A DNA stretch of 64,000 bases, from NCBI GenBank assembly GCA_029262175.1, contig JAJCZV010000099.1, forward strand, positions 35,561-99,560, written 5' to 3'. The position numbers were made by a program, and so were the translations under genes. The stretch comes from Gemmatimonadota bacterium. GTDB lineage: Bacteria > Gemmatimonadota > Gemmatimonadetes > Palauibacterales > Palauibacteraceae. How positions within the stretch are numbered: position 1 is the first letter of the stretch; every line of letters begins with the position of its first letter. Below the pieces are notes generated by a model that was not told the DNA's origin, ran no database searches, and was given only the letters and a program-made list of their open reading frames with translations. Shown here one piece after another: positions 1-64,000 of the stretch.

Positions 1-2109
1 AGCGCCACGGACGGCCCGGCTCCGGATGTCCACCCAGCCGTTCAAATCGCTCAGACCGTGGCGCCGGCTGGGGACGAGACCGTGGCGCCGGCTGGGCACG
101 AGACCGCTGCGCCAGCAGTCGACGAGAGCGACTTGGTTCCCGAACTCCAGGTGAAGGTCGGCACGACCCTGTTGTATGTCGACTTGGTGCCTGTCCCCTC
201 GAGCACGGCCATCGATGAGCTTGCGGATCGACTCTTTCGAGCGGACGTGGAGGAGCTCTCCTTTCGTGCGAACACCGGTCCCACGGAGATCGCGCGCTTC
301 TGCCGGCGTCTCGCGAGCTGGGATCGCGGACGAGGGAACTACGATTTCTTCTCTGAGGCGATCGCGGAGCTCGGGATCACCGGAATCGGCGTGCGATGCA
401 CCGAGCGGTTGGATGTCCTCGACTTCGATGTCCTGCCGTCCGGGCAGCTAGAGAGCCTTCGGGTGGAGCAAAGTCATCGCGACTCCCGACGAGACGATCT
501 TGAAGTGTCGCTTCAAAAGGCGTGGGTACGAGTCGACACGGACTGTCCGCTCGACCCAATCGACATGCTCGACCTCGCCTTCCTCGTCGACAGCCAGGCG
601 GACCTCGCGCAGATGCTGCTCGGGATGGCCCGAGGCGAGGGACCGTCGGTCGGCGCGCCGGTCGCTCTGCGCCAAACGGTCTCCGAGCTGGTCCACCTCT
701 ATAGCGGCTTGAGCGAATCGGTGGCCGAGGAACGGTTCGCCACTCTGGCAGCCACGTTGATGGAGCTCGAGCCGGAGGCACGTCGCACGCTCACCCGAGA
801 CGTGCTCCTGCCGGACCTTTTGCAGAGCGGGAAAGCGGCTGCCGTGCTTCGCATGCTCCCGGACGGGGAGATCGTCGAGGCGATCCGCACCCTCGTCGAC
901 CTCGACGTGGGAGGCGCGGGACTGGTGGGCCTCGCGCTCGAGCGGCTCGAGCTTTCCGGGGAACGCCTCGGGACGATGACCCGATCGATGAGCGACAGTC
1001 TGCGACTCGCTCCCCAGCCGGGATCGGCATTGGGAGCGCCTGGCGTCGCGAGTCAACCGACATCCCAGATTCGGCTTGAGTCGGACCACACGGTGCTACG
1101 CGACATGCGCCAGTTGGCCGCCCACGACCTGGGCGTAGACGCGGAGACGGCCAAACAGCTGCGAGCCGTGCGCGACGGCGTGAGCGCAATCGACGAAGCC
1201 GCCGAGCGGCTGCGATGCGTGCTGCTGCTGCTCCCACATATTCGAAATCCAGATCGCGCCACCGAGGTTCTGGCTTCGGTCACGGATCTGCTGCGGCCTC
1301 TTCTTTGGGAGAAGCCTCTGATCGCCGCCGAGCGCATCGCTCAGTTGCTCGATATCGCCAATCGATTGGACGGACTCGACCCGGAAGTCGGTGCCGCGAT
1401 CAAACACGTGGTCGGCGACCTGCTCGACGCGAACTACATCCAATTCCAGGCCGAGCGCTGGCGCGACGCAGGGAAGAGCGATGAAACCGTAACGCAACTT
1501 CTCACCGCGTTGGGACCGACCGCGACCGCGGCGTTTCACGACGTGCTCGAAGAGGCGAGCGATCGACAGATTCGTCGAACGATCTTGACGTTTATGTGCG
1601 CACACGCAGAAGTCTTCGCAGAAAGCCTCTACGATCATCTGGCCGACGCTCGCTGGACGGTCGTGCGCAACTCTGTCCGCGTACTCGGCTTCGCGGCTCC
1701 CGGCGGTGAGGCGGCGGTCGCGAAGTTGCTTGGACACAGCGAGAAGCGCGTGATCCGGGAAGCATTCTTGGCATTGAGTCGAATCGGGACGCCGCGGGCG
1801 GCCGAAGAAATCCTTGGCCAGCTCGAGGCCTCCGACCCACGGAGGCGGGAGATGGCAGAAGATGCCATCAGAAGGTTCCCGGTTGCCGAAGGCGAGAAGC
1901 TGACCGGTCGATTGTTGTCGAAGCCGGAGTTCTACCAAGACCGACCGCAGGTCGCTCGCGCGTTGATCGAACGGTTCATGAACCCCCCATCTCGAGAGGG
2001 TGCGGACTTGCTTCGCCCCCTACTCGGGTTGCGCCTGTGGTTTTGGAAACCGGCGTTGTGTCGTCTCGGGTGGGCGGCAAGCGCGGCGTTGAGCGGAGGA
2101 GGGAAGTGA
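1..2109 (+). CDS. HEAT-repeat (PBS-lyase-like) protein, 5' partial. The frame is open from base 1. N-terminus carries octapeptide repeats TVAPAG(D/H)E
   Basis: 683-aa ORF continuing in-frame to the window edge. C-terminal half shows HEAT/PBS-lyase-like repeats (VRVLGFAAPGGEAAVAKLLGHSEKRVIREAFLALSRIGTPRAAEEIL). The stop overlaps the next start as ATGA. Confidence 0.6.
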   Translation, partial: SATDGPAPDVHPAVQIAQTVAPAGDETVAPAGHETAAPAVDESDLVPELQVKVGTTLLYVDLVPVPSSTAIDELADRLFRADVEELSFRANTGPTEIARFCRRLASWDRGRGNYDFFSEAIAELGITGIGVRCTERLDVLDFDVLPSGQLESLRVEQSHRDSRRDDLEVSLQKAWVRVDTDCPLDPIDMLDLAFLVDSQADLAQMLLGMARGEGPSVGAPVALRQTVSELVHLYSGLSESVAEERFATLAATLMELEPEARRTLTRDVLLPDLLQSGKAAAVLRMLPDGEIVEAIRTLVDLDVGGAGLVGLALERLELSGERLGTMTRSMSDSLRLAPQPGSALGAPGVASQPTSQIRLESDHTVLRDMRQLAAHDLGVDAETAKQLRAVRDGVSAIDEAAERLRCVLLLLPHIRNPDRATEVLASVTDLLRPLLWEKPLIAAERIAQLLDIANRLDGLDPEVGAAIKHVVGDLLDANYIQFQAERWRDAGKSDETVTQLLTALGPTATAAFHDVLEEASDRQIRRTILTFMCAHAEVFAESLYDHLADARWTVVRNSVRVLGFAAPGGEAAVAKLLGHSEKRVIREAFLALSRIGTPRAAEEILGQLEASDPRRREMAEDAIRRFPVAEGEKLTGRLLSKPEFYQDRPQVARALIERFMNPPSREGADLLRPLLGLRLWFWKPALCRLGWAASAALSGGGK
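58..129 (+). repeat. Tandem 24-nt coding repeat: accgtggcgccggctggggacgag x2 plus a degenerate third copy
   Basis: Direct repeat visible at 58-81 and 82-105, with a diverged copy at 106-129. It encodes TVAPAGDE/TVAPAGHE/TAAPAVDE. Confidence 0.7.
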
Positions 2110-3824
2110 TGGCGGTCAAAGATGCGAATCGGGCGGCACCGCTCGCGGTTCTGAAGGCGTTTACCGCGCTCAGGCGGAGCATGTCGCTCTATCCCGACGG
2201 GCACGCGGTTATCGGCCAGAGCGCAGCGGAGCTTCAGCGTGCCGTCGCGCGCGGTCTAAACGAGGGTGGTCGTCTCCGCTTCGACATCATCGGCGGCACG
2301 GCGCACGTCGACGGATATCCGTTTCGAATCGAGAGTCAGGCAAACAGAGAACTCATCGAAGAGTTGGAGAAGGTGGGGGTCGACTGTCTTCAAATCGAAG
2401 AGGGCGTGGACTCCGAGCAGCTCGTCGCCGCCGCGCAACTCATCAACGAGGTGCGCGAGCGCAACGATGGACCAGTGTCGCTGCGTGAGAAGCTCCTGGA
2501 GCGCGAGGTCACTCACCTCAGCATGTCCAAGTTGCTTCCCGTTGGGATGCACCGCGGAAACGCGGATCAGATTCCGGCCCAACCTCCAGCGCCCAGAGAT
2601 TCCGGTTACGCTGAAGCGTTGGAATCGGCGCGCGAGACCGTGGGGGCGGTGTTCGAGGGAGGCTCCCCCGACGCCGACGCCGTCCGCGTGCTTCTCGACC
2701 GGCTCGGGGATCAGATCGTTGATCGTAAGAGCGCGCTCGCCGAGATTTTGGCGGTCAAACGATATGAGAACCATACCTACTATCACTCGGTCAACGTGGC
2801 GTCGCTTTCCGTGCTGTTGGGTCGCCGGCTCGGCCTCCCCGAAGAGATCTTGGAAGTCCTCGCGGAGGGGGCACTCCTCCATGACATCGGCAAGCGTTCC
2901 ATCCCGACCGAGATCATCAACAAACCGGGACCGCTGAACCGGCGCGAGTGGCGGATCATGAAGCGTCACCCGGCCCTTGGCGCGGAAATGCTCGCGACGA
3001 ACGCCGGCTTTTCACCGTTGTCGGCCACGATTGCGCTCGAACACCACCGACATTTCGGCCAGGGCGGCTATCCCGACCTCGGCGAGAACAAGCCGCACCT
3101 CATGTCTCAAATCGTGGCCGTCACCGACACCTATGAGGCGCTCACCGGCGCGCGCACCTATCGGGCACCTCTGATTCCGGACGAAGCCTGTCTGATCCTG
3201 GCGAGCATGGCGGGTGACAAGCTCAACCCCGCGTTGGTTCGGGCGTTCGTGAGTCTCGTGACCTTCTTCCCGTTGGGATCCGTCGTCAGCACGTCACGCG
3301 GCGAGATTGGTGTTGTGGTGGACACGGCCGAGCGTGAGCCGCTGCACCCGACGATCTTCACGATCGACCATCCGCAGTCCACCGGTCGCTCCGGCGTCCG
3401 AATGAACACCGCGGAGCGAGATCACTCCGGCGCTTACATGCGACACATCGTCGATGCACTCCCCGAGAGAGCGCCGGCGCTGCCCCCCGAGGTGTGGGAG
3501 TCGGGCAAGGGCACCACGGTTCCGGTCGAACGGCCGATAGATCCGCTGACGCCGGTCGTCCCAGCGACGGCGGCCGCAATCCCGTCCGGCGCAGCGGACG
3601 TCCCGTACGTGCCGGAGCAAGAGGTGTTCGAGGCGGCCATGGACGGGTCGGCCATGGAAGGCTCCGGCGGCGACGGCCAGTCGCCCGCACTTGCAGCGGA
3701 ATCGGCGGTCGCGACGGCCGATCCTGAACCCGTTGATGCGGAACAAAGTCAAAAGAAGCGAAAGAAGAAGGGGAAAGGGAAGCGACGCGGGCGACCCAAG
3801 CGGAAGCGTCGACGCTCCAGCTAG
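2109..3824 (+). CDS. HD-GYP domain c-di-GMP phosphodiesterase-like protein with lysine/arginine-rich C-terminal tail
   Basis: Motifs HDIGK and HHRHFGQGGYPD sit within a YYHSVNVA...LHDIGK...HHRHFG block, typical of HD-GYP. The ATG at 2109 overlaps the upstream TGA. C-terminus is KKRKKKGKGKRRGRPKRKRRRSS. Confidence 0.8.
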   Translation: MAVKDANRAAPLAVLKAFTALRRSMSLYPDGHAVIGQSAAELQRAVARGLNEGGRLRFDIIGGTAHVDGYPFRIESQANRELIEELEKVGVDCLQIEEGVDSEQLVAAAQLINEVRERNDGPVSLREKLLEREVTHLSMSKLLPVGMHRGNADQIPAQPPAPRDSGYAEALESARETVGAVFEGGSPDADAVRVLLDRLGDQIVDRKSALAEILAVKRYENHTYYHSVNVASLSVLLGRRLGLPEEILEVLAEGALLHDIGKRSIPTEIINKPGPLNRREWRIMKRHPALGAEMLATNAGFSPLSATIALEHHRHFGQGGYPDLGENKPHLMSQIVAVTDTYEALTGARTYRAPLIPDEACLILASMAGDKLNPALVRAFVSLVTFFPLGSVVSTSRGEIGVVVDTAEREPLHPTIFTIDHPQSTGRSGVRMNTAERDHSGAYMRHIVDALPERAPALPPEVWESGKGTTVPVERPIDPLTPVVPATAAAIPSGAADVPYVPEQEVFEAAMDGSAMEGSGGDGQSPALAAESAVATADPEPVDAEQSQKKRKKKGKGKRRGRPKRKRRRSS

Positions 3825-3852
3825 TCGACGTGTCCCCGAAGATCCGTCAGGC

Positions 3853-4626
3853 TCATGAGGTCCGTCGATGGATATGGTGCACGCTGCGTTGATCGGTCGC
3901 CAGCAGCTGAAGTTCCGATACGTTCACGTGGGGCGGAGCGTTTACCACAAACGAAACGGCCTCCGCGATGTCTCGGCCGGTCAAAGGATCGAGGCCGTCG
4001 TACACCGCCTCTGCGCGCGCCTCGTCTCCTTCGAACCGGACCAGTGAAAACTCGGTCTCGGCGAGACCCGGGCTCACCGAAGAGACGCGGATCGACGTGC
4101 CGAGTAAATCGATGCTGGTCCCCTCAGTGATCGCTCGGACGGCAAACTTGCTCGCACAATAGACGCCGCCGCTGGGGTACACCTGCGATCCCGCGATACT
4201 TCCGATGTTCACGATGTGCCCCGCGTCTCGCTCCACCATGGCGGGCAGAAATGCGCGCGTGACAAACAGAAGCCCCTTGACATTCGTGTCGATCATGCGG
4301 TCCCAGTCATCGAGTTCGCCCTCGTGGATCGGGGCCAGCCCCGCGCCCAGTCCGGCGTTGTTCACGAGGATGTCCGGAACCCGTCCCGCGAGGGTCGCCG
4401 CCGCTTCGGAGAACACCGCGTCGCGGTCCCGCACGTCGACGCTCGCGATCCGAACTTCTACGTCGAATTCACGCGCGAGTCGATCGCCGAGCGCCCGAAG
4501 CCGATCTTCTCGCCGCGCCCACAAGATCAGATCCGCGCCGTCTCGAGCGAGCAGTTCGGCGCACGCTGCGCCGATTCCCGAACTCGCACCCGTGACGAGC
4601 GCGAGCTTTCCCCGAATCCGGCTCAC
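3853..4626 (-). CDS. Short-chain dehydrogenase/reductase (SDR) family NAD(P)-dependent oxidoreductase
   Basis: TGASSGIG Rossmann motif, NNAG, and a Y...K catalytic region (YCASKFAV). The GTG start at 4626 overlaps the upstream peptidase stop as GTGA. Confidence 0.8.
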   Translation of the reverse strand: MSRIRGKLALVTGASSGIGAACAELLARDGADLILWARREDRLRALGDRLAREFDVEVRIASVDVRDRDAVFSEAAATLAGRVPDILVNNAGLGAGLAPIHEGELDDWDRMIDTNVKGLLFVTRAFLPAMVERDAGHIVNIGSIAGSQVYPSGGVYCASKFAVRAITEGTSIDLLGTSIRVSSVSPGLAETEFSLVRFEGDEARAEAVYDGLDPLTGRDIAEAVSFVVNAPPHVNVSELQLLATDQRSVHHIHRRTS

Positions 4627-6734
4627 GGATTGTCGGTCGTCGTCGCAGGAGCCCCGAGCCGCTGATCCATAAAGCTCGCCGCGGCCTCGAAGGCCGCCAG
4701 CCAATTCCGGTGCAGCAGGAACCCGTGGACTTCGTCGGGAAAGACGAGTTGCTCGACCTCTACACCGCGGGTCCGCAACGCCTCGATCAGATCGACCGAT
4801 TCCGAGAACGGCACGTTGCGATCGTCATCTCCGTGGATCAGGAGGACGGGGGAGCGCCACCCGTCTATCCAAGCCATCGGCGAGGATCGGTAGGCCAAAC
4901 GCGCAAACTCCTCCCGCGCCTCGGCCTGATACGAGGGCACGAAGTTGCGAATGACCTCGTTCCAATCGTGTACGCCGTGGACGTCGACGCCGGCAGCGAA
5001 CAAGTCGGAGTTTCGAGCCAAGCCCAGCGCCGTCAAGTACCCGCCATAAGATCCGCCCCAAAGACCGATACGTCTGGCATCGACATCATCTCTCGCCCCG
5101 AGAAACTTTCCGGCCGCAACGACATCGCGGTACTCGCTGGCTCCGCGCGCGCCGTAATCGAGCGCTTCGCGGAAATCCAAGCCGTAGCCGACGCCGCTGC
5201 GATAGTTGACGGAGAGGACGACGTACCCGCGGCTCGCTAGATATTGATTGAGCGCATAGGCGTTGTGGTAGTAGCGAAGGTAGTGCCACCCGAGAAGCAT
5301 CTGTCTTCTCGAACCACCGTGAAAGAAGATCGCGGCGGGTCGCTGCTCGGCGCTCGCACCGGGCGGGAGAAAAAGTTGTCCGTGGATCTCGAGCCCGTCT
5401 TCCGATGTGAACACGACCTGTTGTGGCTCGACCAGCGCGCTGTGCGGGAACTGCGCGGGCATGAACCCCGCGACCATCGGGCGGCGTCCCTCTGTCGTCG
5501 CTACTTCGGCGTGCGCCGGCGTGGTACCGTCGGAGGCGATGAAGGCCACGGTGGATCCGTCGCGCCCGATCGCTGGGCCCCACTCGAGCCCCGATCCCGA
5601 CGTCACCGACTCGGGCGCTCCGCCTGGTGATACGCGCCATAGGTGCCGTCGATCGATGTCGTCTGCGTTCGAAGAAAAGTAGACGGTCTGGCGGTCGCTC
5701 GAGAGCGTTACGTGTTCCACCTCGGATTCGCCGGGCGAAAGCGCGACGGCAGACCCACCGGCAACAGGCACCGCGTAGAGGCGGACCCAGCCGTCACGCT
5801 CCCACGGGAACACGAGGTGTCCCGACGCGGTCCACGATAGTTGCGGCCCGGAGATCCCATGGAAGGCGCTTCCGGGGCCGGCGCTCGCCCGCCAAACCTC
5901 TCGACTGCTGCCATCCGCCGGGTTTGCGATTCGAATCGACCAGGGCAGGGAGGCGCGGACGGGGGCAAAGGGAAGTCGAGCCCCCACGTTCGGAATCCTG
6001 AGAAACGCGATCTCCTGGCCGTCGGCGGACCACACCGGCGAGGCGTCGCGGTCGAGACTCGGGTCCAGATAGGTCACGTCCTGATCCTCAAGCTCGAAGA
6101 TGCCGACGAACGCGTGATCGCCGCGATTGCTCACGAACGCGAGGCGATCGCCGGACGGCGACCACATCAGGTTGCTGGCGCTCCCCCGGATCTGGAGCAG
6201 GGGGGCGACCGTCGGCTCGCCTACGAGCGTCACGGAGTGGATCTGCCCACGGCTCAAGAAGGCCACGCTTCGGCCGTCGGGCGCGACGGCCGGCGCATTG
6301 CCCCTCGCCAGCAAACGACTGCCGCCAGCCAGGGATGCGATCCATAGCTCCCGTTCGATGGCCACGGGCTCGGATGTGGGGTTGGGGATTTCACCGGCGC
6401 GGTTGGGAGCTCCTCCGCGGACGAAGACGACGCTCTTGCCGTCGGGCGTGAAGCGGAGCGCGGCGAGATCCTGTCCGTCGTCGTCAGACCAGTCGGTAAT
6501 CTGCCGACCGACGAAGGCCGGGCCCTCGGCGATCCAGATGTTCCGGGCGCCCCGGTCGTAGCGAATCCAAGCGAAGGCCGACCCGCTCGGTGCGGATACG
6601 ATGTCGGTTGCGAAGGGTGCCGCGAGGATGTCGTCGAGTGAGTACGGGGCTTGAGCAGCCAGCGGCGCGGCAAGAAAAACAGCGACGAACGTCGCAAACA
6701 GCAGCCATCGATTCACGCGCCTACGTCCCGTCAT
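4623..6734 (-). CDS. S9 family serine peptidase (prolyl oligopeptidase/acylaminoacyl-peptidase type) with N-terminal beta-propeller and signal peptide
   Basis: Signal peptide MTGRRRVNRWLLFATFVAVFLAAPLAAQA. WD/TolB-like propeller repeats. C-terminal alpha/beta hydrolase with GGSYGGYL nucleophile motif and a D...H pair. Start is 1 nt after the GNAT stop. Confidence 0.8.
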   Translation of the reverse strand: MTGRRRVNRWLLFATFVAVFLAAPLAAQAPYSLDDILAAPFATDIVSAPSGSAFAWIRYDRGARNIWIAEGPAFVGRQITDWSDDDGQDLAALRFTPDGKSVVFVRGGAPNRAGEIPNPTSEPVAIERELWIASLAGGSRLLARGNAPAVAPDGRSVAFLSRGQIHSVTLVGEPTVAPLLQIRGSASNLMWSPSGDRLAFVSNRGDHAFVGIFELEDQDVTYLDPSLDRDASPVWSADGQEIAFLRIPNVGARLPFAPVRASLPWSIRIANPADGSSREVWRASAGPGSAFHGISGPQLSWTASGHLVFPWERDGWVRLYAVPVAGGSAVALSPGESEVEHVTLSSDRQTVYFSSNADDIDRRHLWRVSPGGAPESVTSGSGLEWGPAIGRDGSTVAFIASDGTTPAHAEVATTEGRRPMVAGFMPAQFPHSALVEPQQVVFTSEDGLEIHGQLFLPPGASAEQRPAAIFFHGGSRRQMLLGWHYLRYYHNAYALNQYLASRGYVVLSVNYRSGVGYGLDFREALDYGARGASEYRDVVAAGKFLGARDDVDARRIGLWGGSYGGYLTALGLARNSDLFAAGVDVHGVHDWNEVIRNFVPSYQAEAREEFARLAYRSSPMAWIDGWRSPVLLIHGDDDRNVPFSESVDLIEALRTRGVEVEQLVFPDEVHGFLLHRNWLAAFEAAASFMDQRLGAPATTTDNP

Positions 6735-6735
6735 C

Positions 6736-7533
6736 TCAGGTCCTTCGCAGGAAGTAGTAGCTGCGCTCCGCACTCTCGTCGCGATGTAGACTTTGAACGG
6801 CATAACCCCTCCTGAGATATGTCATGAACGCGTGTCTCACCGTTTGTCGCCACTGGACGAGTTCACCCTCCGACACCGATGGTGTTGCCAGGTCCGAAGG
6901 CACCTCGATCCAGACCTCGTCCCCGCCCGGTAGATCGAGTTCGCCAGCCATCGACGGACGTTCGACCACGGACTCCTCGTCGAGTCTCCTCGACGGCGCC
7001 CGCACGTTGGCCTCGTCGATGGCCCATTTGACGCGTTTGCTGTCGAGCTCCCATCGCGTGATGAACCGGTCGGTTTCTCCACCGGCGTGCAAGGGGCTTC
7101 CCGTGTCGCCGCCATACATGTTTGGCACGTAGCGAACGATCGTGGCGCCGAGTCGGTTGAGGTTGAGGTGCGCATTCGCCGCAACCATCGGATCGAATGT
7201 CCAGAACACCGTTTCGATACCGCGCTGCAGAAGCTCCTGACGCTGGAACAGCTTGAGGCGTCTGCCCAACCCTCTCCCGCGCGAGTCGGGGTGGACGGCA
7301 AGCATGTGCGACCAGTGCATCGCGGAGCCTTCGAAGGCGCCTGCGAGCGAGTAGACAAAACCGATCATGGCTTCGCCCTCGAACGCGCCGGCGAGCAGTC
7401 CACCCACTTTCTGCGAAACCTGGAGTAACGACCTCGGGACGACATCGGAAAAGGTCTCTCCCCAGGTCGCGCGCTGGAGGCCGACGCACTCTTGAAAATC
7501 CGCGAGTGATTCCAGGTGTCGGAATTCGACCAT
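6736..7533 (-). CDS. GNAT family N-acyltransferase (acetyl/succinyl-transferase-like)
   Basis: GNAT motif A (HPDSRGRGLGRRL) and acyl-CoA binding-like region. Located immediately downstream of, and coupled to, the NSAR/OSBS gene. Confidence 0.65.
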   Translation of the reverse strand: MVEFRHLESLADFQECVGLQRATWGETFSDVVPRSLLQVSQKVGGLLAGAFEGEAMIGFVYSLAGAFEGSAMHWSHMLAVHPDSRGRGLGRRLKLFQRQELLQRGIETVFWTFDPMVAANAHLNLNRLGATIVRYVPNMYGGDTGSPLHAGGETDRFITRWELDSKRVKWAIDEANVRAPSRRLDEESVVERPSMAGELDLPGGDEVWIEVPSDLATPSVSEGELVQWRQTVRHAFMTYLRRGYAVQSLHRDESAERSYYFLRRT

Positions 7534-7534
7534 G

Positions 7535-8668
7535 TCAGACCGCTGCCGTGTCGGGGGCGAACGTTTCGGACTTGAGCGTCAGCGACTCGACCCGATCGAC
7601 GTCTACCTCGACGCCCAGTCCGGGAGATCGCGGCACGTTTACAAAGCCGTCCTCGCTCATCGTCCACTCTGGAGTGACGATGTCTTGTGCCCAGTACCGT
7701 GCGCTCGGTGAAAGGTCCCCCGGCAGAAGGAAGTTGGGGAGCGAAGCCAGCGCCACGTTGTATGCGCGGCCGATCCCACTCTCGAGCATGCCGCCGCACC
7801 ACACCGGGACACCGGCCGCTTGCGCGACGTCGTGTATTCCGATCGAGTTGAGAAACCCGCCGACGCGGCCCGGTTTGATGTTGACGATTCTGCCCGCTTC
7901 CATCGACAGCATGTCTTCTGCGCTGGCGATATCGATGATCGATTCGTCCAGGCATATGGGCGTGTTCAGTTGCTCTTGCAGTCGCGCGTGTCGATACAGG
8001 TCGCCCGCGGCGAGGGGCTGCTCGATCATGATCAGATCGAATGCGTCCAGTTCGGCCAGCGTCTTCGCGTCGGCCAGCGTGTATGCGGCGTTCGCATCGA
8101 CGGCGAGATCTTGATCGGGGCCGAGTGCCTCTCTCACCGCGCGGACGAAATCGATATCCAGACCCGGGCTGATCTTGAGCTTCACCTTTCGGTATCCCTC
8201 GTCGACGGCCGCCTGCGCTTTGGCCGCAAGCGCAGCGGGCGAATCCTGGATCCCGATCGAAATCCCCGTCGCGACGGTGTCTCGCTCGCCGCCGATCCGC
8301 TGGGACAGCGAAACCCCCTGCGCTTGGGCGGACAGACCCCAGAACCCCATCTCGATGGCGGCCTTCGCCATGGGGTGCCCCTGCACACCGTCGTTTAGGA
8401 GATCGCGGACTGCTTCCGGTCCCGCGATCTCCACGCCCAAGACGCGCGGCAGGAGCCATTCGCGTAGGGCCAGCCGTGCGGTGTCGACCGTCTCCGCGGA
8501 GTAGTTCGGGCGGGATCCGCACACGCATTCCGACCAGCTCGTGACGCCGTCTTCATCCTCGAGTTCGAGAAGCAGGATCCGGCGGACGTCCATCCATCCC
8601 GACGAAATGACAAACGGCTCGCGCAGGGAGAGTTCGATTTCCCGGAGTTTGATCTGAGTGACGCGCAT
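7535..8668 (-). CDS. Enolase-superfamily o-succinylbenzoate synthase / N-succinyl(acyl)amino acid racemase family enzyme
   Basis: MR/MLE subgroup motifs: KVKLKI (KxK), DANAAY, MIEQP, CLDESI metal ligands. Length about 377 aa. No men genes are adjacent, but a GNAT is, which favours an NSAR-like role. Confidence 0.8.
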   Translation of the reverse strand: MRVTQIKLREIELSLREPFVISSGWMDVRRILLLELEDEDGVTSWSECVCGSRPNYSAETVDTARLALREWLLPRVLGVEIAGPEAVRDLLNDGVQGHPMAKAAIEMGFWGLSAQAQGVSLSQRIGGERDTVATGISIGIQDSPAALAAKAQAAVDEGYRKVKLKISPGLDIDFVRAVREALGPDQDLAVDANAAYTLADAKTLAELDAFDLIMIEQPLAAGDLYRHARLQEQLNTPICLDESIIDIASAEDMLSMEAGRIVNIKPGRVGGFLNSIGIHDVAQAAGVPVWCGGMLESGIGRAYNVALASLPNFLLPGDLSPSARYWAQDIVTPEWTMSEDGFVNVPRSPGLGVEVDVDRVESLTLKSETFAPDTAAV

Positions 8669-8838
8669 GTAGACTCAACCAGTTGTTGGTAAACAACTTA
8701 GGGGTCACAATGTGGGCCGGCCTGCGACCCCGGACCCTACGACAAACTGCACGCGAGATCTCCGGGGCGCGACCGGCCGTCCCGAGAAGCGGCGCCCAAC
8801 CGTTCAAAAGGAGGAAGCATTAAAACGGAGACCGAGAG

Positions 8839-9231
8839 ATGAAGAGACGTTTCGTTCTGAGAACCACCGTGCTCGTGGCCGCTGGCATGGGGGCGGCGTG
8901 TGGCGCGTCGATTCTGGGCGTGGATCCGAACACCGGATTGTCCGTCGTCGTCTCCAGGGGTCCCCTGCAGCCAGTGGCGATGGAGGGGGAGACCAACGAC
9001 GAGCCCGTGCCCGGCGCTGCGGTGCGAATAAGCGCGACGGAAGGCGGGGGCGCGGAGGAAGTCCGGACCGGCACTGATGGCACGGCCAGAATCCTCGTCC
9101 GGCCGGGCCGATATCGAGTCAAGGTGACGGAGTGCCCCGGTGCGCTGGCGCTACCCGGAGACGCCGTAATCGACGTCGAAGTCGGGAGCTTTGCGCCGGT
9201 CGCTTTGAGTTGCGACACGGGAATTCGCTAG
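8839..9231 (+). CDS. Small secreted/lipoprotein with carboxypeptidase-regulatory-like (CarbopepD_reg) domain
   Basis: Signal peptide with GAAC lipobox-like cysteine. Motif TDGTARI...PGRYRVKV typical of CarbopepD_reg folds. Good RBS (aaggagga) upstream. Confidence 0.5.
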   Translation: MKRRFVLRTTVLVAAGMGAACGASILGVDPNTGLSVVVSRGPLQPVAMEGETNDEPVPGAAVRISATEGGGAEEVRTGTDGTARILVRPGRYRVKVTECPGALALPGDAVIDVEVGSFAPVALSCDTGIR

Positions 9232-9277
9232 ACGTCGCTCGATCCCCCGGCATCGATGGGAGGACAGGGGTTGGCCA

Positions 9278-12067
9278 TCAGAACGAGAGGTACTGGCTCA
9301 CCTTCAAGATGAAGATGTTCTCGGCTGGAGCGGCGAATAGTCCGTTGAAATCTCGGCTCAGATCGAGATTTCCGACGTCGACATTGTCGCGTCGACTATG
9401 CTGCCACACCAAGAAGATCTGCGAGCCCGGCCGATACTCCCATCGGAACACCGCGTTTCCTCTCAGCGATCGAATATTGAAGTCTCGGTCGCTGGTCGAG
9501 AAGTCGCTGGCTTGATCTCCATCGAAGTCGAAGTAGCGGGTGTCGTCGATGATGCAGGTCTGTCCGCCCTGGCAGAGGATCGCCCCACCCTGGTCCAGCG
9601 CCGTGCCCTCGGCGAAGTCGATGAAGTCGAAGGACTCGGAGCGTTCGAGCTGCCGGTAGGTGAGATAGTCGCCCGATGAGATCAGCGGTTGCAGGAAGAG
9701 CTGAAGGCTGACATCGGGGCTGAACGTCACGTTGAGCCGCGTCTCCATCGCGAAGGACTTCCTGCTCAGATCGCCGAATAGGTAGCGGCTTCCAAAGGTC
9801 GGTGCGTAGGGGAGGTCGCTCGACGTCGACACATATTGCGCGCCATCACGCGCGCTCGTGTAGCGGGGCCCAAACTCGAGTTCCCAACTCGACGACGGAC
9901 GGAGTTGGAACCGTAGACTGGTTTCGAGTCGGTTGCCGCGACCCGCGTAGGACTTCTCGTACGTGACGGAGGGCTCTACCGAGACGGCGGAGCGCCGGTC
10001 GGTGTTCAACCTGAGATTGAGGTTGAGCGACGCAGGGTCGGCCATCAGCGGGCCGCCTCTAGTCTGCGTGTCGGACTGACTCTGGGGAGAATACCACGCT
10101 CGCCAGCCCAGCCCCCAGTTGTTGAGGAAAGTAAAGTTCCCGTTTAGGAAGAAACCGCCGCTCTCATGGGATCGCGCGATGTTCGAGCTCGAGAAGCCGT
10201 CCTCGAGCAGCGAGTGCCTGAAATTGTGGAACGTGAAGAAATTGATGCTGTAATCTTGGAACACGCTTCCGGGCCGGATCTCGCGGTATTGCAGCCGCCC
10301 ACCCACGTCGAGCTTTTCTCCGCCCGTCAAGAAGCCGAGATCGTTGATCTCGAAGCCGGGAGACTGTTGGCCGACCCACGTGGACCACGTCCAGTGCTCG
10401 GCGCTCTGACGCTCGAGCTGCAGACGCCAATCGCTGCCGAACAGCGAAGTGGCGGTCGAATCGACAGCGAGATAATCCGCGTCGGGGCGCTGAAAGAAAT
10501 GGGTTGAATTTTGCTGGATGGAAAGCAGCGCGTCCGGCGACCCGTTTACCAAACTCCCCGAGTAGAATCCCCACAGGCGCCAGTCGCGTCCGCGCCCGCC
10601 ACCCCACTGATGCTCGAAATCGAGGCCGAAGGTGTAGGCGTTCGATGGAAGAAAATCGAATGCGCCGTCCTCCGGTAAACCACGTTGGAGGGCCGTCCCG
10701 ATCAAACCGACCTTCGAGCCGCCATCGCGAAAGTCCTGTTGAAGACGGAGGACGCCGTATCGGCCCTGCGGCTCGGCCGTGTAGCGGCCAATCGAGTCGC
10801 CCGCGGCAAAGAACGCAGATCCGGTCTCTCGGCCGGTGACGGCCGCCAACGCACCCAGCGAGAGCCCGCCCGAGGTTCGACCGGTCAGCTTCGCCGCACC
10901 CAAAATCGTCGTCTGACTGGGTCGCTCTATGAAGTCCGCGCTGCTCGGGCTCGACCCCCGCGGCTCGCGCCCGATCCGTCGGCTGAAGAACAGCGACTTC
11001 CCACGACCGCCTCCACCACGACTTTCGCCAAAGTCGAAGACGCGTGCGTCTTGTACGAAGAACGGACGCTTCTCCGGAAAGAAGGTCTCGAAGGCCGTGA
11101 GGTTGATGACCTCGGGGTCGACCTCCACTTGCCCGAAATCAGGTGTGAACGTCGCGTCGAGCGAAAACGCCGAGCCGATGCCCATGCTCACATCGGCGCC
11201 GAAGCGGGGATCGAAGTCCGACCCGTCGAACAGGGGGTTGCCCGGTTCGACCGGCCCGGTCTGAATCTGCGAGACGGCGAACGGCGTGACCTCGAAGCGC
11301 CGGCTGGCCCTCGCGACCTGAATTCCGTCGATGGTGCCGAACTGGCTCACCTTGCCGCGCACCGTCCGCGACTCGAGCGAGAAGTAGTCGGTCTCGTTGG
11401 ATTCGAGGCGTCGCCGGGACAGGTTGATGCCCCAGGTTTGGTCGCCGGGGCGAGCCTCATAACGAATCTGAGACAATGGGATTCGAAGCTCCGCGGTCCA
11501 CCCCAACTCATCTTGTTGAACGGCGGAGTCCCAGATCGCGTCCCAGTCCGCGTCGTCCTGCACATCGGCAAACAGGAAGGCGTCGCTCTCGGCGCCCGCC
11601 GCGCTGACGAGGAATCGATATCCGGTCAGACCATCTCGGTTGGGATCGAGAGAGATCGAAAACGAATCGAACGCCCCGCGCTCATCGCGCCGGACCAATT
11701 GGTCGCGGATGACCGAGGGATCGGACTCGTACATCCGGGCGGCCACGTATAGCGCGTCGTCGTCAAACAGGATCCGCACTTCGGTGGGTTCGGCTGGCTC
11801 CCGACCCTCGAAGGGCTCGCCCTGCGTGAATCCACCGATCACGGGGGCAGTTTGCCAGGCGGCGTCGTCGAGCCGGCCATCGATCGAAATCGACCCGTCC
11901 AACCTCACCGCCCGGGCACTTGCGGTCCGCTCGGCACCCCGCGTGGTTCCGCCATCCGCGGATGCCAAGCCCTCCTGCGCCGCCCCCTCACCCGATATCC
12001 CCAGCGCCAAGAAACCGGCCGCTAGGGCCAAAAAGGGCCGGATCCGGCCCTGTCGTATTGTCGTCAT
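9278..12067 (-). CDS. Large secreted DUF5916 / carbohydrate-binding-family-9-like domain protein
   Basis: Signal peptide MTTIRQGRIRPFLALAAGFLALG. N-terminal block VRLDGSISIDGRLDDAAWQTAPVIGGFTQ...EVRILFDDDALYVAARMYESDP resembles CBM9-like/DUF5916 proteins. Start chosen at the internal Met that has the signal peptide. Confidence 0.6.
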   Translation of the reverse strand: MTTIRQGRIRPFLALAAGFLALGISGEGAAQEGLASADGGTTRGAERTASARAVRLDGSISIDGRLDDAAWQTAPVIGGFTQGEPFEGREPAEPTEVRILFDDDALYVAARMYESDPSVIRDQLVRRDERGAFDSFSISLDPNRDGLTGYRFLVSAAGAESDAFLFADVQDDADWDAIWDSAVQQDELGWTAELRIPLSQIRYEARPGDQTWGINLSRRRLESNETDYFSLESRTVRGKVSQFGTIDGIQVARASRRFEVTPFAVSQIQTGPVEPGNPLFDGSDFDPRFGADVSMGIGSAFSLDATFTPDFGQVEVDPEVINLTAFETFFPEKRPFFVQDARVFDFGESRGGGGRGKSLFFSRRIGREPRGSSPSSADFIERPSQTTILGAAKLTGRTSGGLSLGALAAVTGRETGSAFFAAGDSIGRYTAEPQGRYGVLRLQQDFRDGGSKVGLIGTALQRGLPEDGAFDFLPSNAYTFGLDFEHQWGGGRGRDWRLWGFYSGSLVNGSPDALLSIQQNSTHFFQRPDADYLAVDSTATSLFGSDWRLQLERQSAEHWTWSTWVGQQSPGFEINDLGFLTGGEKLDVGGRLQYREIRPGSVFQDYSINFFTFHNFRHSLLEDGFSSSNIARSHESGGFFLNGNFTFLNNWGLGWRAWYSPQSQSDTQTRGGPLMADPASLNLNLRLNTDRRSAVSVEPSVTYEKSYAGRGNRLETSLRFQLRPSSSWELEFGPRYTSARDGAQYVSTSSDLPYAPTFGSRYLFGDLSRKSFAMETRLNVTFSPDVSLQLFLQPLISSGDYLTYRQLERSESFDFIDFAEGTALDQGGAILCQGGQTCIIDDTRYFDFDGDQASDFSTSDRDFNIRSLRGNAVFRWEYRPGSQIFLVWQHSRRDNVDVGNLDLSRDFNGLFAAPAENIFILKVSQYLSF

Positions 12068-12265
12068 GTAGAGATGAACACCTGCGGTGGGAATCGCGTT
12101 CATTCGAACGGTCGCTCTGACGTAGCCTCGTTCCTGCAAGGAAGATGCGCGCGGGGCCGTCGTTGCGAGATCCGGGCCCCCGCGGACAAGAAAACCTCGC
12201 GGTCGGACGGCAGAGCTTGAGGACTCGGTAGCAGTCACGTATTTTGCCCGTGCAGGTAAAATTCG

Positions 12266-12320
12266 TTCGTGGTGATTTGAAGCAGATTGCAGCCACGCTA
12301 AACAAGTCGCTAAAGAGCTA
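12266..12320 (+). ncRNA. Candidate SAM-II-clan (SAM-II/SAM-V-like) riboswitch aptamer in the metH 5' leader, with a possible short hairpin plus U-run at 12321-12344
   Basis: Sequence CGUGG-UGAUUUG-AAGCAG-AUUGCAG-CCACG-CUAAACAAGUC-GCUAAAGAGCU. A P1 stem CGUGG/CCACG encloses a loop with GAUUU and AUUGCA, followed 11 nt later by GCUAAAG. This matches the conserved SAM-II arrangement as I recall it (e.g. Agrobacterium metA). It sits about 50 nt upstream of the metH start in a 300-nt leader that is lower in GC. Confidence 0.45.
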
Positions 12321-12368
12321 CGCCCCGGGCGCGTCTTTTTGTGAGCGGCTGGGGTTTCGCGTATCGAG

Positions 12369-15300
12369 GTGTCAGTGTCCGAAGCGCACGAGGATCGAAG
12401 GACCAGAAACGTAGACCTGCCGGGCGGGCGGAGCGAGCGCATCGCTCGACTTCGGGATTGTATGTCGGACCGGATCCTCGTGATGGATGGCGCCACCGGT
12501 ACGATGATCCAGGGACTCGATCTGGACGAGGATGCCTATCGGGGAGATCGATTCGCGGGGCATCCCTCCCCGCTCACGGGCAATCACGACCTGCTCTCGA
12601 TCACCAGACCGGACGACATCGCGAGTTTCCACCGAGCCTACTTCGAAGCCGGTGCCGACTTCGTCACCACGAATACGTTCAACGCCCAGGCGGTGTCTCA
12701 AGCCGACTACGGTACTGAGGCCTACGTCCACGAGATGAACGTTGCCTCCGCCTCGATCGCTCGAGGCGTGGCCGATGAAGTGACCGCAACCGATCCGTCT
12801 CGCCCGCGCTGGGTATTGGGCGCCATGGGCCCGACAAACCGAACGGCTTCGCTGTCGCCGGACGTCGAGAATCCCGCCTTTCGCGGGGTGAGTTTTGACG
12901 AACTCGCCAGCGCGTACAAAGAGCAGGCTGCCGGACTCGTCCAAGGTGGCGCCGACGTACTTCTCATCGAGACCGTGTTTGATACGCTCAACTGCAAGGC
13001 GGCGATTTTCGCGATTCTCGAACTCGCCGAGGAGTTGGGCACAGAGATCCCGATCGCGGTGTCCGGCACCATTACCGATCTGTCGGGGCGGACGCTGTCC
13101 GGTCAGACGGTTGAGGCGTTTTGGATTTCTATTCGGCACGCCGATCCGATGTTCGTCGGTCTGAATTGCGCACTGGGAGCCGATGAACTGGCTCCTTATG
13201 TGGCCGATCTTGCCCGCGTGGCCGAGACCCGTGTGAGCTGTCACCCGAACGCGGGACTGCCCAACGAATTCGGCGGCTATGACGATACGCCCGCTCACAT
13301 GGCGAAGGTGTTGGGCGGCTTCGCGGACCGCGGTCTGCTCAACGTCGTCGGGGGCTGCTGCGGTACGACGCCAGACCACATCACGGCGGTGGCGGAGCGA
13401 GTCCAGGGCCTTTCGCCCCGAGTTCCGATCCAGGTGGAACCGTTTCCACGTTTTTCCGGGTTGGAGCCGTTCGTCATTCGACCGGAATCGTTGTTCGTCA
13501 ATATCGGCGAGCGAACCAACGTCACCGGCTCCGCTCGATTTGCTCGTCTCATTCGCGAGGACAACCTGGAGGAGGCCCTAGACGTAGCCCGGGATCAGGT
13601 CGAGAACGGCGCGCAACTGCTCGACGTCAACATGGATGAGGGCCTGCTCGATTCTGAGGCGGCGATGACGACGTACCTAAACCTCATCGCGTCTGAGCCC
13701 GACATCGCCCGTATCCCGATCGTGGTCGACTCTTCCAAGTGGTCCGTCATCGAGGCCGGCCTCAAGTGCATCCAAGGCCGACCCATCGTTAACTCGATCT
13801 CGCTGAAGGAAGGTGAAGAGGAGTTTCTTCGGCAGGCGCGGCTGGTCCAACGGTACGGCGCTGCCGTGATCGTGATGGCGTTCGACGAGGATGGCCAGGC
13901 GGATACCGTCGATCGCAAGGTCGACATTTGTGCGAGGGCCTACGGGCTCCTCACGACCGAAGCGGGGTTTCGCCCCGAGGACATCATATTTGATCCAAAC
14001 GTGTTCGCCGTCGGAACGGGAATCGCGGAGCACGATGAATACGGCAACGCGTACGTGGAAGCGGTGCGTCGGATCAAGACGGAGCTCCCGGGCGCGCTAA
14101 CGAGCGGCGGGATCAGCAACGCGTCCTTTTCCTACCGCGGGAACGATGCCGTCCGAGAGGCGATGCACACCGCGTTTCTCTTCCGAGCCATCGAAGCCGG
14201 TCTCGATATGGGCATCGTCAATGCGGGTCGCCTTCCCGTGTACGACGACATCGACCCAGAACTTCTCGAGGCGTCCGAGGACGTGCTGTTCAATCGTACC
14301 GAAGGCGCGACCGAACGCCTCACGGATCTCGCCACTCGCATTCGGGACAAGGGCATCGAGACGGTCGTCGACCTCGCCTGGCGCGAGGGCACGGTCGAGG
14401 CGCGCCTCGAGCACGCACTCGTGGAAGGGCTCGTCGAGTTTATCGAAGAGGACACCGAGGAGGCCCGACAGAAGTTGGACGTCGCGCTTCAAGTCATCGA
14501 AGGTCCGCTGATGGATGGCATGAACCGCGTGGGCGACCTCTTCGGAAGCGGACGAATGTTTCTGCCCCAAGTGGTCAAGTCTGCGCGAGTGATGAAGAAG
14601 GCCGTGGCGTACCTCACCCCCTACCTGGAGGCCGAAAAAGCGGCTCTGAGGGCTTCCTCCGGCGAGGACCCGGCCGAAGAAGTCGATTCAAAGGGGAAGG
14701 GGAGGATCCTGCTCGCCACGGTGAAGGGGGACGTTCACGACATCGGCAAGAACATTGTCGGCGTCGTGCTGCAATGTAACGGATATCAAGTGGTCGACCT
14801 GGGCGTGATGGTGGCCGCGGAAACGATTCTGGCTCAGGCGAAGGAACACCGGGCAGACGTGGTCGGGCTCAGCGGACTGATTACGCCGTCGCTCGATCAT
14901 ATGGTCACCGTCGCATCGGAAATGGAGCGCGAGGGCTTCGAGGTGCCGCTTCTGATCGGAGGCGCCACTACGTCGCGAAAACACACCGCGGTCAAGATCG
15001 AGAAGCAGTATTCGGGGGCGACGGTTCACGTCCTCGATGCGTCTCGGGCCGTCGGTGTGGTGGGCGAGCTGCTGAGCGAGGAGCGATCGGCGGACTACGT
15101 TGCCGAGGTTCGCGCGGATTACGAGCAGGTCCGCGTCGACTACGCCGAGAGAGACCGCGCCATCGCGCCGATCCAAACCGCGCGAAACAATCGGTTAAAG
15201 ATCGACTTCGGGGCTGTGCCACCGGTCGCGCCTCGAAAACCTGGCATCCACGTGTTCGACCCGGTCCCCCTCGCTGAGCTTGTCGACTACATCGACTGGA

Positions 15301-16148
15301 CTCCGTTCTTCCAAGCTTGGGAGATCAAAGGTCGCTATCCGGAAGTGTTCGAGATGGGCGCGCGAGGCCAGGCTGCGCGAACGCTCTTCGACGACGCTCA
15401 GATCTTACTTCGCAGGATCATCGATGAGAAGCTGCTCGTCGCTCGAGCAGTCACCGGGCTGTTCCCGGCCGCCGCTCGTGGTGATGACATCGTCTACTTC
15501 GAAGATGAGGCACGGTCCCGACCTTTGGTCACCGTGTCGCACCTCCGCCAGCAGATGGAAAAAAAGGCGCCCCGTCCCAACCTGTCTCTGGCCGATCTGA
15601 TCGCCGACGAAGGCTCGGGCGTGCAGGATTGGGGCGGCGCCTTCGCGGTCACCGCGGGTATCGGTTTGGATGTGCTGTGCGCCGACCTCGAAGCCGAGAA
15701 CGATGACTATCAGAGTCTGCTCGCCAAGTCGCTCGCGGACCGATTGGCCGAGGCCCTCGCAGAACGTCTTCACGAGAGGGTTCGGACTGAACTGTGGGGG
15801 TATGAAGTCGAGGAGACGGTGTCCAACGAAGAGCGGATTCGGGAGGCCTATGTCGGGATTCGTCCCGCGCCGGGGTATCCCGCGTGCCCCGATCACTCGC
15901 AGAAGACTCAGTTGTTCGAGCTTCTCGGGGCGGAGGCGCGCACCGGTATCGAGCTCACCGAGTCGTTTGCGATGCTGCCGGGTGCGGCCGTGAGCGGGTG
16001 GTATTTCGGCCACCCCGAGGCGACGTACTTCGGGTTGGGGCGGATCGGGCGAGATCAAGTGGAAGACTACGCGGCTCGACGCGCGATCGAAGTCGCCGAG
16101 GCCGAGCGGCTTCTATCCCCGAATCTCGCCTACGACGCGGCGGAGTGA
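12369..16148 (+). CDS. metH: Cobalamin-dependent methionine synthase (5-methyltetrahydrofolate-homocysteine methyltransferase)
   Basis: All four modules are present: Hcy-binding ([14 protein letters not shown]), pterin-binding, B12-binding ([25 protein letters not shown]), and AdoMet activation domain. 1259 aa. Confidence 0.95.
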
Positions 16149-16152
16149 CGAG

Positions 16153-18003
16153 TTGAGCGGCGCCCGGGATCGTATCCGTGAGATGATTGCCGACGACACC
16201 GTCCATGTGGTAGATGGCGCGATGGGTACCGTCCTCTATCAGCGTGGCGTGTTCGTCAACGAATGTTACGACGAGCTCAGTCTCAGCAATCCGGAGGTCG
16301 TGCTCGCCGTGCACGCCGAGTACGTGCGAGCGGGCGCGGAACTCATCGAGACGAATACGTTTGGCGCCAACCCCGTGAAGCTCGGGGCATTCGCGCTCGA
16401 CGATCGGACCGAAGAGATCAACGAAGCGGCGGCTCGCCTGGCCGTGCAAGCGTCGCGGCAGCGTGCGAGCGTACTCGGGGCCATGGGTCCGCTCGGGATA
16501 CGCATCGAGCCTTGGGGGCCGACCTCGGTCGATGAGGCTGCCGCCCTGTTCGAACGGCAGGTCATGGGTTTGGCCGCGGGCGGCGTCGACGGATTCATGC
16601 TCGAGACCTTCGCCGACCTGGACGAGCTGCTCCAAGCGGTGCGCGCGGTGCGAAACATCGCGGGGGATGCACCGGTGTTCGCGCAAATGTCCTTCGGCGA
16701 TGAGGGCGCGACCGCGTACGGAACGACCATCGAGGCGGCCGCGGCCGGGCTGGAAAAAGCTGGGGCCGATGTCATCGGGCTCAACTGTTCCGTGGGCCCT
16801 TCGTCGATGCTCGTGGGTGTGGAACGGATGGCGGCTGCCACCGGCCGTCCCGTCTCCGCGCTTCCAAACGCGGGTCTGCCGCGCGACGTCGGTGATCGAA
16901 AGATCTATCTGGCCAGCCCGGAATACATGGCGCGCTACGGCCGCCGGATGGCGGAGTCCGGGGCGCGGTTCGTCGGCGGGTGCTGCGGAACGACGCCGGA
17001 GCACACGCGTCACATGGTCGAGCTGCTCGGGACCAAGGGGCTTCGTCCGGCGCGAGTCACCAGCGCTCCCTCCAGGAGTGGCGAGCGGCCAGGCAGCGCC
17101 GAGTCCACCCCGCTGGCGGATCGATCGGCGCTCGGCCGCCGACTCGCTGCGGGCGAGTTTATTCGGGCCGTCGAACTCACGCCGCCGCGTGGGTGGGAGC
17201 CCCGCGAGTTGATCGCCGGGGCGCGTCACCTTCGAGACGTGGGGGTCGATACGGTTCACATCGTCGACGGCCCGGTCCATCGAAGCCGCGTAGCCTCGCT
17301 CCCGGCGGCGATCGTCATTGAACGCGAACTCGGGATCGAAACCGTCGCGCACTACAGTTGTCGAGATCGAAACATGCTCGGCATGGTGAGTGACATTTTG
17401 GGCGCGGCTGCCGCCGGGTTGCGAAACCTCCTCCTCGTCACGGGGGATCCTCCACGCGGCGGCCCCTACGACACGGGTGGGGTCTACGACATCGATAGCA
17501 TCGGTCTGACCAATGTCGTTCGGCAGCTCAACCTGGGCCGAGATCCGGGCGGCGGTTCGATCGGGGCTCCCACGTCCTTCGTCGTCGGCGTGGCCGTGAA
17601 CCCTGGAGCCCTCGATCCAGAGGAGGAGATTCGGCGGTTCGCGTGGAAGGCGGAGGCCGGGGCCGATTTCGCCGTGACGCAGCCGAGTTTCGACCCGGAC
17701 GGATTTCTGAAATTCGCCAAGCGCATCGAAGAGTTCGGCGTGCCGCTTCTGGCCGGGTTATGGCCGCCGCTTTCATTGGAGAACGCGGAGTTCCTGGCCA
17801 ACGAAGTGCCTGGTGTGCGGGTGCCGGAGTCCGTGCTCACTCGGATGCGCAAGGCGAAGGACCGGGGCGAGACCGCGGCAGCGCAGGAAGGGGTCGACGT
17901 GGCAAGAGAGGTGCTGTCGGAGATTCGGTCGGCCGTCGCGGGCGTCTTGGTGTCGGCGCCGTCCCACCGTGTGGACCGAGCGATCGCCGTACTCGAAGAG
18001 TAG
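16153..18003 (+). CDS. Bifunctional homocysteine S-methyltransferase / 5,10-methylenetetrahydrofolate reductase (YitJ-like fusion)
   Basis: N-terminal HMT domain (VVDGAMGTVLY...GCCGTTPEH). C-terminal MetF domain (ELTPPRG, HYSCRDRN, LLVTGDPP). Begins 4 nt after metH. Start codon is uncertain (TTG at 16153 or ATG at 16183). Confidence 0.85.
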   Translation: MSGARDRIREMIADDTVHVVDGAMGTVLYQRGVFVNECYDELSLSNPEVVLAVHAEYVRAGAELIETNTFGANPVKLGAFALDDRTEEINEAAARLAVQASRQRASVLGAMGPLGIRIEPWGPTSVDEAAALFERQVMGLAAGGVDGFMLETFADLDELLQAVRAVRNIAGDAPVFAQMSFGDEGATAYGTTIEAAAAGLEKAGADVIGLNCSVGPSSMLVGVERMAAATGRPVSALPNAGLPRDVGDRKIYLASPEYMARYGRRMAESGARFVGGCCGTTPEHTRHMVELLGTKGLRPARVTSAPSRSGERPGSAESTPLADRSALGRRLAAGEFIRAVELTPPRGWEPRELIAGARHLRDVGVDTVHIVDGPVHRSRVASLPAAIVIERELGIETVAHYSCRDRNMLGMVSDILGAAAAGLRNLLLVTGDPPRGGPYDTGGVYDIDSIGLTNVVRQLNLGRDPGGGSIGAPTSFVVGVAVNPGALDPEEEIRRFAWKAEAGADFAVTQPSFDPDGFLKFAKRIEEFGVPLLAGLWPPLSLENAEFLANEVPGVRVPESVLTRMRKAKDRGETAAAQEGVDVAREVLSEIRSAVAGVLVSAPSHRVDRAIAVLEE

Positions 18004-18019
18004 TGGATTCGCGTCTCGA

Positions 18020-18889
18020 TCAATCCTTCGACGTCGGCGCTCCCACCTCGGCGAGGATTCGTTCGAAGAGAGGTCCCGCCTGGTTTGCTCCGAGGTTGCA
18101 GACGTAGACGTGGCGGGCGCCGATCTCGCGCAGCTGGAGGATCGTGCGCGCGCAGTGCTCCACCGGTGTCGTCCCGGCGGCAAACGCCTCCGCGACTTCG
18201 TCGATGGGTACCGGAAAGAACGCCGAAAGACGTTGCAATGCTTCACGGCGACCATTCCGATAGTAGAACACGCCAAACGCGCCCGGAATTTCGACGCCCG
18301 CGTCCTCGGTGGCCCGCAGCCACCCCGTGACCTTGTCCACGTCGTGGTGAGAGATGATTTGCGTCAGATAGTAGTCGGCTTCGAAGTCGGGGCTGGCGAC
18401 AAACCCGACCTGCTCCTCCGCAGGTCGATGCAGATTCACCCATCCCCCCAGGGCCATCCCGGGAACGCGCGCGCGCAGCGGTGCCCGCAGTGCGTTGGCA
18501 TGCGGGACGCAGCGCTCGGCGCCTTCCGCATCGCCGCCGACGACCGTTAGCGCTTCGAGACCTTGCATGCGCGCGCGATCGCCGTAGCGCAGACAGTACT
18601 CGAGCGGGTGCTTCGTCGTGAGGAAGGGGACCACGCGCCAGGGATCGACCTCACCGGCGATGTTCGATGTGAGATGCTGGAGGTTCTCTTCCTCCGCCTG
18701 ACCCACGGCATTGTCGGTGAGCATGAGGAACGCGTCGCGCGCAACGACTCGTCGTATCGAGTGTGAGAGATCGATCCACGTATCCATCGCTCCGCCACGC
18801 GTGAGGTTGCTTCGCGGCGGACGGAGCTCGACACCGATCAACGGCGACTCCGAACGCAAGCGATCGAGAAAATGGCTCCGGATCGTCAC
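18020..18889 (-). CDS. MetF-like methylenetetrahydrofolate reductase family protein (stand-alone paralog)
   Basis: Blocks align to E. coli MetF: GVELRPPR ~ FEFFPPR, FLMLTDNAVG ~ VSVTYGA, FLTTKH ~ HLTC, LTVVGGD ~ IVALRGD. GTG start overlaps the nnr stop as GTGA. Confidence 0.6.
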   Translation of the reverse strand: MTIRSHFLDRLRSESPLIGVELRPPRSNLTRGGAMDTWIDLSHSIRRVVARDAFLMLTDNAVGQAEEENLQHLTSNIAGEVDPWRVVPFLTTKHPLEYCLRYGDRARMQGLEALTVVGGDAEGAERCVPHANALRAPLRARVPGMALGGWVNLHRPAEEQVGFVASPDFEADYYLTQIISHHDVDKVTGWLRATEDAGVEIPGAFGVFYYRNGRREALQRLSAFFPVPIDEVAEAFAAGTTPVEHCARTILQLREIGARHVYVCNLGANQAGPLFERILAEVGAPTSKD

Positions 18890-19605
18890 AGTCGAATGAT
18901 CTCTTCCTTTGCGAAGATCGGATCGACTCCGTACGCGAGTCCCGACCCCGCATAGAGCTCAGGCGGGACCCCGAGGTCTCCCACATAGAGCTCTCCGACG
19001 AAGTCTTTCGCGCCATCCTTCTGCAGACCCACCTTTGGAAGCGCCAACGTCAGTGTGGCGTCGGCCCGGATGGCGACGCCCGGTGCACGGCCATCAGTCA
19101 CGTTGATCCCGGATGGCGTGTCGAGGCTGAGGATCGGTGCGCCGAAGTCGTTTGCGAGATCGATCAGACGGGCGGCCTCGTCTTTCGGGGCACCCGTGAG
19201 TCCGTATCCGATGATGGCATCGATGACCAGGTCAACGTCGCCGAGCACGGTCGGGGTCGAGAGTTGCGTGATCGGGATGCCCATCCGGTCTGCAATGTCC
19301 AGCTGATGCTCCGGAATTCCCAGATACGCCTCGGCCGGGTGCGTGGTGAGGATCCGAACCCGGGCCCCCCATGCGTGAAGCCGACGCGCGCATACGAGTC
19401 CGCCTCCTCCGTTATTGCCCCTCCCACACAGGACGAGCACGCGTTTGTCGATCGGATCGCCGTCGAGAAACCGCTGCCGGGCCAACGCCGCGAGCCCTCG
19501 CCCGGCGCTCTCCATCATCTGGATGAGTTCGATCCGTAGATCCTCGATCATGGCGCGGTCCACCTCGCGCATTTCGTCGGCCGTCAGGTACGGAACGTTG
19601 TCCAT
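18886..19605 (-). CDS. NAD(P)H-hydrate epimerase (YjeF N-terminal domain)
   Basis: VLVLCGRGNNGGGGLVCARRL motif typical of the YjeF_N family. About 239 aa. Confidence 0.75.
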   Translation of the reverse strand: MDNVPYLTADEMREVDRAMIEDLRIELIQMMESAGRGLAALARQRFLDGDPIDKRVLVLCGRGNNGGGGLVCARRLHAWGARVRILTTHPAEAYLGIPEHQLDIADRMGIPITQLSTPTVLGDVDLVIDAIIGYGLTGAPKDEAARLIDLANDFGAPILSLDTPSGINVTDGRAPGVAIRADATLTLALPKVGLQKDGAKDFVGELYVGDLGVPPELYAGSGLAYGVDPIFAKEEIIRL

Positions 19606-19659
19606 GCGTAGATTGTCGCGTGACGACCTCGGATTTCAAAGCTTCGGCAAGGGGACCCG

Positions 19660-20191
19660 CATGACCGCGCCTCCGGATGACCTGATGGTTTTGCTCGCGC
19701 GCACGCCGACCACCGTGCGTGCCCTGCTCGAAGACCTGCCTCAACAACTTCTCTACGCGGACGAAGGGGAAGGGACCTTCAGTCCCTTCGGCGTGCTGGG
19801 TCATCTCGTGCAGGGAGAGCGCGACGATTGGATTCCAAGAGTTCGATGGATCCTGGAGCACGGGCGTGACCAACCGTTCGAGCCGTTCGATCGGTTCGCT
19901 CACATCGAGGCGACCGAGGGCCGATCGCTTCAGGAGCTGCTTGCGGACTTCGACGAGCTGCGGAAGGTGGGGCTGACGGCCTTGGGTAAGCTCATCGATG
20001 AAGGAGTCGACCTCGACGCGGGCGGTCTTCATCCCGAACTCGGCGAAGTCACGCTAGGTCAATTGCTCGCCACATGGGCCGTCCACGACCTGGACCACAT
20101 CGGGCAGATCGTCCGCGTGGTGGCGCGTCGATTCGATCAGGATGTCGGACCTTGGAAGGAATACCTCCCGATCCTCCACCCGCGGAACTGA
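19660..20191 (+). CDS. DinB_2/YfiT-like metal-dependent hydrolase/thiol-transferase family protein
   Basis: Two His-containing helices (GHLVQGE..., HDLDHIGQI) typical of the DinB_2 fold. Start taken at the MTAPPDD Met. Confidence 0.6.
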
Positions 20192-20199
20192 GGGGAGAC

Positions 20200-21279
20200 T
20201 CAGGTCGCTCGGGCGCGTTCGACCGCTTCCGCCAGGGATGCCCCATACGGGGGACGATGGATGCCCCACTCCGTTACGATGCCAGCGATGAGATCCGCCG
20301 GTGTGATGTCGAACGCGGGGCTGTACACCGCGACGTCCGCGGGCGCCGTCAACTTCCCGAACCCCTTTCTGATCTCGTCGGGACTCCGGTGCTCGATCGG
20401 GATTTCCGCCCCCGTGGCCGAATCCAGGTCGACCGTGGACGTGGGTGCGAGGACATAGAAGGGGACACCGTGGTGCCGGGCGAGGACGGCCAGAGGGTAG
20501 GTGCCGATCTTGTTCGCCACATCGCCGTTGGCAGCGATTCGATCCGAGCCGACGAAGACGATATCCGGCGGATTCGACGCGAACAGCGACCCGGCCATGT
20601 TGTCAGCCAGCACCGTCACTTCGATCCCCGCTTGCGAGAGCTCCCACGCGGTGAGGCGGCTCCCCTGAAGCAGAGGTCGGGTCTCGTCGGCGAACACCCG
20701 GATCCTCTTTCCAGCCTCCGTGGCCACGTAGACCGGGGCCAGAGCGGTGCCGATTCCGCCCGTGGCGAGCGATCCGGCGTTGCAGTGCGTGATGACGGCG
20801 TCGCCGTCCTCGAGGAGCGCCGCCGCATGCTCGCCGATCGCGCGGCACATACGACGATCTTCCGCATGGATGGCATCGGCTTCTTGGGCGAGGCGCTCCG
20901 CCAACGCCCCGGCGTCGGCGAAGTCGGTGTCCGTCACGGACGCCAAGCGCCGGAGGGCCCAGCCCAGATTCACCGCGGTGGGACGGGCCTCGTACAGTCG
21001 TCCGGACCACCCCTCGACCGAGGCGTGGAGCTCTTCGAGCGTGGCCCCGGCCGCCACCGCCTGCCGCGCCAAAGCCGCGAGTCCCAACGCGGCCGTGATG
21101 CCGATCAGAGGGGCGCCCCGCACCCGCAGGCTCTGGATGGCCTCCTCGACCGCGCGCACGTCGCGCAGTTCGAGTTCGACCCGTTCATCGGGGAGCCGCG
21201 TCTGGTCGAGGATGACGAGACCCATGCCGTCAGGGGTCCAGCGGATCGTCTCTGGGATGGCCATTGGAGGTGGGTTCAT
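20200..21279 (-). CDS. mtnA: S-methyl-5-thioribose-1-phosphate isomerase (eIF-2B-related family)
   Basis: Motifs GAPLIGITAALGLA, TRPLLQGSRLTAWEL, VGSDRIAANGDVANKIGTY. 359 aa. Confidence 0.8.
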   Translation of the reverse strand: MNPPPMAIPETIRWTPDGMGLVILDQTRLPDERVELELRDVRAVEEAIQSLRVRGAPLIGITAALGLAALARQAVAAGATLEELHASVEGWSGRLYEARPTAVNLGWALRRLASVTDTDFADAGALAERLAQEADAIHAEDRRMCRAIGEHAAALLEDGDAVITHCNAGSLATGGIGTALAPVYVATEAGKRIRVFADETRPLLQGSRLTAWELSQAGIEVTVLADNMAGSLFASNPPDIVFVGSDRIAANGDVANKIGTYPLAVLARHHGVPFYVLAPTSTVDLDSATGAEIPIEHRSPDEIRKGFGKLTAPADVAVYSPAFDITPADLIAGIVTEWGIHRPPYGASLAEAVERARAT

Positions 21280-21394
21280 GGCAGGGAACTTATCCGACGC
21301 TGAGCAACGCGCTACCTTCCGGATGTGGCGGACGCCCGACGTCCGCCCGCCTGACGAGCGTCACCGGAAGCTGAGAGCCATTTAGGAGGCTACC

Positions 21395-23479
21395 ATGAAT
21401 CGGTCTTGGACCAGCCGCGCGTCGTTACGCGCCCCCTTCGTCGCACACCTTTTGGCGGTCGCTCTTGCGCTGCCTGTCCTCTCGCAAAGCGCCCCTTCGA
21501 ACACGTTCGGGCCGGCGGATGTCTTCGAGCTCGAGTACGCCGGAGATCCCCAGATTTCGCCAGACGGATCGCAGGTCGTCTACGTGCGCACGTTTATCGA
21601 CATCATGACGGACCGTGAGCGACGAAATCTGTGGATCACCAACTACGACGGTTCCAACCACCGGCCGCTTCTCACGGGACAGCAGAACTTCTCGTCGCCG
21701 CGCTGGTCGCCGGATGGTTCAACGCTCCTCTACGTCGCGAGCGATGAGAACGAGAAGCAGCAGCTGTTTCTCCGTTGGATGGACACGGGTCAGACGGCCA
21801 TGCTCACACACCTCGACAGAGGTCCGGGCGGGATCTCGTGGTCGCCCGATGGGCAGACGATTTCGTTCAGCATGTTCGTGCCCGATGACCCGAAGCCGTT
21901 TGCAGAGATGCCGGCGAAGCCGGAGGGCGCGACCTGGGCTCCTTCCCCGAGGACCTACGAGCGCCTGTTCTACCGATCCGATGGTGCCGGCTTCTTGCCG
22001 CTCGGCTACTCGCAAATATTTGTGCTTCCAGTTCAAGGTGGGACGCCCCGTCAGCTGACCTCGGGTCCCTATAATCACGGCGGCACGCCGGAGTGGACGC
22101 CGGACTCTCAGCACTTACTGATCTCGGCTACTCGGCGCGACGACTGGGAGTACGTAAACGACTCCGAGATTTACGAGGTCGCACTTGCCAGCGGCGCCAT
22201 CCGCCAACTCACCGACCGCAGGGGCCCCGACGGCGGCGCGACCGTTTCGCCGGATGGTCGAAGCATCGCCTATCTGGGCTACGACGACCGCTTCCTGGGA
22301 TACCAGGTCACGAAGCTCTACGTGATGAATCGGGATGGATCGGACCCGCGCATGATCGCCGATGACCTGGACCGGTCGATCGGGAACCTGAATTGGGCGA
22401 GCGATGGTCGCGGTCTCTTCTTTCAATACGATACAGAAGGGAACACCCGACTCGCGCACGTAGACTTGCAGGGAACCGTGACGGACCTCGCGTCCGATGT
22501 CGGCGGCTTGTCGCTGGGTCGACCTTACGGCGGAGGCACGTATACGCTGGCAGGGAACGACCGGTTCGCGTTCACGCATGGAACGCCGGACCACCCGGCG
22601 GATCTCGCGGTCGGCTCGCGGGGATCGGAAGCGCAGCGGCTCACGTGGCTCAACGAAGACCTGTTTGGTCACAAACCATTGGGTGAAGTCGAAGAGGTTT
22701 GGTACGAGTCATCGCATGACGGACTTCGCATCCAAGGCTGGATCGTGAAGCCGCCCAACTTTGATGCGAGCCGCAAGTATCCGCTCATTCTCGAGATCCA
22801 CGGCGGTCCGTTTTCGAACTACGGCGACCGCTTTAGCGCAGAGATTCAGCTCTACGCTTCGGCGGGCTACGTCGTTCTGTACACAAACCCGCGTGGGAGC
22901 ACGAGCTACGGCGAGGACTTCGGAAACGAGATCCACCACGCCTATCCCGGAAACGACTTTCACGACCTGATGTCAGGTGTGGATGAGGTGATCGGCCGCG
23001 GGTACATCGACGAGAATCAACTTTATGTGACCGGAGGTTCGGGCGGTGGCGTGTTGACGGCCTGGATCGTCAGCCACACGGATCGGTTTGCGGCGGCCGC
23101 CTCGCAGAAGCCCGTCATCAACTGGTACAGCTGGGTACTCACCGCGGACATGGGTGGGACCGGTGGGATGAATTACTGGTTCCCCGACGCGCCGTGGAAC
23201 GAACTCGAGCACTACATGGAACGCTCTCCCATTCACCACGTGGCCAACGTGAAGACGCCGACCATGCTGATCACGGGTGAAGTCGACTGGCGCACGCCGA
23301 TGTCGGAGTCGGAGCAGTTTTATCAGGCCCTCAAAGTTTTGAAGGTGCCCGCCGCGCTCGTACGGATCCCGGAAGCCTCGCACGGGATCGCAGCGCGTCC
23401 GAGTCACATGCTCGCCAAGGTTCAGCATATCCTGGCGTGGTTCCAACGGTATCGAACGGAAGGAACGACCACGCAGTGA
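21395..23479 (+). CDS. S9 family serine peptidase with N-terminal beta-propeller, secreted
   Basis: Signal peptide. Propeller repeats (WSPDG x several). C-terminal hydrolase with GGSGGG nucleophile motif. Confidence 0.8.
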   Translation: MNRSWTSRASLRAPFVAHLLAVALALPVLSQSAPSNTFGPADVFELEYAGDPQISPDGSQVVYVRTFIDIMTDRERRNLWITNYDGSNHRPLLTGQQNFSSPRWSPDGSTLLYVASDENEKQQLFLRWMDTGQTAMLTHLDRGPGGISWSPDGQTISFSMFVPDDPKPFAEMPAKPEGATWAPSPRTYERLFYRSDGAGFLPLGYSQIFVLPVQGGTPRQLTSGPYNHGGTPEWTPDSQHLLISATRRDDWEYVNDSEIYEVALASGAIRQLTDRRGPDGGATVSPDGRSIAYLGYDDRFLGYQVTKLYVMNRDGSDPRMIADDLDRSIGNLNWASDGRGLFFQYDTEGNTRLAHVDLQGTVTDLASDVGGLSLGRPYGGGTYTLAGNDRFAFTHGTPDHPADLAVGSRGSEAQRLTWLNEDLFGHKPLGEVEEVWYESSHDGLRIQGWIVKPPNFDASRKYPLILEIHGGPFSNYGDRFSAEIQLYASAGYVVLYTNPRGSTSYGEDFGNEIHHAYPGNDFHDLMSGVDEVIGRGYIDENQLYVTGGSGGGVLTAWIVSHTDRFAAAASQKPVINWYSWVLTADMGGTGGMNYWFPDAPWNELEHYMERSPIHHVANVKTPTMLITGEVDWRTPMSESEQFYQALKVLKVPAALVRIPEASHGIAARPSHMLAKVQHILAWFQRYRTEGTTTQ

Positions 23480-24219
23480 CCGATTGGCACGAGAACGATG
23501 AGTTCTGGCAGGGATTCGGCGGCACGATGTTCGACGTCGCGGCGTGGGAGGACGCGACGGAACAGGTGGATCAGCTCGAGACTCTGCTGGGGATCGAACC
23601 GGGAGTTCGCGTGCTCGACCTGTGCTGTGGCCCGGGCCGACACGCGCTCGAGTTCGCGCGGAGAGGCTATCGAGTCACCGGGGTCGATCGCACGGAGCGC
23701 TTCCTAGAGGAGGCTCGTCGACGTGCGGTAAAAGAGAAGCTCGATCTCGACTTGGCCCATTCCGACATGCGCGAGTTCGTCGACCCGGAGGCGTTCGACG
23801 TCGCGCTCAACCTGTTTACGTCGTTTGGCTATTTCAGTGATCAAGACGATGATCGACGCGTCGTAAGGAACTTGTTCGAATCGCTTCATTCGGGTGGCAA
23901 GCTGCTCATGGATATGGGCGGCAAGGAGGTGATCGCTCGGACATTCGAACACAAGCAGTGGCGTGAGCGCGATGGCGATTTCTACCTCTACGAGCGGACC
24001 ATCAAGGACGACTGGTCGTGGATCGAAAACCGCTGGATACGGATCGAGCTAGATGAGCGACAGGAGTTCACTGTCGGACATCGACTGTATTCGGCGGCCG
24101 AGCTCAAGCGCCTCCTGCATGACGCTGGATTTGTCGAACTCGTGGTTTTCGGCGGGCTCGACGGGCGGGCCTACGATACAGAGGCCAGTCGCCTCGTCAT
24201 CAAAGGATCCAAACCGTGA
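23476..24219 (+). CDS. Class I SAM-dependent methyltransferase
   Basis: Motif I VLDLCCGPGRHALEFARRGYRVTGVD. GTG start overlaps the upstream stop as GTGA. Confidence 0.75.
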   Translation: MTDWHENDEFWQGFGGTMFDVAAWEDATEQVDQLETLLGIEPGVRVLDLCCGPGRHALEFARRGYRVTGVDRTERFLEEARRRAVKEKLDLDLAHSDMREFVDPEAFDVALNLFTSFGYFSDQDDDRRVVRNLFESLHSGGKLLMDMGGKEVIARTFEHKQWRERDGDFYLYERTIKDDWSWIENRWIRIELDERQEFTVGHRLYSAAELKRLLHDAGFVELVVFGGLDGRAYDTEASRLVIKGSKP

Positions 24220-26180
24220 CGAAAAAGCGCGATCCTCTCGGGCTCGACCGAGACATCACACGGCGCGACTTCGTTCATCTCGCGGGCGCGGGCCTGGCGG
24301 CGTCGGCGTTCGTCGGGTGCGGCGGGGAAGGCGGTTCGTCCGCTGCCGATTCTTCCGCTAGCGGCGCCCCGCCGGCTGGTGCCACGGCAGGTAGCGGTAT
24401 GCGCTCGGACCCCTGGTCGGACACGCTTGGGCCAGACTGGTATGGGCCTGGCGGCGTCGGGGACTACGCTTCGTCGCACGGAAACACCCCCGAAGTCGTC
24501 GGCGCTGCCCACCGCTTGCGAGACGGGCGCGGGCCCGGCCAGGGCGATGCGTTCGAGACCGGCGAGCAGTACGACGTCATCATCGTCGGGGGCGGTTTGA
24601 GTGGGCTCTCCGCAGCGCATCATTTCAAACGTCTGCATCCCACCGGTCGCTGCCTCGTCCTAGACAATCACCCGGTGTTCGGCGGAGAGGCAAAGCGAAA
24701 CGAGATCGAGGTCGACGGGGTGCAGCTGATCGGCCCCCAAGGTTCGAACGACTTCGGCGTGCGGGAGCCGACGGGTCAGCCCGATGACTACTTCACCTCG
24801 CTCGGGATTCCGAGAGAGTTCGAGTATGCGCCAGCTGCGTCCAACGTCGAGGCACCGTTCGAGAACTACGGGTACATGCACTGGGTGCAAGACCGCTTCT
24901 CGGTCGGACACCACTTTGGCGGCGCAGGCGGAGGGTGGGTCAACGATCTTTGGAGCGACACCTCGCGAGCGCCCTGGTCTGAGGACGTTCGCGCCGGTTT
25001 CGAAAAGTGGCGGACGGTCAACATAGCGGATTATCGGCCTGGATCCGTCGGCGCGTCGGCTGACGAGACGGCCCGGTGGCTCGATACGATGACCCTGAAG
25101 ACGTACTACGAGCAGGTGTTGGGTCTGCCGCCCGAGGTCACAGCGTATGTCGATCCCATCTTGGCCAGCATCATTGGCCTGGGGTGCGATGCCATCTCTG
25201 CGTGGTGGGGATCTCACTTCGCGCTTCCCGGTTTCGGCGAGCCGTCTCGATACGATGGGATGACCTTCCACTCGTTTCCCGGAGGTAACGCCGGGATCGC
25301 GCGGTATTTTGTCAAAGACCTGATTCCCGACGCGATCGAAGGTCGACGCGAGCTGGGCGACGTCATCAACGGTCGCATCGGATTCAGCGCGTTGGATCGT
25401 GCCAACCAGACGGTGCGAATGCGGCTGGCTTCGTCCGTCATCGATGTCCGTCACCAGGGTGCGACGAGTGGCACCGAGCGCGTCCGCGTGACCTATGTTC
25501 GCGAAGGGCGCGCCTACGCCGCGGAGGCGTCGGGCGTGGTCATGGCGACCGGTGGATGGATGAACGCGCACGTACTGGAAGATCTGCCGACCGACCATCG
25601 GGCCGCCTACACGCACTTTCAGCACGCCCCGGTGCTGGTCGCGAACGTGGCATTGAGAAACTGGCGGTTTCTGGATCGCCTCGGCATCGCCGCCTGCATT
25701 TACGATGGCGACCTCGGGTTCTCCTGCAACATCCGTCGGCCCATGTACGCCGGGAATCACCGGCCGGAGTTTGGACCCGATCATCCGGCGATGCTCACCT
25801 TCTACATCACCTATGAGTCGCCGGGACTTTCGCCTTCAGACCAGGGAGTCCGGGGTCGCACCGAGCTATTGAGCAGCCCGTTCCGCGACTATGAGCGTCG
25901 CCTGCGCGAACAGATGGTCGTGTTGTTCGGGGAGGCAGGGTTCGACCCGGCGAACGACATCGGCGGTCTGGTGCTGAACCGCTGGGGCCACGCCTACGTC
26001 GCGCCGGGTCCGGGATTCCTCTACGGCGTGAACGGGTCGCCGGCGCCGCCCGACGTCATCCGCGAACCCTTTGGTCGGATCGCCATTGGACATTCGGAGC
26101 TGCGCGGACACCAAAACTGGACCGGTGCGGCAGCGGAAGGTCGGCGAGCCGTCGAGACCATCTTGGAGCGGATCGGCTAG
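24216..26180 (+). CDS. Tat-exported FAD/NAD(P)-binding oxidoreductase (amine/spermidine-dehydrogenase-like), probable lipoprotein
   Basis: Twin-arginine motif TRRDFV followed by AFVGCGG. Dinucleotide-binding YDVIIVGGGLSGLSAAHHF...LVLDNHPVFGGEAKRNE. Confidence 0.55.
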   Translation: MTKKRDPLGLDRDITRRDFVHLAGAGLAASAFVGCGGEGGSSAADSSASGAPPAGATAGSGMRSDPWSDTLGPDWYGPGGVGDYASSHGNTPEVVGAAHRLRDGRGPGQGDAFETGEQYDVIIVGGGLSGLSAAHHFKRLHPTGRCLVLDNHPVFGGEAKRNEIEVDGVQLIGPQGSNDFGVREPTGQPDDYFTSLGIPREFEYAPAASNVEAPFENYGYMHWVQDRFSVGHHFGGAGGGWVNDLWSDTSRAPWSEDVRAGFEKWRTVNIADYRPGSVGASADETARWLDTMTLKTYYEQVLGLPPEVTAYVDPILASIIGLGCDAISAWWGSHFALPGFGEPSRYDGMTFHSFPGGNAGIARYFVKDLIPDAIEGRRELGDVINGRIGFSALDRANQTVRMRLASSVIDVRHQGATSGTERVRVTYVREGRAYAAEASGVVMATGGWMNAHVLEDLPTDHRAAYTHFQHAPVLVANVALRNWRFLDRLGIAACIYDGDLGFSCNIRRPMYAGNHRPEFGPDHPAMLTFYITYESPGLSPSDQGVRGRTELLSSPFRDYERRLREQMVVLFGEAGFDPANDIGGLVLNRWGHAYVAPGPGFLYGVNGSPAPPDVIREPFGRIAIGHSELRGHQNWTGAAAEGRRAVETILERIG

Positions 26181-26201
26181 CGCGACCCTTACCGGGCGCG
26201 C

Positions 26202-26741
26202 CTAGCGGATTGCGGTATCGGCGCGCGTCGCGGCAGCGGCCCCGCGCGCAAACGCGATGTAATCCGATGGGGCCGGGACCTCACTCGCTTGTCTGAGCAA
26301 GAGCGCCACCTGGCCGCGATGATAAGAGCCGTGCAAAAAGACGTGGTGCAGGATGTCCTCTACCGAGGTTTCGAAACGATCGCCGGCGCTGTTGCGGTAG
26401 GAAATGGAGATTCCAAGTTCTTCGTCGGTGAGTTCCTGTAGCAACGTCGCATACCCTTCAAGAAGATGGACACGCAGCGCCTCCAGGCTCTCGGTATCGG
26501 TCGCGGGCCAAACCGCACCATCGGGTTCACCCAAGATCCGCGCCAACCAGATCTGCTCGGCCCCCAACACGTGCGCGTAGAGACTCCACGCTTCGTCGAC
26601 CGGATCTCGAGCGGCGGCCAGACTCTCCGCGACCAGATCGTCGGCCCAGAACATGTGCTCGAGAAGCCGAAGAAACGGCTTCTTTTTTACGTCGTCGACA
26701 GACAGTGCCAAACGCATCGCTTCGAGAAGCGGATCATTCAT
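26202..26741 (-). CDS. DinB/YfiT family protein
   Basis: Conserved His triad region (LEHMFW..., HHVFLHGSYHRGQV). Lies immediately downstream of ligD, same strand. Confidence 0.7.
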   Translation of the reverse strand: MNDPLLEAMRLALSVDDVKKKPFLRLLEHMFWADDLVAESLAAARDPVDEAWSLYAHVLGAEQIWLARILGEPDGAVWPATDTESLEALRVHLLEGYATLLQELTDEELGISISYRNSAGDRFETSVEDILHHVFLHGSYHRGQVALLLRQASEVPAPSDYIAFARGAAAATRADTAIR

Positions 26742-26760
26742 AGGGATCAGTCCAGTCGGG

Positions 26761-29358
26761 TCAGCCCAGTCGCGTGTGGAGCTTCTCCAACGCGCTCATC
26801 AGGTCCGGCTTCACTTCCAGCACCGGCAGAAACGGATCTTCCTTCATCGACGTTACGCGGCGGATCATCGTCTTGATCGTGAACTTGTTCATGCTCAACC
26901 CCTTCTTGACTTCGCTCCAGCGCAGCGGGGCGGAGACCGTCGCTCCCTTCTTAGGGCGCACGCAGTAAGGGGACACCACCAGGCGCCCGCGGCCGTTTTG
27001 CACGTAGTCGACATAGACTTTCCCGCCGCGCTTGCCTGGTGACCGCACGACCGTAGCGACGTCGGATCGGTCGGCCGCCACCGTTTGGGCGAGCAGCTGG
27101 GCCAACGAGCGTGACTGCTCATAATCGAGCTGTCCGCCAAGCGGAATCATCACGTGGATTCCAGAGGACCCGCTCGTCTTCGGATAACACGGGAGCCCGA
27201 TTTCGTCGCAGAGCGAGTGAATGGTGCGGGCCACCTCGATGACATCCTCGAACGAGGCATACACCTCCTCCCCATCGACTTGGTGCTTGGGGTCGAGATC
27301 GAGAAGACACCAGTCCGGATGGTCCAGCGTGTCCAGGCGACTCGCCCAGACGTGCAGCGGGATCGTCCCCAGGTTCGCGAGATACACGAGTGCCGCCGCG
27401 TTGTCCGCGACGAAGTACTCGATGCTTCGTTCGGACCCTTCGCTCCAGATCGGTTCCGTGCGGATCCATTCAGGCTCGAAACCCGGTGCGTTCTTCTGGA
27501 AGAAGCTCTTGCCGTCGATGCCATCGGGATATCGAGTCAGGACCAGAGGTCGTTCCTTGAGGTGCGGAAGAAGCCACGGCGCGATGGCCCGGTAATAGGC
27601 GATGAGATCGCCCTTGGTATACCCCTCCTCCGGCCAGAACACCTTGTCCAAGTTCGAGAGCGGGATGTCGTCGAGCGGTGGCGGTCCGAAGTCGACCGGC
27701 ACGGGCTCGCCCAAATCCTCGCGCGGATCTCGGGGTCGACGGCAGTCGGTCGGCGGCACGTCGCGGAGCCCGAGGAAGGCGGGTTGTCGAAGAAGAAACT
27801 CGTTCGTGAGTTCCTTGTACCGGACACCCGCGACCAGCTCCGGTGTGACCCACGTGTGTTCTGGTCCCTTCGGAATTGGCGGCAGGAAAGCGGGTTCCTC
27901 GCACACGAGCTCATCCAGCTGCGCGCGAATCGATTCCAACAGCTTTTGATCGAACCCGGTACCGACGCGTCCGGCGTAGCGAAGGACGCGTTGCGTGTCG
28001 TCCGTAGCGGCTTCGTCGGAGACCGAAGCATCGTCGTAGACCGCCACGTGCAGCGCGCCGAATCCTGTGCGCGACGACTTGGGCTGGGTAAACCCGACGA
28101 TGACGAAATTCGCCTGTAGTGCGGCGTGGATCTTCAACCAGCTGTCGGACCGATCGCCGTAGTACTTGGAGTCGGACCGCTTGGCCATGATCCCCTCCAG
28201 CCCCATCTCCTGCACCTGCTTGAAGAGGCCGGTCCCTGCGCCTTCGAAGCCCTCGCTGAATCGGATCGGGCCCGCCTCGGGCACGACGCGTCGCAGCAGT
28301 TCTCGGCGGGTCGAAAGTGCGAGTCCGCGCAGGTCGTAATCGTCGAAGCCGAGCAAATCGAACGCGTAGAAGCAAGCGGGCGATTCGAACGAGGCACGCC
28401 GGACATCGGGGGGGCGCGAAAGACGCGCGCGCTTTTGTAGACCCTGGAAGCTGGGGTATCCGGAGGCATCATGAACCACGATCTCGCCATCCAGCACGAC
28501 GTGATCGAAGGGTAGCTTCTTGAGCGAGCGCGCGATCTCCGGGAAGCTCGCGGTCGCGTCGTGTCCGTTTCGTGTAAGAATGCCGGCTCTTCCGTCGGAG
28601 GCAGACGCGAGCATCCGGTAGCCGTCGAGTTTGAGTTCGAAGATCCAATCCGGGTTGTCGAACGGCTCATCGCCCTGTTTGGCGAGCATGAATCGGACGT
28701 CTTTGGGATCGACGCGCGTCTGCTCCGCGCCGGCTTCGCCCAGCGCTTCGAGGATCGCTTCACCGGGGTACCATCCGGCTTCCCGTTCGGCCAAGTCCTC
28801 GACCGTCAGACCCGACAGCACTGACGTCTCCGGGAGCGATCCATCCGGGAGGATCGGGTGACCGCCGCGCTTCTCTCGGATCAGCAGCCACTCGTTGCCG
28901 GTCTCGCTCTTCTTGAGCCGGACCAGCGTCCACACGCCCTTGAGTTTGTGGCCGCGGAGCTCGAACAGAAGCTTGCCCTCCTCCAACCCGAGCGTCGGGT
29001 CTTCGAGCGCGATCCAACGCCCGATGTCCCAAACGATCATCTCGCCGCCGCCGTACTCGCCCTCGGGAATCACGCCCTCGAACTCGACGTACTCGACGGG
29101 GTGGTCTTCGACGTGGACCGCGAGCTTCTTATCCACGGGGTCCGGGGAGATGCCCTTTGGGACAGCCCAGGACAGGAGCGTCCCGCCCAACTCCAATCTC
29201 AGGTCGTAGTGGAGGCGGCTGGCGGCGTGTTTCTGGACCACAAATACGCCGATGCCCGTCCCGAGCGAGCCGCCAAACGGCTCGGGGGTGCGGTCCGCGG
29301 CGCGTTTGGCCCGGTATTTCGTGAGCGGCTGGGTCTCGCTCGCGGTTTTTCTCGGCAT
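26761..29358 (-). CDS. ligD: Multidomain ATP-dependent DNA ligase LigD (phosphoesterase - ligase - polymerase/primase order)
   Basis: N-terminal PE domain (VVQKHAASRLHYDLRLE...LLSWAVPKG). Ligase motif I ELKLDGYR. C-terminal Pol domain (IDGKSFFQKNAP). 865 aa. Confidence 0.9.
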   Translation of the reverse strand: MPRKTASETQPLTKYRAKRAADRTPEPFGGSLGTGIGVFVVQKHAASRLHYDLRLELGGTLLSWAVPKGISPDPVDKKLAVHVEDHPVEYVEFEGVIPEGEYGGGEMIVWDIGRWIALEDPTLGLEEGKLLFELRGHKLKGVWTLVRLKKSETGNEWLLIREKRGGHPILPDGSLPETSVLSGLTVEDLAEREAGWYPGEAILEALGEAGAEQTRVDPKDVRFMLAKQGDEPFDNPDWIFELKLDGYRMLASASDGRAGILTRNGHDATASFPEIARSLKKLPFDHVVLDGEIVVHDASGYPSFQGLQKRARLSRPPDVRRASFESPACFYAFDLLGFDDYDLRGLALSTRRELLRRVVPEAGPIRFSEGFEGAGTGLFKQVQEMGLEGIMAKRSDSKYYGDRSDSWLKIHAALQANFVIVGFTQPKSSRTGFGALHVAVYDDASVSDEAATDDTQRVLRYAGRVGTGFDQKLLESIRAQLDELVCEEPAFLPPIPKGPEHTWVTPELVAGVRYKELTNEFLLRQPAFLGLRDVPPTDCRRPRDPREDLGEPVPVDFGPPPLDDIPLSNLDKVFWPEEGYTKGDLIAYYRAIAPWLLPHLKERPLVLTRYPDGIDGKSFFQKNAPGFEPEWIRTEPIWSEGSERSIEYFVADNAAALVYLANLGTIPLHVWASRLDTLDHPDWCLLDLDPKHQVDGEEVYASFEDVIEVARTIHSLCDEIGLPCYPKTSGSSGIHVMIPLGGQLDYEQSRSLAQLLAQTVAADRSDVATVVRSPGKRGGKVYVDYVQNGRGRLVVSPYCVRPKKGATVSAPLRWSEVKKGLSMNKFTIKTMIRRVTSMKEDPFLPVLEVKPDLMSALEKLHTRLG

Positions 29359-29492
29359 CGCCTGGATCTCCTGACCGGCTCCGCGCTCGCCTCGGCTCCG
29401 TTTCCGTCCCCCAACCTATTATCTTCGAGGCTACATCGGGTCGCTGGTGCGGCGCGGATGGTACTCGGTATGCATGACGGAGGGGAGACTCT

Positions 29493-30338
29493 ATGGCCGC
29501 ACGGCCCATTTCTTCGGCGACGATCTCATTCGGGCTCGTATCGATCCCGATCCAGCTCTACTCATCGAGCGAGACCTCGCAAAAGGTTCGCTTCAATTTC
29601 CTGGGACCCGATGGGACCCGGGTCAAACAGCAATACGTGGACGCGAAGACGGGTGAGCCGGTCGAACGCAAAGAGCTGATCAAGGGCTATCAGTTCGCCA
29701 AGGATCAATACGTCACCTTTACCACCGACGAGCTCAAAGCGCTCGAAGCCGAAGCGACTCAGTCGGTGGATATCGTCGAGTTCGTGCCCATCGATCAGGT
29801 CGAGCGTGCGTACATCGGGAAGACGTATTACTTGGGGCCAGACAAGGGCGGAGCCAAGGCGTACAAGCTCCTCGGCGCAGCGATGGAGCAAACGGGCTGG
29901 GCGGCCCTCGCGAAGTATGCCGCCCGCGGGAAACAGTATCTCGTGCTGGTCCGACCCGTCGGCGACCATCTCGTCATGGAACAGCTCCACTACGCGCACG
30001 AGGTGCGCGCGATGGATCAGGTGCCAGCGGGCGATGGAAATGTCGAGGACGTCGAACTCAAACTCGCGGTTCAGCTGATCGAGCAGATCGCCTCCGAGAA
30101 ATTCGATCCGTCCAAGTACAAAGATGAAGTCGGCGAACGGATGCTGGCGGCGGTCGAGCAAAAGGTTGCCGATGGCGTCGAGATCACCGCGCCGCAGGAA
30201 GAAGAGACGAAGACGCAAGTGATCGACTTGATGGCCGCGCTAAAGGCAAGCGTTTCAAAGTCCGAGACGTCCGGTGCGAAGAAGGCCAAGAAGCCCGCTC
30301 GGGCTTCCAAGTCCAAGCAGAAGAAGGCGGCGGGGTAG
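29493..30338 (+). CDS. ku: Ku protein (NHEJ DNA end-binding)
   Basis: ISFGLVSIPIQLYSS...YVDAKTGEPVERKELIKGY typical of bacterial Ku. Divergent from ligD. Lys-rich C-terminus. Confidence 0.9.
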   Translation: MAARPISSATISFGLVSIPIQLYSSSETSQKVRFNFLGPDGTRVKQQYVDAKTGEPVERKELIKGYQFAKDQYVTFTTDELKALEAEATQSVDIVEFVPIDQVERAYIGKTYYLGPDKGGAKAYKLLGAAMEQTGWAALAKYAARGKQYLVLVRPVGDHLVMEQLHYAHEVRAMDQVPAGDGNVEDVELKLAVQLIEQIASEKFDPSKYKDEVGERMLAAVEQKVADGVEITAPQEEETKTQVIDLMAALKASVSKSETSGAKKAKKPARASKSKQKKAAG

Positions 30339-30377
30339 GCTTCCAGCCACAAGGGTAGGGATGAGGGGGGCGGAGAG

Positions 30378-31181
30378 ATGACCGAGCATACGTATACGGT
30401 TCGAGAGGCGGCCTCGCTTCTCGATCTGACGCCGACGCAAGTGCGCAGTTTCGCTCGCGCCGGTTTGGATCACCCAGCGATCGCGGGGACGGACGAAGCA
30501 CGCTTCAACTTTCGTGACTTGGTCGTTCTCCGGATGGCGGCCGCGCTAAAGAAAGCCGACGTGCCGAGTCGAGCCATCTCGCGAGCACTCGCGCAACTGC
30601 GATCCTCCGACGTCGGCCAGGTCGCTGGACTCACCCTCGAGGCGCTTGGCCCCCACGTCGTGGTGAGAGACGGAAAAGAAGTTTGGCGAGCCGACTCGGG
30701 CCAGTTTCAGTTCGAGTTGTCTGAGCCTCGGGCCGCCGAAGCACTGATGCAGCCGATCGAGATGACCGCGGCAGACGCAGGCGACTTCGACACGTGTTTC
30801 TCGCGCGCCCTGTCCTTGGAGAACGAAGACGCCGCCGCCGCGATCGAGTGGTATCAACGAGCGATCGATTTGGAGCCGGCGCGCTGGGAGGCGCATACGG
30901 GTCTCGGTTTTCTTCTACAGCAGGAAGGCGACGCGGCTCGAGCCGTGGAGAGCTACCAACGGGCGCTGGCCATCGATGCGGACGCGACGGTCGAGTTTAA
31001 TCTCGGCGTGGCGCTCGACGATCTCGGACGCAGCGACGAGTCGGTGTTGGCGTATCAGCGCGCCCTGGCGCTCGACCCCACGATCGCCGATGCCCACTTC
31101 AATCTGTCCGGGCTGTTCGAAAAGCGCGGAGATCGACCGGCTGCCCTACGGCACATGATCGCCTACCGGGAGCTCAATTAG
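30378..31181 (+). CDS. MerR-type HTH domain protein fused to tetratricopeptide (TPR) repeats
   Basis: N-terminal YTVREAASLLDLTPTQVRSF (MerR HTH). C-terminal 3-4 TPR units (AIEWYQRAIDLEP, AVESYQRALAID, VLAYQRALALDP). Confidence 0.6.
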   Translation: MTEHTYTVREAASLLDLTPTQVRSFARAGLDHPAIAGTDEARFNFRDLVVLRMAAALKKADVPSRAISRALAQLRSSDVGQVAGLTLEALGPHVVVRDGKEVWRADSGQFQFELSEPRAAEALMQPIEMTAADAGDFDTCFSRALSLENEDAAAAIEWYQRAIDLEPARWEAHTGLGFLLQQEGDAARAVESYQRALAIDADATVEFNLGVALDDLGRSDESVLAYQRALALDPTIADAHFNLSGLFEKRGDRPAALRHMIAYRELN

Positions 31182-31247
31182 TCAAAAAAAACTCGGCCCC
31201 CCTGGGAGCGCCGAGCTTTCTTTGTCCGTCGCTTTCTTTGTCCGTCG
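31182..31247. terminator. Bidirectional rho-independent terminator (A8-hairpin-T-rich) followed by a 16-nt tandem duplication
   Basis: aaaaaaaa-CTCGGC-(11 nt)-GCCGAG-ctttctttg sits between convergent genes. ctttctttgtccgtcg repeats exactly twice at 31216-31247. Confidence 0.55.
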
Positions 31248-31274
31248 CGCCCTAGAGGGCGAGCGGTGAGTCGG

Positions 31275-31973
31275 CTAGCGGCTACCGCCGATTCGATTGA
31301 TCGCTCCGCCAAAGGTCGGGCGACCCAATCCGGTGAGCCCCCCATTCGGCGCGTCGCAATCAACCCCACCGCCGATCACGGAAACGCCGATCCCGCCGAA
31401 TCCTCCGAACCCGTTTCCGCCCCGATCGCGCTCGCGGTCACGCGCGGCGTCGCTCGAGGCGACGAAGTCGAACCCGGTGCTACCCGCTGCGCCGCCGCCG
31501 CTCTCGCGACGGACGATGCCGCGGTTGGCGCGCCGAGGGGCTACCGCGACGACTACCGGCGCGGCGCTCTCGGCTTCTACGATCGAGAGGTCGAGCGCGG
31601 GCTCGCCCTGCGCGGCTCCGGGATCACCCACGAGATCGATCAAGGCGGCCACGGTCGTTTCGACCCCAGCGGCCCCTGGCTCTGCGATCTCGACTCGTGC
31701 CGATGTCGCCGACGTGGTCTGCGTTCCGGCTCCCTCTGACGTCTCCGCCACTTCTACCGCGGTGGCCGTCTCGAGGGCGATCACCTGAGTTGCACGATCT
31801 TCCCAGCGGTCACTCAACTCGACCACTTCGAGCGCGCGGCTCCGCTCCGCCTCCGCGAACGTGGGGACGTCGAGTTTTAGCGTGGCAAGGGCTGCGGCGT
31901 GGACGGCGGCCGAAACTCCCAGTGCGATAAAGACTCGTTTGCGATCCGCTTGGCGGTGTTTTTCCCGGTTCAT
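31275..31973 (-). CDS. Hypothetical membrane-anchored protein with Ala/Glu-rich region and Gly-rich C-terminus
   Basis: N-terminal hydrophobic segment VFIALGVSAAVHAAALATL. C-terminal GGNGFGGFGGIGVSVIGGG. Plausible RBS. Competing plus-strand ORFs overlap it, so coding strand is not certain. Confidence 0.4.
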   Translation of the reverse strand: MNREKHRQADRKRVFIALGVSAAVHAAALATLKLDVPTFAEAERSRALEVVELSDRWEDRATQVIALETATAVEVAETSEGAGTQTTSATSARVEIAEPGAAGVETTVAALIDLVGDPGAAQGEPALDLSIVEAESAAPVVVAVAPRRANRGIVRRESGGGAAGSTGFDFVASSDAARDRERDRGGNGFGGFGGIGVSVIGGGVDCDAPNGGLTGLGRPTFGGAINRIGGSR

Positions 31974-32299
31974 CCCGACCTCGTAGCTGCTGCTTCACGA
32001 CTCTGCGAAGGCCCGAGCGGCCCTCCGTAGACCTTTCCAGCCTACGCTCACTATATGACTTCACCCCTGACGGGGGTATAACGCGTGTGGGGGCGATGGA
32101 GATCCCGCCCCTCCGAATTCGACCGGAGAAGCCCGCCGTTCGCCGGCGACCCACGTGGCCTCACTCCTCTCGGAGTTGCCTCATGCCTATGGGGAGACGG
32201 AGCTTGGCGTCGAAGGGTCACACGGGTCGCGCGCCGGCCTCGATCCGTTGAGTGGGTCGACGCGTTCGATGCGTCCGCTGTTCGAAAGGAAAAGGCCTC

Positions 32300-32746
32300 A
32301 GATTGTCCAAATCGAGCCGAAACAGCCCGCCAACCCCTGCTGGCTACTCTGGCACCCCACTGGTTCGAAAACTCGGGATCAAAGAGGGGCATCGGCTCTG
32401 GCTCGACGGCATTCCCGACCACTACTGGGAGCTGCTGGGCCCACTTCCGGACGGGGTCGACTCGGTCGGGGCCGATGGCGAGGCCGTCGACTTCGCGCAC
32501 GTGTTCGCCACGACGATCGGGGATTTGGAGCGCGCGCTGGCCGAGGCCAAGTCACGGATTGCACCCAACGGGATGGTGTGGGCGTCCTGGCCGAAGAAGG
32601 CCTCCGGCGTCGAGACGGAATTGGACGGGAACGTCGTGAGACGGCTGGGCCTGGATTGCGGACTGGTCGACGTAAAGGTGTGCGCGGTCGACGCGATCTG
32701 GTCGGGACTCAAGTTCGTCTACCGCGTGGCCGACCGCGGAGCCTGA
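32300..32746 (+). CDS. DUF3052-like hypothetical protein
   Basis: AGYSGTPLVRKLGIKEGHRLWLDG block resembles the DUF3052 N-terminus. Start placed at a TTG preceded by ggaaaagg. The ORF track offers GTG at 32252, so the start is uncertain. Confidence 0.45.
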   Translation, partial: RLSKSSRNSPPTPAGYSGTPLVRKLGIKEGHRLWLDGIPDHYWELLGPLPDGVDSVGADGEAVDFAHVFATTIGDLERALAEAKSRIAPNGMVWASWPKKASGVETELDGNVVRRLGLDCGLVDVKVCAVDAIWSGLKFVYRVADRGA

Positions 32747-32945
32747 TCGTGTTCTGCCCTGCTTCTCGCTTCATCGGCGTCACGAAAACACATCGACTAG
32801 CAAGATGTAATATGTTATTGCACAAGAGATTACAAATGTTGGTCCAGGACCGTGATCTGCGGCAAGGACGTTGCGACCCAGGAACGGTTTGATGTCCGGT
32901 TGATCCGGGGGCGGAAGTCGTGGTCGAGCAAGGATGCGGGGTGGG

Positions 32946-34232
32946 ATGACGCGGAAACCGATGGGGACGACAGCGGAAGGCGTGCTCGCGATCGCGGTGA
33001 GGGTCGCCACGATCGCGGCGCCGATCGCGTTCGGGCTCCTCATGTTTCGGTCTGGATTCTCCTCCGATTCGCCCGAGGAGGCGTCGATCGGCTACCGCAG
33101 GGCGGAACGGCCGAGCCGTGAACTGTCGGTTCGAGCCGGCGAGGGGATCGAGGGGCTACTTGCACGGGGGGCCGTGGGCGGGCGCGAAGTGGCGCGTTTG
33201 CGCGATCTCTCCAGGCCCTATCTCGACGCCGGTCGGCTCGATCCCATCGCGCGGGCTCGCTTCTACGGCTGGCCTGGCGAGGCTCCCGAGAGGATCGATC
33301 TCACGGTCGATCGCGACCGGACCCTGGTGTTTACGATCTCCGGCGCGGTATGGAACGTCGCGGTAGAGAGCGTCACGGTGCATCTCGATACGGCGGTCGT
33401 GACGGGGCGGGTGCAAGAGAGTCTGTGGGCGGCGCATTTGGCTGGAGACGTCGCCCGGCTCACCGTCGAGGGGAAGAGCGCCCTGGTGGGCCATCTGGCC
33501 GACGTCTTCGCGTGGCAAGTGGACTTCTATCGGGATGTCCGGCCCGGCGATGCGTTCCGACTCGCGATCGAGCGGGAGTTGCGACCGGACGGGACCGTAC
33601 GCGGAGAGCGGGTCTTGGCTGCAGAGTGGCGGAGTGCCACGCAGACGCTGGAGGCCTTTCGGTTCTCTTCGTCGGAGGATGTTGCACCGCTGTTTTACGA
33701 TGCCGAGGGATCGGCGCTCAAGGGGCCCTTCCTCAAGGCCCCGCTCGATCTCGTTCGGGTGACGAGCCGGTTTTCAAGCGACCGGTATCATCCTGTGCTC
33801 GGCCGCGCCCGGGCGCACAACGGCACGGACTACGGGGCCGCGTCGGGAACCTCGGTCCGGGCGACCGGAGACGGAACGATTCGCCGCGCCGGTTGGGCGG
33901 GCGACTACGGCCTGTTGATCGAATTAGATCACCCCGGCGGAATCCGCACGCGATACGCACATCTGAGCGGAGTGGCTGACCGGCTCGTGCCCGGCGCGCA
34001 GGTCTCCCAGGGGGACCGGATCGGAACGGTCGGTGCCACCGGATTGGCCACCGGGCCGCATCTGCACTACGAGTTTCTGGTCCACGGTCGCCCCGTCGAT
34101 CCTTCGTCCGTCGATCTACCCGTCGAACGACCGCTGCCCGTGGAAGACTTCGAGCGCTTCAGGCGACATCGGGTGCAAGCGGGCGCCCTCCTTCGGCAGT
34201 CTCGGCTCCCTTCGGTGCGCGCGGGCGGGTAG
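32946..34232 (+). CDS. M23 family metallopeptidase (LytM-like), membrane-anchored
   Basis: HNGTDYGAASGTSVRATGDG...GLLIELDHPGGIRTRYAHL...GATGLATGPHLHYE (HxxxD and HxH motifs). N-terminal TM segment. Confidence 0.8.
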   Translation: MTRKPMGTTAEGVLAIAVRVATIAAPIAFGLLMFRSGFSSDSPEEASIGYRRAERPSRELSVRAGEGIEGLLARGAVGGREVARLRDLSRPYLDAGRLDPIARARFYGWPGEAPERIDLTVDRDRTLVFTISGAVWNVAVESVTVHLDTAVVTGRVQESLWAAHLAGDVARLTVEGKSALVGHLADVFAWQVDFYRDVRPGDAFRLAIERELRPDGTVRGERVLAAEWRSATQTLEAFRFSSSEDVAPLFYDAEGSALKGPFLKAPLDLVRVTSRFSSDRYHPVLGRARAHNGTDYGAASGTSVRATGDGTIRRAGWAGDYGLLIELDHPGGIRTRYAHLSGVADRLVPGAQVSQGDRIGTVGATGLATGPHLHYEFLVHGRPVDPSSVDLPVERPLPVEDFERFRRHRVQAGALLRQSRLPSVRAGG

Positions 34233-34302
34233 CCCCACGTCCTGACAGCCGCTGATGCGCGCGCTAGGTTCGGGGATCCAGAACTTCTCCCCGGAGGGTT
34301 TC

Positions 34303-36783
34303 ATGCGGTTTCGAGCGCTCGCGCTTGTCGCGCTTTTGATCACGGTCCCGGTTTGGCTCGGCTTTAGCTCTCAGCCTCCCACCTCCGCGCTCGGATCAGC
34401 GCTCCCACCCACGGAGACGACCGAACTTCGCGTCGAGGGACTCGAGGCCAACGTCGAGATCCTCAAGGATCTTTGGGGCATCTCGCACATTTACGCCGAG
34501 ACCGAACACGATCTGTTTTTCGCGCAGGGGTACAGCGCCGCGCGCGATCGGTTGTTTCAGTTCGAGATCTGGCGACGACAGGCCACGGGGACCGTCGCGG
34601 AGATTCTAGGCGAGCGTGAGATCGAGCGTGATCGAGGCGCGCGTCTGTTCAAATTTCGAGGTGATTTGGAAGCGGAACTCAACTATTATCACCCGCGCGG
34701 CGGGGACATCATCCGCGCGTTCGTGGCCGGGATCAACGCCTACGTCGGTGAGACGGAAAAGGACCCGGACCTCCTCCCGATCGAATTCGAACTTCTGGGG
34801 ATCACGCCGGGCCATTGGACCCCTGAGGTCGTGATCTCGCGTCACCAAGGGTTGCTCGGAAACATCGGACAGGAGCTGAATCTCGGGATCGCCGTGGCGG
34901 CCGTGGGTTCGGAAAAGGTCAAGGAGATCGAGTACTTCCACCCCGGCGAGCCGGACATCGATCTCGATCCCGACGTGGACGGCGCGCTGCTCAAGAGCGA
35001 GATCCTCGATGTGTATCGTGCCTTCCGAGGCCCGATCCGCTTTCGCCCCCAGGATGTGGCGGCGGAGTACCGGGCGACGACCAGCCAAGGCGGGGGATCG
35101 GCTCATGCGGACGACGTGCCCGACTATCCCGGCGTAAATACCGCCTTCGGCGCGCTGGAACGATCGGCGCTGGGGAGCAATAACTGGGTCGTCTCCGGCG
35201 AGCGTACGTTGAGTGGTCACCCCATCATGGCGAACGACCCCCACCGAGTTCAGGCCGCCCCGTCGCTGCGATACGCCGTTCACCTCGTGGGACCGGGTTG
35301 GGATGTCATCGGCGGTGGCGAACCGGTCCTACCAGGGATCTCGATCGGCCACAATCAACACGGGGCCTGGGGGCTGACGGTCTTCGCGACCGATGCCGAG
35401 GATCTGTACGTGTACGAGACCGATCCCAATGACTCCAACCGATACCGCTACCAGGGCGCGTGGGAGTCGATGCGCGTCATCGAAGATGCCATCGGCGTCA
35501 AAGACGCGGGCGACGCCAAGGTTCAACACAAGTACACGCGGCATGGCCCGGTGGTCTATGAAGACGCCGAGAACCACGTGGCCTACGCGGTGCGGGCCGG
35601 CTGGTTGGAGTTTGGAGGAGCGCCCTATCTCGCCAGTCTCCGCATGGATCAGGCGACCACGTGGGAGGAATTCCGAGAGGCGTGCAACTACAGCAACATC
35701 CCGGGCGAAAACATGGTGTGGGCCGATAAAGAGGGGAATATCGGCTGGCAGGCCGTCGGGATCGCCCCGATCCGGCGCAACTGGACGGGTCTCGTGCCCG
35801 TGCCGGGAGACGGGCGCTACGAATGGGACGGATACCTCGAGATCAAGCACAAGCCGCATGTATTCAACCCGGCTCAAGGGTTCTTCGCCACGGCGAACTC
35901 GAACCTGATCCCGCCGGGCTACGAACACCGCGACGCGGTCGGCTGGAGTTGGAGCGATCCCTTCCGATTCGCACGGTTGGGCGAAGTGTTGAGCTCGGGC
36001 CGTCGCTTCACGGTCTCGGAGATGATGCAGCTCGCGACCGATTACGTCTCCCTCCCGGCCCGCTCGCTGATCCCGATGCTCAAGGGACTCGACCTCGGCG
36101 ATCCGGAGACCAACGCCATTCGAGACGAGCTGGTCGATTGGAATCGCGAGCTGACGCCCGGGTCGCGGCAAGCGGCGATCTATGTGGCCTGGGAACGGGC
36201 GATCCAAGCGTCGATCGTGCCCCTCGTCGTGCCGGCGCAAGTGCGATCCGAATTCCGCTCGGTCTCGATGAAGAAGACCATCGACTGGTTGGGTGCGCCG
36301 CCCCCCTGGCTGGCCTCGCTGGGCGACGGGGACCCGGTCGCCGGTCGAGATGAGTTCCTCCGTCGAACCTTTGGCGAGGCGCTCGACGGGCTGGCCGAGC
36401 GGTTCGGAACCCGGCCGTGGCGGTATGGGGGCGAGGAATACAAACACGTGCGCCTCCGGCATCCGCTTTCGGGCGCGGTCGATGCGGCGATGAAAGACCG
36501 GCTCGAAGTGGGACCCCACGAACGGGGCGGGAACGGTTTTACGGTCAATCAGACCGGGTTCGGGGACAACCAGACTTCCGGCGCTTCCTTCCGCATTATT
36601 ACCGAAGCCGGGGATTGGGACACGGCGGTATTTACGAACACGCCCGGCCAATCCGGCGACCCGGATCATCCGATGTACAGAAATCTCTTTGATGGCTGGG
36701 CCAAGGACCGATTCTTCCCGCTCTATTACACGCGCAGTGCCGTGGAGGCAGTGGTGGCGGACCGGGTGGTGCTGTCCCCTTGA
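34303..36783 (+). CDS. Penicillin acylase family (Ntn-hydrolase, S45) protein, secreted
   Basis: Signal peptide. SNNWVVSGERTLSGHPIMANDPH nucleophile region typical of penicillin/cephalosporin acylases. About 826 aa. Confidence 0.85.
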   Translation: MRFRALALVALLITVPVWLGFSSQPPTSALGSALPPTETTELRVEGLEANVEILKDLWGISHIYAETEHDLFFAQGYSAARDRLFQFEIWRRQATGTVAEILGEREIERDRGARLFKFRGDLEAELNYYHPRGGDIIRAFVAGINAYVGETEKDPDLLPIEFELLGITPGHWTPEVVISRHQGLLGNIGQELNLGIAVAAVGSEKVKEIEYFHPGEPDIDLDPDVDGALLKSEILDVYRAFRGPIRFRPQDVAAEYRATTSQGGGSAHADDVPDYPGVNTAFGALERSALGSNNWVVSGERTLSGHPIMANDPHRVQAAPSLRYAVHLVGPGWDVIGGGEPVLPGISIGHNQHGAWGLTVFATDAEDLYVYETDPNDSNRYRYQGAWESMRVIEDAIGVKDAGDAKVQHKYTRHGPVVYEDAENHVAYAVRAGWLEFGGAPYLASLRMDQATTWEEFREACNYSNIPGENMVWADKEGNIGWQAVGIAPIRRNWTGLVPVPGDGRYEWDGYLEIKHKPHVFNPAQGFFATANSNLIPPGYEHRDAVGWSWSDPFRFARLGEVLSSGRRFTVSEMMQLATDYVSLPARSLIPMLKGLDLGDPETNAIRDELVDWNRELTPGSRQAAIYVAWERAIQASIVPLVVPAQVRSEFRSVSMKKTIDWLGAPPPWLASLGDGDPVAGRDEFLRRTFGEALDGLAERFGTRPWRYGGEEYKHVRLRHPLSGAVDAAMKDRLEVGPHERGGNGFTVNQTGFGDNQTSGASFRIITEAGDWDTAVFTNTPGQSGDPDHPMYRNLFDGWAKDRFFPLYYTRSAVEAVVADRVVLSP

Positions 36784-36928
36784 GCGGTGAGTTCCTCGGG
36801 CAGGGGGCGGGGGTGCAGTTCGTTGGCGCGGAACCAAGTTGGCGCCTATCTTGTTCTGCTGCACTTGAACCAGTCGCGTCCGCACCATCCGCGAAGAAGA
36901 GCGACGACGAGAGCACGGGATACAAGAG

Positions 36929-37327
36929 ATGAAATCGGGAATCCATCCGGAATATGCGGCCGCAAAGATCACCTGCGCCTGCGGTCGAAAGACCGAGACC
37001 TATACGACCGTCGGCGAAATCCACGTCGAAATCTGTTCTCACTGCCACCCGTTCTTTACCGGCAAGCAGAAGTTGGTTGACACGGCCGGTCGTGTAGAGC
37101 GCTTCAAGGCGAAGTACGGCGGCGGGTCTGCCGAGGCCAAGCCAAAGGCCGAAGCCAAGCCCGAGCCCGAAGCCGAGCCCAAGGCCAAAGCCGAGCCCAA
37201 GGCCAAAGCCGATGCCAAGCCCAAGGCCGAAGCCAAAGGCGAGAAGGTTGCGGAGCCGAAGACGGCCGAGGTCGAGGCTGCCGATGCGGCGCCGGCCAAC
37301 GAGGAGCCCGCCGCGGCCGAGTCCTAG
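36929..37327 (+). CDS. rpmE: 50S ribosomal protein L31 with a roughly 60-aa (A/E)KP-repeat C-terminal extension
   Basis: MKSGIHPEY...CxC...[13 protein letters not shown] zinc-ribbon L31 core (about 70 aa), then [37 protein letters not shown].... Confidence 0.85.
37130..37260 (+). repeat. Imperfect 12-15-nt tandem coding repeats (gccaaggccgaagccaagccc-like) encoding the AKP/AEP repeats of the L31 tail
   Basis: Visible periodic gccaa(a/g)gcc...gagccc units. Confidence 0.6.
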
Positions 37328-37363
37328 CCTTGCCGGCGTCACCGATCCCGAACGTCGAGTTCG

Positions 37364-38461
37364 ATGGGTGACGTAGACCCGTTCATCGCTCGCCTTCACA
37401 AAGCCATCGCCAGACACGAAGAGTTGTCGGAACAGATGGCTACGCCTGAAGTGCTTGGAGACATCAATCGGCTTCGAGTGCTCGCGCAGGAACACTCGGG
37501 ACTCGAAGCTCTAGTGAGCGCGGCCCGTGCCCACCTCAAGGCGGTGGAAGAGTTGTCGGAGGCGCGCGAACTCGTTGACGAATCGGGGGCAGATCCGGAG
37601 ATCGTCGAGTTGGCGCAGGCCGAGATCTCCGAGATAGAGGGCGGTCAGGAGGCGGCGATCGAAGCACTCCGTCACCTGCTGGTCCCCAAAGATCCGTTGG
37701 ACGATCGTCCTGCCGTCATCGAGATCCGCGCCGGTACGGGCGGCGACGAGGCGGCGCTGTTCGCGGCGGATCTCTACCGCATGTACTCACGCTTCGCAGC
37801 GGTATCGGGTTGGAAGATCGAACTCATCGGCTCGAGCGACGCCGCACATGGTGGGGGGCTGAAGGAAATCTCCTTCATCGTGCGTGGTAAAGAGGCCTAC
37901 GGCAGGCTCCGTTATGAATCGGGCGTCCACCGAGTCCAACGTGTGCCCGAGACCGAGAGCCAGGGGCGTATCCACACCTCCGCGGCGACGGTCGCAGTGC
38001 TCCCGGAGGCCGAGGAAGTGGACGTGGAGATCGACCCCAGCGACCTCAAGATCGACGTGTTTCGCTCTTCGGGACCGGGCGGTCAATCCGTGAATACCAC
38101 CGATTCGGCGGTTCGGATCACACACTTGCCGTCGGGTCTTGTCGTGTCTTGTCAGGATGAGAAATCCCAGCTCAAGAACAAGAACAAGGCGCTCAAAGTG
38201 CTGCGGAGTCGGCTGCTCGATCATGAGGTTGCCGAGCGCGAGGCAGAGCGGGCCAAGGAACGGCGCATGCAGGTGGGGACGGGAGATCGGTCTGCAAAGA
38301 TCCGGACGTACAATTTCCCTCAGAATCGGATCACCGACCATCGCATCGGACTGACCACCCACCGGCTCGAAGCCATCTTGAACGGAGACTTGGACGAGGT
38401 CGTGGAGGCGCTCCGATTGGCGGGGATGCAGGAGCGAATGGTGGCGGGCACCGACGAGTGA
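37364..38461 (+). CDS. prfA: Peptide chain release factor 1
   Basis: [20 protein letters not shown] (GGQ motif). RF1-type tripeptide region [17 protein letters not shown]. 365 aa. Confidence 0.9.
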
Positions 38462-39369
38462 CAGAACTCGGTCGGCGCCCCGCGGGTCCCACCCGCCGGG
38501 AACTCGTCGAAGGGATCGAACGCGAGCTCACCCTGGCGGGGCTGGAGTCGGCCGCGGTCGAGGCCCGTCGATTGGTGGCGGCGGCGCTCGGACTCGAGCC
38601 GGCCGACGTGGTGGGTGAGGGGGCGATCCGAGTCGAGCCGAGTGAGGCCGTCCGAGTCGCACGCGCCGTCGGGCGCCGGCTGCAGGGTGAGCCGCTTCAA
38701 CACATCGAGGGGACCGTCGACTTTCGCTCGCTTCGCCTCGTCTCTGATGGTCGCGCGCTGATCCCTCGTCCTGAAACGGAGCAACTGGTAGACGTCGTCG
38801 CCCGCTGGGTGAAGGGTCGCGACCGATCGGTCGAGCGGGCCCTCGACATCGGGACAGGATCGGGTGTCTTGGGGCTATCGCTTCTCGAGGAGTGCTTGGC
38901 CGCCCACGTCGTTGCGCTCGATGTGTCGGCGGAAGCCCGAGAACTCGCCGCTCATAATGCCGCTCACCAAGCGGCCGAAGCCTTCGAGATCAGACCGTGC
39001 CCACCCGAGATATGGCCCGCGATCAAGCCCGACGAGACCTTCCAACTCGTGGTGTCGAATCCGCCATACGTAACGAGCGCGGAATGGGCCGGCTTGGAAC
39101 CCGTCGTGCGCGACTACGAGCCCCGGATCGCGCTCGACGGCGGCGAAGATGGTCTTGACGTCATTCGGGCCATCGTCAACGGCGTTGGCTCGGTCTTGAG
39201 TCCGGGGGGCGCCGTGTTTCTCGAAATCGGGGCAAATCAAGGTCCCGAGGTCCTGCGCTTGCTCCGCGCCGAGCCTCGTCTCGTCAACGCGCGTATCGAG
39301 CGCGATCTTGCCGGGCGCGACCGTTTTGCCGTGGCTGAAAAACCCCTCTCGGGGGGTGCGTCCGGCTGA
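38458..39369 (+). CDS. prmC: Release factor glutamine N5-methyltransferase PrmC/HemK
   Basis: VVSNPPYV (NPPY motif). SAM-binding [16 protein letters not shown] overlap with prfA. Confidence 0.85.
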
Positions 39370-39513
39370 GTCGCGCCCTCCCGCAACGCAGGTTATTATC
39401 GAGCGTTGGAGGATACCCGCTGTGGCAGACTTGGTCGCCTCCCTTGCTTCATTCCGCCGCCTGCCACGCCCCGCGTAGGCATGAACTTCCGTACCTAACT
39501 CTGACGGGACGAT

Positions 39514-39882
39514 ATGAACGACCGAGAGCGGATCTTCGAGAAGGCTGAGGAGCTTGGCCGCGTCATCTCGCAGGTCCCGGAGTTCGCCTATCTCCAGGCG
39601 GCGCACCGGGACATCGGCGAGGACCGCGAAGCCACCGAAATGTTGAACAAGCTCCGGGCGCTCCAAGAGACGTTGCTCGAATCGGTGGGTCGAGGTGAGG
39701 AGCCGAGTCCTGAACAAGAGCAAGAGTTCGGCGAGTTACAGGAGAGGATTCAAACCAGTACTCGTTACCAGGCGCTGATCTCGTCGCAGGCGAATTTCGA
39801 CAAGCTGATGGAGCGCGTGCATCAGGCCATCGGTGAAGGGATCCGGAAGGGTGAGGAGAGTCGGATTATCCTTCCGTCATGA
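39514..39882 (+). CDS. YlbF/YmcA-like (UPF0342/DUF964) small helical protein
   Basis: About 120-aa all-helical protein with the EAxEMLxKLRALQE...QEQEFGELQERI pattern resembling YlbF family regulators. ATGA overlap with the next gene. Confidence 0.5.
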   Translation: MNDRERIFEKAEELGRVISQVPEFAYLQAAHRDIGEDREATEMLNKLRALQETLLESVGRGEEPSPEQEQEFGELQERIQTSTRYQALISSQANFDKLMERVHQAIGEGIRKGEESRIILPS

Positions 39883-40541
39883 AGAAAATCCGTGACCTCG
39901 GCGAACGAGCGCTACGTGCGGTCTTCGAACCGGTCATGGCGTGGCTTACCAAGCACCGCGTCCATCCCAACATCATCAGTACGCTCGGGTTCGTGATCAC
40001 GTGTAGCTCTGGATTTTTCTTCCAACAGCACCACGCCAGCACGGCCGGGGCCCTGATCTTGTTGGGCGGCGTGTTCGACATTTTCGATGGCACCGTCGCT
40101 CGGCGAACCGGACTGGCTTCCTCTTTTGGCGCGTTCTACGATTCGACGCTCGACCGTCTATCCGAGATCGTCGTCTATTTGGGACTGCTCTCGCTCTACA
40201 ACGACTATCGTCTCGAGGGTGGCGACGTGGCGATGATCTATTGGATTTCGCTCGCGATGGCCGGCTCGATCATGATCAGCTACACGAGGGCGCGGGCAGA
40301 GGCGCTTGGAATCGATTGTTATGTCGGCCTCATGCAGCGTCCTGAGCGCGTACTCCTCATCGGCTGCGCGGCGCTGATCTTTGGCGAGACCACGATGCTC
40401 GGGCAGCAAGGGTTGGTGCTCAAGGTCGTGATCATCGTCTTGGCCGTACTCACGAATCTCACCGCCTTCCAGAGAATCTGGTGGGTGTATAGAGAGACTC
40501 GCCCCGATGGCGAGCCCAAACCAAAAGAAACGCAGCAATAG
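39879..40541 (+). CDS. CDP-alcohol phosphatidyltransferase family membrane protein, likely phosphatidylinositol(-phosphate) synthase
   Basis: DGTVARRTGLASSFGAFYDSTLDRLSE matches D-G-x2-A-R-x8-G-x3-D-x3-D. Multiple TM helices. Adjacent to inositol-3-phosphate synthase. Confidence 0.7.
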   Translation: MKKIRDLGERALRAVFEPVMAWLTKHRVHPNIISTLGFVITCSSGFFFQQHHASTAGALILLGGVFDIFDGTVARRTGLASSFGAFYDSTLDRLSEIVVYLGLLSLYNDYRLEGGDVAMIYWISLAMAGSIMISYTRARAEALGIDCYVGLMQRPERVLLIGCAALIFGETTMLGQQGLVLKVVIIVLAVLTNLTAFQRIWWVYRETRPDGEPKPKETQQ

Positions 40542-41880
40542 ACCGGAGCGAATTCGCAAAGTGGACAATAGATCGCCTGACCAGATTGCAGCCGCCGACG
40601 GCAAACTCGGGGTCCTCCTCGTAGGACTCGGGGCGGTGTCGACCACGTTTATCGCCGGCGTGGAAGCCGCCCGCCGGGGCTTGAACCGACCCATCGGCTC
40701 GCTCACCCAAATGGCCACGATTCGGCTGGGTAAACGGACCGACACCAACACGCCCTTGATCAGAGACTTCGTTCCTCTCGCGGGTCTCGATGATCTCGTG
40801 TTCGGCGCGTGGGATCCCATTCCGGACAATGCGTACAAGTCCGCGCAGGTCTGCGGTGTGCTTCGGCCCGAGGACATCGGGCCGCTCGAGGACTTCATGA
40901 GCGGCATCGTTCCCATGACGGCCGCCTTCGACACCGACTATGTCAAGAAACTCGACGGTCCCAACGTGAAGACGGGGGCGAACAAGCGGGAGCTCGCCGA
41001 CCAGATACGCGAGGACATTCGTCGCTTCAAAGAAGAGAACGGATGCGACCGACTCGTCATGGTCTGGGCCGCGTCAACGGAGATCTTTCTCAAGGCGACC
41101 CACGTGCACGCCTCGATCGAGGCGTTCGAGGCGGCGATGGAAGCAAACGATCCGGCCATCGCGCCGTCCATGCTGTACGCCTGGGCCGCCCTCAGGGAGG
41201 GCGTACCATTTGCAAACGGGGCCCCCAACCTCACGATCGACATGCCAGCCATGACCGCACTCGCGGCCGAGAACTCGACTCCGATTTGTGGCCGGGATTT
41301 CAAGACCGGCCAGACGCTGCTGAAGACCATCATCGCGCCGGGCCTCAAGGCTCGCATGCTCGGGTTGAGTGGCTGGTTCTCGACCAACATCCTCGGCAAC
41401 CGAGATGGCGAAGTGTTGGACGATCCGGAGAGTTTCAAGACCAAAGAAGAGTCAAAACTCGGAGCGCTCGAACATATTCTGCAGCCCGACCTGTACCCCG
41501 AGTTGTACGGCGACATGTACCACAAGGTGCGGATCAACTATTACCCGCCTCGCGGAGACAACAAAGAGGGTTGGGACAACCTCGATATCTTCGGATGGAT
41601 GGGATACGACATGCAGATCAAGATCGATTTTCTCTGCCGCGACTCGATCTTGGCAGCGCCGATCGTACTCGATCTCGCGCTCTTTCTCGATTTAGCGCAG
41701 CGAGCGGGTCTCTCGGGGGTGCAGGAGTGGCTGTCGTTCTACTTCAAGGCGCCGCAGACCGCGGCGGGTCTGTATCCGGAGCACGATATCTTTATCCAAC
41801 AATGGAAGCTGAAGAACACGCTTCGCTGGTTGATGGGTCAAGATCTGATTACCCACCTAGGCCAAGAATACTACGACTGA
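40507..41880 (+). CDS. myo-Inositol-3-phosphate synthase (INO1 family)
   Basis: LGVLLVGLGAVSTTFIAG Rossmann start. NGAPNLT, SGQTLLKT. C-terminal INO1 catalytic blocks. The 35-nt overlap with the upstream gene leaves the true start uncertain. Confidence 0.8.
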   Translation: MASPNQKKRSNRPERIRKVDNRSPDQIAAADGKLGVLLVGLGAVSTTFIAGVEAARRGLNRPIGSLTQMATIRLGKRTDTNTPLIRDFVPLAGLDDLVFGAWDPIPDNAYKSAQVCGVLRPEDIGPLEDFMSGIVPMTAAFDTDYVKKLDGPNVKTGANKRELADQIREDIRRFKEENGCDRLVMVWAASTEIFLKATHVHASIEAFEAAMEANDPAIAPSMLYAWAALREGVPFANGAPNLTIDMPAMTALAAENSTPICGRDFKTGQTLLKTIIAPGLKARMLGLSGWFSTNILGNRDGEVLDDPESFKTKEESKLGALEHILQPDLYPELYGDMYHKVRINYYPPRGDNKEGWDNLDIFGWMGYDMQIKIDFLCRDSILAAPIVLDLALFLDLAQRAGLSGVQEWLSFYFKAPQTAAGLYPEHDIFIQQWKLKNTLRWLMGQDLITHLGQEYYD

Positions 41881-42002
41881 ATCGCTGCGATCATTGGCCC
41901 AGCTCGGCGTTGCGCTCCTCGCCGCTTCTTGCGGCGTACGAAGAGTACGCCTCGGTCGCGGGTCGTTCGCGCGCCTTGATCTGGGCCAATTCTCTTTGCG
42001 AT
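41881..42002. repeat. Nested inverted-repeat element: 10-bp perfect IR ATTGGCCCAG/CTGGGCCAAT (41893-41902 / 41981-41990) enclosing three small hairpins
   Basis: Inner hairpins cgccgc-ttctt-gcggcg and cgtac-gaaga-gtacg. Outer ATCGC...GCGAT. Located between the INO1 stop and the tmk start. Confidence 0.4.
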
Positions 42003-42050
42003 TCCCCAAGCAGCCAGGCGACGGCGCGGCTCCTCGTGGGGTGACGTAAC

Positions 42051-42692
42051 GTGACCGACGCCGCTGCGCCGTTTGTCGCGCTCGAGGGGCCGGAGGGGGC
42101 GGGGAAGTCTCTTCTCCTTTCCGCGTTGGCGGAGGATTTGTTGACGCGAGGCGTCCCGCATCTGATTACGCGGGAGCCGGGCGGGACCCCCACGGGCGAA
42201 GCGTTGCGGGAACACATCTGGAAACGGCCGGACCTCTCCATCGATGGCATCACGGAGCTGCTGCTTCTTTCGGCGGCCCGTCACGCGCATATGCGCGAGG
42301 TCATTCGCCCGGCCCTCGAACGTGGCGAGGTCGTGATCACGGACCGCTTCGAGTTGTCGACACGCGTGTATCAGGGCTTTGGTCGCGGCGTGGACCTAGG
42401 CGTCATCTCGTCGGTCACGAGCATCGCGGTGGAGAACCGATTCCCGGATCTCTACGTGATCCTCGATGTCGATCCGCAGGTCGGAAAACAGCGCCAAAGC
42501 GCGGCCGGGCTCACCCCGGATCGGATCGAGCGCGAGGATCTGGAGTTCATGCTCCGGGTCCGCGAGGGCTACCGGACCGTGGCCGCGGAGGAGGAAGGCG
42601 CGGTGCTGGTGGATGCCAGCAACAGCGCCGCATCGGTCCATCGAGACGTCTTTTCCTTGCTCCGGAAACGCTTTCCGCATTTCTGGGGCTGA
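42051..42692 (+). CDS. tmk: Thymidylate kinase
   Basis: P-loop FVALEGPEGAGKS. DRF/LID region. About 213 aa. GTG start. Confidence 0.85.
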   Translation: MTDAAAPFVALEGPEGAGKSLLLSALAEDLLTRGVPHLITREPGGTPTGEALREHIWKRPDLSIDGITELLLLSAARHAHMREVIRPALERGEVVITDRFELSTRVYQGFGRGVDLGVISSVTSIAVENRFPDLYVILDVDPQVGKQRQSAAGLTPDRIEREDLEFMLRVREGYRTVAAEEEGAVLVDASNSAASVHRDVFSLLRKRFPHFWG

Positions 42693-42818
42693 CCAGACGA
42701 AACTTTCGCCACCGACGAGGGGTTACGACATTGGGAAGGGCCCTTGCGCGTGACGGTCCGGAATCTGCCCAAAAACCAGCGGTCACCTGCTCGTGGCGGG
42801 GCGCAACACGGAGGAAGC

Positions 42819-44471
42819 ATGAAAGCGGAGCGATCGTGGACGACAGCGCTGGTGATCGGCGTCATCACTCTCACGAGCGGTGGCTGGCTGATCAATCAGG
42901 GCGCGACGGGCGGTGCGGTGGAGAGTCGGCGGCTTCTGGACGAAGTCCACCGGCTGATCACGGATCGCTTCGTGGATGAGGTTTCGCCGGATTCGCTGTA
43001 TCAAATGGCGATCGATGGAATGATTCGAGAGTTGGGCGACCCCTACACCAACTTCCTCGATCCGCGAGAGTGGGAGGACATCCGCTACAGCACGACGGGG
43101 AACTACGGCGGTCTCGGCGTCCGAATCAACGCCCAGGACGGCTGGATCACGGTCGTTCAGGTTCTTCCGAACTCGCCCGCGCTGGAGGAAGGCCTCTCCG
43201 TCGGCGATCGAATCATGGAAGTCGAAGGCGAGTCCGCCGAGGGCTGGAGCCAGGACAGAGCGGTTAGCGTACTCCGCGGACCCAAGGGCGCCCCGGTCAA
43301 CATCACCATCGGCCGAGTCGGCGTCGATTTGCCGTTGGCCTATCGGATCGTGCGTGGCGAGATCCAGGTACGGCAGTCCGAAGGCTTCATGATGGAAGGC
43401 GACATCGGGTTCGTAACCCTGATCGGGTTCACGCGTCAGGCGCAGGAAGAACTCGTTGAGAGCATTGATGCGCTCCTCGAACAAGGGGCGCGCGGGCTGA
43501 TCTTGGATCTCCGCGGCAACCCCGGTGGCCTTCTCGAAGAGGGCATTCAAGTCACCGATCTGTTTCTCGATGCCGGGACGGAAGTGGTGGAGACGCGATC
43601 TCGCTTGCCGGACCAGAATTACGTCTATCACGCGCCGTCCAAGGAACGGTATCCGGACGTCCCGATCGTGGTTCTGTCCGACGGACGGAGCGCGAGCGCG
43701 TCCGAGATCGTGGCTGGCGCGCTTCAGGACCATGACCGGGCGGTCGTTGTCGGTACCACCAGTTTCGGCAAAGGCTCTGTCCAAACGCTGTATGGTCTGA
43801 CCGGCGAAGCCTACATCAAGATCACGACTGCCCGCTGGTTCACGCCGGTCGGGCGCTCGATCTCTCGGAAGTTCGACCGCGACCAGGCCATGAGGAATTT
43901 TGTGGCAAGCGCGGTTTCGATTTCGGGCGATCCGGTCGCGCCGGTTACAGAAGAAGCAGCCGAGCGCGAGAGCTTTCTAACGGATGGTGGGCGTACGGTC
44001 TACGGCGGTGGCGGTATCACGCCAGATCTCGTCGTCTTCCAGGATACGTTGACGACCGACGAGCAGGAGTTCCGACGGGTTTCCACCGGTGGCGGCGCCA
44101 TGCCGAGAAACGTGGTCTTCCGCTGGGCAGTCGAATGGGCGCAGCAGCATGACGTGCGCGAGGGCTTCGAAGTGACTCAGGCTATGCGCGACGCGGTGTT
44201 CGCGAAGCTGGAAGAAGCGGAGTCGGGCGTGAGTCGATCGTTGTTTGATCGGTCTCAAAACTACGTGGACTGGCTGATCGCAACGCAGTTGTCCGGCGCG
44301 GAACACGGGAACGTCGCGCAGTTGAGAAGTCAGTCGATACGCGATGCGCAAGTCAGGGTCGCGTTGGACCTACTCCAAAAATCCGACACGCCTGCCCGTC
44401 TCTTGGCGCTCGCATCGGCGGAAGCCGAACAACGTGCGGCGGCGATGTCGACAGAAGGCGATAACCGCTAG
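42819..44471 (+). CDS. S41 family C-terminal processing peptidase with PDZ domain
   Basis: PDZ (GGLGVRINAQDGWITVVQVLPNSPA...GDRIMEVEG). S41 catalytic blocks (GRSASASEIVAGAL, TTSFGKGSVQT). N-terminal TM/signal. Start at the Met preceded by ggagga. Confidence 0.85.
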   Translation: MKAERSWTTALVIGVITLTSGGWLINQGATGGAVESRRLLDEVHRLITDRFVDEVSPDSLYQMAIDGMIRELGDPYTNFLDPREWEDIRYSTTGNYGGLGVRINAQDGWITVVQVLPNSPALEEGLSVGDRIMEVEGESAEGWSQDRAVSVLRGPKGAPVNITIGRVGVDLPLAYRIVRGEIQVRQSEGFMMEGDIGFVTLIGFTRQAQEELVESIDALLEQGARGLILDLRGNPGGLLEEGIQVTDLFLDAGTEVVETRSRLPDQNYVYHAPSKERYPDVPIVVLSDGRSASASEIVAGALQDHDRAVVVGTTSFGKGSVQTLYGLTGEAYIKITTARWFTPVGRSISRKFDRDQAMRNFVASAVSISGDPVAPVTEEAAERESFLTDGGRTVYGGGGITPDLVVFQDTLTTDEQEFRRVSTGGGAMPRNVVFRWAVEWAQQHDVREGFEVTQAMRDAVFAKLEEAESGVSRSLFDRSQNYVDWLIATQLSGAEHGNVAQLRSQSIRDAQVRVALDLLQKSDTPARLLALASAEAEQRAAAMSTEGDNR

Positions 44472-44533
44472 GAAGCTTGTGGTACCCTGACGGCCGGACC
44501 GACAAGGTCCGTCCCAGCAACGGAGACGTTCAA

Positions 44534-44968
44534 ATGAAGCGACGGGCGATGCGACTCGACTTTGCGGTGGCGCTGTTCCTGTCTTCGACGCTGTGGACGG
44601 CGTGCGCAAGCGGAGGTGGGCGACCCGGAACGTTTACTGGTCTGGAGATCGCCGGTGACGAGATACGGGAAGTCGGCTATGAGACGGCCTATGAAGCGCT
44701 GACGCACCACCGAGAGATGATCATCTTCGGTGGCGAGTTGGGCTTCAAGGGAGCGAACGAAGATGCGTTCGGCAAAGACGCGGAAGAATGGTTTGTTCCG
44801 ATGTTGGTCGTCGACGGTAATTTCAATCAGAATGACACGGTCACGACGCTCCGTCATATCACTGCGGAACAGATATTGACGATTCGACTTTTCAAGACGA
44901 GCATGGTGCCGCCGGTATACAGAAGACCGCAGGCTCGCGGTGGCGTCATCGAGGTTACGACGCGATAA
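44534..44968 (+). CDS. Small secreted protein with TonB-dependent-receptor plug-like C-terminal motif
   Basis: Signal peptide MKRRAMRLDFAVALFLSSTLWTACA. C-terminal PMLVVDGNFNQND...LRHITAEQILTIRLFKTSMVPPVYRRPQARGGVIEVTTR resembles the Plug-domain consensus (vlvlvDG..., ippe-IerIEVlkG, GGVINIiTK). Confidence 0.4.
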   Translation: MKRRAMRLDFAVALFLSSTLWTACASGGGRPGTFTGLEIAGDEIREVGYETAYEALTHHREMIIFGGELGFKGANEDAFGKDAEEWFVPMLVVDGNFNQNDTVTTLRHITAEQILTIRLFKTSMVPPVYRRPQARGGVIEVTTR

Positions 44969-45056
44969 CGCCCCCGCAGTGCCGTTTACCGACCCTCCGG
45001 CGGATCGCCGCCGGGGGGTTTTTGTTTTCAGTCGTCCAAAGGAAACGCCAAGCCGC

Positions 45057-45722
45057 GTGACGGACTACGAGCCGCGCGAACGCGTTTTGATCTTCGGGCG
45101 CTTACCGGAGACGGGGACCACGAAGACCCGCCTCGCGCCCGCGTTGGGTGAGGCCGGCGCGGCCGCGCTCTATCGCGCCTTTCTGGACGATACGATCGCG
45201 GCGTCCCCGTCTGACGTGAGCCTCGAGTTGTGGGTACCCGACCGCCCCGAAGCCGTAGAAAAATTATCGATGCGCTACCCGGACGTTCAGGTGCGGCTAC
45301 AGTCGGAGGGATCTTTGGGGGAGAAGCTGGCGGACGCGTTCGAGCGAACCTTCTCTGACGGAGTCGACTACGTGGTCATCGTAGGGAGTGATCATCCGAC
45401 CTTGCCGACGGACCGCGTGCCTCGGGCACTACGAGCGCTTCGCGGCGCCCACCTCGTGCTCGGTCCCACGACCGACGGCGGGTACTACGCGATCGGTCTG
45501 CGCCGGTACGCTTGGCCCGGGGCGGCGGGTTTGTTCGAGGACGCACCCTGGTCGACGCCCGAACTGATCGAGTGGACCCGGACTCGCGCCGATCAGCTCG
45601 ATCTCTGTCATGTCGAACTTCCGGTGTGGTACGATGTCGACCGACCGGAGGACCTCGAGCGCATGAGGGCTGATCTTCGACCCGACTCCGCCACGGCGAT
45701 CGCATTGGAGGGCGTCGATTGA
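45057..45722 (+). CDS. DUF2064 / TIGR04282-like nucleotide-sugar-transferase-fold protein
   Basis: RVLIFGRLPETGTTKTRLAPALG...YVVIVGSDHPTLP...GPTTDGGYYAIGL pattern of DUF2064 (MobA-like fold). GTG start chosen to avoid a long overlap. Alternative ATG at 44940. Confidence 0.55.
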   Translation: MTDYEPRERVLIFGRLPETGTTKTRLAPALGEAGAAALYRAFLDDTIAASPSDVSLELWVPDRPEAVEKLSMRYPDVQVRLQSEGSLGEKLADAFERTFSDGVDYVVIVGSDHPTLPTDRVPRALRALRGAHLVLGPTTDGGYYAIGLRRYAWPGAAGLFEDAPWSTPELIEWTRTRADQLDLCHVELPVWYDVDRPEDLERMRADLRPDSATAIALEGVD

Positions 45723-46702
45723 GGGCCCTGGAAGTGGTTTTGGAACGGGGCGGGACCTCGGAATCGGAGCACATCGTCGATGGCATCGTGGTGCACCATG
45801 GATCCGGCGACGTCCGAGTGTTTGGCAACCCCGATGTGTCTTCTTTCTGGCGTTCCTCGATGAAGCCGTTTCAGTCGCTTCCGGCCGTGAACGCGAAAGT
45901 CCTGCCGGACCTGGGGCTCGGGGAAGAGGCACTCGCGCTGGCCTGCGCGTCGCATCACGGCACCCCCGCGCACACCGCGGTCGTGGACTCGATGCTTGCG
46001 GCGATGTCGTTGGGGGCCGACGCACTGGCCTGCGGTGCTCACCGCCCGGTCGACGAAGAATCTGCGCGAGCGCTCGATGCGGCGGGACGGTTACCAGGTC
46101 GCATCCACAACAACTGCTCCGGCAAGCACGCGGCAATGTTGGCGCTGTCGCAAGAGTGCGGCTGGTCGCTCGAGGGCTACCATGAATCCGCACACCCTCT
46201 ACAGGTGGTGATTCGGCAAGAACTCGGGCGCTGGATCGAGTCCGACCCGGATGTTCTGTCCTGGGGCATCGATGGGTGCGGCGTGCCGACCCCGTCGCTT
46301 CCCCTGAGGGAAATGGCTTATGCGTACGCTCGGTTCGGCGTCTCCGATGAGGCCGGACCACGCGCCGTTGTCAACGCGATGACGACGCACCCGAACTTGG
46401 TCTCCGGGAGGACGGCCTTCTCCTCGAACCTGATGAGTGCGACGGGAGGGCGAGTCCTCGGGAAGGAGGGCGCGGAGGGGGTGTTTTGTGTGGCGTGTCC
46501 CGGGAGCGCGTGGGGGGCAGCTTTCAAGGTCAGGGATGGGGCGATGCGCGCCCTCGGACCTGCGGTCCTGCGGGGTCTGGAGAGGTTGGACTTGATCGGA
46601 GCGGCCGAACTCGATCGCCTGCAGGCGTTTGTGCGAGTTTCCGTCCAAAACACCCGAGAAGAGGAGGTCGCGTCACTCTCGGCCGTGCAGCATGACGGAT
46701 AG
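45719..46702 (+). CDS. Asparaginase II (PF06089-like) family protein
   Basis: HNNCSGKHAAMLAL, GIDGCGVP, KEGAEGVFCVA blocks resembling the Rhizobium-type L-asparaginase II family. TTG start overlaps the upstream stop. Confidence 0.6.
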   Translation: MRALEVVLERGGTSESEHIVDGIVVHHGSGDVRVFGNPDVSSFWRSSMKPFQSLPAVNAKVLPDLGLGEEALALACASHHGTPAHTAVVDSMLAAMSLGADALACGAHRPVDEESARALDAAGRLPGRIHNNCSGKHAAMLALSQECGWSLEGYHESAHPLQVVIRQELGRWIESDPDVLSWGIDGCGVPTPSLPLREMAYAYARFGVSDEAGPRAVVNAMTTHPNLVSGRTAFSSNLMSATGGRVLGKEGAEGVFCVACPGSAWGAAFKVRDGAMRALGPAVLRGLERLDLIGAAELDRLQAFVRVSVQNTREEEVASLSAVQHDG

Positions 46703-47333
46703 GGTCGATCGCGAGAGGATCTCTGCGCTCACGAGTTTGGCAGCAGAGTTGGCGGGGGATTCGGAGTCGCGGTGGAGGGTCGCTCTGAAGCGCGCGGCCG
46801 AAGCTGCCCCGGTGGTCGAGATCGAAGAAGTCTTACTCCAGTCGCACCTCTTCGTCGGGTTTCCGGTGGTGCTGAACGCGTTCATGACTTGGCGCCAAAT
46901 GCAGCCGCGGGTCGAAGCCGACCCGGCCCCAAACGCGGCGGGGATGGAGGCGCGCCGGGTCGCGGGCGAGCAACTCTGTGCACGGGTCTACGGGAAGGCG
47001 TACGATCGGCTGCGTGAGAACGTTCGTGAACTGAGCCTCGATCTCGATCGCTGGATGATCGAGGACGGGTACGGAAAGACGTTGTCCCGGCCCGGGTTGC
47101 CCCCCGACGTTCGAGAGTTGTGCGTGGTCGCGCTTCTGGCTGCGGCCGGGCAAAGGCGGCAGTTGCGTTCGCATCTACGCGGCGCGCTCAACGTAGGGGC
47201 GAGTCCAGAATCAGTAGAGGCCGCCTTGCTGGTCGGCTGCCAGGTGGCGCGTGAGGCGATGGGGACCGAGGCGTTTGATGCGACCGAGGTTCTCATAGAG
47301 TGGCGGGAGATTCGGGAGCGTATCGGGACCTGA
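46692..47333 (+). CDS. Carboxymuconolactone decarboxylase (AhpD-like) family protein
   Basis: Two CMD-like helical repeats (LFVGFPVVLNAF...; LCVVALLAAAGQRRQLRSHLRGALNVGASPESVEAALL). 11-nt overlap with the upstream gene. Confidence 0.5.
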   Translation: MTDRVDRERISALTSLAAELAGDSESRWRVALKRAAEAAPVVEIEEVLLQSHLFVGFPVVLNAFMTWRQMQPRVEADPAPNAAGMEARRVAGEQLCARVYGKAYDRLRENVRELSLDLDRWMIEDGYGKTLSRPGLPPDVRELCVVALLAAAGQRRQLRSHLRGALNVGASPESVEAALLVGCQVAREAMGTEAFDATEVLIEWREIRERIGT

Positions 47334-47364
47334 AGAGGCTCGATCCAATCGGAGCGTAGGCATC

Positions 47365-48399
47365 GTGTTCGTCGATATTGCAAAAATCAGAGTCACGGCC
47401 GGGGCCGGCGGGGCCGGCGCGGCGGCGTTTCGTCGCGAGCACGGCGTGCCGCGCGGCGGACCGAGCGGAGCCAAAGGAGGCGACGGAGGTGACGTCATCC
47501 TTCGTGCGGATTCGAGGCTGGATACGCTCCTCGACTACTCCTACCGGGAGCACTACAAGGCGGAGCGAGCGGCACATGGCGAGGGCAAGAATCGCGTCGG
47601 CGCATCCGGGGACGATCTGATCTTGCCTGTGCCGCTGGGGACCCTGGTTCGAGACGCGGACACCGGCGAGCGCCTTGGAGAGCTGCTGGACGAAGGCGAT
47701 CAACTGGTGGTCGCCAAAGGAGGGCGCGGTGGCCGTGGGAACGCGAGCTTTGCTTCTGCAACGCATCAAGCGCCGCGCGAATGGGAGCCGGGTGCGTGGG
47801 GTGAGGAGCGGCGGATCGAACTCGAGCTAAAGCTGATCGCCGATGTGGGGCTGGTCGGAGAGCCCAATGCCGGGAAGTCGACCTTGCTGGCCCGAGTCAG
47901 CGCCGCGCGGCCGAAGATTGCGGACTATCCGTTCTCGACGCTGTCTCCGAATCTCGGAGTCGTTGGTTTGAGCGACGGTCGTTCGTTCGTGATCGCCGAC
48001 ATCCCCGGAATCGTCGAAGGGGCGCACGAAGGGCGAGGTCTGGGTACGCAGTTTCTGCGGCATATCGAGCGGACCAGAACACTCGCTCTCTTGGTTCCGA
48101 TGGACGTGGAGGATCCTCAAGCCGCGTACGGGTTGCTACGCGCGGAACTGCACGGGCACAACCACGCCCTATCGACCATTCCTCATTGCGTTCTCTTGAC
48201 CAAGGGCGACCTCGTGGCCACGCTCCCGGACACCGTCCTCGAGGCGCCGGAGGCATGGGGCGTGTTCCAGATCTCATCGGTGACGGGGGCGGGACTCGAC
48301 GTCGCCTTGGAGGGCCTCTGGGCCCACGTGCGAGCGGAGAAGGAGCGCGATGTCGGCGAGCAGGACCCCTTCGAGAACGTCGAAGGGTGGAGACCTTAG
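47365..48399 (+). CDS. obg: GTPase Obg/CgtA
   Basis: Gly-rich Obg fold (GGDGGDVIL). G1 GEPNAGKST. G3/G4 regions present. 344 aa. Confidence 0.9.
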   Translation: MFVDIAKIRVTAGAGGAGAAAFRREHGVPRGGPSGAKGGDGGDVILRADSRLDTLLDYSYREHYKAERAAHGEGKNRVGASGDDLILPVPLGTLVRDADTGERLGELLDEGDQLVVAKGGRGGRGNASFASATHQAPREWEPGAWGEERRIELELKLIADVGLVGEPNAGKSTLLARVSAARPKIADYPFSTLSPNLGVVGLSDGRSFVIADIPGIVEGAHEGRGLGTQFLRHIERTRTLALLVPMDVEDPQAAYGLLRAELHGHNHALSTIPHCVLLTKGDLVATLPDTVLEAPEAWGVFQISSVTGAGLDVALEGLWAHVRAEKERDVGEQDPFENVEGWRP

Positions 48400-48410
48400 C
48401 CCGTCGCGCG

Positions 48411-49547
48411 ATGCAGCCCGAGGCGACCGCGCACGACGTGGCCCTGGTGGCGCTGTCGAGAGTGCCGGGGTTGGGTCCGCGACAGATCTCTCGACTGATC
48501 GAACAGGTCGGGAGCGGAGAGGCGGCCCTAGACGCCGTGGAAACGGCATCGACGGAGCAGCTCGGATTGGGTACGTCCGCCGCCCCTGTTCGAGGTCGGG
48601 TCTCGATCGGACGGCCGGAATTGCGGGCCGCTCGGGAGGTCATAGACGACGCCCGCAGCATGGGCCTTCGAGTGCTCACGCTGGGGACCCGGCAGTATCC
48701 TCGGTCGCTCCTCGCTCTCACCGACCCGCCGCCCGTCTTGTTCGTGAAGGGGGACGGCGACTTCGACCACCGGCGGTGCGTGGCCATCGTGGGGACGCGG
48801 AAGGCCTCGTCGTACGGCCGTCGCAGCGCGTATGCCCTCGCCCGCGAGTTGGGTGGTTGGGGCTGGACCGTGACAAGCGGTATGGCTCGCGGCGTCGACG
48901 CCTCCGCGCACGAGGGCGCCCTCGACGGAGGGGGCGGTTCGATCGGCGTCTTGGGTACGGGGCATGCCCACGAGTATCCCGCGACGAATCGAGACCTGTA
49001 TCGACGCATGCGAGCCGACGGGCTCCTCGTCAGCGAGTTCGAACCGCCCGCCCCACCGACCCGACATACGTTTCCGCGGAGAAACCGAATCATCGCGGCG
49101 CTCGCTCGGGCGGTCGTCGTGGTGGAGGCGGGGGAGCGGAGCGGGGCCTTGATCACCGCCGAGTACGCCCTGGACCTGGGCCGCGAGGTTCTCTGCGTTC
49201 CGGGACGGATCGACGAGCGGGGGTCAGCAGGTTCGATCCGGCTCCTGAGACAGGGTGCCGGGATCGTGGCTCGCGCGCGCGACGTGTTCGACGCGCTGGG
49301 TTGGTTACACAATGAAACCGCGGAGCAGGCGGCGTCACCACCCGCGCCGTCCGAGTCCGCCGACCTGGGACGCAGGGTCGTATCCCTGCTCGGTACGCAC
49401 GAGCTGTCGCCAGACGAAATCGCGCTGCGTCTCGATACGCCCATCGAAGCGACGCTGCGGGCGGTAGGACGGCTCGAGCTCGAGGGCTGGTTGGAGCGAC
49501 AGGGCGCGGGTCGGTTTTCGGTCGTCGCCTCGCGCCTCGGTCGCTAG
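48411..49547 (+). CDS. dprA: DNA processing protein DprA (Smf)
   Basis: Rossmann-like DprA block IVGTRKASSYGRR...ELGGWGWTVTSGMARGVDASAHEGAL, plus C-terminal winged-helix. Start at the MQPEATAHD Met, because the longer ORF overlaps obg. Confidence 0.8.
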   Translation: MQPEATAHDVALVALSRVPGLGPRQISRLIEQVGSGEAALDAVETASTEQLGLGTSAAPVRGRVSIGRPELRAAREVIDDARSMGLRVLTLGTRQYPRSLLALTDPPPVLFVKGDGDFDHRRCVAIVGTRKASSYGRRSAYALARELGGWGWTVTSGMARGVDASAHEGALDGGGGSIGVLGTGHAHEYPATNRDLYRRMRADGLLVSEFEPPAPPTRHTFPRRNRIIAALARAVVVVEAGERSGALITAEYALDLGREVLCVPGRIDERGSAGSIRLLRQGAGIVARARDVFDALGWLHNETAEQAASPPAPSESADLGRRVVSLLGTHELSPDEIALRLDTPIEATLRAVGRLELEGWLERQGAGRFSVVASRLGR

Positions 49548-49554
49548 CTCATTC

Positions 49555-50748
49555 GTGGATGCCCCGCGTTCACCAGGATCCGTCGACCGTCCGTTGGAGC
49601 TCGATCCCTCCACATCGGCTCCCAGGGCCCTCTACCTGCACTTTCCGTTTTGCGCCCATCGATGTCACTACTGCGATTTCTCCGTAAAGCGCGCGAGCGC
49701 GCCGCCGATCGATGTGTGGCTCGACCGCATCGAGACGGAGATCGACTGGTGGTTCGAACTTGGGGACTGGGCGACACCTGCACCGCTCGAAACCGTCTTT
49801 CTAGGGGGCGGGACGCCCTCGCTTTTGGGCGCTGTAGGCCTCAAAGCGCTAGGCGAGCGCCTACAGCGGCGCTTCGTCATCGATCCGAACGCAACCGAAT
49901 GGACGGCGGAGGCGAACCCGGCTTCCTTCGATGCCGATGTCGGGTCCGCTTGGCGCGAGGCCGGGGTGACGCGACTGAGTCTCGGCGTCCAGGCCCTGGA
50001 CGACGCCGTGCTCCAATGGCTCGGCCGGCTCCACGACCGCCGCACCGCCCGTTCGGCCATCGCCGCGGCCCGCGCCGCGGGGTTCGATCGGTTCAACGTC
50101 GATCTGATCTTCGGGCTACCGGATGAGGTGCGACGGGACTTCGTCCGTGAGTTGGAGGAACTCCTCGAGCTCGATGTGCCTCACGTCAGTCTGTACGGGC
50201 TGACCGTGGAACCCCGGACGCCCCTCGCCCAGTGGATTCGGGCGGGCCGGATCGATTCACCCTCGGAGGAGCGATATTCAGCCGAGTATCGTCTTCTGGC
50301 CGCGCGACTTCGGGCGGCAGGCTACGATCATTACGAGGTCTCCAACTTTGCGAAACCGGGTCAGCAATGTCGGCACAACTGGTTCTATTGGAACCGGTCC
50401 CCGTATCTTGGTGTCGGCCCGTCGGCGCACGGGTTTCTCCCACCCTATCGAACGTGGAACGTCTTCCGTTGGGACCGGTATGAACGCGCGCTGCGCGAGA
50501 ACCTAGGCCCAGTGGACGGGTGGGAGCGCATAGGAGACGAGGAAGCGTCGCTCGAGGAGATTTGGTTGGGCCTGCGGACGACGGAAGGGGTGCGACGACC
50601 GGAGCTGGGAGGGCGTGCCCACCACGAGCGGGTCGAGCGCTGGGAACGGGAGGGCTGGGTAGAGCAACGAAACGATCGGTGGGTTGCCACCGTTGAGGGT
50701 TGGTTGAGAATGGATTCACTGGTGGCGGAGCTGGCAGGAGAGCGATGA
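49555..50748 (+). CDS. hemW: Radical SAM heme chaperone HemW (HemN-like)
   Basis: LYLHFPFCAHRCHYCDF (CxxxCxxC). GGGTPS. HemN C-terminal domain. Confidence 0.85.
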   Translation: MDAPRSPGSVDRPLELDPSTSAPRALYLHFPFCAHRCHYCDFSVKRASAPPIDVWLDRIETEIDWWFELGDWATPAPLETVFLGGGTPSLLGAVGLKALGERLQRRFVIDPNATEWTAEANPASFDADVGSAWREAGVTRLSLGVQALDDAVLQWLGRLHDRRTARSAIAAARAAGFDRFNVDLIFGLPDEVRRDFVRELEELLELDVPHVSLYGLTVEPRTPLAQWIRAGRIDSPSEERYSAEYRLLAARLRAAGYDHYEVSNFAKPGQQCRHNWFYWNRSPYLGVGPSAHGFLPPYRTWNVFRWDRYERALRENLGPVDGWERIGDEEASLEEIWLGLRTTEGVRRPELGGRAHHERVERWEREGWVEQRNDRWVATVEGWLRMDSLVAELAGER

Positions 50749-51788
50749 GTCTTCCTACACTGACCGAGCGCGAGCGCGGCGTCTTAGCCGCGGTCATCGA
50801 CTCGTTCATCCGTACCGCGTCTCCGACCGGCTCGAGGACGATCGGGAAGGAGTATGAACTGGGCGTCTCGGCCGCGACCATTCGCAACACCATGTCCGAC
50901 CTCGAACAGAAGGGGCTCTTGACCCACCCCCACACATCCGCCGGTCGGCTGCCGACGGATCTGGCGTATCGTTACTACGTCGATGGGTTGATGCGGCGAG
51001 GTCGGATTTCGGCGCGCGAACAGGTCGCGATCGAGCGTCAGTTCGAGAGCTTCGAAGTGAGCGGCGTCGAGAACCTCGTGGCCCAGGCGGCGCGCGTCCT
51101 CACGCTATTGACGGGTGAACTCGGACTGGCCGTCGGGCCCACGCTGGCCTCCGCGACGCTCGAACGACTGGAGCTCGTGTCCGTCACGGCGGAGAAGGCC
51201 CTGTTGATCCTGACGCTCGAATCCGGGGTGGTCCGCACCGTCTACGTCGACGTGAGATCGTCCGTGCCGCGCGCGACCTTGGAGTCCGTTTCCGCCGCGT
51301 TGAACGAACGGCTATCCGGCGAGACGCTGTGCAAGATCCAGGACACGCTTCACGAGCGGCTCGGCGACCTTCGCTTCGATGATCACGGGGCGAACGAGCT
51401 CATCAATATCTTTGTCCACAGCGGGCCCGACATCTTTGATTGGGCGCTACGCGAGCGAGAAGTGCACCTGGGGAGTTCCGTCGCGCTGGCCGAGCAGCCC
51501 GAGTTTACCACGAGCGATCGTCTACGTGGACTCATTCAACTGACGGAGCGGCGCGAGCTCCTGGCCTCGGTGCTGGGCAAGCGGGGCGACTCGGATGGGC
51601 CGCAGATCACCATCGGGGCCGAGCACGGGGAGCCCGAACTCGACGAACTCACCATCGTGACGGCAAACTACTCGGTAGGGAGTTTGCAGGGGACGGTGGG
51701 CGTGATCGGACCGACGCGCATGCCGTATGACAAGGTGGTTTCGATCGTTGACTGGACTTCGGGTCTGCTCACGCGTCTGACGCCGTAG
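50745..51788 (+). CDS. hrcA: Heat-inducible transcription repressor HrcA
   Basis: N-terminal winged helix LTERERGVLAAVIDSFIRTASPTGSRTI...ATIRNTMSDLEQKGLL. ATGA overlap with hemW. Confidence 0.85.
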   Translation: MSLPTLTERERGVLAAVIDSFIRTASPTGSRTIGKEYELGVSAATIRNTMSDLEQKGLLTHPHTSAGRLPTDLAYRYYVDGLMRRGRISAREQVAIERQFESFEVSGVENLVAQAARVLTLLTGELGLAVGPTLASATLERLELVSVTAEKALLILTLESGVVRTVYVDVRSSVPRATLESVSAALNERLSGETLCKIQDTLHERLGDLRFDDHGANELINIFVHSGPDIFDWALREREVHLGSSVALAEQPEFTTSDRLRGLIQLTERRELLASVLGKRGDSDGPQITIGAEHGEPELDELTIVTANYSVGSLQGTVGVIGPTRMPYDKVVSIVDWTSGLLTRLTP

Positions 51789-51811
51789 CGAACCCACGAA
51801 ACTCGGAGCAT

Positions 51812-52957
51812 ATGGCAGACTACTATCAGCTTCTTGGTGTCTCGCGTGATGCAGGCACGGAGGACATAAAGAAGGCGTATCGAAAACTTGCGATGCGCTA
51901 TCATCCGGATCGCAACTCCGACGACGACGCCGAGGAGCGCTTCAAGGAAGTCACGGAAGCGTGGGAGGTGCTCCGCGACCCGGAGAAGCGTGACCTCTAC
52001 GACCGCCACGGCGAGGCGGGGCTGCGTCGCGGGGCCGGCGGAAGCGCGCCCTTCACCGGATTCGGAAACTTCTCGGACGCGTTCGAAGTGTTCATGCGAG
52101 AGTTCGGTGGTGGCGGACTCGGCGACCTGTTTGGTGGGGGCGTCGCGCAGGACCAGGCCCGACGCGGCTCGAGCCTTCGCGTGTCGCTCGAGATTTCGAT
52201 GGAGGAGGCCGCCCGCGGTGTCCAGAAGTCCGTGCGCATCGCCGTCATGGAGCCTTGCGAGCGTTGCGATGCGAGCGGCGCGGAACCGGGCAGCAGTGCG
52301 GTACAGTGCTCGACCTGCGGGGGCGCCGGTGAAGTGCGGATGGTGCAGCGGTCCATGCTCGGGCAGTTCGTGTCCGTGCGCCCGTGTCCCGACTGTGGTG
52401 GCCAGGGCACCCGAATCGAAGCCAAGTGTCGGGATTGCGACGCCAGCGGTCGAGTGCGTGTTCAAAAGACGGTCGATCTGGAGATTCCGGCCGGAATCTC
52501 GGGAGAGGACTATCTGAAGCTTCGAGAGCGCGGCAACGTCGGACCGCGTGGAGGCCCGCCCGGCGACCTCATCGTACGAGTCGAGATCGAAGAGGACGAA
52601 CGGTTTGAGCGGCGCGGCGATGATTTGATTCTGGATCTCCCCGTGACCTTTTCTCAAGCGGCACTGGGGACCGAGCTCGAAGTTCCCACGATCATGGGGC
52701 AGGCCCGGTTATCGATCCCGCCGGGAGTGCAGGGCGGTCAGGTCCTCCGGTTGCGAGGGGAGGGGATGCCTCGGTTGCGCGCGACCGGACGAGGCGATCA
52801 GCTGGTGCGGGTGCATGTGTGGACGCCGTCCGACATCAATCGGGAGCAACGAGCGGCCCTCGAGGCCCTCTCCGCCGTCGAGGATGCCCCGCCCGAGCGG
52901 GGTCGGGGCGAGGATCCGAGTTTTTGGGATCGGGTAAAGGCGGCGTTTACGGCCTGA
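51812..52957 (+). CDS. dnaJ: Molecular chaperone DnaJ
   Basis: J domain with HPD (YRKLAMRYHPDRN). G/F region. Four CxxCxGxG zinc-finger repeats. C-terminal domains. Confidence 0.95.
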   Translation: MADYYQLLGVSRDAGTEDIKKAYRKLAMRYHPDRNSDDDAEERFKEVTEAWEVLRDPEKRDLYDRHGEAGLRRGAGGSAPFTGFGNFSDAFEVFMREFGGGGLGDLFGGGVAQDQARRGSSLRVSLEISMEEAARGVQKSVRIAVMEPCERCDASGAEPGSSAVQCSTCGGAGEVRMVQRSMLGQFVSVRPCPDCGGQGTRIEAKCRDCDASGRVRVQKTVDLEIPAGISGEDYLKLRERGNVGPRGGPPGDLIVRVEIEEDERFERRGDDLILDLPVTFSQAALGTELEVPTIMGQARLSIPPGVQGGQVLRLRGEGMPRLRATGRGDQLVRVHVWTPSDINREQRAALEALSAVEDAPPERGRGEDPSFWDRVKAAFTA

Positions 52958-53666
52958 CCGCCAACCCTTCGACCGTGTCGCGTCCAAGGATCCAGATGCC
53001 GCCCCGCACCAGACGGGCCGGGCAGTCCTCGACGCCCCTCACATCAGAAAGGCACTGTTCGAGCGCCGCGGTTTTACTCGCACCCTGAGCCAGGACCACG
53101 ATCAAATGCGCGGCCGCGATGACGCTCGGTGTAATGGTCATGCGCCGGCGGGGTTCGATGGGGGCCTCGACGACGGCCACGCGTTGCTCCGACTTCAAGG
53201 CTGACGAGTGGGGGAACAAGGAAGCGGTGTGTCCGTCTGTCCCCAATCCGAGCACGATGATGTCGAGGCGATCGGGCAGCGTCTCGGCGTACGCCTCGGC
53301 TGCCGTTTCTAGTTCCAGCGCTTCGACCGGCATGGGATGCACGCGACCCTCTGGGATCTGCACCGAATCGAGCAACGTCTCTCGGACGAGTCGGTAGTTA
53401 CTCGCGGGATCGTCGTAGGGGACGATCCGTTCGTCGGCGAAGTAGACGTCGATCTTGTTCCAATCGAGGTCTGGATCGGCCGCAAGCGCCGCGTAGACCG
53501 GCCCGGGGGTCGTGCCTCCCGAGAGTGCGATCGATGCGTCGCGGTGCTCGATGAGGGTCGCGATCTTGCGCCCGATAAAAGCTGCGGCCGTAGCGGCGAA
53601 TACCGCCGGGTCGGCCACGATGTGGTAGCCGCCTCCCGGCAGGCGGCGTTCGGAGTTGTTTGTCAT
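52947..53666 (-). CDS. pgl: 6-phosphogluconolactonase
   Basis: SGGTTPGPVY...YFADERIVPYDDPASNY motifs. Start at the internal Met gives about 239 aa. Confidence 0.8.
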   Translation of the reverse strand: MTNNSERRLPGGGYHIVADPAVFAATAAAFIGRKIATLIEHRDASIALSGGTTPGPVYAALAADPDLDWNKIDVYFADERIVPYDDPASNYRLVRETLLDSVQIPEGRVHPMPVEALELETAAEAYAETLPDRLDIIVLGLGTDGHTASLFPHSSALKSEQRVAVVEAPIEPRRRMTITPSVIAAAHLIVVLAQGASKTAALEQCLSDVRGVEDCPARLVRGGIWILGRDTVEGLAVRP

Positions 53667-53679
53667 TCGCTTGGGTGAC

Positions 53680-54804
53680 TTAGTCCGCGACCAGCGCCGT
53701 GGCACGTTCGCCCAAACTCTCGAGGAGTTGATCGAAGGGCGTAACGAACTTGGCAAGCCCCTCGCTCAACAACTGATCGGTGACGGCCGCGAAGTCGATA
53801 CCGACATCGGCCAGCGCCGCCATCGTCGACTCCGCCTCCTCCATTCCGCTACCGATCGTGTCCGCGGCCGTGCCGTGGTCAAGAAAGGCGGCGATGGTGC
53901 TTTCCGGCATCGTGTTGATCGTGAGGGCTCCGATGAGGGGCTCGACGTATCTGACATCTGAGTAGGCGGGGTTCTTCGTGCTGGTGCTGGCCCAAAGCAT
54001 ACGCTGCGGCTTCGCCCCGGCCTTTGCGAGCCGCCTCCACCGGTCGGAGGCAAAGCGGCGTTCGAACGAAGCGTAGGCGAGCTTCGCGTTTGCGATCGCC
54101 GCCGCCCCCATGAGCGGCTGCACGTCAGGGCTGGATCCCGCCTCGGCAAGCGCCCCCAACATCTTGTCGGTCAGCGCGTCGATGCGACTCAAGAAGAAAC
54201 TCGCGACCGATGCCATGTCGCCGACGCTGCGTCCGGCTTCCAGTCGCTGCTCGAGCGCTTCGATGTAGGCGTCTGCCACGGCGTCGTATGCCGCGATCGA
54301 GAACAGCAGCGTCACGTTGATGTTGACGCCCTCGAAAAGGGCCTGGCGGATGGCGGGAACGCCGGCCGCCGTCCCCGGGATCTTGATGAGCACATTGTCG
54401 CGACCTACGGCTTGGTAGAGCCGCACGGCCTCGCTCAGCGTCCCATCCGTGTCGTTCGCCAGGTGGGGAGACACTTCCAAGGAAACGTATCCGTCCAACC
54501 CATCCGATTCCGACCAAACGCCGTGCAGCACGTCGCACGCCCCTTGGACGTCGGCGATCGTCAAGCGGTCGTAGATTTCCGATACAGAAAGGCCCTCGGC
54601 CGCAAAGCGAGAGATGTCTTCATCGTACTCTTGCCCCTCGGTTATGGCCTTGTGAAAGATGGCGGGATTCGACGTCACTCCCCGGAGGCCCTCTTCCTCG
54701 ACTCGTCGCGCGAGTTCCCCGTTGCGGAGCATCTCACGCGTAAGGTTGTCGAGCCAGAAGCTCTGCCCATGCTGCCAAAGCTGTTGTAGCGCGTTCATCT
54801 CCAC
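53680..54804 (-). CDS. tal: Transaldolase (long actinobacterial-type)
   Basis: QSFWLDNLTR, VTSNPAIF, KIPGTAAG blocks. 374 aa. Confidence 0.85.
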   Translation of the reverse strand: MEMNALQQLWQHGQSFWLDNLTREMLRNGELARRVEEEGLRGVTSNPAIFHKAITEGQEYDEDISRFAAEGLSVSEIYDRLTIADVQGACDVLHGVWSESDGLDGYVSLEVSPHLANDTDGTLSEAVRLYQAVGRDNVLIKIPGTAAGVPAIRQALFEGVNINVTLLFSIAAYDAVADAYIEALEQRLEAGRSVGDMASVASFFLSRIDALTDKMLGALAEAGSSPDVQPLMGAAAIANAKLAYASFERRFASDRWRRLAKAGAKPQRMLWASTSTKNPAYSDVRYVEPLIGALTINTMPESTIAAFLDHGTAADTIGSGMEEAESTMAALADVGIDFAAVTDQLLSEGLAKFVTPFDQLLESLGERATALVAD

Positions 54805-54822
54805 CCCTTATATGTCTGCAGT

Positions 54823-55278
54823 CTAAGAACCCATATGCCGCGCTTCGATTGCGAGCACTTTGTCCAAACGTCGTTGATGGCGGGGATCCGCCGAAAATCG
54901 GGCGCCGAGGAAGGCCGTGACGATCGCTTCGGCGAGCGCGATACCGATCACTCGCTCGCCCAAACAGAGGACGTTCATGTCGTCGTGCTCCACACCCTGT
55001 GCGGCGGAATACGTGTCGTGGCAGACGGCGGCGCGCACCGAGGGCACCTTGTTGGCCGCGATACAAACTCCGACGGCCGATCCACAGATGAGGATGCCCC
55101 GTTCCACCTCGCCGGCGCGGACCAGCTCTGCCACGGCGTTGGCGAAGTCGGGGTAGTCCACGGATTCCGGTCCATGCGTCCCAACATCTTGCACTATGTG
55201 TCCCGCGTCCGCGATCCACGTAGCAAGTCGATCCTTGTAACACACCCCGGCGTGATCGGCCCCGATGGCGAGTCTCAT
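54823..55278 (-). CDS. rpiB: Ribose-5-phosphate isomerase B
   Basis: RpiB/LacAB fold [11 protein letters not shown]...[17 protein letters not shown]. 151 aa. Confidence 0.85.
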
Positions 55279-55279
55279 G

Positions 55280-57331
55280 TCAGCGGCCGAGGAGTTCGAG
55301 CGTGCGGGCGACGATGGCCTCGGACGTCAGGCCATAGTCCCGATAGTTGTCCGCTTGCGAACCAGACTGTCCGAATCGATCGATCCCGATCACAGCGCCG
55401 TTCTCTAGAGTCCACTCCGACCAACCGAACGAGGCACCGGCCTCAATGGCGAGTCTCGGGACCGATTCGGGAAGCACCGAAGCGCGATACTCCGCGGATT
55501 GAGAGCGAAAGAGCTCCCAGCTCGGAAAGGAGACCACTCGCGCGTGTACGTCTTTTTCGGCCAACAGTTCTTGCGCTTCCACCGCCAACTCGACCTCCGA
55601 ACCGGTGGCGAGCAGCACGACATCGGGCGCGGAAGACGCCTCTCGGCGGAGGACATATGCCCCACGTCCCACGCCCTCGTCTCCCAACCCTTCCGGTCGG
55701 GGTTGCATCGAGAGTTTCTGCCGCGACAGCACCAAAAGCGTGGGTCCATCTCGACGCTCGATGGCCACCCGCCATGCTTGTGCCGTCTCATTCGCGTCGG
55801 CCGGTCGCAACGTCACCACGCCTGGCATGGCCCGGAACGACGCGAGGTGCTCGACCGGTTGGTGCGTCGGCCCGTCCGCTCCGAGCCCGATCGAATCGTG
55901 CGTGAAGATATAGATCGACGGCACGCCCATCAGGGCGGCCAACCGGATCGCCGGCCGCGCGTAGTCGCTGAAGATAAAAAACGTCGCGACGTAGGGACGG
56001 ACCCCGCCGTGGAGCGACAGACCGTTGGCGGCGGACCCCATGGAGTGTTCGCGGATTCCCCAGTGGAGGTTTCGTCCGGCTGGCGTCGCCCTGGTGAAGT
56101 CCTCGGCCTCGATGACGGTGTTGTTGGACCCGGCCAGATCGGCGCTGCCGCCCATCATCTCCGGGATCGCCTTCGAGAGAGCCGCGAGCACCTTGCCGGA
56201 AGCGGATCGGGTCGCCATCGGAGCCGCTTCGGAATCGAAGCTCGGAATCCCCTGATCCCAGTCCATGGGCAGGTCGCCGCGGATCCGACGCTCTAGTTCG
56301 GCCGCGAGGTCCGGATGGTCGGCCCGATAGCGTGCGAATCGTTCCTTCCACTCGCCGGCCAGCGCCTCCCCGCGCTCGACCTGCGCCCCCATGTGGTCGC
56401 GTACTTCGTCGGGGACCAGGAACTTCGAATCTTCCGGCCATCCATACGCCTGTTTGGTGAGCCGAATCTCGTCTTCTCCGAGAGGTGCCCCATGCGCATC
56501 CGGCGTGTCTTGCTTGTTGGGTGAACCGAAGCCGATGTGCGAGCGCACGATGATCAGTGAGGGTCTCCGGGACTCGGCGCGCGCCGCCTCCAGACAGGTG
56601 TCCAGTGCGGCCAGGTCGTTCGCATCAGGTGCGTCCTGAACATGCCAGCCCAAGGCCTCGAACCGCCCGCGGACATCGTCGGTGAACGCGATGTCCGTGA
56701 CCCCGTCGATCGTGATCTTATTGTCGTCGTAGAGCCACACGAGTTTGCCCAACCCCAGGTGACCCGCGAGGGATGCGGCCTCATACGAGACGCCCTCCAT
56801 CAAGTCGCCGTCGCTGCAGATCACGTAGGTGTGGTGGTCGATGATGTCGTGTCCGCCGCGATTGAACGTGGCCGCCAGGTGCGCTTCGGCGATGGCGAAC
56901 CCTACGGAATTCGCGACGCCTTGACCGAGTGGCCCGGTCGTCGTCTCGACGCCAGTGGTGACGAAGTTTTCCGGGTGACCGGGGGTCAAGCTCCCCGAGG
57001 TTCGAAAGCGCTGGAGTTCCTCGAGCGGCAAATCGTATCCTGTCAGGTGGAGCGCACAGTATTGCAGGATGGACGCGTGACCGGCAGACAGGATGAAGCG
57101 GTCGCGGTCAAACCATTCTGGGTCTCTCGGGCTATATCGCATGTGCCGCATCCACAGCGTATATGCGACGGGCGCGAGGGCCATGGCGGTCCCGGGGTGC
57201 CCCGAGCCGGCCTGTTGCACCGCGTCCATCGCCAACGTGCGGATCGTATCGACCGATGTCGTCTCGATCGTCTTCGAGGCAGCCTCTGCCCCGACGCTGT
57301 GGTTCGCGCCCGTCATGGTGGATTCGCTCAC
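55280..57331 (-). CDS. tkt: Transketolase
   Basis: TPP motif GSGHPG...GDGDLMEG. Pyrimidine and C-terminal domains. 683 aa. Confidence 0.95.
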
Positions 57332-57338
57332 TGCTAGA

Positions 57339-57878
57339 TCACCTCTCCTCGTGCGAGTCTTCGGACGGCGGCGGGGAATCCGGCGCTCCCGAGTTCGGCA
57401 TGGTCTCCACGATGCGGTTGGTCGCGTTCAGGACCGCCCTCGCCGCCGCGGACACCACGTCCTCTTGAATGGGCACGCACCCGAGGAGTTTTCGGGGCCC
57501 GCCTTCGAGCGTTCGGACACAGGCTAGCAACACGGCGGAGTCGAACGCCAATACTCTCTTGACCCCCACGAGTGCGAATTGGTCGGGCGCTCCAGTCAGG
57601 GTTGCAATCGCATCTAAGGTCGCTTCGCCGACGCACCGGAGGACGACGGCCTCTTCGCCGACGGCTTCGCGCTCCGCTTCCGCCGTGGCACCGGCTCGTT
57701 CAAGCACGATCTTGACGACCGCGTTCCAGCCTCGATCGGTGTCGACGACCGCTGCGACGATCTTCGGACGACCGGCTGCGGTGGAGTTGGACCCGGGTGG
57801 AAGGTCGGGCTCGCCGGAGAGCTCGGCGGCCGTCGCGGCGTCCGAAGGTTCGGGGGCGACGTGGTCGGGCGTCGTCAT
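57339..57878 (-). CDS. Hypothetical protein, co-oriented and immediately upstream of tkt (may extend to 57956)
   Basis: Disordered Pro/Ser-rich N-terminus, then an approximately 120-aa domain ([12 protein letters not shown]...[30 protein letters not shown]...LLGCVPI) that I could not assign. Weak roadblock/LC7-like feel only. Confidence 0.4.
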
Positions 57879-58097
57879 CCCCTCGAGGACCCGGGTCGGT
57901 TGTGAAGATTCAGGGTCGCATGCTCCGCGGCCGGTGCTGAAGTGTGTGGGGGACACCGTCCGGTTTCACGGGCGGCGGATGCCTTACCGAGGCGAAGATA
58001 GGTCGGCGCCACGAGACGGAAAAGTGCGGGGGTCGGGGTCTCGAGCGAGACGACGGTCTGTAGCGATCGACGCGGAGGCGCGGATACGTTCTCGCTC

Positions 58098-58892
58098 GTG
58101 AGCACACCAATCGAAGCCACGTCCCGGCCAGACGGCGCCCGCTCGACGTTCGTTCACGGGGGTTTGGCGGAAGCTCGAATCGGAGACGAGGTCGACCTTT
58201 CCTCGACCGAAGTGGGGCACGCCCGGAGCGCCCGCGTACGGATCGGCGAGGCGGTCATGCTGACCGATGGCCATGGGACCCGTTGGGCCGCATCGCTGAC
58301 GGCGCTGGAGCGACGGACCGGGCGTTGCCGCCTGGTGGAACCGTGTCCATCCGAGCCTCAGCCCGCCGTTTCGCTGTGGATTCCGGTGGCAAACCGGGAT
58401 CGCACACTCTGGCTTGTCGAGAAGTCGGTGGAGCTCGGCGTGGCCTCGATCCGGTGGATCGAGTGGGAGCGCTCGAGATCCGTAGCCGATGCTGCGCGGT
58501 CACCCGCTTTTCGCGCCCGGGCTCTGACTCGGGCCGAGGCCGCGTTAAAACAAAGTGGAGGCGCATGGCTTCCACGGATGGTCGAGCCCGCCCCGCTGGA
58601 TGAAGCGTTGACGTTGGACCGGGCACCCAACGAGGTCCGATGGCTTGCCGATGCTCGGGGCGAACCCTCGTTCGTCGTCGCCAACCGTTTGAGCCTCGCG
58701 GTCGCGAAAGCGCCTCACGCGGTCTCCGTTTTGGTCGGGCCCGAGGGCGGGTTCACCGAGGAAGAGGCGGCCCGGTGCTCGGCGGCCGGCTTCGACTCCG
58801 TCTCCATCGGTACGCGGACCCTGCGGTTCGAGACGGCGGCGATCGCGATGCTCGGTCTGGCGGCGTCTGCGCTCGCCGTCGCGCGACCATGA
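58098..58892 (+). CDS. rsmE: 16S rRNA (uracil1498-N3)-methyltransferase RsmE
   Basis: PUA-like N-terminus, then SPOUT domain (LWIPVANRDRTLWLVEKSVELGV, LVGPEGGFTEEE). Start codon uncertain. Confidence 0.75.
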   Translation: MSTPIEATSRPDGARSTFVHGGLAEARIGDEVDLSSTEVGHARSARVRIGEAVMLTDGHGTRWAASLTALERRTGRCRLVEPCPSEPQPAVSLWIPVANRDRTLWLVEKSVELGVASIRWIEWERSRSVADAARSPAFRARALTRAEAALKQSGGAWLPRMVEPAPLDEALTLDRAPNEVRWLADARGEPSFVVANRLSLAVAKAPHAVSVLVGPEGGFTEEEAARCSAAGFDSVSIGTRTLRFETAAIAMLGLAASALAVARP

Positions 58893-61312
58893 TGGAGCCC
58901 GATCACGCGCTTTCGGTCTTGGAGTTTGGTCGCGTGCTGGATGTCGTCGCTAAACGCGCCGTAAGTGAAGCGGGAGCTGCAGACGTGCGGGGACTCCGTC
59001 CCCTCGGAAGCCGGGCGCTGGCTGCGAGGACCCTCGAAGCCGTGGACGAGCTTCAAGCACAACTGACCGGAGCCGACCGGTGGAATCTCGAGGCCTTCCC
59101 GGACTTGGCCGGGACTCTTCGAAAACTCTCGATCCCCGACGCGTCGCTGGAAGCACAAGCCCTGGTGGACTGTGCTGCCGTCATGGCGACCGCCCGCAGC
59201 GCCAAGTCGCTGGAACGACAGCTGTCGCCGGACGGCATCGCCGGGAAGTGGGTGGCTCAGTTATGGGGCGACGTCGATCTCGAGAAACGGATCGCTCGAA
59301 CGTTCGATGAATCCGGAGCCGTGGCCGATCGAGCCTCACCGGAACTAAAGCGGATCCGCCGCAGTCTCGTGGACGGCCGCGCGCGCTTGGTAGAGCGACT
59401 GGATCGCTACGCGAGGGAGCTTCCAGAGCGGGTTCGCGTGCCGGACGCTTCGGTCACGGTGCGTAACGGGCGCTACTGCGTGCCGTTACGCCGAGAGGGG
59501 AAGGGGGCCGTAGGGGGGCTCGTCCACGATGCCTCGGCGAGCCGACAGACGCTGTTCGTCGAGCCGACGATCGCGATCGAAGCGATGAACGAGATCCGCG
59601 AGCTGGAAATCGCGGAGGTCAGGGAAGTGATGCGGATCCTGAGAGCGCTCTCAGGTGAGGTGAGCGCCGTGGTCCGAGAGCTTGCCGGCTCTTACGAGGC
59701 TCTCGTTCAACTCGACTCGTTGCGAGCACGAGCCCGGGTTGCTCAGGAGCTCGGTGCCTCGTCGCCCGATCTTTTCGAGGGAGCGGGGCCGATCGAGATG
59801 CGCGGTGCGCGACACCCGCTCCTGGCGCTCATGGGAGACGGAGCCGTTCCCTTCGATCTGGTGCTTGCCCCGAACGAACGCGTGCTGCTGGTGTCGGGGC
59901 CCAACGCCGGTGGAAAGACCGTGCTTCTAAAAGCGTTCGGGCTGACGGCGGCGCTCGCGCAAAGCGGCGTGGTGCCTCCGGTCGCGCCGGGAACAAGGCT
60001 ACCGTTCTTTCGTCGGCTCTTCGCAGTGATCGGAGACGAACAATCCATCGACGCCTCTCTGTCGACCTTTGGGGCGCAAGCGAAGAACCTCGCCGAGATT
60101 CTTATCGAGTCGACGGCAGAGGACCTGGTGCTCATCGATGAGATCGGAAGCGCGACCGATCCCGCAGAGGGCGGTGCGCTGGCGGCTGCAACCCTCACGC
60201 GCTTGTCCACGCAGGCCCGACTCACGATCGCGACGACGCACCTGGGCGATCTCAAACGTTTGGAGGACGAGGGTGCCGCCACCGTAAATGCGTCGCTCCA
60301 GTTTGACTCCGAGCGTTTGGAACCGACGTATCGCCTGGTTCGGGATCGACCGGGTCGGAGCTATGCCCTTGTGATCGCGGCTCGTCTCGGCGTGCCGGAG
60401 GATGTCCTCGCCGATGCCAGAGCCCGCCTCGACGCCGAACACGTATCGCTCGATACACTGCTCGAGCGACTCGAGGGGGAGCGGATCGAGGTCGAGGGCC
60501 TTCGAGAGCAACTGGAGGAGCGCGCGGACCGCTTGCGAGACAGAGAGAACTCACTCGTCGAACGCGAGACGCGGGTGGCGGCCGAAGTTCGCGCGGCGAC
60601 CCGCGAGCGCGAAGAGGCTCGCAATCAGGCCCTGAAGGAGGCGCGCGCGACGATCGCCGAGACGATCGATGCGCTCGAGGTTCGTTATGGGGAACGGGAC
60701 AGCGAGTCGCGCGCGGAGGCCAAGCGCTCGGCCAGAGGAACCGTCGAGCGCGCCATCCGCGAATCGGGCGCGGCGCTCGCCGGGCTGCAGGAGGTCCCAT
60801 CTCCCGCAGGCGACGCATCGACGCCTCGCGTCGGCGAAACCGTGCGATGGCACGACTCCAAGCGCTCGGGGGTATTGGTGGAAATCCGAGGCGATCGCGG
60901 CGTGGTGTCGGTCGACGGTCTTCGACTCAAGGTTCCGCTCAGCGACCTCTTGGCGCATCCTATGAGCGTCGGCGCGCGGCAGGAGGAGACGGTGCGTCCC
61001 GTCAAGCCCCGATCTCGATCGGGCACTACGCTCGGGCCGGAGTTCGTCGTTTCGACGGAAGTCGACTTGCGCGGTCTCCGAGTGGACGAGGTCGAGGCCG
61101 TGTTGTTCCCGGCGCTGGACGCGGCCGTGGTCGCGGAGTTGCCCTGGCTTCGGATCATACACGGAAAGGGAACCGGGGCACTGAGAGAGGTTGTACAGGA
61201 GTTGCTGTCCGCCGACGGAAGGATCCCGTCCTTCCGACCCGGCGAATCGAACGAGGGAGGTACCGGCGTCACAGTGGTGGACTTTGAAGAACGCGACGCA
61301 AGTGAATCGTAA
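58889..61312 (+). CDS. mutS2: Endonuclease MutS2 (MutS domain plus C-terminal Smr)
   Basis: Walker A VSGPNAGGKTVLLK. DEIGSATDP. C-terminal Smr (DLRGLRVDEVEAVLFPALDAA...IIHGKGTGALR). ATGA overlap with rsmE. Confidence 0.9.
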   Translation: MMEPDHALSVLEFGRVLDVVAKRAVSEAGAADVRGLRPLGSRALAARTLEAVDELQAQLTGADRWNLEAFPDLAGTLRKLSIPDASLEAQALVDCAAVMATARSAKSLERQLSPDGIAGKWVAQLWGDVDLEKRIARTFDESGAVADRASPELKRIRRSLVDGRARLVERLDRYARELPERVRVPDASVTVRNGRYCVPLRREGKGAVGGLVHDASASRQTLFVEPTIAIEAMNEIRELEIAEVREVMRILRALSGEVSAVVRELAGSYEALVQLDSLRARARVAQELGASSPDLFEGAGPIEMRGARHPLLALMGDGAVPFDLVLAPNERVLLVSGPNAGGKTVLLKAFGLTAALAQSGVVPPVAPGTRLPFFRRLFAVIGDEQSIDASLSTFGAQAKNLAEILIESTAEDLVLIDEIGSATDPAEGGALAAATLTRLSTQARLTIATTHLGDLKRLEDEGAATVNASLQFDSERLEPTYRLVRDRPGRSYALVIAARLGVPEDVLADARARLDAEHVSLDTLLERLEGERIEVEGLREQLEERADRLRDRENSLVERETRVAAEVRAATREREEARNQALKEARATIAETIDALEVRYGERDSESRAEAKRSARGTVERAIRESGAALAGLQEVPSPAGDASTPRVGETVRWHDSKRSGVLVEIRGDRGVVSVDGLRLKVPLSDLLAHPMSVGARQEETVRPVKPRSRSGTTLGPEFVVSTEVDLRGLRVDEVEAVLFPALDAAVVAELPWLRIIHGKGTGALREVVQELLSADGRIPSFRPGESNEGGTGVTVVDFEERDASES

Positions 61313-61330
61313 CCGCGTGGTTCGCTCGAC

Positions 61331-63145
61331 ATGGTAGGCGATCATCTCGTAGAGGAAATCCGCGCACGCGCGGACGTGGTCGAGTTGATTGGCGAGTACG
61401 TCTCGCTCAAGCGGTCGGGCAAGAGCTACCGGGGACCGTGTCCTCTCCACGGAGGCGACGGCGCCAATTTCTCCGTCGACCCCGACCGCCAAATTTTCAA
61501 ATGCTTTGTTTGCGGCGAGGCCGGAGACGTCTTTGGCTTCCTGATGAAGCACCTCGGCATGACCTTCCCCGAAGTCGTCCGCCTCGTGGGGGCGCGCGTG
61601 GGGATAGAAGTACCCGATCGGGAAGAGCGTCGGGAAGACCCCTACGCGCCTCTGCGCAGCGCGCTCGCGTTCGCCGCCGAGTGGTACGAGGCGCAGTTGG
61701 CGGGACCGCTCGGCGCGTCTGCTCGAGAATACCTCGAACGTCGGGGCCTCACGTCCGAGGATGCGACACAATTCGGCATCGGGTTTGCCCCCGATGACTG
61801 GCGGGCTCTCCGGACCGCGGCGCTCGCAACCGGGATCGAGGAGCGGGTCCTGCTCGAGCTCGGTCTCCTGGCGACCAGTGAGCGCGCGGAAGAATCCTAC
61901 GACCGGTTCCGCGGCCGTCTGATCTTCGCGATTAGAGATCTGCGAGATCGCCCCATCGCGTTTGGCGCGCGAATCCTCGACGCCCGATCTGACGCTCCGA
62001 AATATCTCAACTCACCCGAGTCACCGGTCTTTCACAAAGGTGAGGAACTCTATGGCCTCAACTGGGCCCGGCACTCGATCCGGCGGGAGGAGCGCGCCGC
62101 GATCGTGGAAGGTTTTACCGATGTCATCGCACTTCATCGAGCGGGCCTACCGTTTGCGGTCGCCGGACTCGGCACCTCGTTTACTCGCGATCAGGCCCAG
62201 CGTCTGGCTCGTTACACCAAGCGCGCGTACCTGCTTTACGACAGCGACGGCCCGGGGCTCCGCGCCACCTTCCGGACGGGAGACATCCTTTTGTCGGCGG
62301 GGGTCCACCCGCTGGTCGTAACGCTGCCTGAAGGAGAGGACCCGGATTCGTTGATTCGAAGCGGAGGGCCGGAAAAGATGCACGCGCTGTTTGATGATGC
62401 TGTCGATCTCCTGGAGCGAAAGCTTCAAATCCTTCGTCGAGAGGGGTATCTCGATCGGATCGAGGGAAAGCGGCGGGCGGTCGATGGGCTGATGAGTACC
62501 CTCCGCGCTGCGAGCGATCCCGCGCTCCGCGACCTCTACCTGGATCAAACGGTCAAGGAACTGGGGGTCCTTCGAGAAACCCTCGTACACGACATCGCCA
62601 GCGCTCCCCGTCCGGGGACGGTCGCTCGTCCCGTGTCGCGCCCCACACGAGGGGTCCCGGAGGTGGGTGGGTCCATGGCTCGCGGCGAGCGAAACTTGGT
62701 CCTGCTTTTGGTGAGAGATCCGGAGTTGGTGCGGCGCGCGATTCGACTGGGGCTGGAGCCGAAGCATTTTGGCGATTCGAATGCACGCGAGGTGTTCGAA
62801 GCGATTTCGATGGCGGCTGATGGAGGCGAGGAGCTCGACGATTGGTCATCGCTCTCCGCCGACGCCAAAGCGTTCGTGGAGCAATTGTTGGAGACCTCCG
62901 AGGAGGTTGGTGAACCCGTTGCGGTCTTCGAAGCCTTTGCTCGGCGGCTGCGCTACGGAGGTCATCACGATCGGCGCGGCGCCATCGATCAAGAGATGGA
63001 GCTTGCGGAATACGATCATCAACGTCGATTGTTGCAGGAGAAGCAGGAAGTGACCGCCGAGCTTCGTCAGGCTGGGGACAGCGCCAGCTTCATCCCAGGT
63101 CGGGGTTCCAGGCGACCAGGTTCGGATCGGCAGCGCAGCACGTAG
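61331..63145 (+). CDS. dnaG: DNA primase
   Basis: CHC2 zinc finger CPLHGGDGANFSV...FKCFVCGEAGDV. TOPRIM EGFTDVIALH, DSDGPG. Confidence 0.9.
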   Translation: MVGDHLVEEIRARADVVELIGEYVSLKRSGKSYRGPCPLHGGDGANFSVDPDRQIFKCFVCGEAGDVFGFLMKHLGMTFPEVVRLVGARVGIEVPDREERREDPYAPLRSALAFAAEWYEAQLAGPLGASAREYLERRGLTSEDATQFGIGFAPDDWRALRTAALATGIEERVLLELGLLATSERAEESYDRFRGRLIFAIRDLRDRPIAFGARILDARSDAPKYLNSPESPVFHKGEELYGLNWARHSIRREERAAIVEGFTDVIALHRAGLPFAVAGLGTSFTRDQAQRLARYTKRAYLLYDSDGPGLRATFRTGDILLSAGVHPLVVTLPEGEDPDSLIRSGGPEKMHALFDDAVDLLERKLQILRREGYLDRIEGKRRAVDGLMSTLRAASDPALRDLYLDQTVKELGVLRETLVHDIASAPRPGTVARPVSRPTRGVPEVGGSMARGERNLVLLLVRDPELVRRAIRLGLEPKHFGDSNAREVFEAISMAADGGEELDDWSSLSADAKAFVEQLLETSEEVGEPVAVFEAFARRLRYGGHHDRRGAIDQEMELAEYDHQRRLLQEKQEVTAELRQAGDSASFIPGRGSRRPGSDRQRST

Positions 63146-63181
63146 GTTGGTTTGAAGGTTCAAAGTCTAGCGGGAGAGAGA

Positions 63182-63904
63182 ATGGAAGCTACTGATACCG
63201 TCGGAGAGTTGATCGTACTACAGGAGATCGACCTCGAAATCATCAGGATCAGGAGCGAGCTCGGCGCGCTCGAGGAAGAAATCGAGGGGCTCGTAACAAC
63301 GGTCGAAGAGTTCCAGGAACGAGAAGCGAAAGTCCAAGCGAAGCTCGCAGAGGCGGACGAGCGAGTACGACGCTACCAGCGTTCGGTCGAGGCCGGGCGT
63401 GACATTCTCAAGAGACTCGAGACGCGCTCATCGGCGGTCGAAAACATGCAGCAGCACTTTGCGGTGAGAAGCGAGACGGATACGGCGAGAAGAAATCTGA
63501 AGAGCGCCGAAGACGATCAGCTTTCCGCGATGCAAGAGGTCGAGACGTTCAAGGCCGATCTTGCCGAGATCACGGCCGAACTCGACGCGGCCCAGGCTGG
63601 GCTGGCGACGCGAACCGCTGAGGTCAAGAAGTCTCGGAAGAGCTTGGAGGGCGAGCTAGACTCGCACACCTCCACCAAAGAGACGCAAGAAGAGCGACTG
63701 GATGGGAAGTCGCTTCGGCTTTACCGCACGGTCAGCAATGGTCGAACCGAGTCGGCGCTGGCCAGCCTCACGAGTGACGGGTGTTGCGGACGTTGTTATA
63801 CGGCCGTCCCCAAACAGCGACAAGCGGATATTCGGGCCGGGCGAGCGCTCGCCATCTGCGAGGGGTGCGGCGTGATCCTCTACCCCGAGGTTTCCGACGC
63901 TTAG
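63182..63904 (+). CDS. Coiled-coil protein with C-terminal C4 zinc-ribbon (COG1579-like)
   Basis: Long heptad-rich region, then CCGRCYTAVPKQ...CEGCGVILY. RBS ggagagag upstream of the internal Met. Confidence 0.6.
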   Translation: MEATDTVGELIVLQEIDLEIIRIRSELGALEEEIEGLVTTVEEFQEREAKVQAKLAEADERVRRYQRSVEAGRDILKRLETRSSAVENMQQHFAVRSETDTARRNLKSAEDDQLSAMQEVETFKADLAEITAELDAAQAGLATRTAEVKKSRKSLEGELDSHTSTKETQEERLDGKSLRLYRTVSNGRTESALASLTSDGCCGRCYTAVPKQRQADIRAGRALAICEGCGVILYPEVSDA

Positions 63905-64000
63905 CGCGGCCCCTACAGCGCCCCCGACAACGCCGCCGCCTCTTCGTACGAGTGCGGACAGGCGCTGGGGCGAGCCCGCGGAGAGTTCGCGCGATGAAGC

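Follow-up and report, generated by a model that had tools for sequence, protein, structure and literature searches.

A four-gene operon built on an NSAR–GNAT pair, with a putatively exported S9 peptidase and an SDR, in Palauibacter-type Gemmatimonadota

The four-gene block and its borders

In the uncultured marine Gemmatimonadota genome studied here, the minus-strand block 8668..3853 of the 64-kb window (the whole stretch of DNA that was analysed) comprises, by ORF listing and sequence, four tightly packed genes for an NSAR/OSBS enzyme, a GNAT, an S9 peptidase and an SDR (Table 1). The junctions, read directly from the sequence, are TGAcATG between NSAR and GNAT and TGAgATG between GNAT and S9, each with a 1-nt gap, and a 4-nt overlap, GTGA, between S9 and SDR; this is the spacing that the initial annotation had reported. 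When genes were called independently on the identical public contig, all four came out with the same boundaries. Profile searches likewise bore out the family that had been proposed for each of the four products.

Table 1. Features of the operon and its borders, in window coordinates
Feature	Position	Strand	Basis
NSAR/OSBS-subfamily enolase-superfamily enzyme, 377 aa, operon gene 1	7535..8668	-	TIGR01928, MR_MLE_N/C
GNAT acyltransferase, 265 aa, extra C-terminal domain of ~100 aa	6736..7533	-	Acetyltransf_1, AF2 model
S9 serine peptidase, 703 aa, putatively exported	4623..6734	-	Peptidase_S9, PD40, DPPIV_N
Predicted signal-peptide coding part of S9, residues 1-28	6651..6734	-	N-terminus inspection and orthologues
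Classical NADP-type SDR, 257 aa, GTG start, YdfG / YMR226C / IsfD group	3853..4626	-	adh_short, motifs
Divergent intergenic region, 170 bp, upstream of operon	8669..8838	.	probable promoter/5'UTR
Divergent gene bordering operon upstream	8839..9231	+	
Convergent HD-domain gene bordering operon	2037..3824	+	

A sequence scan found no promoter-like sites inside the four-gene unit, and terminator-like sites there were not commoner than in shuffled sequence. The divergent intergenic region is the probable operon promoter/5'UTR; no sigma-70-like site was found in it. It carries, before the NSAR gene, the motif GTGCAGTTTGTCG at 8752..8740; of the 35 orthologous upstream regions, at least 8 have a TGCAG(G/T)TTG-like motif some 70-90 nt upstream. 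The region also contains an inverted repeat, AGTTGTT-TACC-AACAACT (8698..8681), which is missing from the orthologous upstream regions.

The NSAR/OSBS enzyme and its GNAT partner

The product of the first gene scores 300.9 bits against TIGR01928 (cutoff 200.65) and also matches MR_MLE_N/C. Among solved enzymes it is closest to the Amycolatopsis NSAR (1SJA, 316 bits), followed by Thermus 2ZC8 and Deinococcus 1R0M; the three match it over the full length at 307-317 bits, and they share with it the metal ligands D/E/D, the KxK motif, K263 and, in the second shell, R266. The OSBS of Listeria, Enterococcus and Alicyclobacillus rank behind them. The equivalents of K161/K163, D189, E214, D239, K263 and R266 are kept in the operon enzyme and in 75 relatives. 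Judged by profile and residues, the enzyme is thus, as first annotated, a member of the NSAR/OSBS subfamily with every catalytic and NSAR-enabling residue intact. Unlike the three solved enzymes, however, the operon clade mostly has Trp (28/34) as the 20s-loop residue equivalent to T25, a position held by T, V, A or S in other GNAT-linked NSARs, and the operon enzyme has Ser and Gly in place of F23 and M50; because of these substitutions its side-chain preference may differ.

The second gene had been read as a GNAT acyltransferase, and this reading holds: its product exceeds the Pfam Acetyltransf_1 cutoff (26.9 bits against 20.7), the CoA motif R85-x-x-G88-x-G90 can be read from the sequence, and the AF2 model has a GNAT fold (pLDDT 89.4). 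The best Foldseek matches, PA4866, YncA and RimI, are free-amino-acid and N-alpha acetyltransferases, matched over approximately the N-terminal two-thirds with TM-scores of 0.45-0.50 on query length. We regard the enzyme as a candidate D-amino-acid N-succinyltransferase, the donor presumably being succinyl-CoA.

The true conserved unit is the NSAR–GNAT pair. The two genes are adjacent on one strand, in either order, in 72 of 80 species-level genomes. These belong mainly to Gemmatimonadota and to the Thermoanaerobaculia of the Acidobacteriota; a few are from Ignavibacteria/Bacteroidota. A signal-less M20 aminoacylase directly follows the pair in at least nine genomes, and four Gemmatimonadota loci carry both an M55 D-aminopeptidase and M20. 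The GNAT family HMM scores 131-184 bits in Lysinibacillus, Bacillus sp. F19, Priestia, Deinococcus MP1 and Sulfitobacter, where the GNAT genes adjoin peptide or amino-acid transporters (in Lysinibacillus in the order peptide MFS–M20–GNAT–menC), and the family is also found in Bacillaceae M20–GNAT–menC operons; no Geobacillus entry was among the matches listed.

The published architecture for D-to-L conversion is succinyltransferase–NSAR–desuccinylase (bioRxiv 10.1101/2022.03.03.481873; PMC12006748). The operon resembles it in that an NSAR/OSBS-subfamily racemase with its full set of catalytic residues is coupled, in translation, to a GNAT of the same family as in the Bacillaceae operons and in the GNAT–NSAR–M20 triplets of other phyla, which agrees with the earlier recognition of NSAR plus succinyltransferase as the known Geobacillus pathway. 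It differs in that the order is NSAR then GNAT, that M20 desuccinylase is absent from the operon and its vicinity, and that the operon also includes genes for a putatively exported S9 peptidase and for a YdfG-like SDR.

It might be asked whether the enolase enzyme is, or doubles as, a menaquinone o-succinylbenzoate synthase, its tie to the other genes being secondary. The best NCBIfam model bears that name, the enolase family is promiscuous with bifunctional members proposed outside men operons (PMC12006748), and the Gemmatimonadota orders differ in menaquinone genes, classical men genes being present in some of them (PMC9426454). Nevertheless, we consider this very improbable, given that the closest solved relatives are NSAR-active enzymes and not OSBS-function members, that the gene is glued to GNAT in 72 of the 80 genomes, that no men gene was recognised among the recurrent neighbours of the pair, and that Gemmatimonadales favour the futalosine route yet retain the pair (PMC9426454; PMC3914697 table).

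The S9 peptidase and the SDR beside the pair

The third product matches Pfam Peptidase_S9 (143.9 bits), the PD40 propeller and DPPIV_N, and consists of a predicted signal peptide, a PD40 beta-propeller and an alpha/beta-hydrolase catalytic domain. Across 28 homologues there is no variation in GGSYGG, the motif of the nucleophile S562, in the run D636-D638 or in H670. On inspection its N-terminus, MTGRRRVNRWLLFATFVAVFLAAPLAAQA before PYS, has n, h and c regions and ends in AQA; clade orthologues have a hydrophobic stretch ending in A-x-A/A-Q-x before a conserved YS(L/V)(D/E)DIL block, and in the AF2 model residues 8-21 form a low-confidence helix detached from the fold. The predicted secretion of this enzyme, already suggested by the initial annotation, is in keeping with such a conserved signal-like N-terminus; NSAR, GNAT and SDR are without one. 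The S9 family assignment stood as well, but the proposed affinity to acylaminoacyl peptidases did not: DPP-IV (2ECF, 5YP1), S9 carboxypeptidase (8WT1) and acylaminoacyl peptidases (5L8S, 4HXE) share the beta-propeller, the alpha/beta-hydrolase and the Ser-Asp-His triad, yet the operon enzyme is only 17-22% identical to them (TM-scores 0.5-0.7) and equidistant from the three groups by sequence and fold. No DPP-IV sequence alignment covered the N-terminal half of its propeller.

The SDR scores 170 bits against adh_short and contains the motifs TGASSGIG and YCASK; like YdfG, YMR226C and IsfD, it combines classical SDR motifs with two Arg residues behind beta-2, a pair that typically goes with NADP use. 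YdfG and IsfD (199-203 bits) and YMR226C (172 bits) are its best matches, and its best solved relatives are 6IXJ, a sulfoacetaldehyde reductase, YdfG of E. coli (3ASU) and YMR226C of yeast (3RKU). The best NCBIfam match, YdfG PRK10538 at 221.7 bits, lies below the equivalog cutoff of 411, and any substrate named for the SDR is a guess. Four further Gemmatimonadota loci have weaker homologues (42-47% identity) in the neighbourhood of the pair.

Gene-neighbourhood comparison found the complete order NSAR–GNAT–S9–SDR conserved in 30 species-level genomes, all of one Palauibacter-type Gemmatimonadota clade; the 4-nt S9/SDR overlap is kept in most of them, and NSAR/GNAT spacing in relatives is mostly a 1-nt gap or a 4-nt overlap. 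Three genomes (L029/L031/L033) have NSAR–GNAT–SDR without S9, and the SDR is missing at one locus (L053). The flanking genes, for a DUF5916/CBM9 protein and an HD-domain protein, are syntenic too, so that the order, confined to one clade, argues only weakly that S9 and SDR are functionally coupled; their retention beside the pair may reflect inheritance and not selection.

From this one could argue that only NSAR and GNAT cooperate. The S9 would then be an exopeptidase with a general housekeeping role and the SDR a 3-hydroxy-acid dehydrogenase of general function, both of which landed behind the pair in the clade ancestor and are co-transcribed without metabolic link. The incomplete loci would fit, as would S9 orthologues of ~60% identity that stand alone in unrelated contexts in the four lineages sampled (HR33, Gemmatimonadales, Vicinamibacteria and Rhodocaloribacter, falling in Gemmatimonadota, Acidobacteriota and Rhodocaloribacter), and a second S9 paralogue 13 kb away in the window. 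We find this reading rather unlikely. Unrelated lineages repeatedly have peptidases next to the pair, three independent S9 types among them; loci whose proteins are only 56-76% identical still keep the S9/SDR overlap and the minimal spacing of GNAT and S9; and SDR homologues recur near the pair, as noted above. The recurring exported-type hydrolases are M55, Amidohydro_3, a class A beta-lactamase-like protein and a fusion of an S12 beta-lactamase fold with a VanX-like M15, all with signal or lipoprotein peptides, whereas both M20 types are without; a second S9 type (L059/L061/L066) is of the exported class, as is the operon S9. In the Bacillus sp. F19 plasmid cluster (CP085711.1; Opp-type ABC transporter–menC–GNAT–M20–S9 peptidase–S12 beta-lactamase-family–class A beta-lactamase-related hydrolase), a one-strand NSAR–GNAT pair likewise accompanies a PD40-propeller S9 and other peptide hydrolases, but the F19 enzyme lacks a signal peptide and shares only 22% identity, and the cluster has M20 and a peptide transporter and lacks an SDR.

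The initial annotation went further, having the S9 replace the M20 desuccinylase, or free N-acyl amino acids from N-blocked peptides, in an undescribed salvage and stereo-inversion route. The absence of M20 was confirmed: the operon has none, although other relatives carry one there, and searches of the whole 64-kb window and of the 8 kb around 34 related clade loci gave none either. Acyl-Xaa cleavage is also chemically conceivable, since the structural neighbours include S9 enzymes with carboxypeptidase activity, Geobacillus 8WT1 and the Deinococcus S9 peptidase. Acylaminoacyl peptidases are among the neighbours too. The replacement itself is poorly supported and, in our opinion, very unlikely: the conserved signal peptide would put the S9 in another compartment than NSAR, GNAT and succinyl-CoA, the S9 of Bacillus sp. 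F19 coexists with M20, neofunctionalisation is hard to reconcile with orthologues that stand alone and yet are highly identical, the enzyme is not specifically close to S9C, and NSAR–GNAT–SDR exists without S9.

A putative D-amino-acid salvage route

Gene structure, family membership, catalytic residues, pairing, gene order and the predicted S9 signal peptide are what the analysis shows. Beyond them, we incline, with some reserve, to the explanation that the pair salvages D-amino acids while the S9 supplies and the SDR assists, a scheme whose acyl donor, substrates, S9 and SDR roles and distal desuccinylase we infer. The cytoplasmic GNAT would N-acylate free D-amino acids, presumably with succinyl-CoA; the cytoplasmic NSAR would epimerise the N-succinyl-amino acid at C-alpha; and an L-specific desuccinylase, presumably encoded elsewhere in the genome, would release the L-amino acid. 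Since no desuccinylase was found in the operon, the window or the 8 kb around the 34 loci, the route is incomplete in cis.

In the Palauibacter-type clade, two widespread genes would have been placed behind the pair and co-transcribed with it. The exported S9 exopeptidase most likely acts on peptides outside the cytoplasm and, by analogy with the M55, S12-M15 and amidohydrolase exports flanking the pair elsewhere, most likely supplies peptide-derived amino acids, which may include D-residues of cell-wall or detrital peptides; the stand-alone orthologues and the second paralogue speak against this supply, and the adjacency could be incidental. YdfG reportedly (Fujisawa et al. 2003) accepts L-allo-Thr, D-Thr, L/D-Ser and 3-hydroxyisobutyrate. 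For the cytoplasmic, NADP-dependent YdfG-type SDR, the most plausible task would be the oxidation of hydroxy acids or beta-hydroxy amino acids that lie beyond the reach of the racemase route, such as D-serine or the L-allo-threonine to which D-threonine would be converted. We take the operon to be a lineage-specific variation on the known D-to-L pathway, not a system of a new type.

Organization of the operon and its upstream region

The genes for the NSAR/OSBS enolase, GNAT acyltransferase, S9 peptidase and SDR follow one another on the minus strand (table), and the directly read boundaries, together with the junctions TGAcATG (1 nt), TGAgATG (1 nt) and GTGA (4-nt overlap) in that order, bear out the tight spacing proposed in the initial annotation. 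The same four genes were called on a public contig of identical sequence (Logan SRR15505518). Since the upstream neighbour is divergent and the downstream neighbour convergent, the four genes form a discrete unit. Inside the operon, consensus scans returned no promoter-like sites and terminator-like hairpins were rarer than in shuffled sequence, with nothing above chance in either the sigma-70 or the intrinsic terminator scan.

In a window of approximately 64% G+C, the start of NSAR is preceded at a distance of 13 nt by an AT-rich inverted repeat (AGTTGTT-TACC-AACAACT). It was considered as a conserved operator and rejected, because it is absent from every orthologous upstream region compared and is thus peculiar to this genome. 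At least 8 orthologous loci share a GTGCAG(G/T)TTGT-like motif, located some 70-90 nt ahead of NSAR, that may act as a promoter element.

Features of the operon, its surroundings and other genes of the window
Feature	Position	Strand	Remarks
NSAR/OSBS enolase (gene 1)	8668..7535	minus	377 aa; boundaries read directly
GNAT (gene 2)	7533..6736	minus	265 aa; boundaries read directly
S9 peptidase (gene 3)	6734..4623	minus	703 aa; boundaries read directly
SDR (gene 4)	4626..3853	minus	257 aa; GTG start; boundaries read directly
NSAR residue W25	8596..8594	minus	20s-loop position
Inverted repeat	8698..8681		AT-rich
GTGCAG(G/T)TTGT-like motif	8740..8752		possible promoter element
Small secreted CarboxypepD_reg protein	8839..9231	plus	upstream, divergent
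HD-domain gene	2037..3824	plus	downstream, convergent
MetH and, immediately after it, a fused homocysteine S-methyltransferase + MTHFR protein	12369..18003	plus	full-length cobalamin-dependent methionine synthase, 1259 aa; fusion, 616 aa
Second PD40-propeller + Peptidase_S9 protein	21395..23479	plus	694 aa
Divergent NHEJ pair	26761..30338	minus, plus	three-domain LigD (865 aa, minus); Ku (281 aa, plus)

Identity of the four encoded proteins

In a profile search the first gene product scored 300.9 bits against TIGR01928 (cutoff 200.65), it carries the enolase domains MR_MLE_C (181 bits) and MR_MLE_N (42.6 bits), and its alignment to the Amycolatopsis NSAR recovers the KxK lysines, K263, the metal ligands D189/E214/D239 and R266, the last a second-shell residue tied to NSAR activity by the Glasner laboratory (PMC12006748), so that its assignment to the NSAR/OSBS subfamily, in the MLE subgroup of the enolase superfamily, holds. 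The same residues are kept in 34 of 34 homologues from the Palauibacter-type Gemmatimonadota with NSAR-then-GNAT order (hereafter the clade) and in 40-41 of the 41 other GNAT-linked NSAR homologues. Its best solved relatives are racemase-active, namely the enzymes of Amycolatopsis (1SJA, 316 bits), Thermus (2ZC8) and Deinococcus (1R0M), and the OSBS members of Listeria, Enterococcus and Alicyclobacillus rank below them. W25, in the 20s loop, corresponds to Thr25 in Amycolatopsis; tryptophan occupies this position in 28 of the 34 clade NSARs and T/V/A/S in other GNAT-linked NSARs, which may reflect a shifted side-chain preference.

The second gene product has about 100 extra C-terminal residues and a Pfam match that is weak and above threshold. 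Its CoA motif, R85-x-x-G88-x-G90, reads R85-G-R-G88-L-G90, with G86, G88 and G90 invariant or nearly so across the family, and its AlphaFold model, built from 20 homologues (pLDDT 89.4), was matched by Foldseek with probability 1.00 to PA4866, YncA and RimI, which are acetyltransferases for free amino acids or N-termini. The predicted fold and the acyl-CoA pyrophosphate-binding motif R/Q-x-x-G-x-G/A both place it in the GNAT superfamily, in agreement with the Pfam match and with what had been proposed from the sequence. We regard it as a candidate D-amino-acid N-succinyltransferase. Its family is large (more than 7000 matches), and the Gemmatimonadota-type profile matches the GNATs of the Lysinibacillus, Priestia and Bacillus F19 operons full-length at 131-184 bits; the profile search in Bacillaceae retrieved Lysinibacillus, Neobacillus, Peribacillus and others, with no Geobacillus among the 120 matches listed. 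A literature search on COG3375 found no papers.

The third gene product matches Peptidase_S9 (143.9 bits) and a PD40-type propeller, and its triad (S562 in GGSYGG, D636-638 and H670) is invariant in 28 homologues. The AF2 model (pLDDT 80) comprises a propeller and an alpha/beta-hydrolase domain. By its Ser-Asp-His triad and the predicted C-terminal alpha/beta-hydrolase behind a beta-propeller, the protein is a member of the S9 family. Its N-terminus (MTGRRRVNRWLLFATFVAVFLAAPLAAQA, followed by PYS) is by inspection a textbook Sec signal peptide, and in all orthologues examined a comparable stretch comes before the conserved start of the mature protein; its description as secreted rests on these two observations. 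The best sequence matches are to DPP-IV (124 and 113 bits), then to an S9 carboxypeptidase and acylaminoacyl peptidases (95-65 bits), and the Foldseek hits show 17-22% identity to DPP-IV, S9 carboxypeptidases and acylaminoacyl peptidases alike; neither comparison places the protein decisively with the acylaminoacyl peptidases (S9C), with DPP-IV or with the carboxypeptidases. The second S9 protein of the window, 13 kb from the operon, indicates a genome with several S9 peptidases.

The fourth gene product scores 170 bits against adh_short and contains TGASSGIG (TGxxxGxG) and YCASK (YxxxK) in its translation, which confirms the SDR call and, judged from these motifs, makes it a classical SDR; it is of the NADP type. 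The closest proteins are the sulfoacetaldehyde reductase IsfD, E. coli YdfG and yeast YMR226C. Against the NCBIfam YdfG model PRK10538 it reaches 221.7 bits, under the equivalog cutoff of 411, although this is still its best-scoring family, so that a likeness to YdfG may be claimed at the subfamily level only.

Conservation and neighbours of the NSAR-GNAT pair

We scanned for the GNAT family in one genome per GTDB species and compared the resulting 80 loci (individual loci are denoted by L numbers) with the four window proteins. NSAR is the same-strand neighbour of GNAT in 72 of the 80 loci and lies nearby in 3; the stretches retrieved for the other 5 do not contain it. GNAT precedes NSAR in 38 loci, which belong to other Gemmatimonadota, to Acidobacteriota (Thermoanaerobaculia) and to a few Ignavibacteria and Bacteroidota; NSAR precedes GNAT in 34 loci, all from one Gemmatimonadota clade including named Candidatus Palauibacter species, and only there are S9 and SDR joined to the pair. 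The full NSAR-GNAT-S9-SDR arrangement is found in 30 loci, 3 of which have an exported Amidohydro_3 between S9 and SDR, while S9 is missing from 3 further loci (NSAR-GNAT-SDR) and SDR from 1 (NSAR-GNAT-S9). In many clade loci S9 and SDR still overlap by 4 nt, and NSAR and GNAT are separated by 1 nt or overlap by 4 nt. NSAR-GNAT-S9-SDR is a real, clade-wide variant of the known pathway of D-to-L amino acid conversion by succinyltransferase, NSAR and desuccinylase. A sub-clade (L024, L026, L027, L053) carries the exported Amidohydro_3 (~570-586 aa, lipoprotein-like N-terminus) after the S9 gene, placed in L024, L026 and L027 between S9 and SDR, and many Palauibacter loci have a gene of about 268 aa (ORF cluster c20) after SDR, which the window lacks.

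The proposed check of neighbourhood conservation thus succeeded as regards the four-gene order but fell short in breadth, since the order is confined to one clade whose flanks (a 1200-aa protein, a DUF5916/CBM9 protein and an HD-domain protein) are syntenic too, and vertical inheritance alone could account for much of the conservation. This bears on the chief rival explanation, that S9 and SDR are unrelated passengers of the pair, which we judge rather unlikely.

All ORFs of the 80 loci were clustered and the representatives scanned against Pfam. A signal-less M20 aminoacylase directly follows GNAT-NSAR in at least 9 loci, and four Gemmatimonadota loci have an M55 D-aminopeptidase and a second M20 type. 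An exported fusion of about 800 aa, with an S12 beta-lactamase fold and an M15 (VanX-like D-Ala-D-Ala dipeptidase) part, adjoins GNAT-NSAR in L037, L042, L043, L047, L049, L065 and L076; a class A beta-lactamase-like protein, Amidohydro_3 proteins and a GntR/FCD regulator also recur beside the pair. The non-M20 hydrolases there all have a signal or lipoprotein peptide at the N-terminus, which neither M20 type has. Three unrelated S9 types adjoin the pair: that of the clade, an exported DPP-IV-like one (L059, L061, L066) and one in Bacillus. In many Gemmatimonadota, namely L037, L043, L046-L049, L055, L065, L075 and L076, the gene immediately upstream of GNAT-NSAR encodes a conserved multi-pass membrane protein of about 390 aa with no Pfam match, a candidate D-amino-acid or peptide transporter. 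L059 and L061 each encode two paralogous 265-aa-type GNATs (42% identity to the query) and, upstream of NSAR, the exported DPP-IV-like S9, an Amidohydro_3 gene and a GntR/FCD regulator.

Similar arrangements are carried by plasmids: peptide MFS transporter-M20-GNAT-menC in Lysinibacillus fusiformis, amidohydrolase…GNAT-menC in Priestia megaterium, the pair together with amino-acid ABC transporter genes in Deinococcus radiodurans MP1 and Sulfitobacter, and, in Bacillus sp. F19, Opp-type transporter-menC-GNAT-M20-S9 peptidase-two beta-lactamase-family hydrolases, where the S9 is 22% identical to that of the window and has no signal peptide. There is a report of the pathway in Geobacillus, and Lysinibacillus and Roseiflexus have been inferred to possess it; the literature that we found on NSAR with succinyltransferase/desuccinylase, or on the Geobacillus N-succinyltransferase, came only from the Glasner laboratory (bioRxiv 10.1101/2022.03.03.481873; PMC12006748). 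The occurrence of the same GNAT family in M20-GNAT-NSAR operons lends good support to the idea, already put forward from the sequence, that NSAR and succinyltransferase represent the core of this pathway.

No M20 desuccinylase was detected in the window (tblastn with both M20 types and two amidohydrolases), nor within 8 kb in the 34 clade loci, and tblastn gave no window matches to M55, S12-M15, GntR or the membrane protein without Pfam match. As for menaquinone, no men genes were recognised among the recurrent neighbours in the 80 loci; a crotonase-family gene (ORF cluster c46) beside NSAR in some Acidobacteriota was rejected by eye as MenB, having no MenB-like motifs. Within the phylum, the futalosine route predominates in Gemmatimonadales and the classical one in SG8-23 (PMC9426454), and the single Gemmatimonadetes genome in a 2014 survey apparently has all three mqn markers and an incomplete classical set (PMC3914697).

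Proposed roles of the S9 peptidase and SDR, and implications

The initial annotation had the S9 peptidase standing in for the M20 desuccinylase, or feeding N-acyl amino acids, in an undescribed salvage route. This is unlikely: S9 is an exported protein, in contrast to GNAT, NSAR and SDR, which like succinyl-CoA reside in the cytoplasm, the S9 of Bacillus sp. F19 accompanies an M20 instead of replacing it, NSAR-GNAT-SDR loci without S9 exist, neither sequence nor predicted structure gives a preference for acylaminoacyl peptidases, and orthologues of about 60% identity stand alone among unrelated neighbours in bacterium HR33, Gemmatimonadales, Vicinamibacteria and Rhodocaloribacter, which gives S9 the look of a general, conserved exopeptidase rather than of an amidase that was recruited. 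(An SDR near the Rhodocaloribacter orthologue, with 37% identity over 192 aa, is not an orthologue of the window SDR.) On the most economical reading, the exported S9 would degrade peptides outside the cytoplasm and thereby supply substrate, as fits the recurring class of exported peptide hydrolases beside the pair. We lean, with some reserve, towards the pair as a D-amino-acid salvage core, with S9 as its exported supplier and the desuccinylase encoded elsewhere in the genome.

For the SDR, YdfG-type enzymes are said to oxidise L-allo-threonine, D-threonine and D/L-serine, as reportedly described by Fujisawa et al. in 2003, and C-alpha epimerisation of D-threonine gives L-allo-threonine. It would therefore be metabolically sensible for a YdfG-type SDR to dispose of such products, and we infer its role in the pathway on this ground. 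This role is weakly favoured by four other Gemmatimonadota loci in which an SDR homologue (42-47% identity) lies close to the pair; the SDR beside menC in Deinococcus MP1 was dropped as support, for its similarity to the window SDR is generic only.

Taken jointly, the four genes might represent a succinyltransferase/NSAR module that was rewired, in Palauibacter-type Gemmatimonadota, into a dedicated four-enzyme route harvesting D-residue peptides, a reading that we consider improbable as a whole. In it, S9 may be an exported exopeptidase specialised in freeing substrates, the clade tryptophan in the 20s loop may retune the side-chain specificity of NSAR, the SDR may remove beta-hydroxy epimers (L-allo-Thr, D-Ser) beyond the repair of racemisation, and desuccinylation may fall to a non-M20 enzyme or to S9 acting as an acyl-Xaa carboxypeptidase.

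Furthermore, the survey points to systematic misannotation: partner NSARs are routinely labelled 'o-succinylbenzoate synthase/menC', and GNAT family members carry the label 'chorismate synthase' in some JGI and UniRef records, both probably propagated errors.

The D-amino acids of bacterial cell walls make up a sizeable reservoir of organic nitrogen in the sea and in soils; to our knowledge, their reclaiming by uncultured heterotrophs is poorly understood, and we know of the succinyltransferase-NSAR pair being characterised only in Bacillota-type systems. The pair is now seen to be widespread across both Gemmatimonadota and Acidobacteriota, to occur at a few loci of Ignavibacteria and Bacteroidota, and to be repeatedly wired to exported D-peptide hydrolases, and one marine and sponge-associated order has a distinct version that includes S9 and SDR but lacks a neighbouring desuccinylase. 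What is gained is a sharper view of where a known module occurs and in which context, and no new kind of system. If S9 and SDR are functional parts, the known pathway would gain peptide harvesting upstream and a sideways branch to beta-hydroxy amino acids; if they are not, the locus would be a well-conserved example of the core of that pathway.

Follow-up and report, generated by a model that had tools for sequence, protein, structure and literature searches.

A SAM-II riboswitch in front of the metH operon of a Gemmatimonadota bacterium, most likely an OFF switch acting by transcription attenuation

SAM-I riboswitches (S-box, RF00162) precede yitJ/metH-type genes in Firmicutes and Bacteroidota. 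SAM-II riboswitches have been called common among alpha-, beta- and gamma-proteobacteria (PMC2704228), and from the beginning they were found outside the alpha-proteobacteria, too, in other proteobacteria and in Bacteroides (PMC1273637). As reconstructed, the alpha-proteobacterial regulon comprises metY, metA, metX, hom, metC and metW, and metH is absent from it (PMC4239095). Here, a 64,000-nt stretch of DNA from a Gemmatimonadota bacterium (the window) was analysed, in which a sequence-only reading had noticed a SAM-II-clan riboswitch-like element in the leader of metH. This locus raises two questions: Is the element a genuine SAM-II riboswitch, and how could it control the genes located downstream?

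The neighbourhood of the element is composed of the following genes and signals:

9278-12067, - strand: DUF5916 + CBM9 protein of about 930 aa (Pfam), divergently oriented and upstream of SAM-II/metH
12366-12369, + strand: Shine-Dalgarno (SD) sequence GAGG, 5 nt before GTG 12375
12375-16148, + strand: metH, cobalamin-dependent methionine synthase (five MetH Pfam domains)
16153-18003, + strand: yitJ-like fusion of homocysteine S-methyltransferase and methylenetetrahydrofolate reductase (MTHFR; Pfam PF02574 and PF02219)

The yitJ-like gene begins after a gap of only 4 nt from the metH stop codon and forms an operon with metH. The SAM-II element is situated about 55 nt upstream of this operon. 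The Pfam domains, first MetH and then the S-methyl_trans/MTHFR fusion, agree with the metH-yitJ operon that had been proposed to follow the element. The leader had also been described as noticeably less GC-rich than its surroundings. Such a dip does exist, but its size is modest (0.56-0.59 across 12100-12399, 0.61-0.70 in the flanks). Otherwise, the window consists of ordinary chromosomal DNA with LigD, MutS2, DnaG and peptidases; for the three-domain LigD (phosphoesterase, ligase, primase-polymerase), the MutS2/Smr protein and the DnaG primase, the coordinates 26761-29358 (- strand) and 58640-63145 (+ strand) are given.

Three start codons come into consideration for metH: GTG 12369 from the list of open reading frames, GTG 12375 and ATG 12462, the start of a 100% identical protein in the database (P0001, 1228 aa). 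GTG 12375 is likely the true start, because it is preceded by the SD sequence GAGG, because the motif GAGG, 5 nt, GTG TCC GAA is common to the window and the related loci L163-L166 (in L163, the SD arrangement reads GAGGTGTTTGTG), and because a conserved N-terminal helix extends 5' of ATG 12462. Therefore, 29 residues are probably missing from the MetH copy in the database. The metH gene call in L163 starts even further in, inside the conserved ILVLDGATGTM motif.

To establish the identity of the element, both strands of the 64 kb were scanned with cmscan against Rfam 15 at the gathering threshold. Family RF00521 (SAM_alpha = SAM-II) matches 12259-12333 on the + strand with 52 bits and an E value of 8.3e-9. 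The gathering cut-off is 36 bits, and the alignment covers model positions 1-79 of 79. The search with SAM-II and SAM-V models proposed in the sequence-only reading was hence significant for RF00521, and the suspected SAM-II-clan element is indeed present in the metH leader. No other Rfam family exceeded its gathering threshold in the whole 64 kb, and RF00162 (SAM-I) had no match in the window. A permissive scan with E<=10 was limited to 12150-12480. It recovered the RF00521 match and yielded no match to SAM-V (RF01826), and RF01726 (SAM-II long loop) scores 25.2 bits over the same bases as RF00521, below its cut-off of 44. On these grounds, both identities were ruled out. From the earlier designation 'SAM-II/SAM-V-like', the first half can be kept, whereas the second has to be dropped.

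The core string quoted in the earlier description is present in the sequence, with CGTGG beginning at 12268, 2 nt downstream of the start at 12266 given there. Its parts and the structural elements assigned to them by the structure line of the covariance model (CM) and the alignment are as follows:

12268-12272, + strand: CGTGG
12273-12279, + strand: TGATTTG
12280-12285, + strand: AAGCAG
12286-12292, + strand: ATTGCAG
12293-12297, + strand: CCACG
12298-12308, + strand: 11 nt, followed at 12309-12319 by GCTAAAGAGCT
12268-12273, + strand: P1 5' strand CGUGGU, partner 12292-12297
12274-12279, + strand: L1 block GAUUUG (U-rich strand of the SAM-II core)
12281-12290, + strand: P2 5' strand, composed of the distal AGC (12281-12283) and the core UUGC (12287-12290)
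12292-12297, + strand: P1 3' strand GCCACG
12309-12319, + strand: P2 3' strand GCUAAAGAGCU, with U12311 unpaired in the model

P1 is composed of 6 bp from C12268-G12297 through U12273.G12292. P2 comprises three distal pairs (A12281-U12319, G12282-C12318, C12283-G12317) and four core pairs (U12287-A12313, U12288-A12312, G12289-C12310, C12290-G12309). A CM was built from seven Rfam-positive metH leaders and run over 160 metH loci from genome and metagenome collections. In the alignment of the seven sequences, the GAUUU, UUGC and GCUAAA blocks as well as the complete L1 block are invariant. The core nucleotides of the window (L1 GAUUU, UUGC, L3 UAAA, GCUAAA) all agree with the upper-case CM consensus. 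The features named earlier as typical of SAM-II, namely P1, GAUUU, AUUGCA and GCUAAA, are all present in the window.

The pairing was evaluated in a larger alignment of 17 metH leaders, the window included, in which P1 and the pseudoknot were written explicitly. GCUAAA is invariant in 17/17 homologues, and L1 carries GATTT in 15/17 and GTTTT in 2/17. For P1 and P2 together, standard pairs make up 96.8% of 219 cells. With shuffled columns, 79.7% of the cells are paired, and 0/500 shuffles reach the observed value; controls with slid partners remain at <=45%. In P1, 97.1% of the cells are paired, and 5 of the 6 pairs change on both sides. The four core pairs of P2 are invariant and 100% paired. 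The three distal pairs of P2 are 91.8% paired, and two of them show compensatory changes, so that seven pairs in all (five in P1, two in distal P2) change on both sides. Distal P2 reads AGC/GCU in the window, GGC/GCC in L021 and ACC/GGU in L009. With seven P2 pairs in the window, the fold check suggested for the H-type pseudoknot was positive. In summary, a full-length match above the cut-off, P1, an H-type pseudoknot P2, the core nucleotides and the position in the leader of a methionine gene are found together. This means, 12259-12333 is an ordinary member of the known SAM-II class. For this class, one stem together with one pseudoknot, both backed by covariation, were described with the metA motif (PMC1273637), and binding of SAM was demonstrated (Corbino et al., 2005, PMC1273637). 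By analogy, the RNA of the window would be expected to bind SAM.

Is the element conserved at this position? The best relatives of the MetH protein are from a 'Gemmatimonadetes bacterium' (79%) and Ca. Palauibacter (72%), followed by other Gemmatimonadota/Gemmatimonadales. The inspection of related metH leaders, which had been recommended as a check, revealed the layout DUF5916 (- strand), SAM-II, metH and yitJ-like gene in identical form in five relatives (L161, L163-L166), with RF00521 scores of 45-54 bits. Together with synteny and leader similarity, the MetH hits make an origin of the window in the Gemmatimonadota most probable. The gene pair metH and yitJ-like occurs in L161-L166. The DUF5916 + CBM9 gene lies beside the SAM-II/metH operon in 6/6 syntenic Gemmatimonadota loci examined. 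A metagenome scan, in which the best identity among the matches listed was 64%, added at least 7 further SAM-II/metH leaders. In two Gemmatimonadota metH loci, L001 and L037, no SAM-II was detected either at the Rfam threshold or with our own model and filters off, and the switch is therefore patchy within the Gemmatimonadota. This pair includes the best match among the genome contigs (68% identity), and L001 carries four tRNA genes about 2 kb upstream instead.

Beyond this phylum, Neomarinimicrobiota and several beta-proteobacteria have SAM-II directly before metH, accompanied by canonical terminators. The loci concerned are L002 and L009 (Neomarinimicrobiota), L005, and L071, L072 and L016 (beta-proteobacteria); the metagenome loci L081, L095, L102 and L107 also have SAM-II before metH. 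By contrast, 0 of the alpha-proteobacterial metH loci fetched (L003, L017, L026, L034, L054, L057, L063, L065) have SAM-II. Other riboswitches precede metH elsewhere: SAM-I (RF00162) in eight loci (L012, L014, L038, L042, L056, L060, L067, L075), seven from Bacteroidota and one labelled Janthinobacterium lividum, and the SAH riboswitch (RF01057) in one gamma-proteobacterial MAG (L055). L075 has an additional SAM-I/IV element downstream of metH. In the metagenome contig L112, SAM-II (481-556) is not adjacent to the metH match but separated from it by about 950 nt on the upstream side; another gene may be located between switch and metH.

How could the aptamer be connected to expression of the operon? 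The earlier reading had suggested a possible transcriptional expression platform composed of a short GC hairpin and a run of five U (12321-12344). Folding, constrained folding and comparison with relatives led to another assignment:

12305-12317 (AGUCGCUAAAGAG) with 12335-12340 and 12344-12350 (CUUUUU..AGCGGCU), + strand: antiterminator (constrained fold)
12322-12355, + strand: terminator-like hairpin, 34 nt (folding, homology to terminators of relatives)
12355-12357, + strand: remnant U tract UUU, followed by CGCGUAU

The hairpin 12322-12355 has the outer stem GCCCCGG/CUGGGGU and the inner stems CGC/GCG and UC/GA. Its folding energy amounts to -20.3 kcal/mol, and the pair probabilities of the outer stem are >=0.99. 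The short hairpin 12321-12334 comprises just 4 bp at -4.8 kcal/mol, was missed by the terminator scan, and was rejected as a terminator with U5; the real hairpin is 12322-12355. The U5 run itself (12336-12340) is located in the apical loop of the latter and aligns with the antiterminator strand of the relatives, which also contradicts a role as terminator tail. According to the constrained fold, it is predicted to be the antiterminator strand that pairs with the aptamer tail GCUAAAGAG.

The antiterminator reaches -17.5 kcal/mol and excludes the terminator hairpin, with which it overlaps at 12335-12350. Its 5' arm includes the 3' strand of P2, so that this strand is common to pseudoknot and antiterminator. 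The transcriptional type of design that had been suggested is supported in part, but the assumed strength of the terminator is not borne out, as only UUU follows the real hairpin. Within the 8 nt that follow the stem, the window and L161 contain 3 U, compared to 5-7 in eight other Gemmatimonadota leaders. An intrinsic terminator defined as a GC-rich hairpin followed by >=5 U is formed by the homologous hairpins of the relatives but not by that of the window, and the terminator scan called neither 12321-12334 nor 12322-12355. Judged from the nucleotides after the stem, the hairpin is predicted to be a weaker terminator than was assumed, and because its U tract is only UUU, the efficiency of termination in the window is uncertain.

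An alignment of ten Gemmatimonadota leaders was used to examine the conservation of the platform. The hairpin columns are 81.6% paired (slid controls <=58%) and the antiterminator columns 87.5% (slid controls <=71%). Column-shuffle controls were not significantly exceeded for either stem in these ten leaders, because the columns are mostly conserved and not covarying. The homologous hairpins of L163-L166 and L109 are canonical terminators, and 6-7 U follow the hairpin in L163, L165, L166, L109, L008 and L027. In Ca. Palauibacter (L164), the tail CGCUAAAGA is opposite a perfect UCUUUAGCG, and U8 follows the hairpin. With the tail free, folding of L008 and L021 gives the antiterminator as minimum-free-energy structure. 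The window and L161 keep their stems despite the short U tract.

Candidate promoter elements were found upstream of the aptamer:

12217-12222, + strand: putative -35 hexamer TTGAGG, 17 nt 5' of TATTTT
12240-12245, + strand: putative -10 hexamer TATTTT

The position of the candidate -10 hexamer suggests a transcription start near 12252. L161 has TTGAGC-17 nt-TAACTT at equal distance from P1, and the -10 pattern TAnnnT is kept in position in L161, L021, L008 and L027. With 8/12 matches, TTGAGG/TATTTT was not called by a promoter scan with a threshold of 9/12. In SAM-II, promoters are usually located a few nt 5' of P1 (Corbino et al., 2005, PMC1273637).

Based on aptamer, platform and conservation, we are confident that a genuine SAM-II riboswitch precedes the metH operon, and that it most likely operates as an OFF switch by transcription attenuation. 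Transcription would start near 12252. When SAM is abundant, it would lock the H-type pseudoknot composed of P1 (12268-12273/12292-12297) and P2 (12281-12290/12309-12319). The locked P2 would sequester the tail GCUAAAGAGCU and bar the antiterminator. Hairpin 12322-12355 could then form, and transcription would be stopped, or at least attenuated, before metH. At low SAM levels, tail 12305-12317 would pair with 12335-12350 instead, which would block the hairpin's 3' half and let RNA polymerase read into metH. In equilibrium folding, the terminator hairpin forms with the tail free or bound (pair probability >=0.99). As the hairpin wins at equilibrium in either state, control would have to be kinetic, i.e. 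co-transcriptional. Kinetic control is usual for transcriptional riboswitches. The weakest step of this model is termination in the window genome, as no more than UUU is left of the U tract.

Sequestration of the SD sequence by the switch was rejected. The leader has no anti-SD sequence, the SD is not part of P2, and the predicted accessibility of 12366-12369 did not differ clearly between the two states, nor did it shift consistently in one direction.

Owing to the short U tract, some weight was given to an alternative read-out. The SAM-II element would still be a functional sensor, but in the sub-clade of window and L161 its output would not be intrinsic termination. Instead, it might act via Rho, via mRNA stability or via translation at a distance as in Sinorhizobium meliloti metA. 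Both leaders combine UUU with intact stems, and the pair 12327-12350, G-C in L163, G.U in the window and A-U in L161, suggests that selection still acts on the hairpin. In S. meliloti, the stability of RNA is influenced by SAM-II switches, and an SD located within the aptamer tail is responsible for initiation 74 nt downstream (PMC9373788). The tail AAAGAG of the window is SD-like and located about 55-60 nt before GTG 12375. However, AAAGAG belongs to the aptamer consensus, and the corresponding tails of L021, L008 and L027 do not resemble an SD, and a consistent effect on the SD at 12366-12369 was not predicted. Positive signs of a role of Rho or an RNase were not found. Furthermore, short U tracts can still support termination. 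For these reasons, we regard a read-out other than intrinsic termination as quite improbable. A related proposal concerns the sub-clade of the window genome and GCA_022360695.1: Here, the toggle would have been kept and the poly-U lost, and regulation would occur by U-tract-independent or Rho-assisted termination or by hairpin-dependent mRNA stability. We consider this unlikely, but if true, it would be a natural case of an expression platform that changes its mechanism while the aptamer stays fixed.

Alternatively, the expression platform might be decaying, with the aptamer retained and regulation of metH leaky or lost in the window genome. Compared to eight related leaders, most of the U tract is gone, and the antiterminator of the window has a 3-nt bulge and G.U pairs and is weaker than the perfect 9-bp version of Ca. 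Palauibacter. On the other hand, the aptamer scores 52 bits, equal to or above most relatives, and the window and L161 have kept both stems and antiterminator complementarity despite 21% divergence of MetH. The latter favours purifying selection, and decay is very hard to credit. Finally, a chance resemblance to RF00521 or an assignment to another SAM class, SAM-V or the long-loop variant of SAM-II, could be argued from the sub-threshold match to RF01726, which covers the same bases with 25.2 bits. These readings are effectively refuted by the RF00521 score (E 8e-9), by the permissive scan without a SAM-V match and with RF01726 far under 44, and by the retention of the element, with covariation, in at least 22 metH leaders.

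Which aspects of the proposed SAM-II attenuator are new? The sequence-only reading had considered a terminator and a non-alpha-proteobacterial host noteworthy. Both were already contained in the founding paper, according to which many SAM-II representatives carry intrinsic terminators (known since 2005, PMC1273637), and the S. meliloti metZ SAM-II is of the terminator type as well (Scheuer et al., 2022, PMC9373788). The element of the window resembles described SAM-II RNAs (RF00521, PMC1273637) in its score above the cut-off, in P1 and H-type P2, in the invariant GAUUU/UUGC/GCUAAA core, in its position before methionine-pathway genes and in its predicted terminator/antiterminator platform. It differs in that its host is a member of the Gemmatimonadota and not of the alpha-proteobacteria, in that it targets metH and the yitJ-like fusion, genes not listed in the alpha-proteobacterial regulon (PMC4239095), and in that its U tract is reduced to UUU. 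With S. meliloti metZ it shares a hairpin after the aptamer for which termination on SAM binding is predicted, and with metA a distance of tens of nucleotides from the aptamer tail to the start codon downstream (PMC9373788). In contrast to both, the window shows no sign of riboswitch-derived sRNAs, of the AUG1/AUG2 arrangement or of an SD at a distance, and genes and phylum are others. SAM-V (RF01826) and RF01726 have a similar architecture of pseudoknot and binding site (PMC2704228), but SAM-V lacks the distal P2 helix present in the window. SAM-I (RF00162) has the regulatory logic and the kind of target in common with the window element, whereas the folds, a four-way junction and a pseudoknot, are unrelated. 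In the literature searched, no paper pairing SAM-II/SAM_alpha with Gemmatimonadota was found. The new points are only the host phylum, the target gene and the weakened terminator tail.

The understanding of how SAM-II works is unchanged by this locus. The documented host range of SAM-II, which in the literature searched covers alpha-, beta- and gamma-proteobacteria and Bacteroides, is widened, and so is its target range, since metH is outside the alpha-proteobacterial regulon. In addition, the leaders provide a natural series of platforms from U8 to U3, which could be used to study the need for a U tract of riboswitch terminators in a high-GC phylum. For annotation, the value lies in placing metH and the MTHFR fusion of a Gemmatimonadota lineage under predicted SAM feedback through SAM-II.
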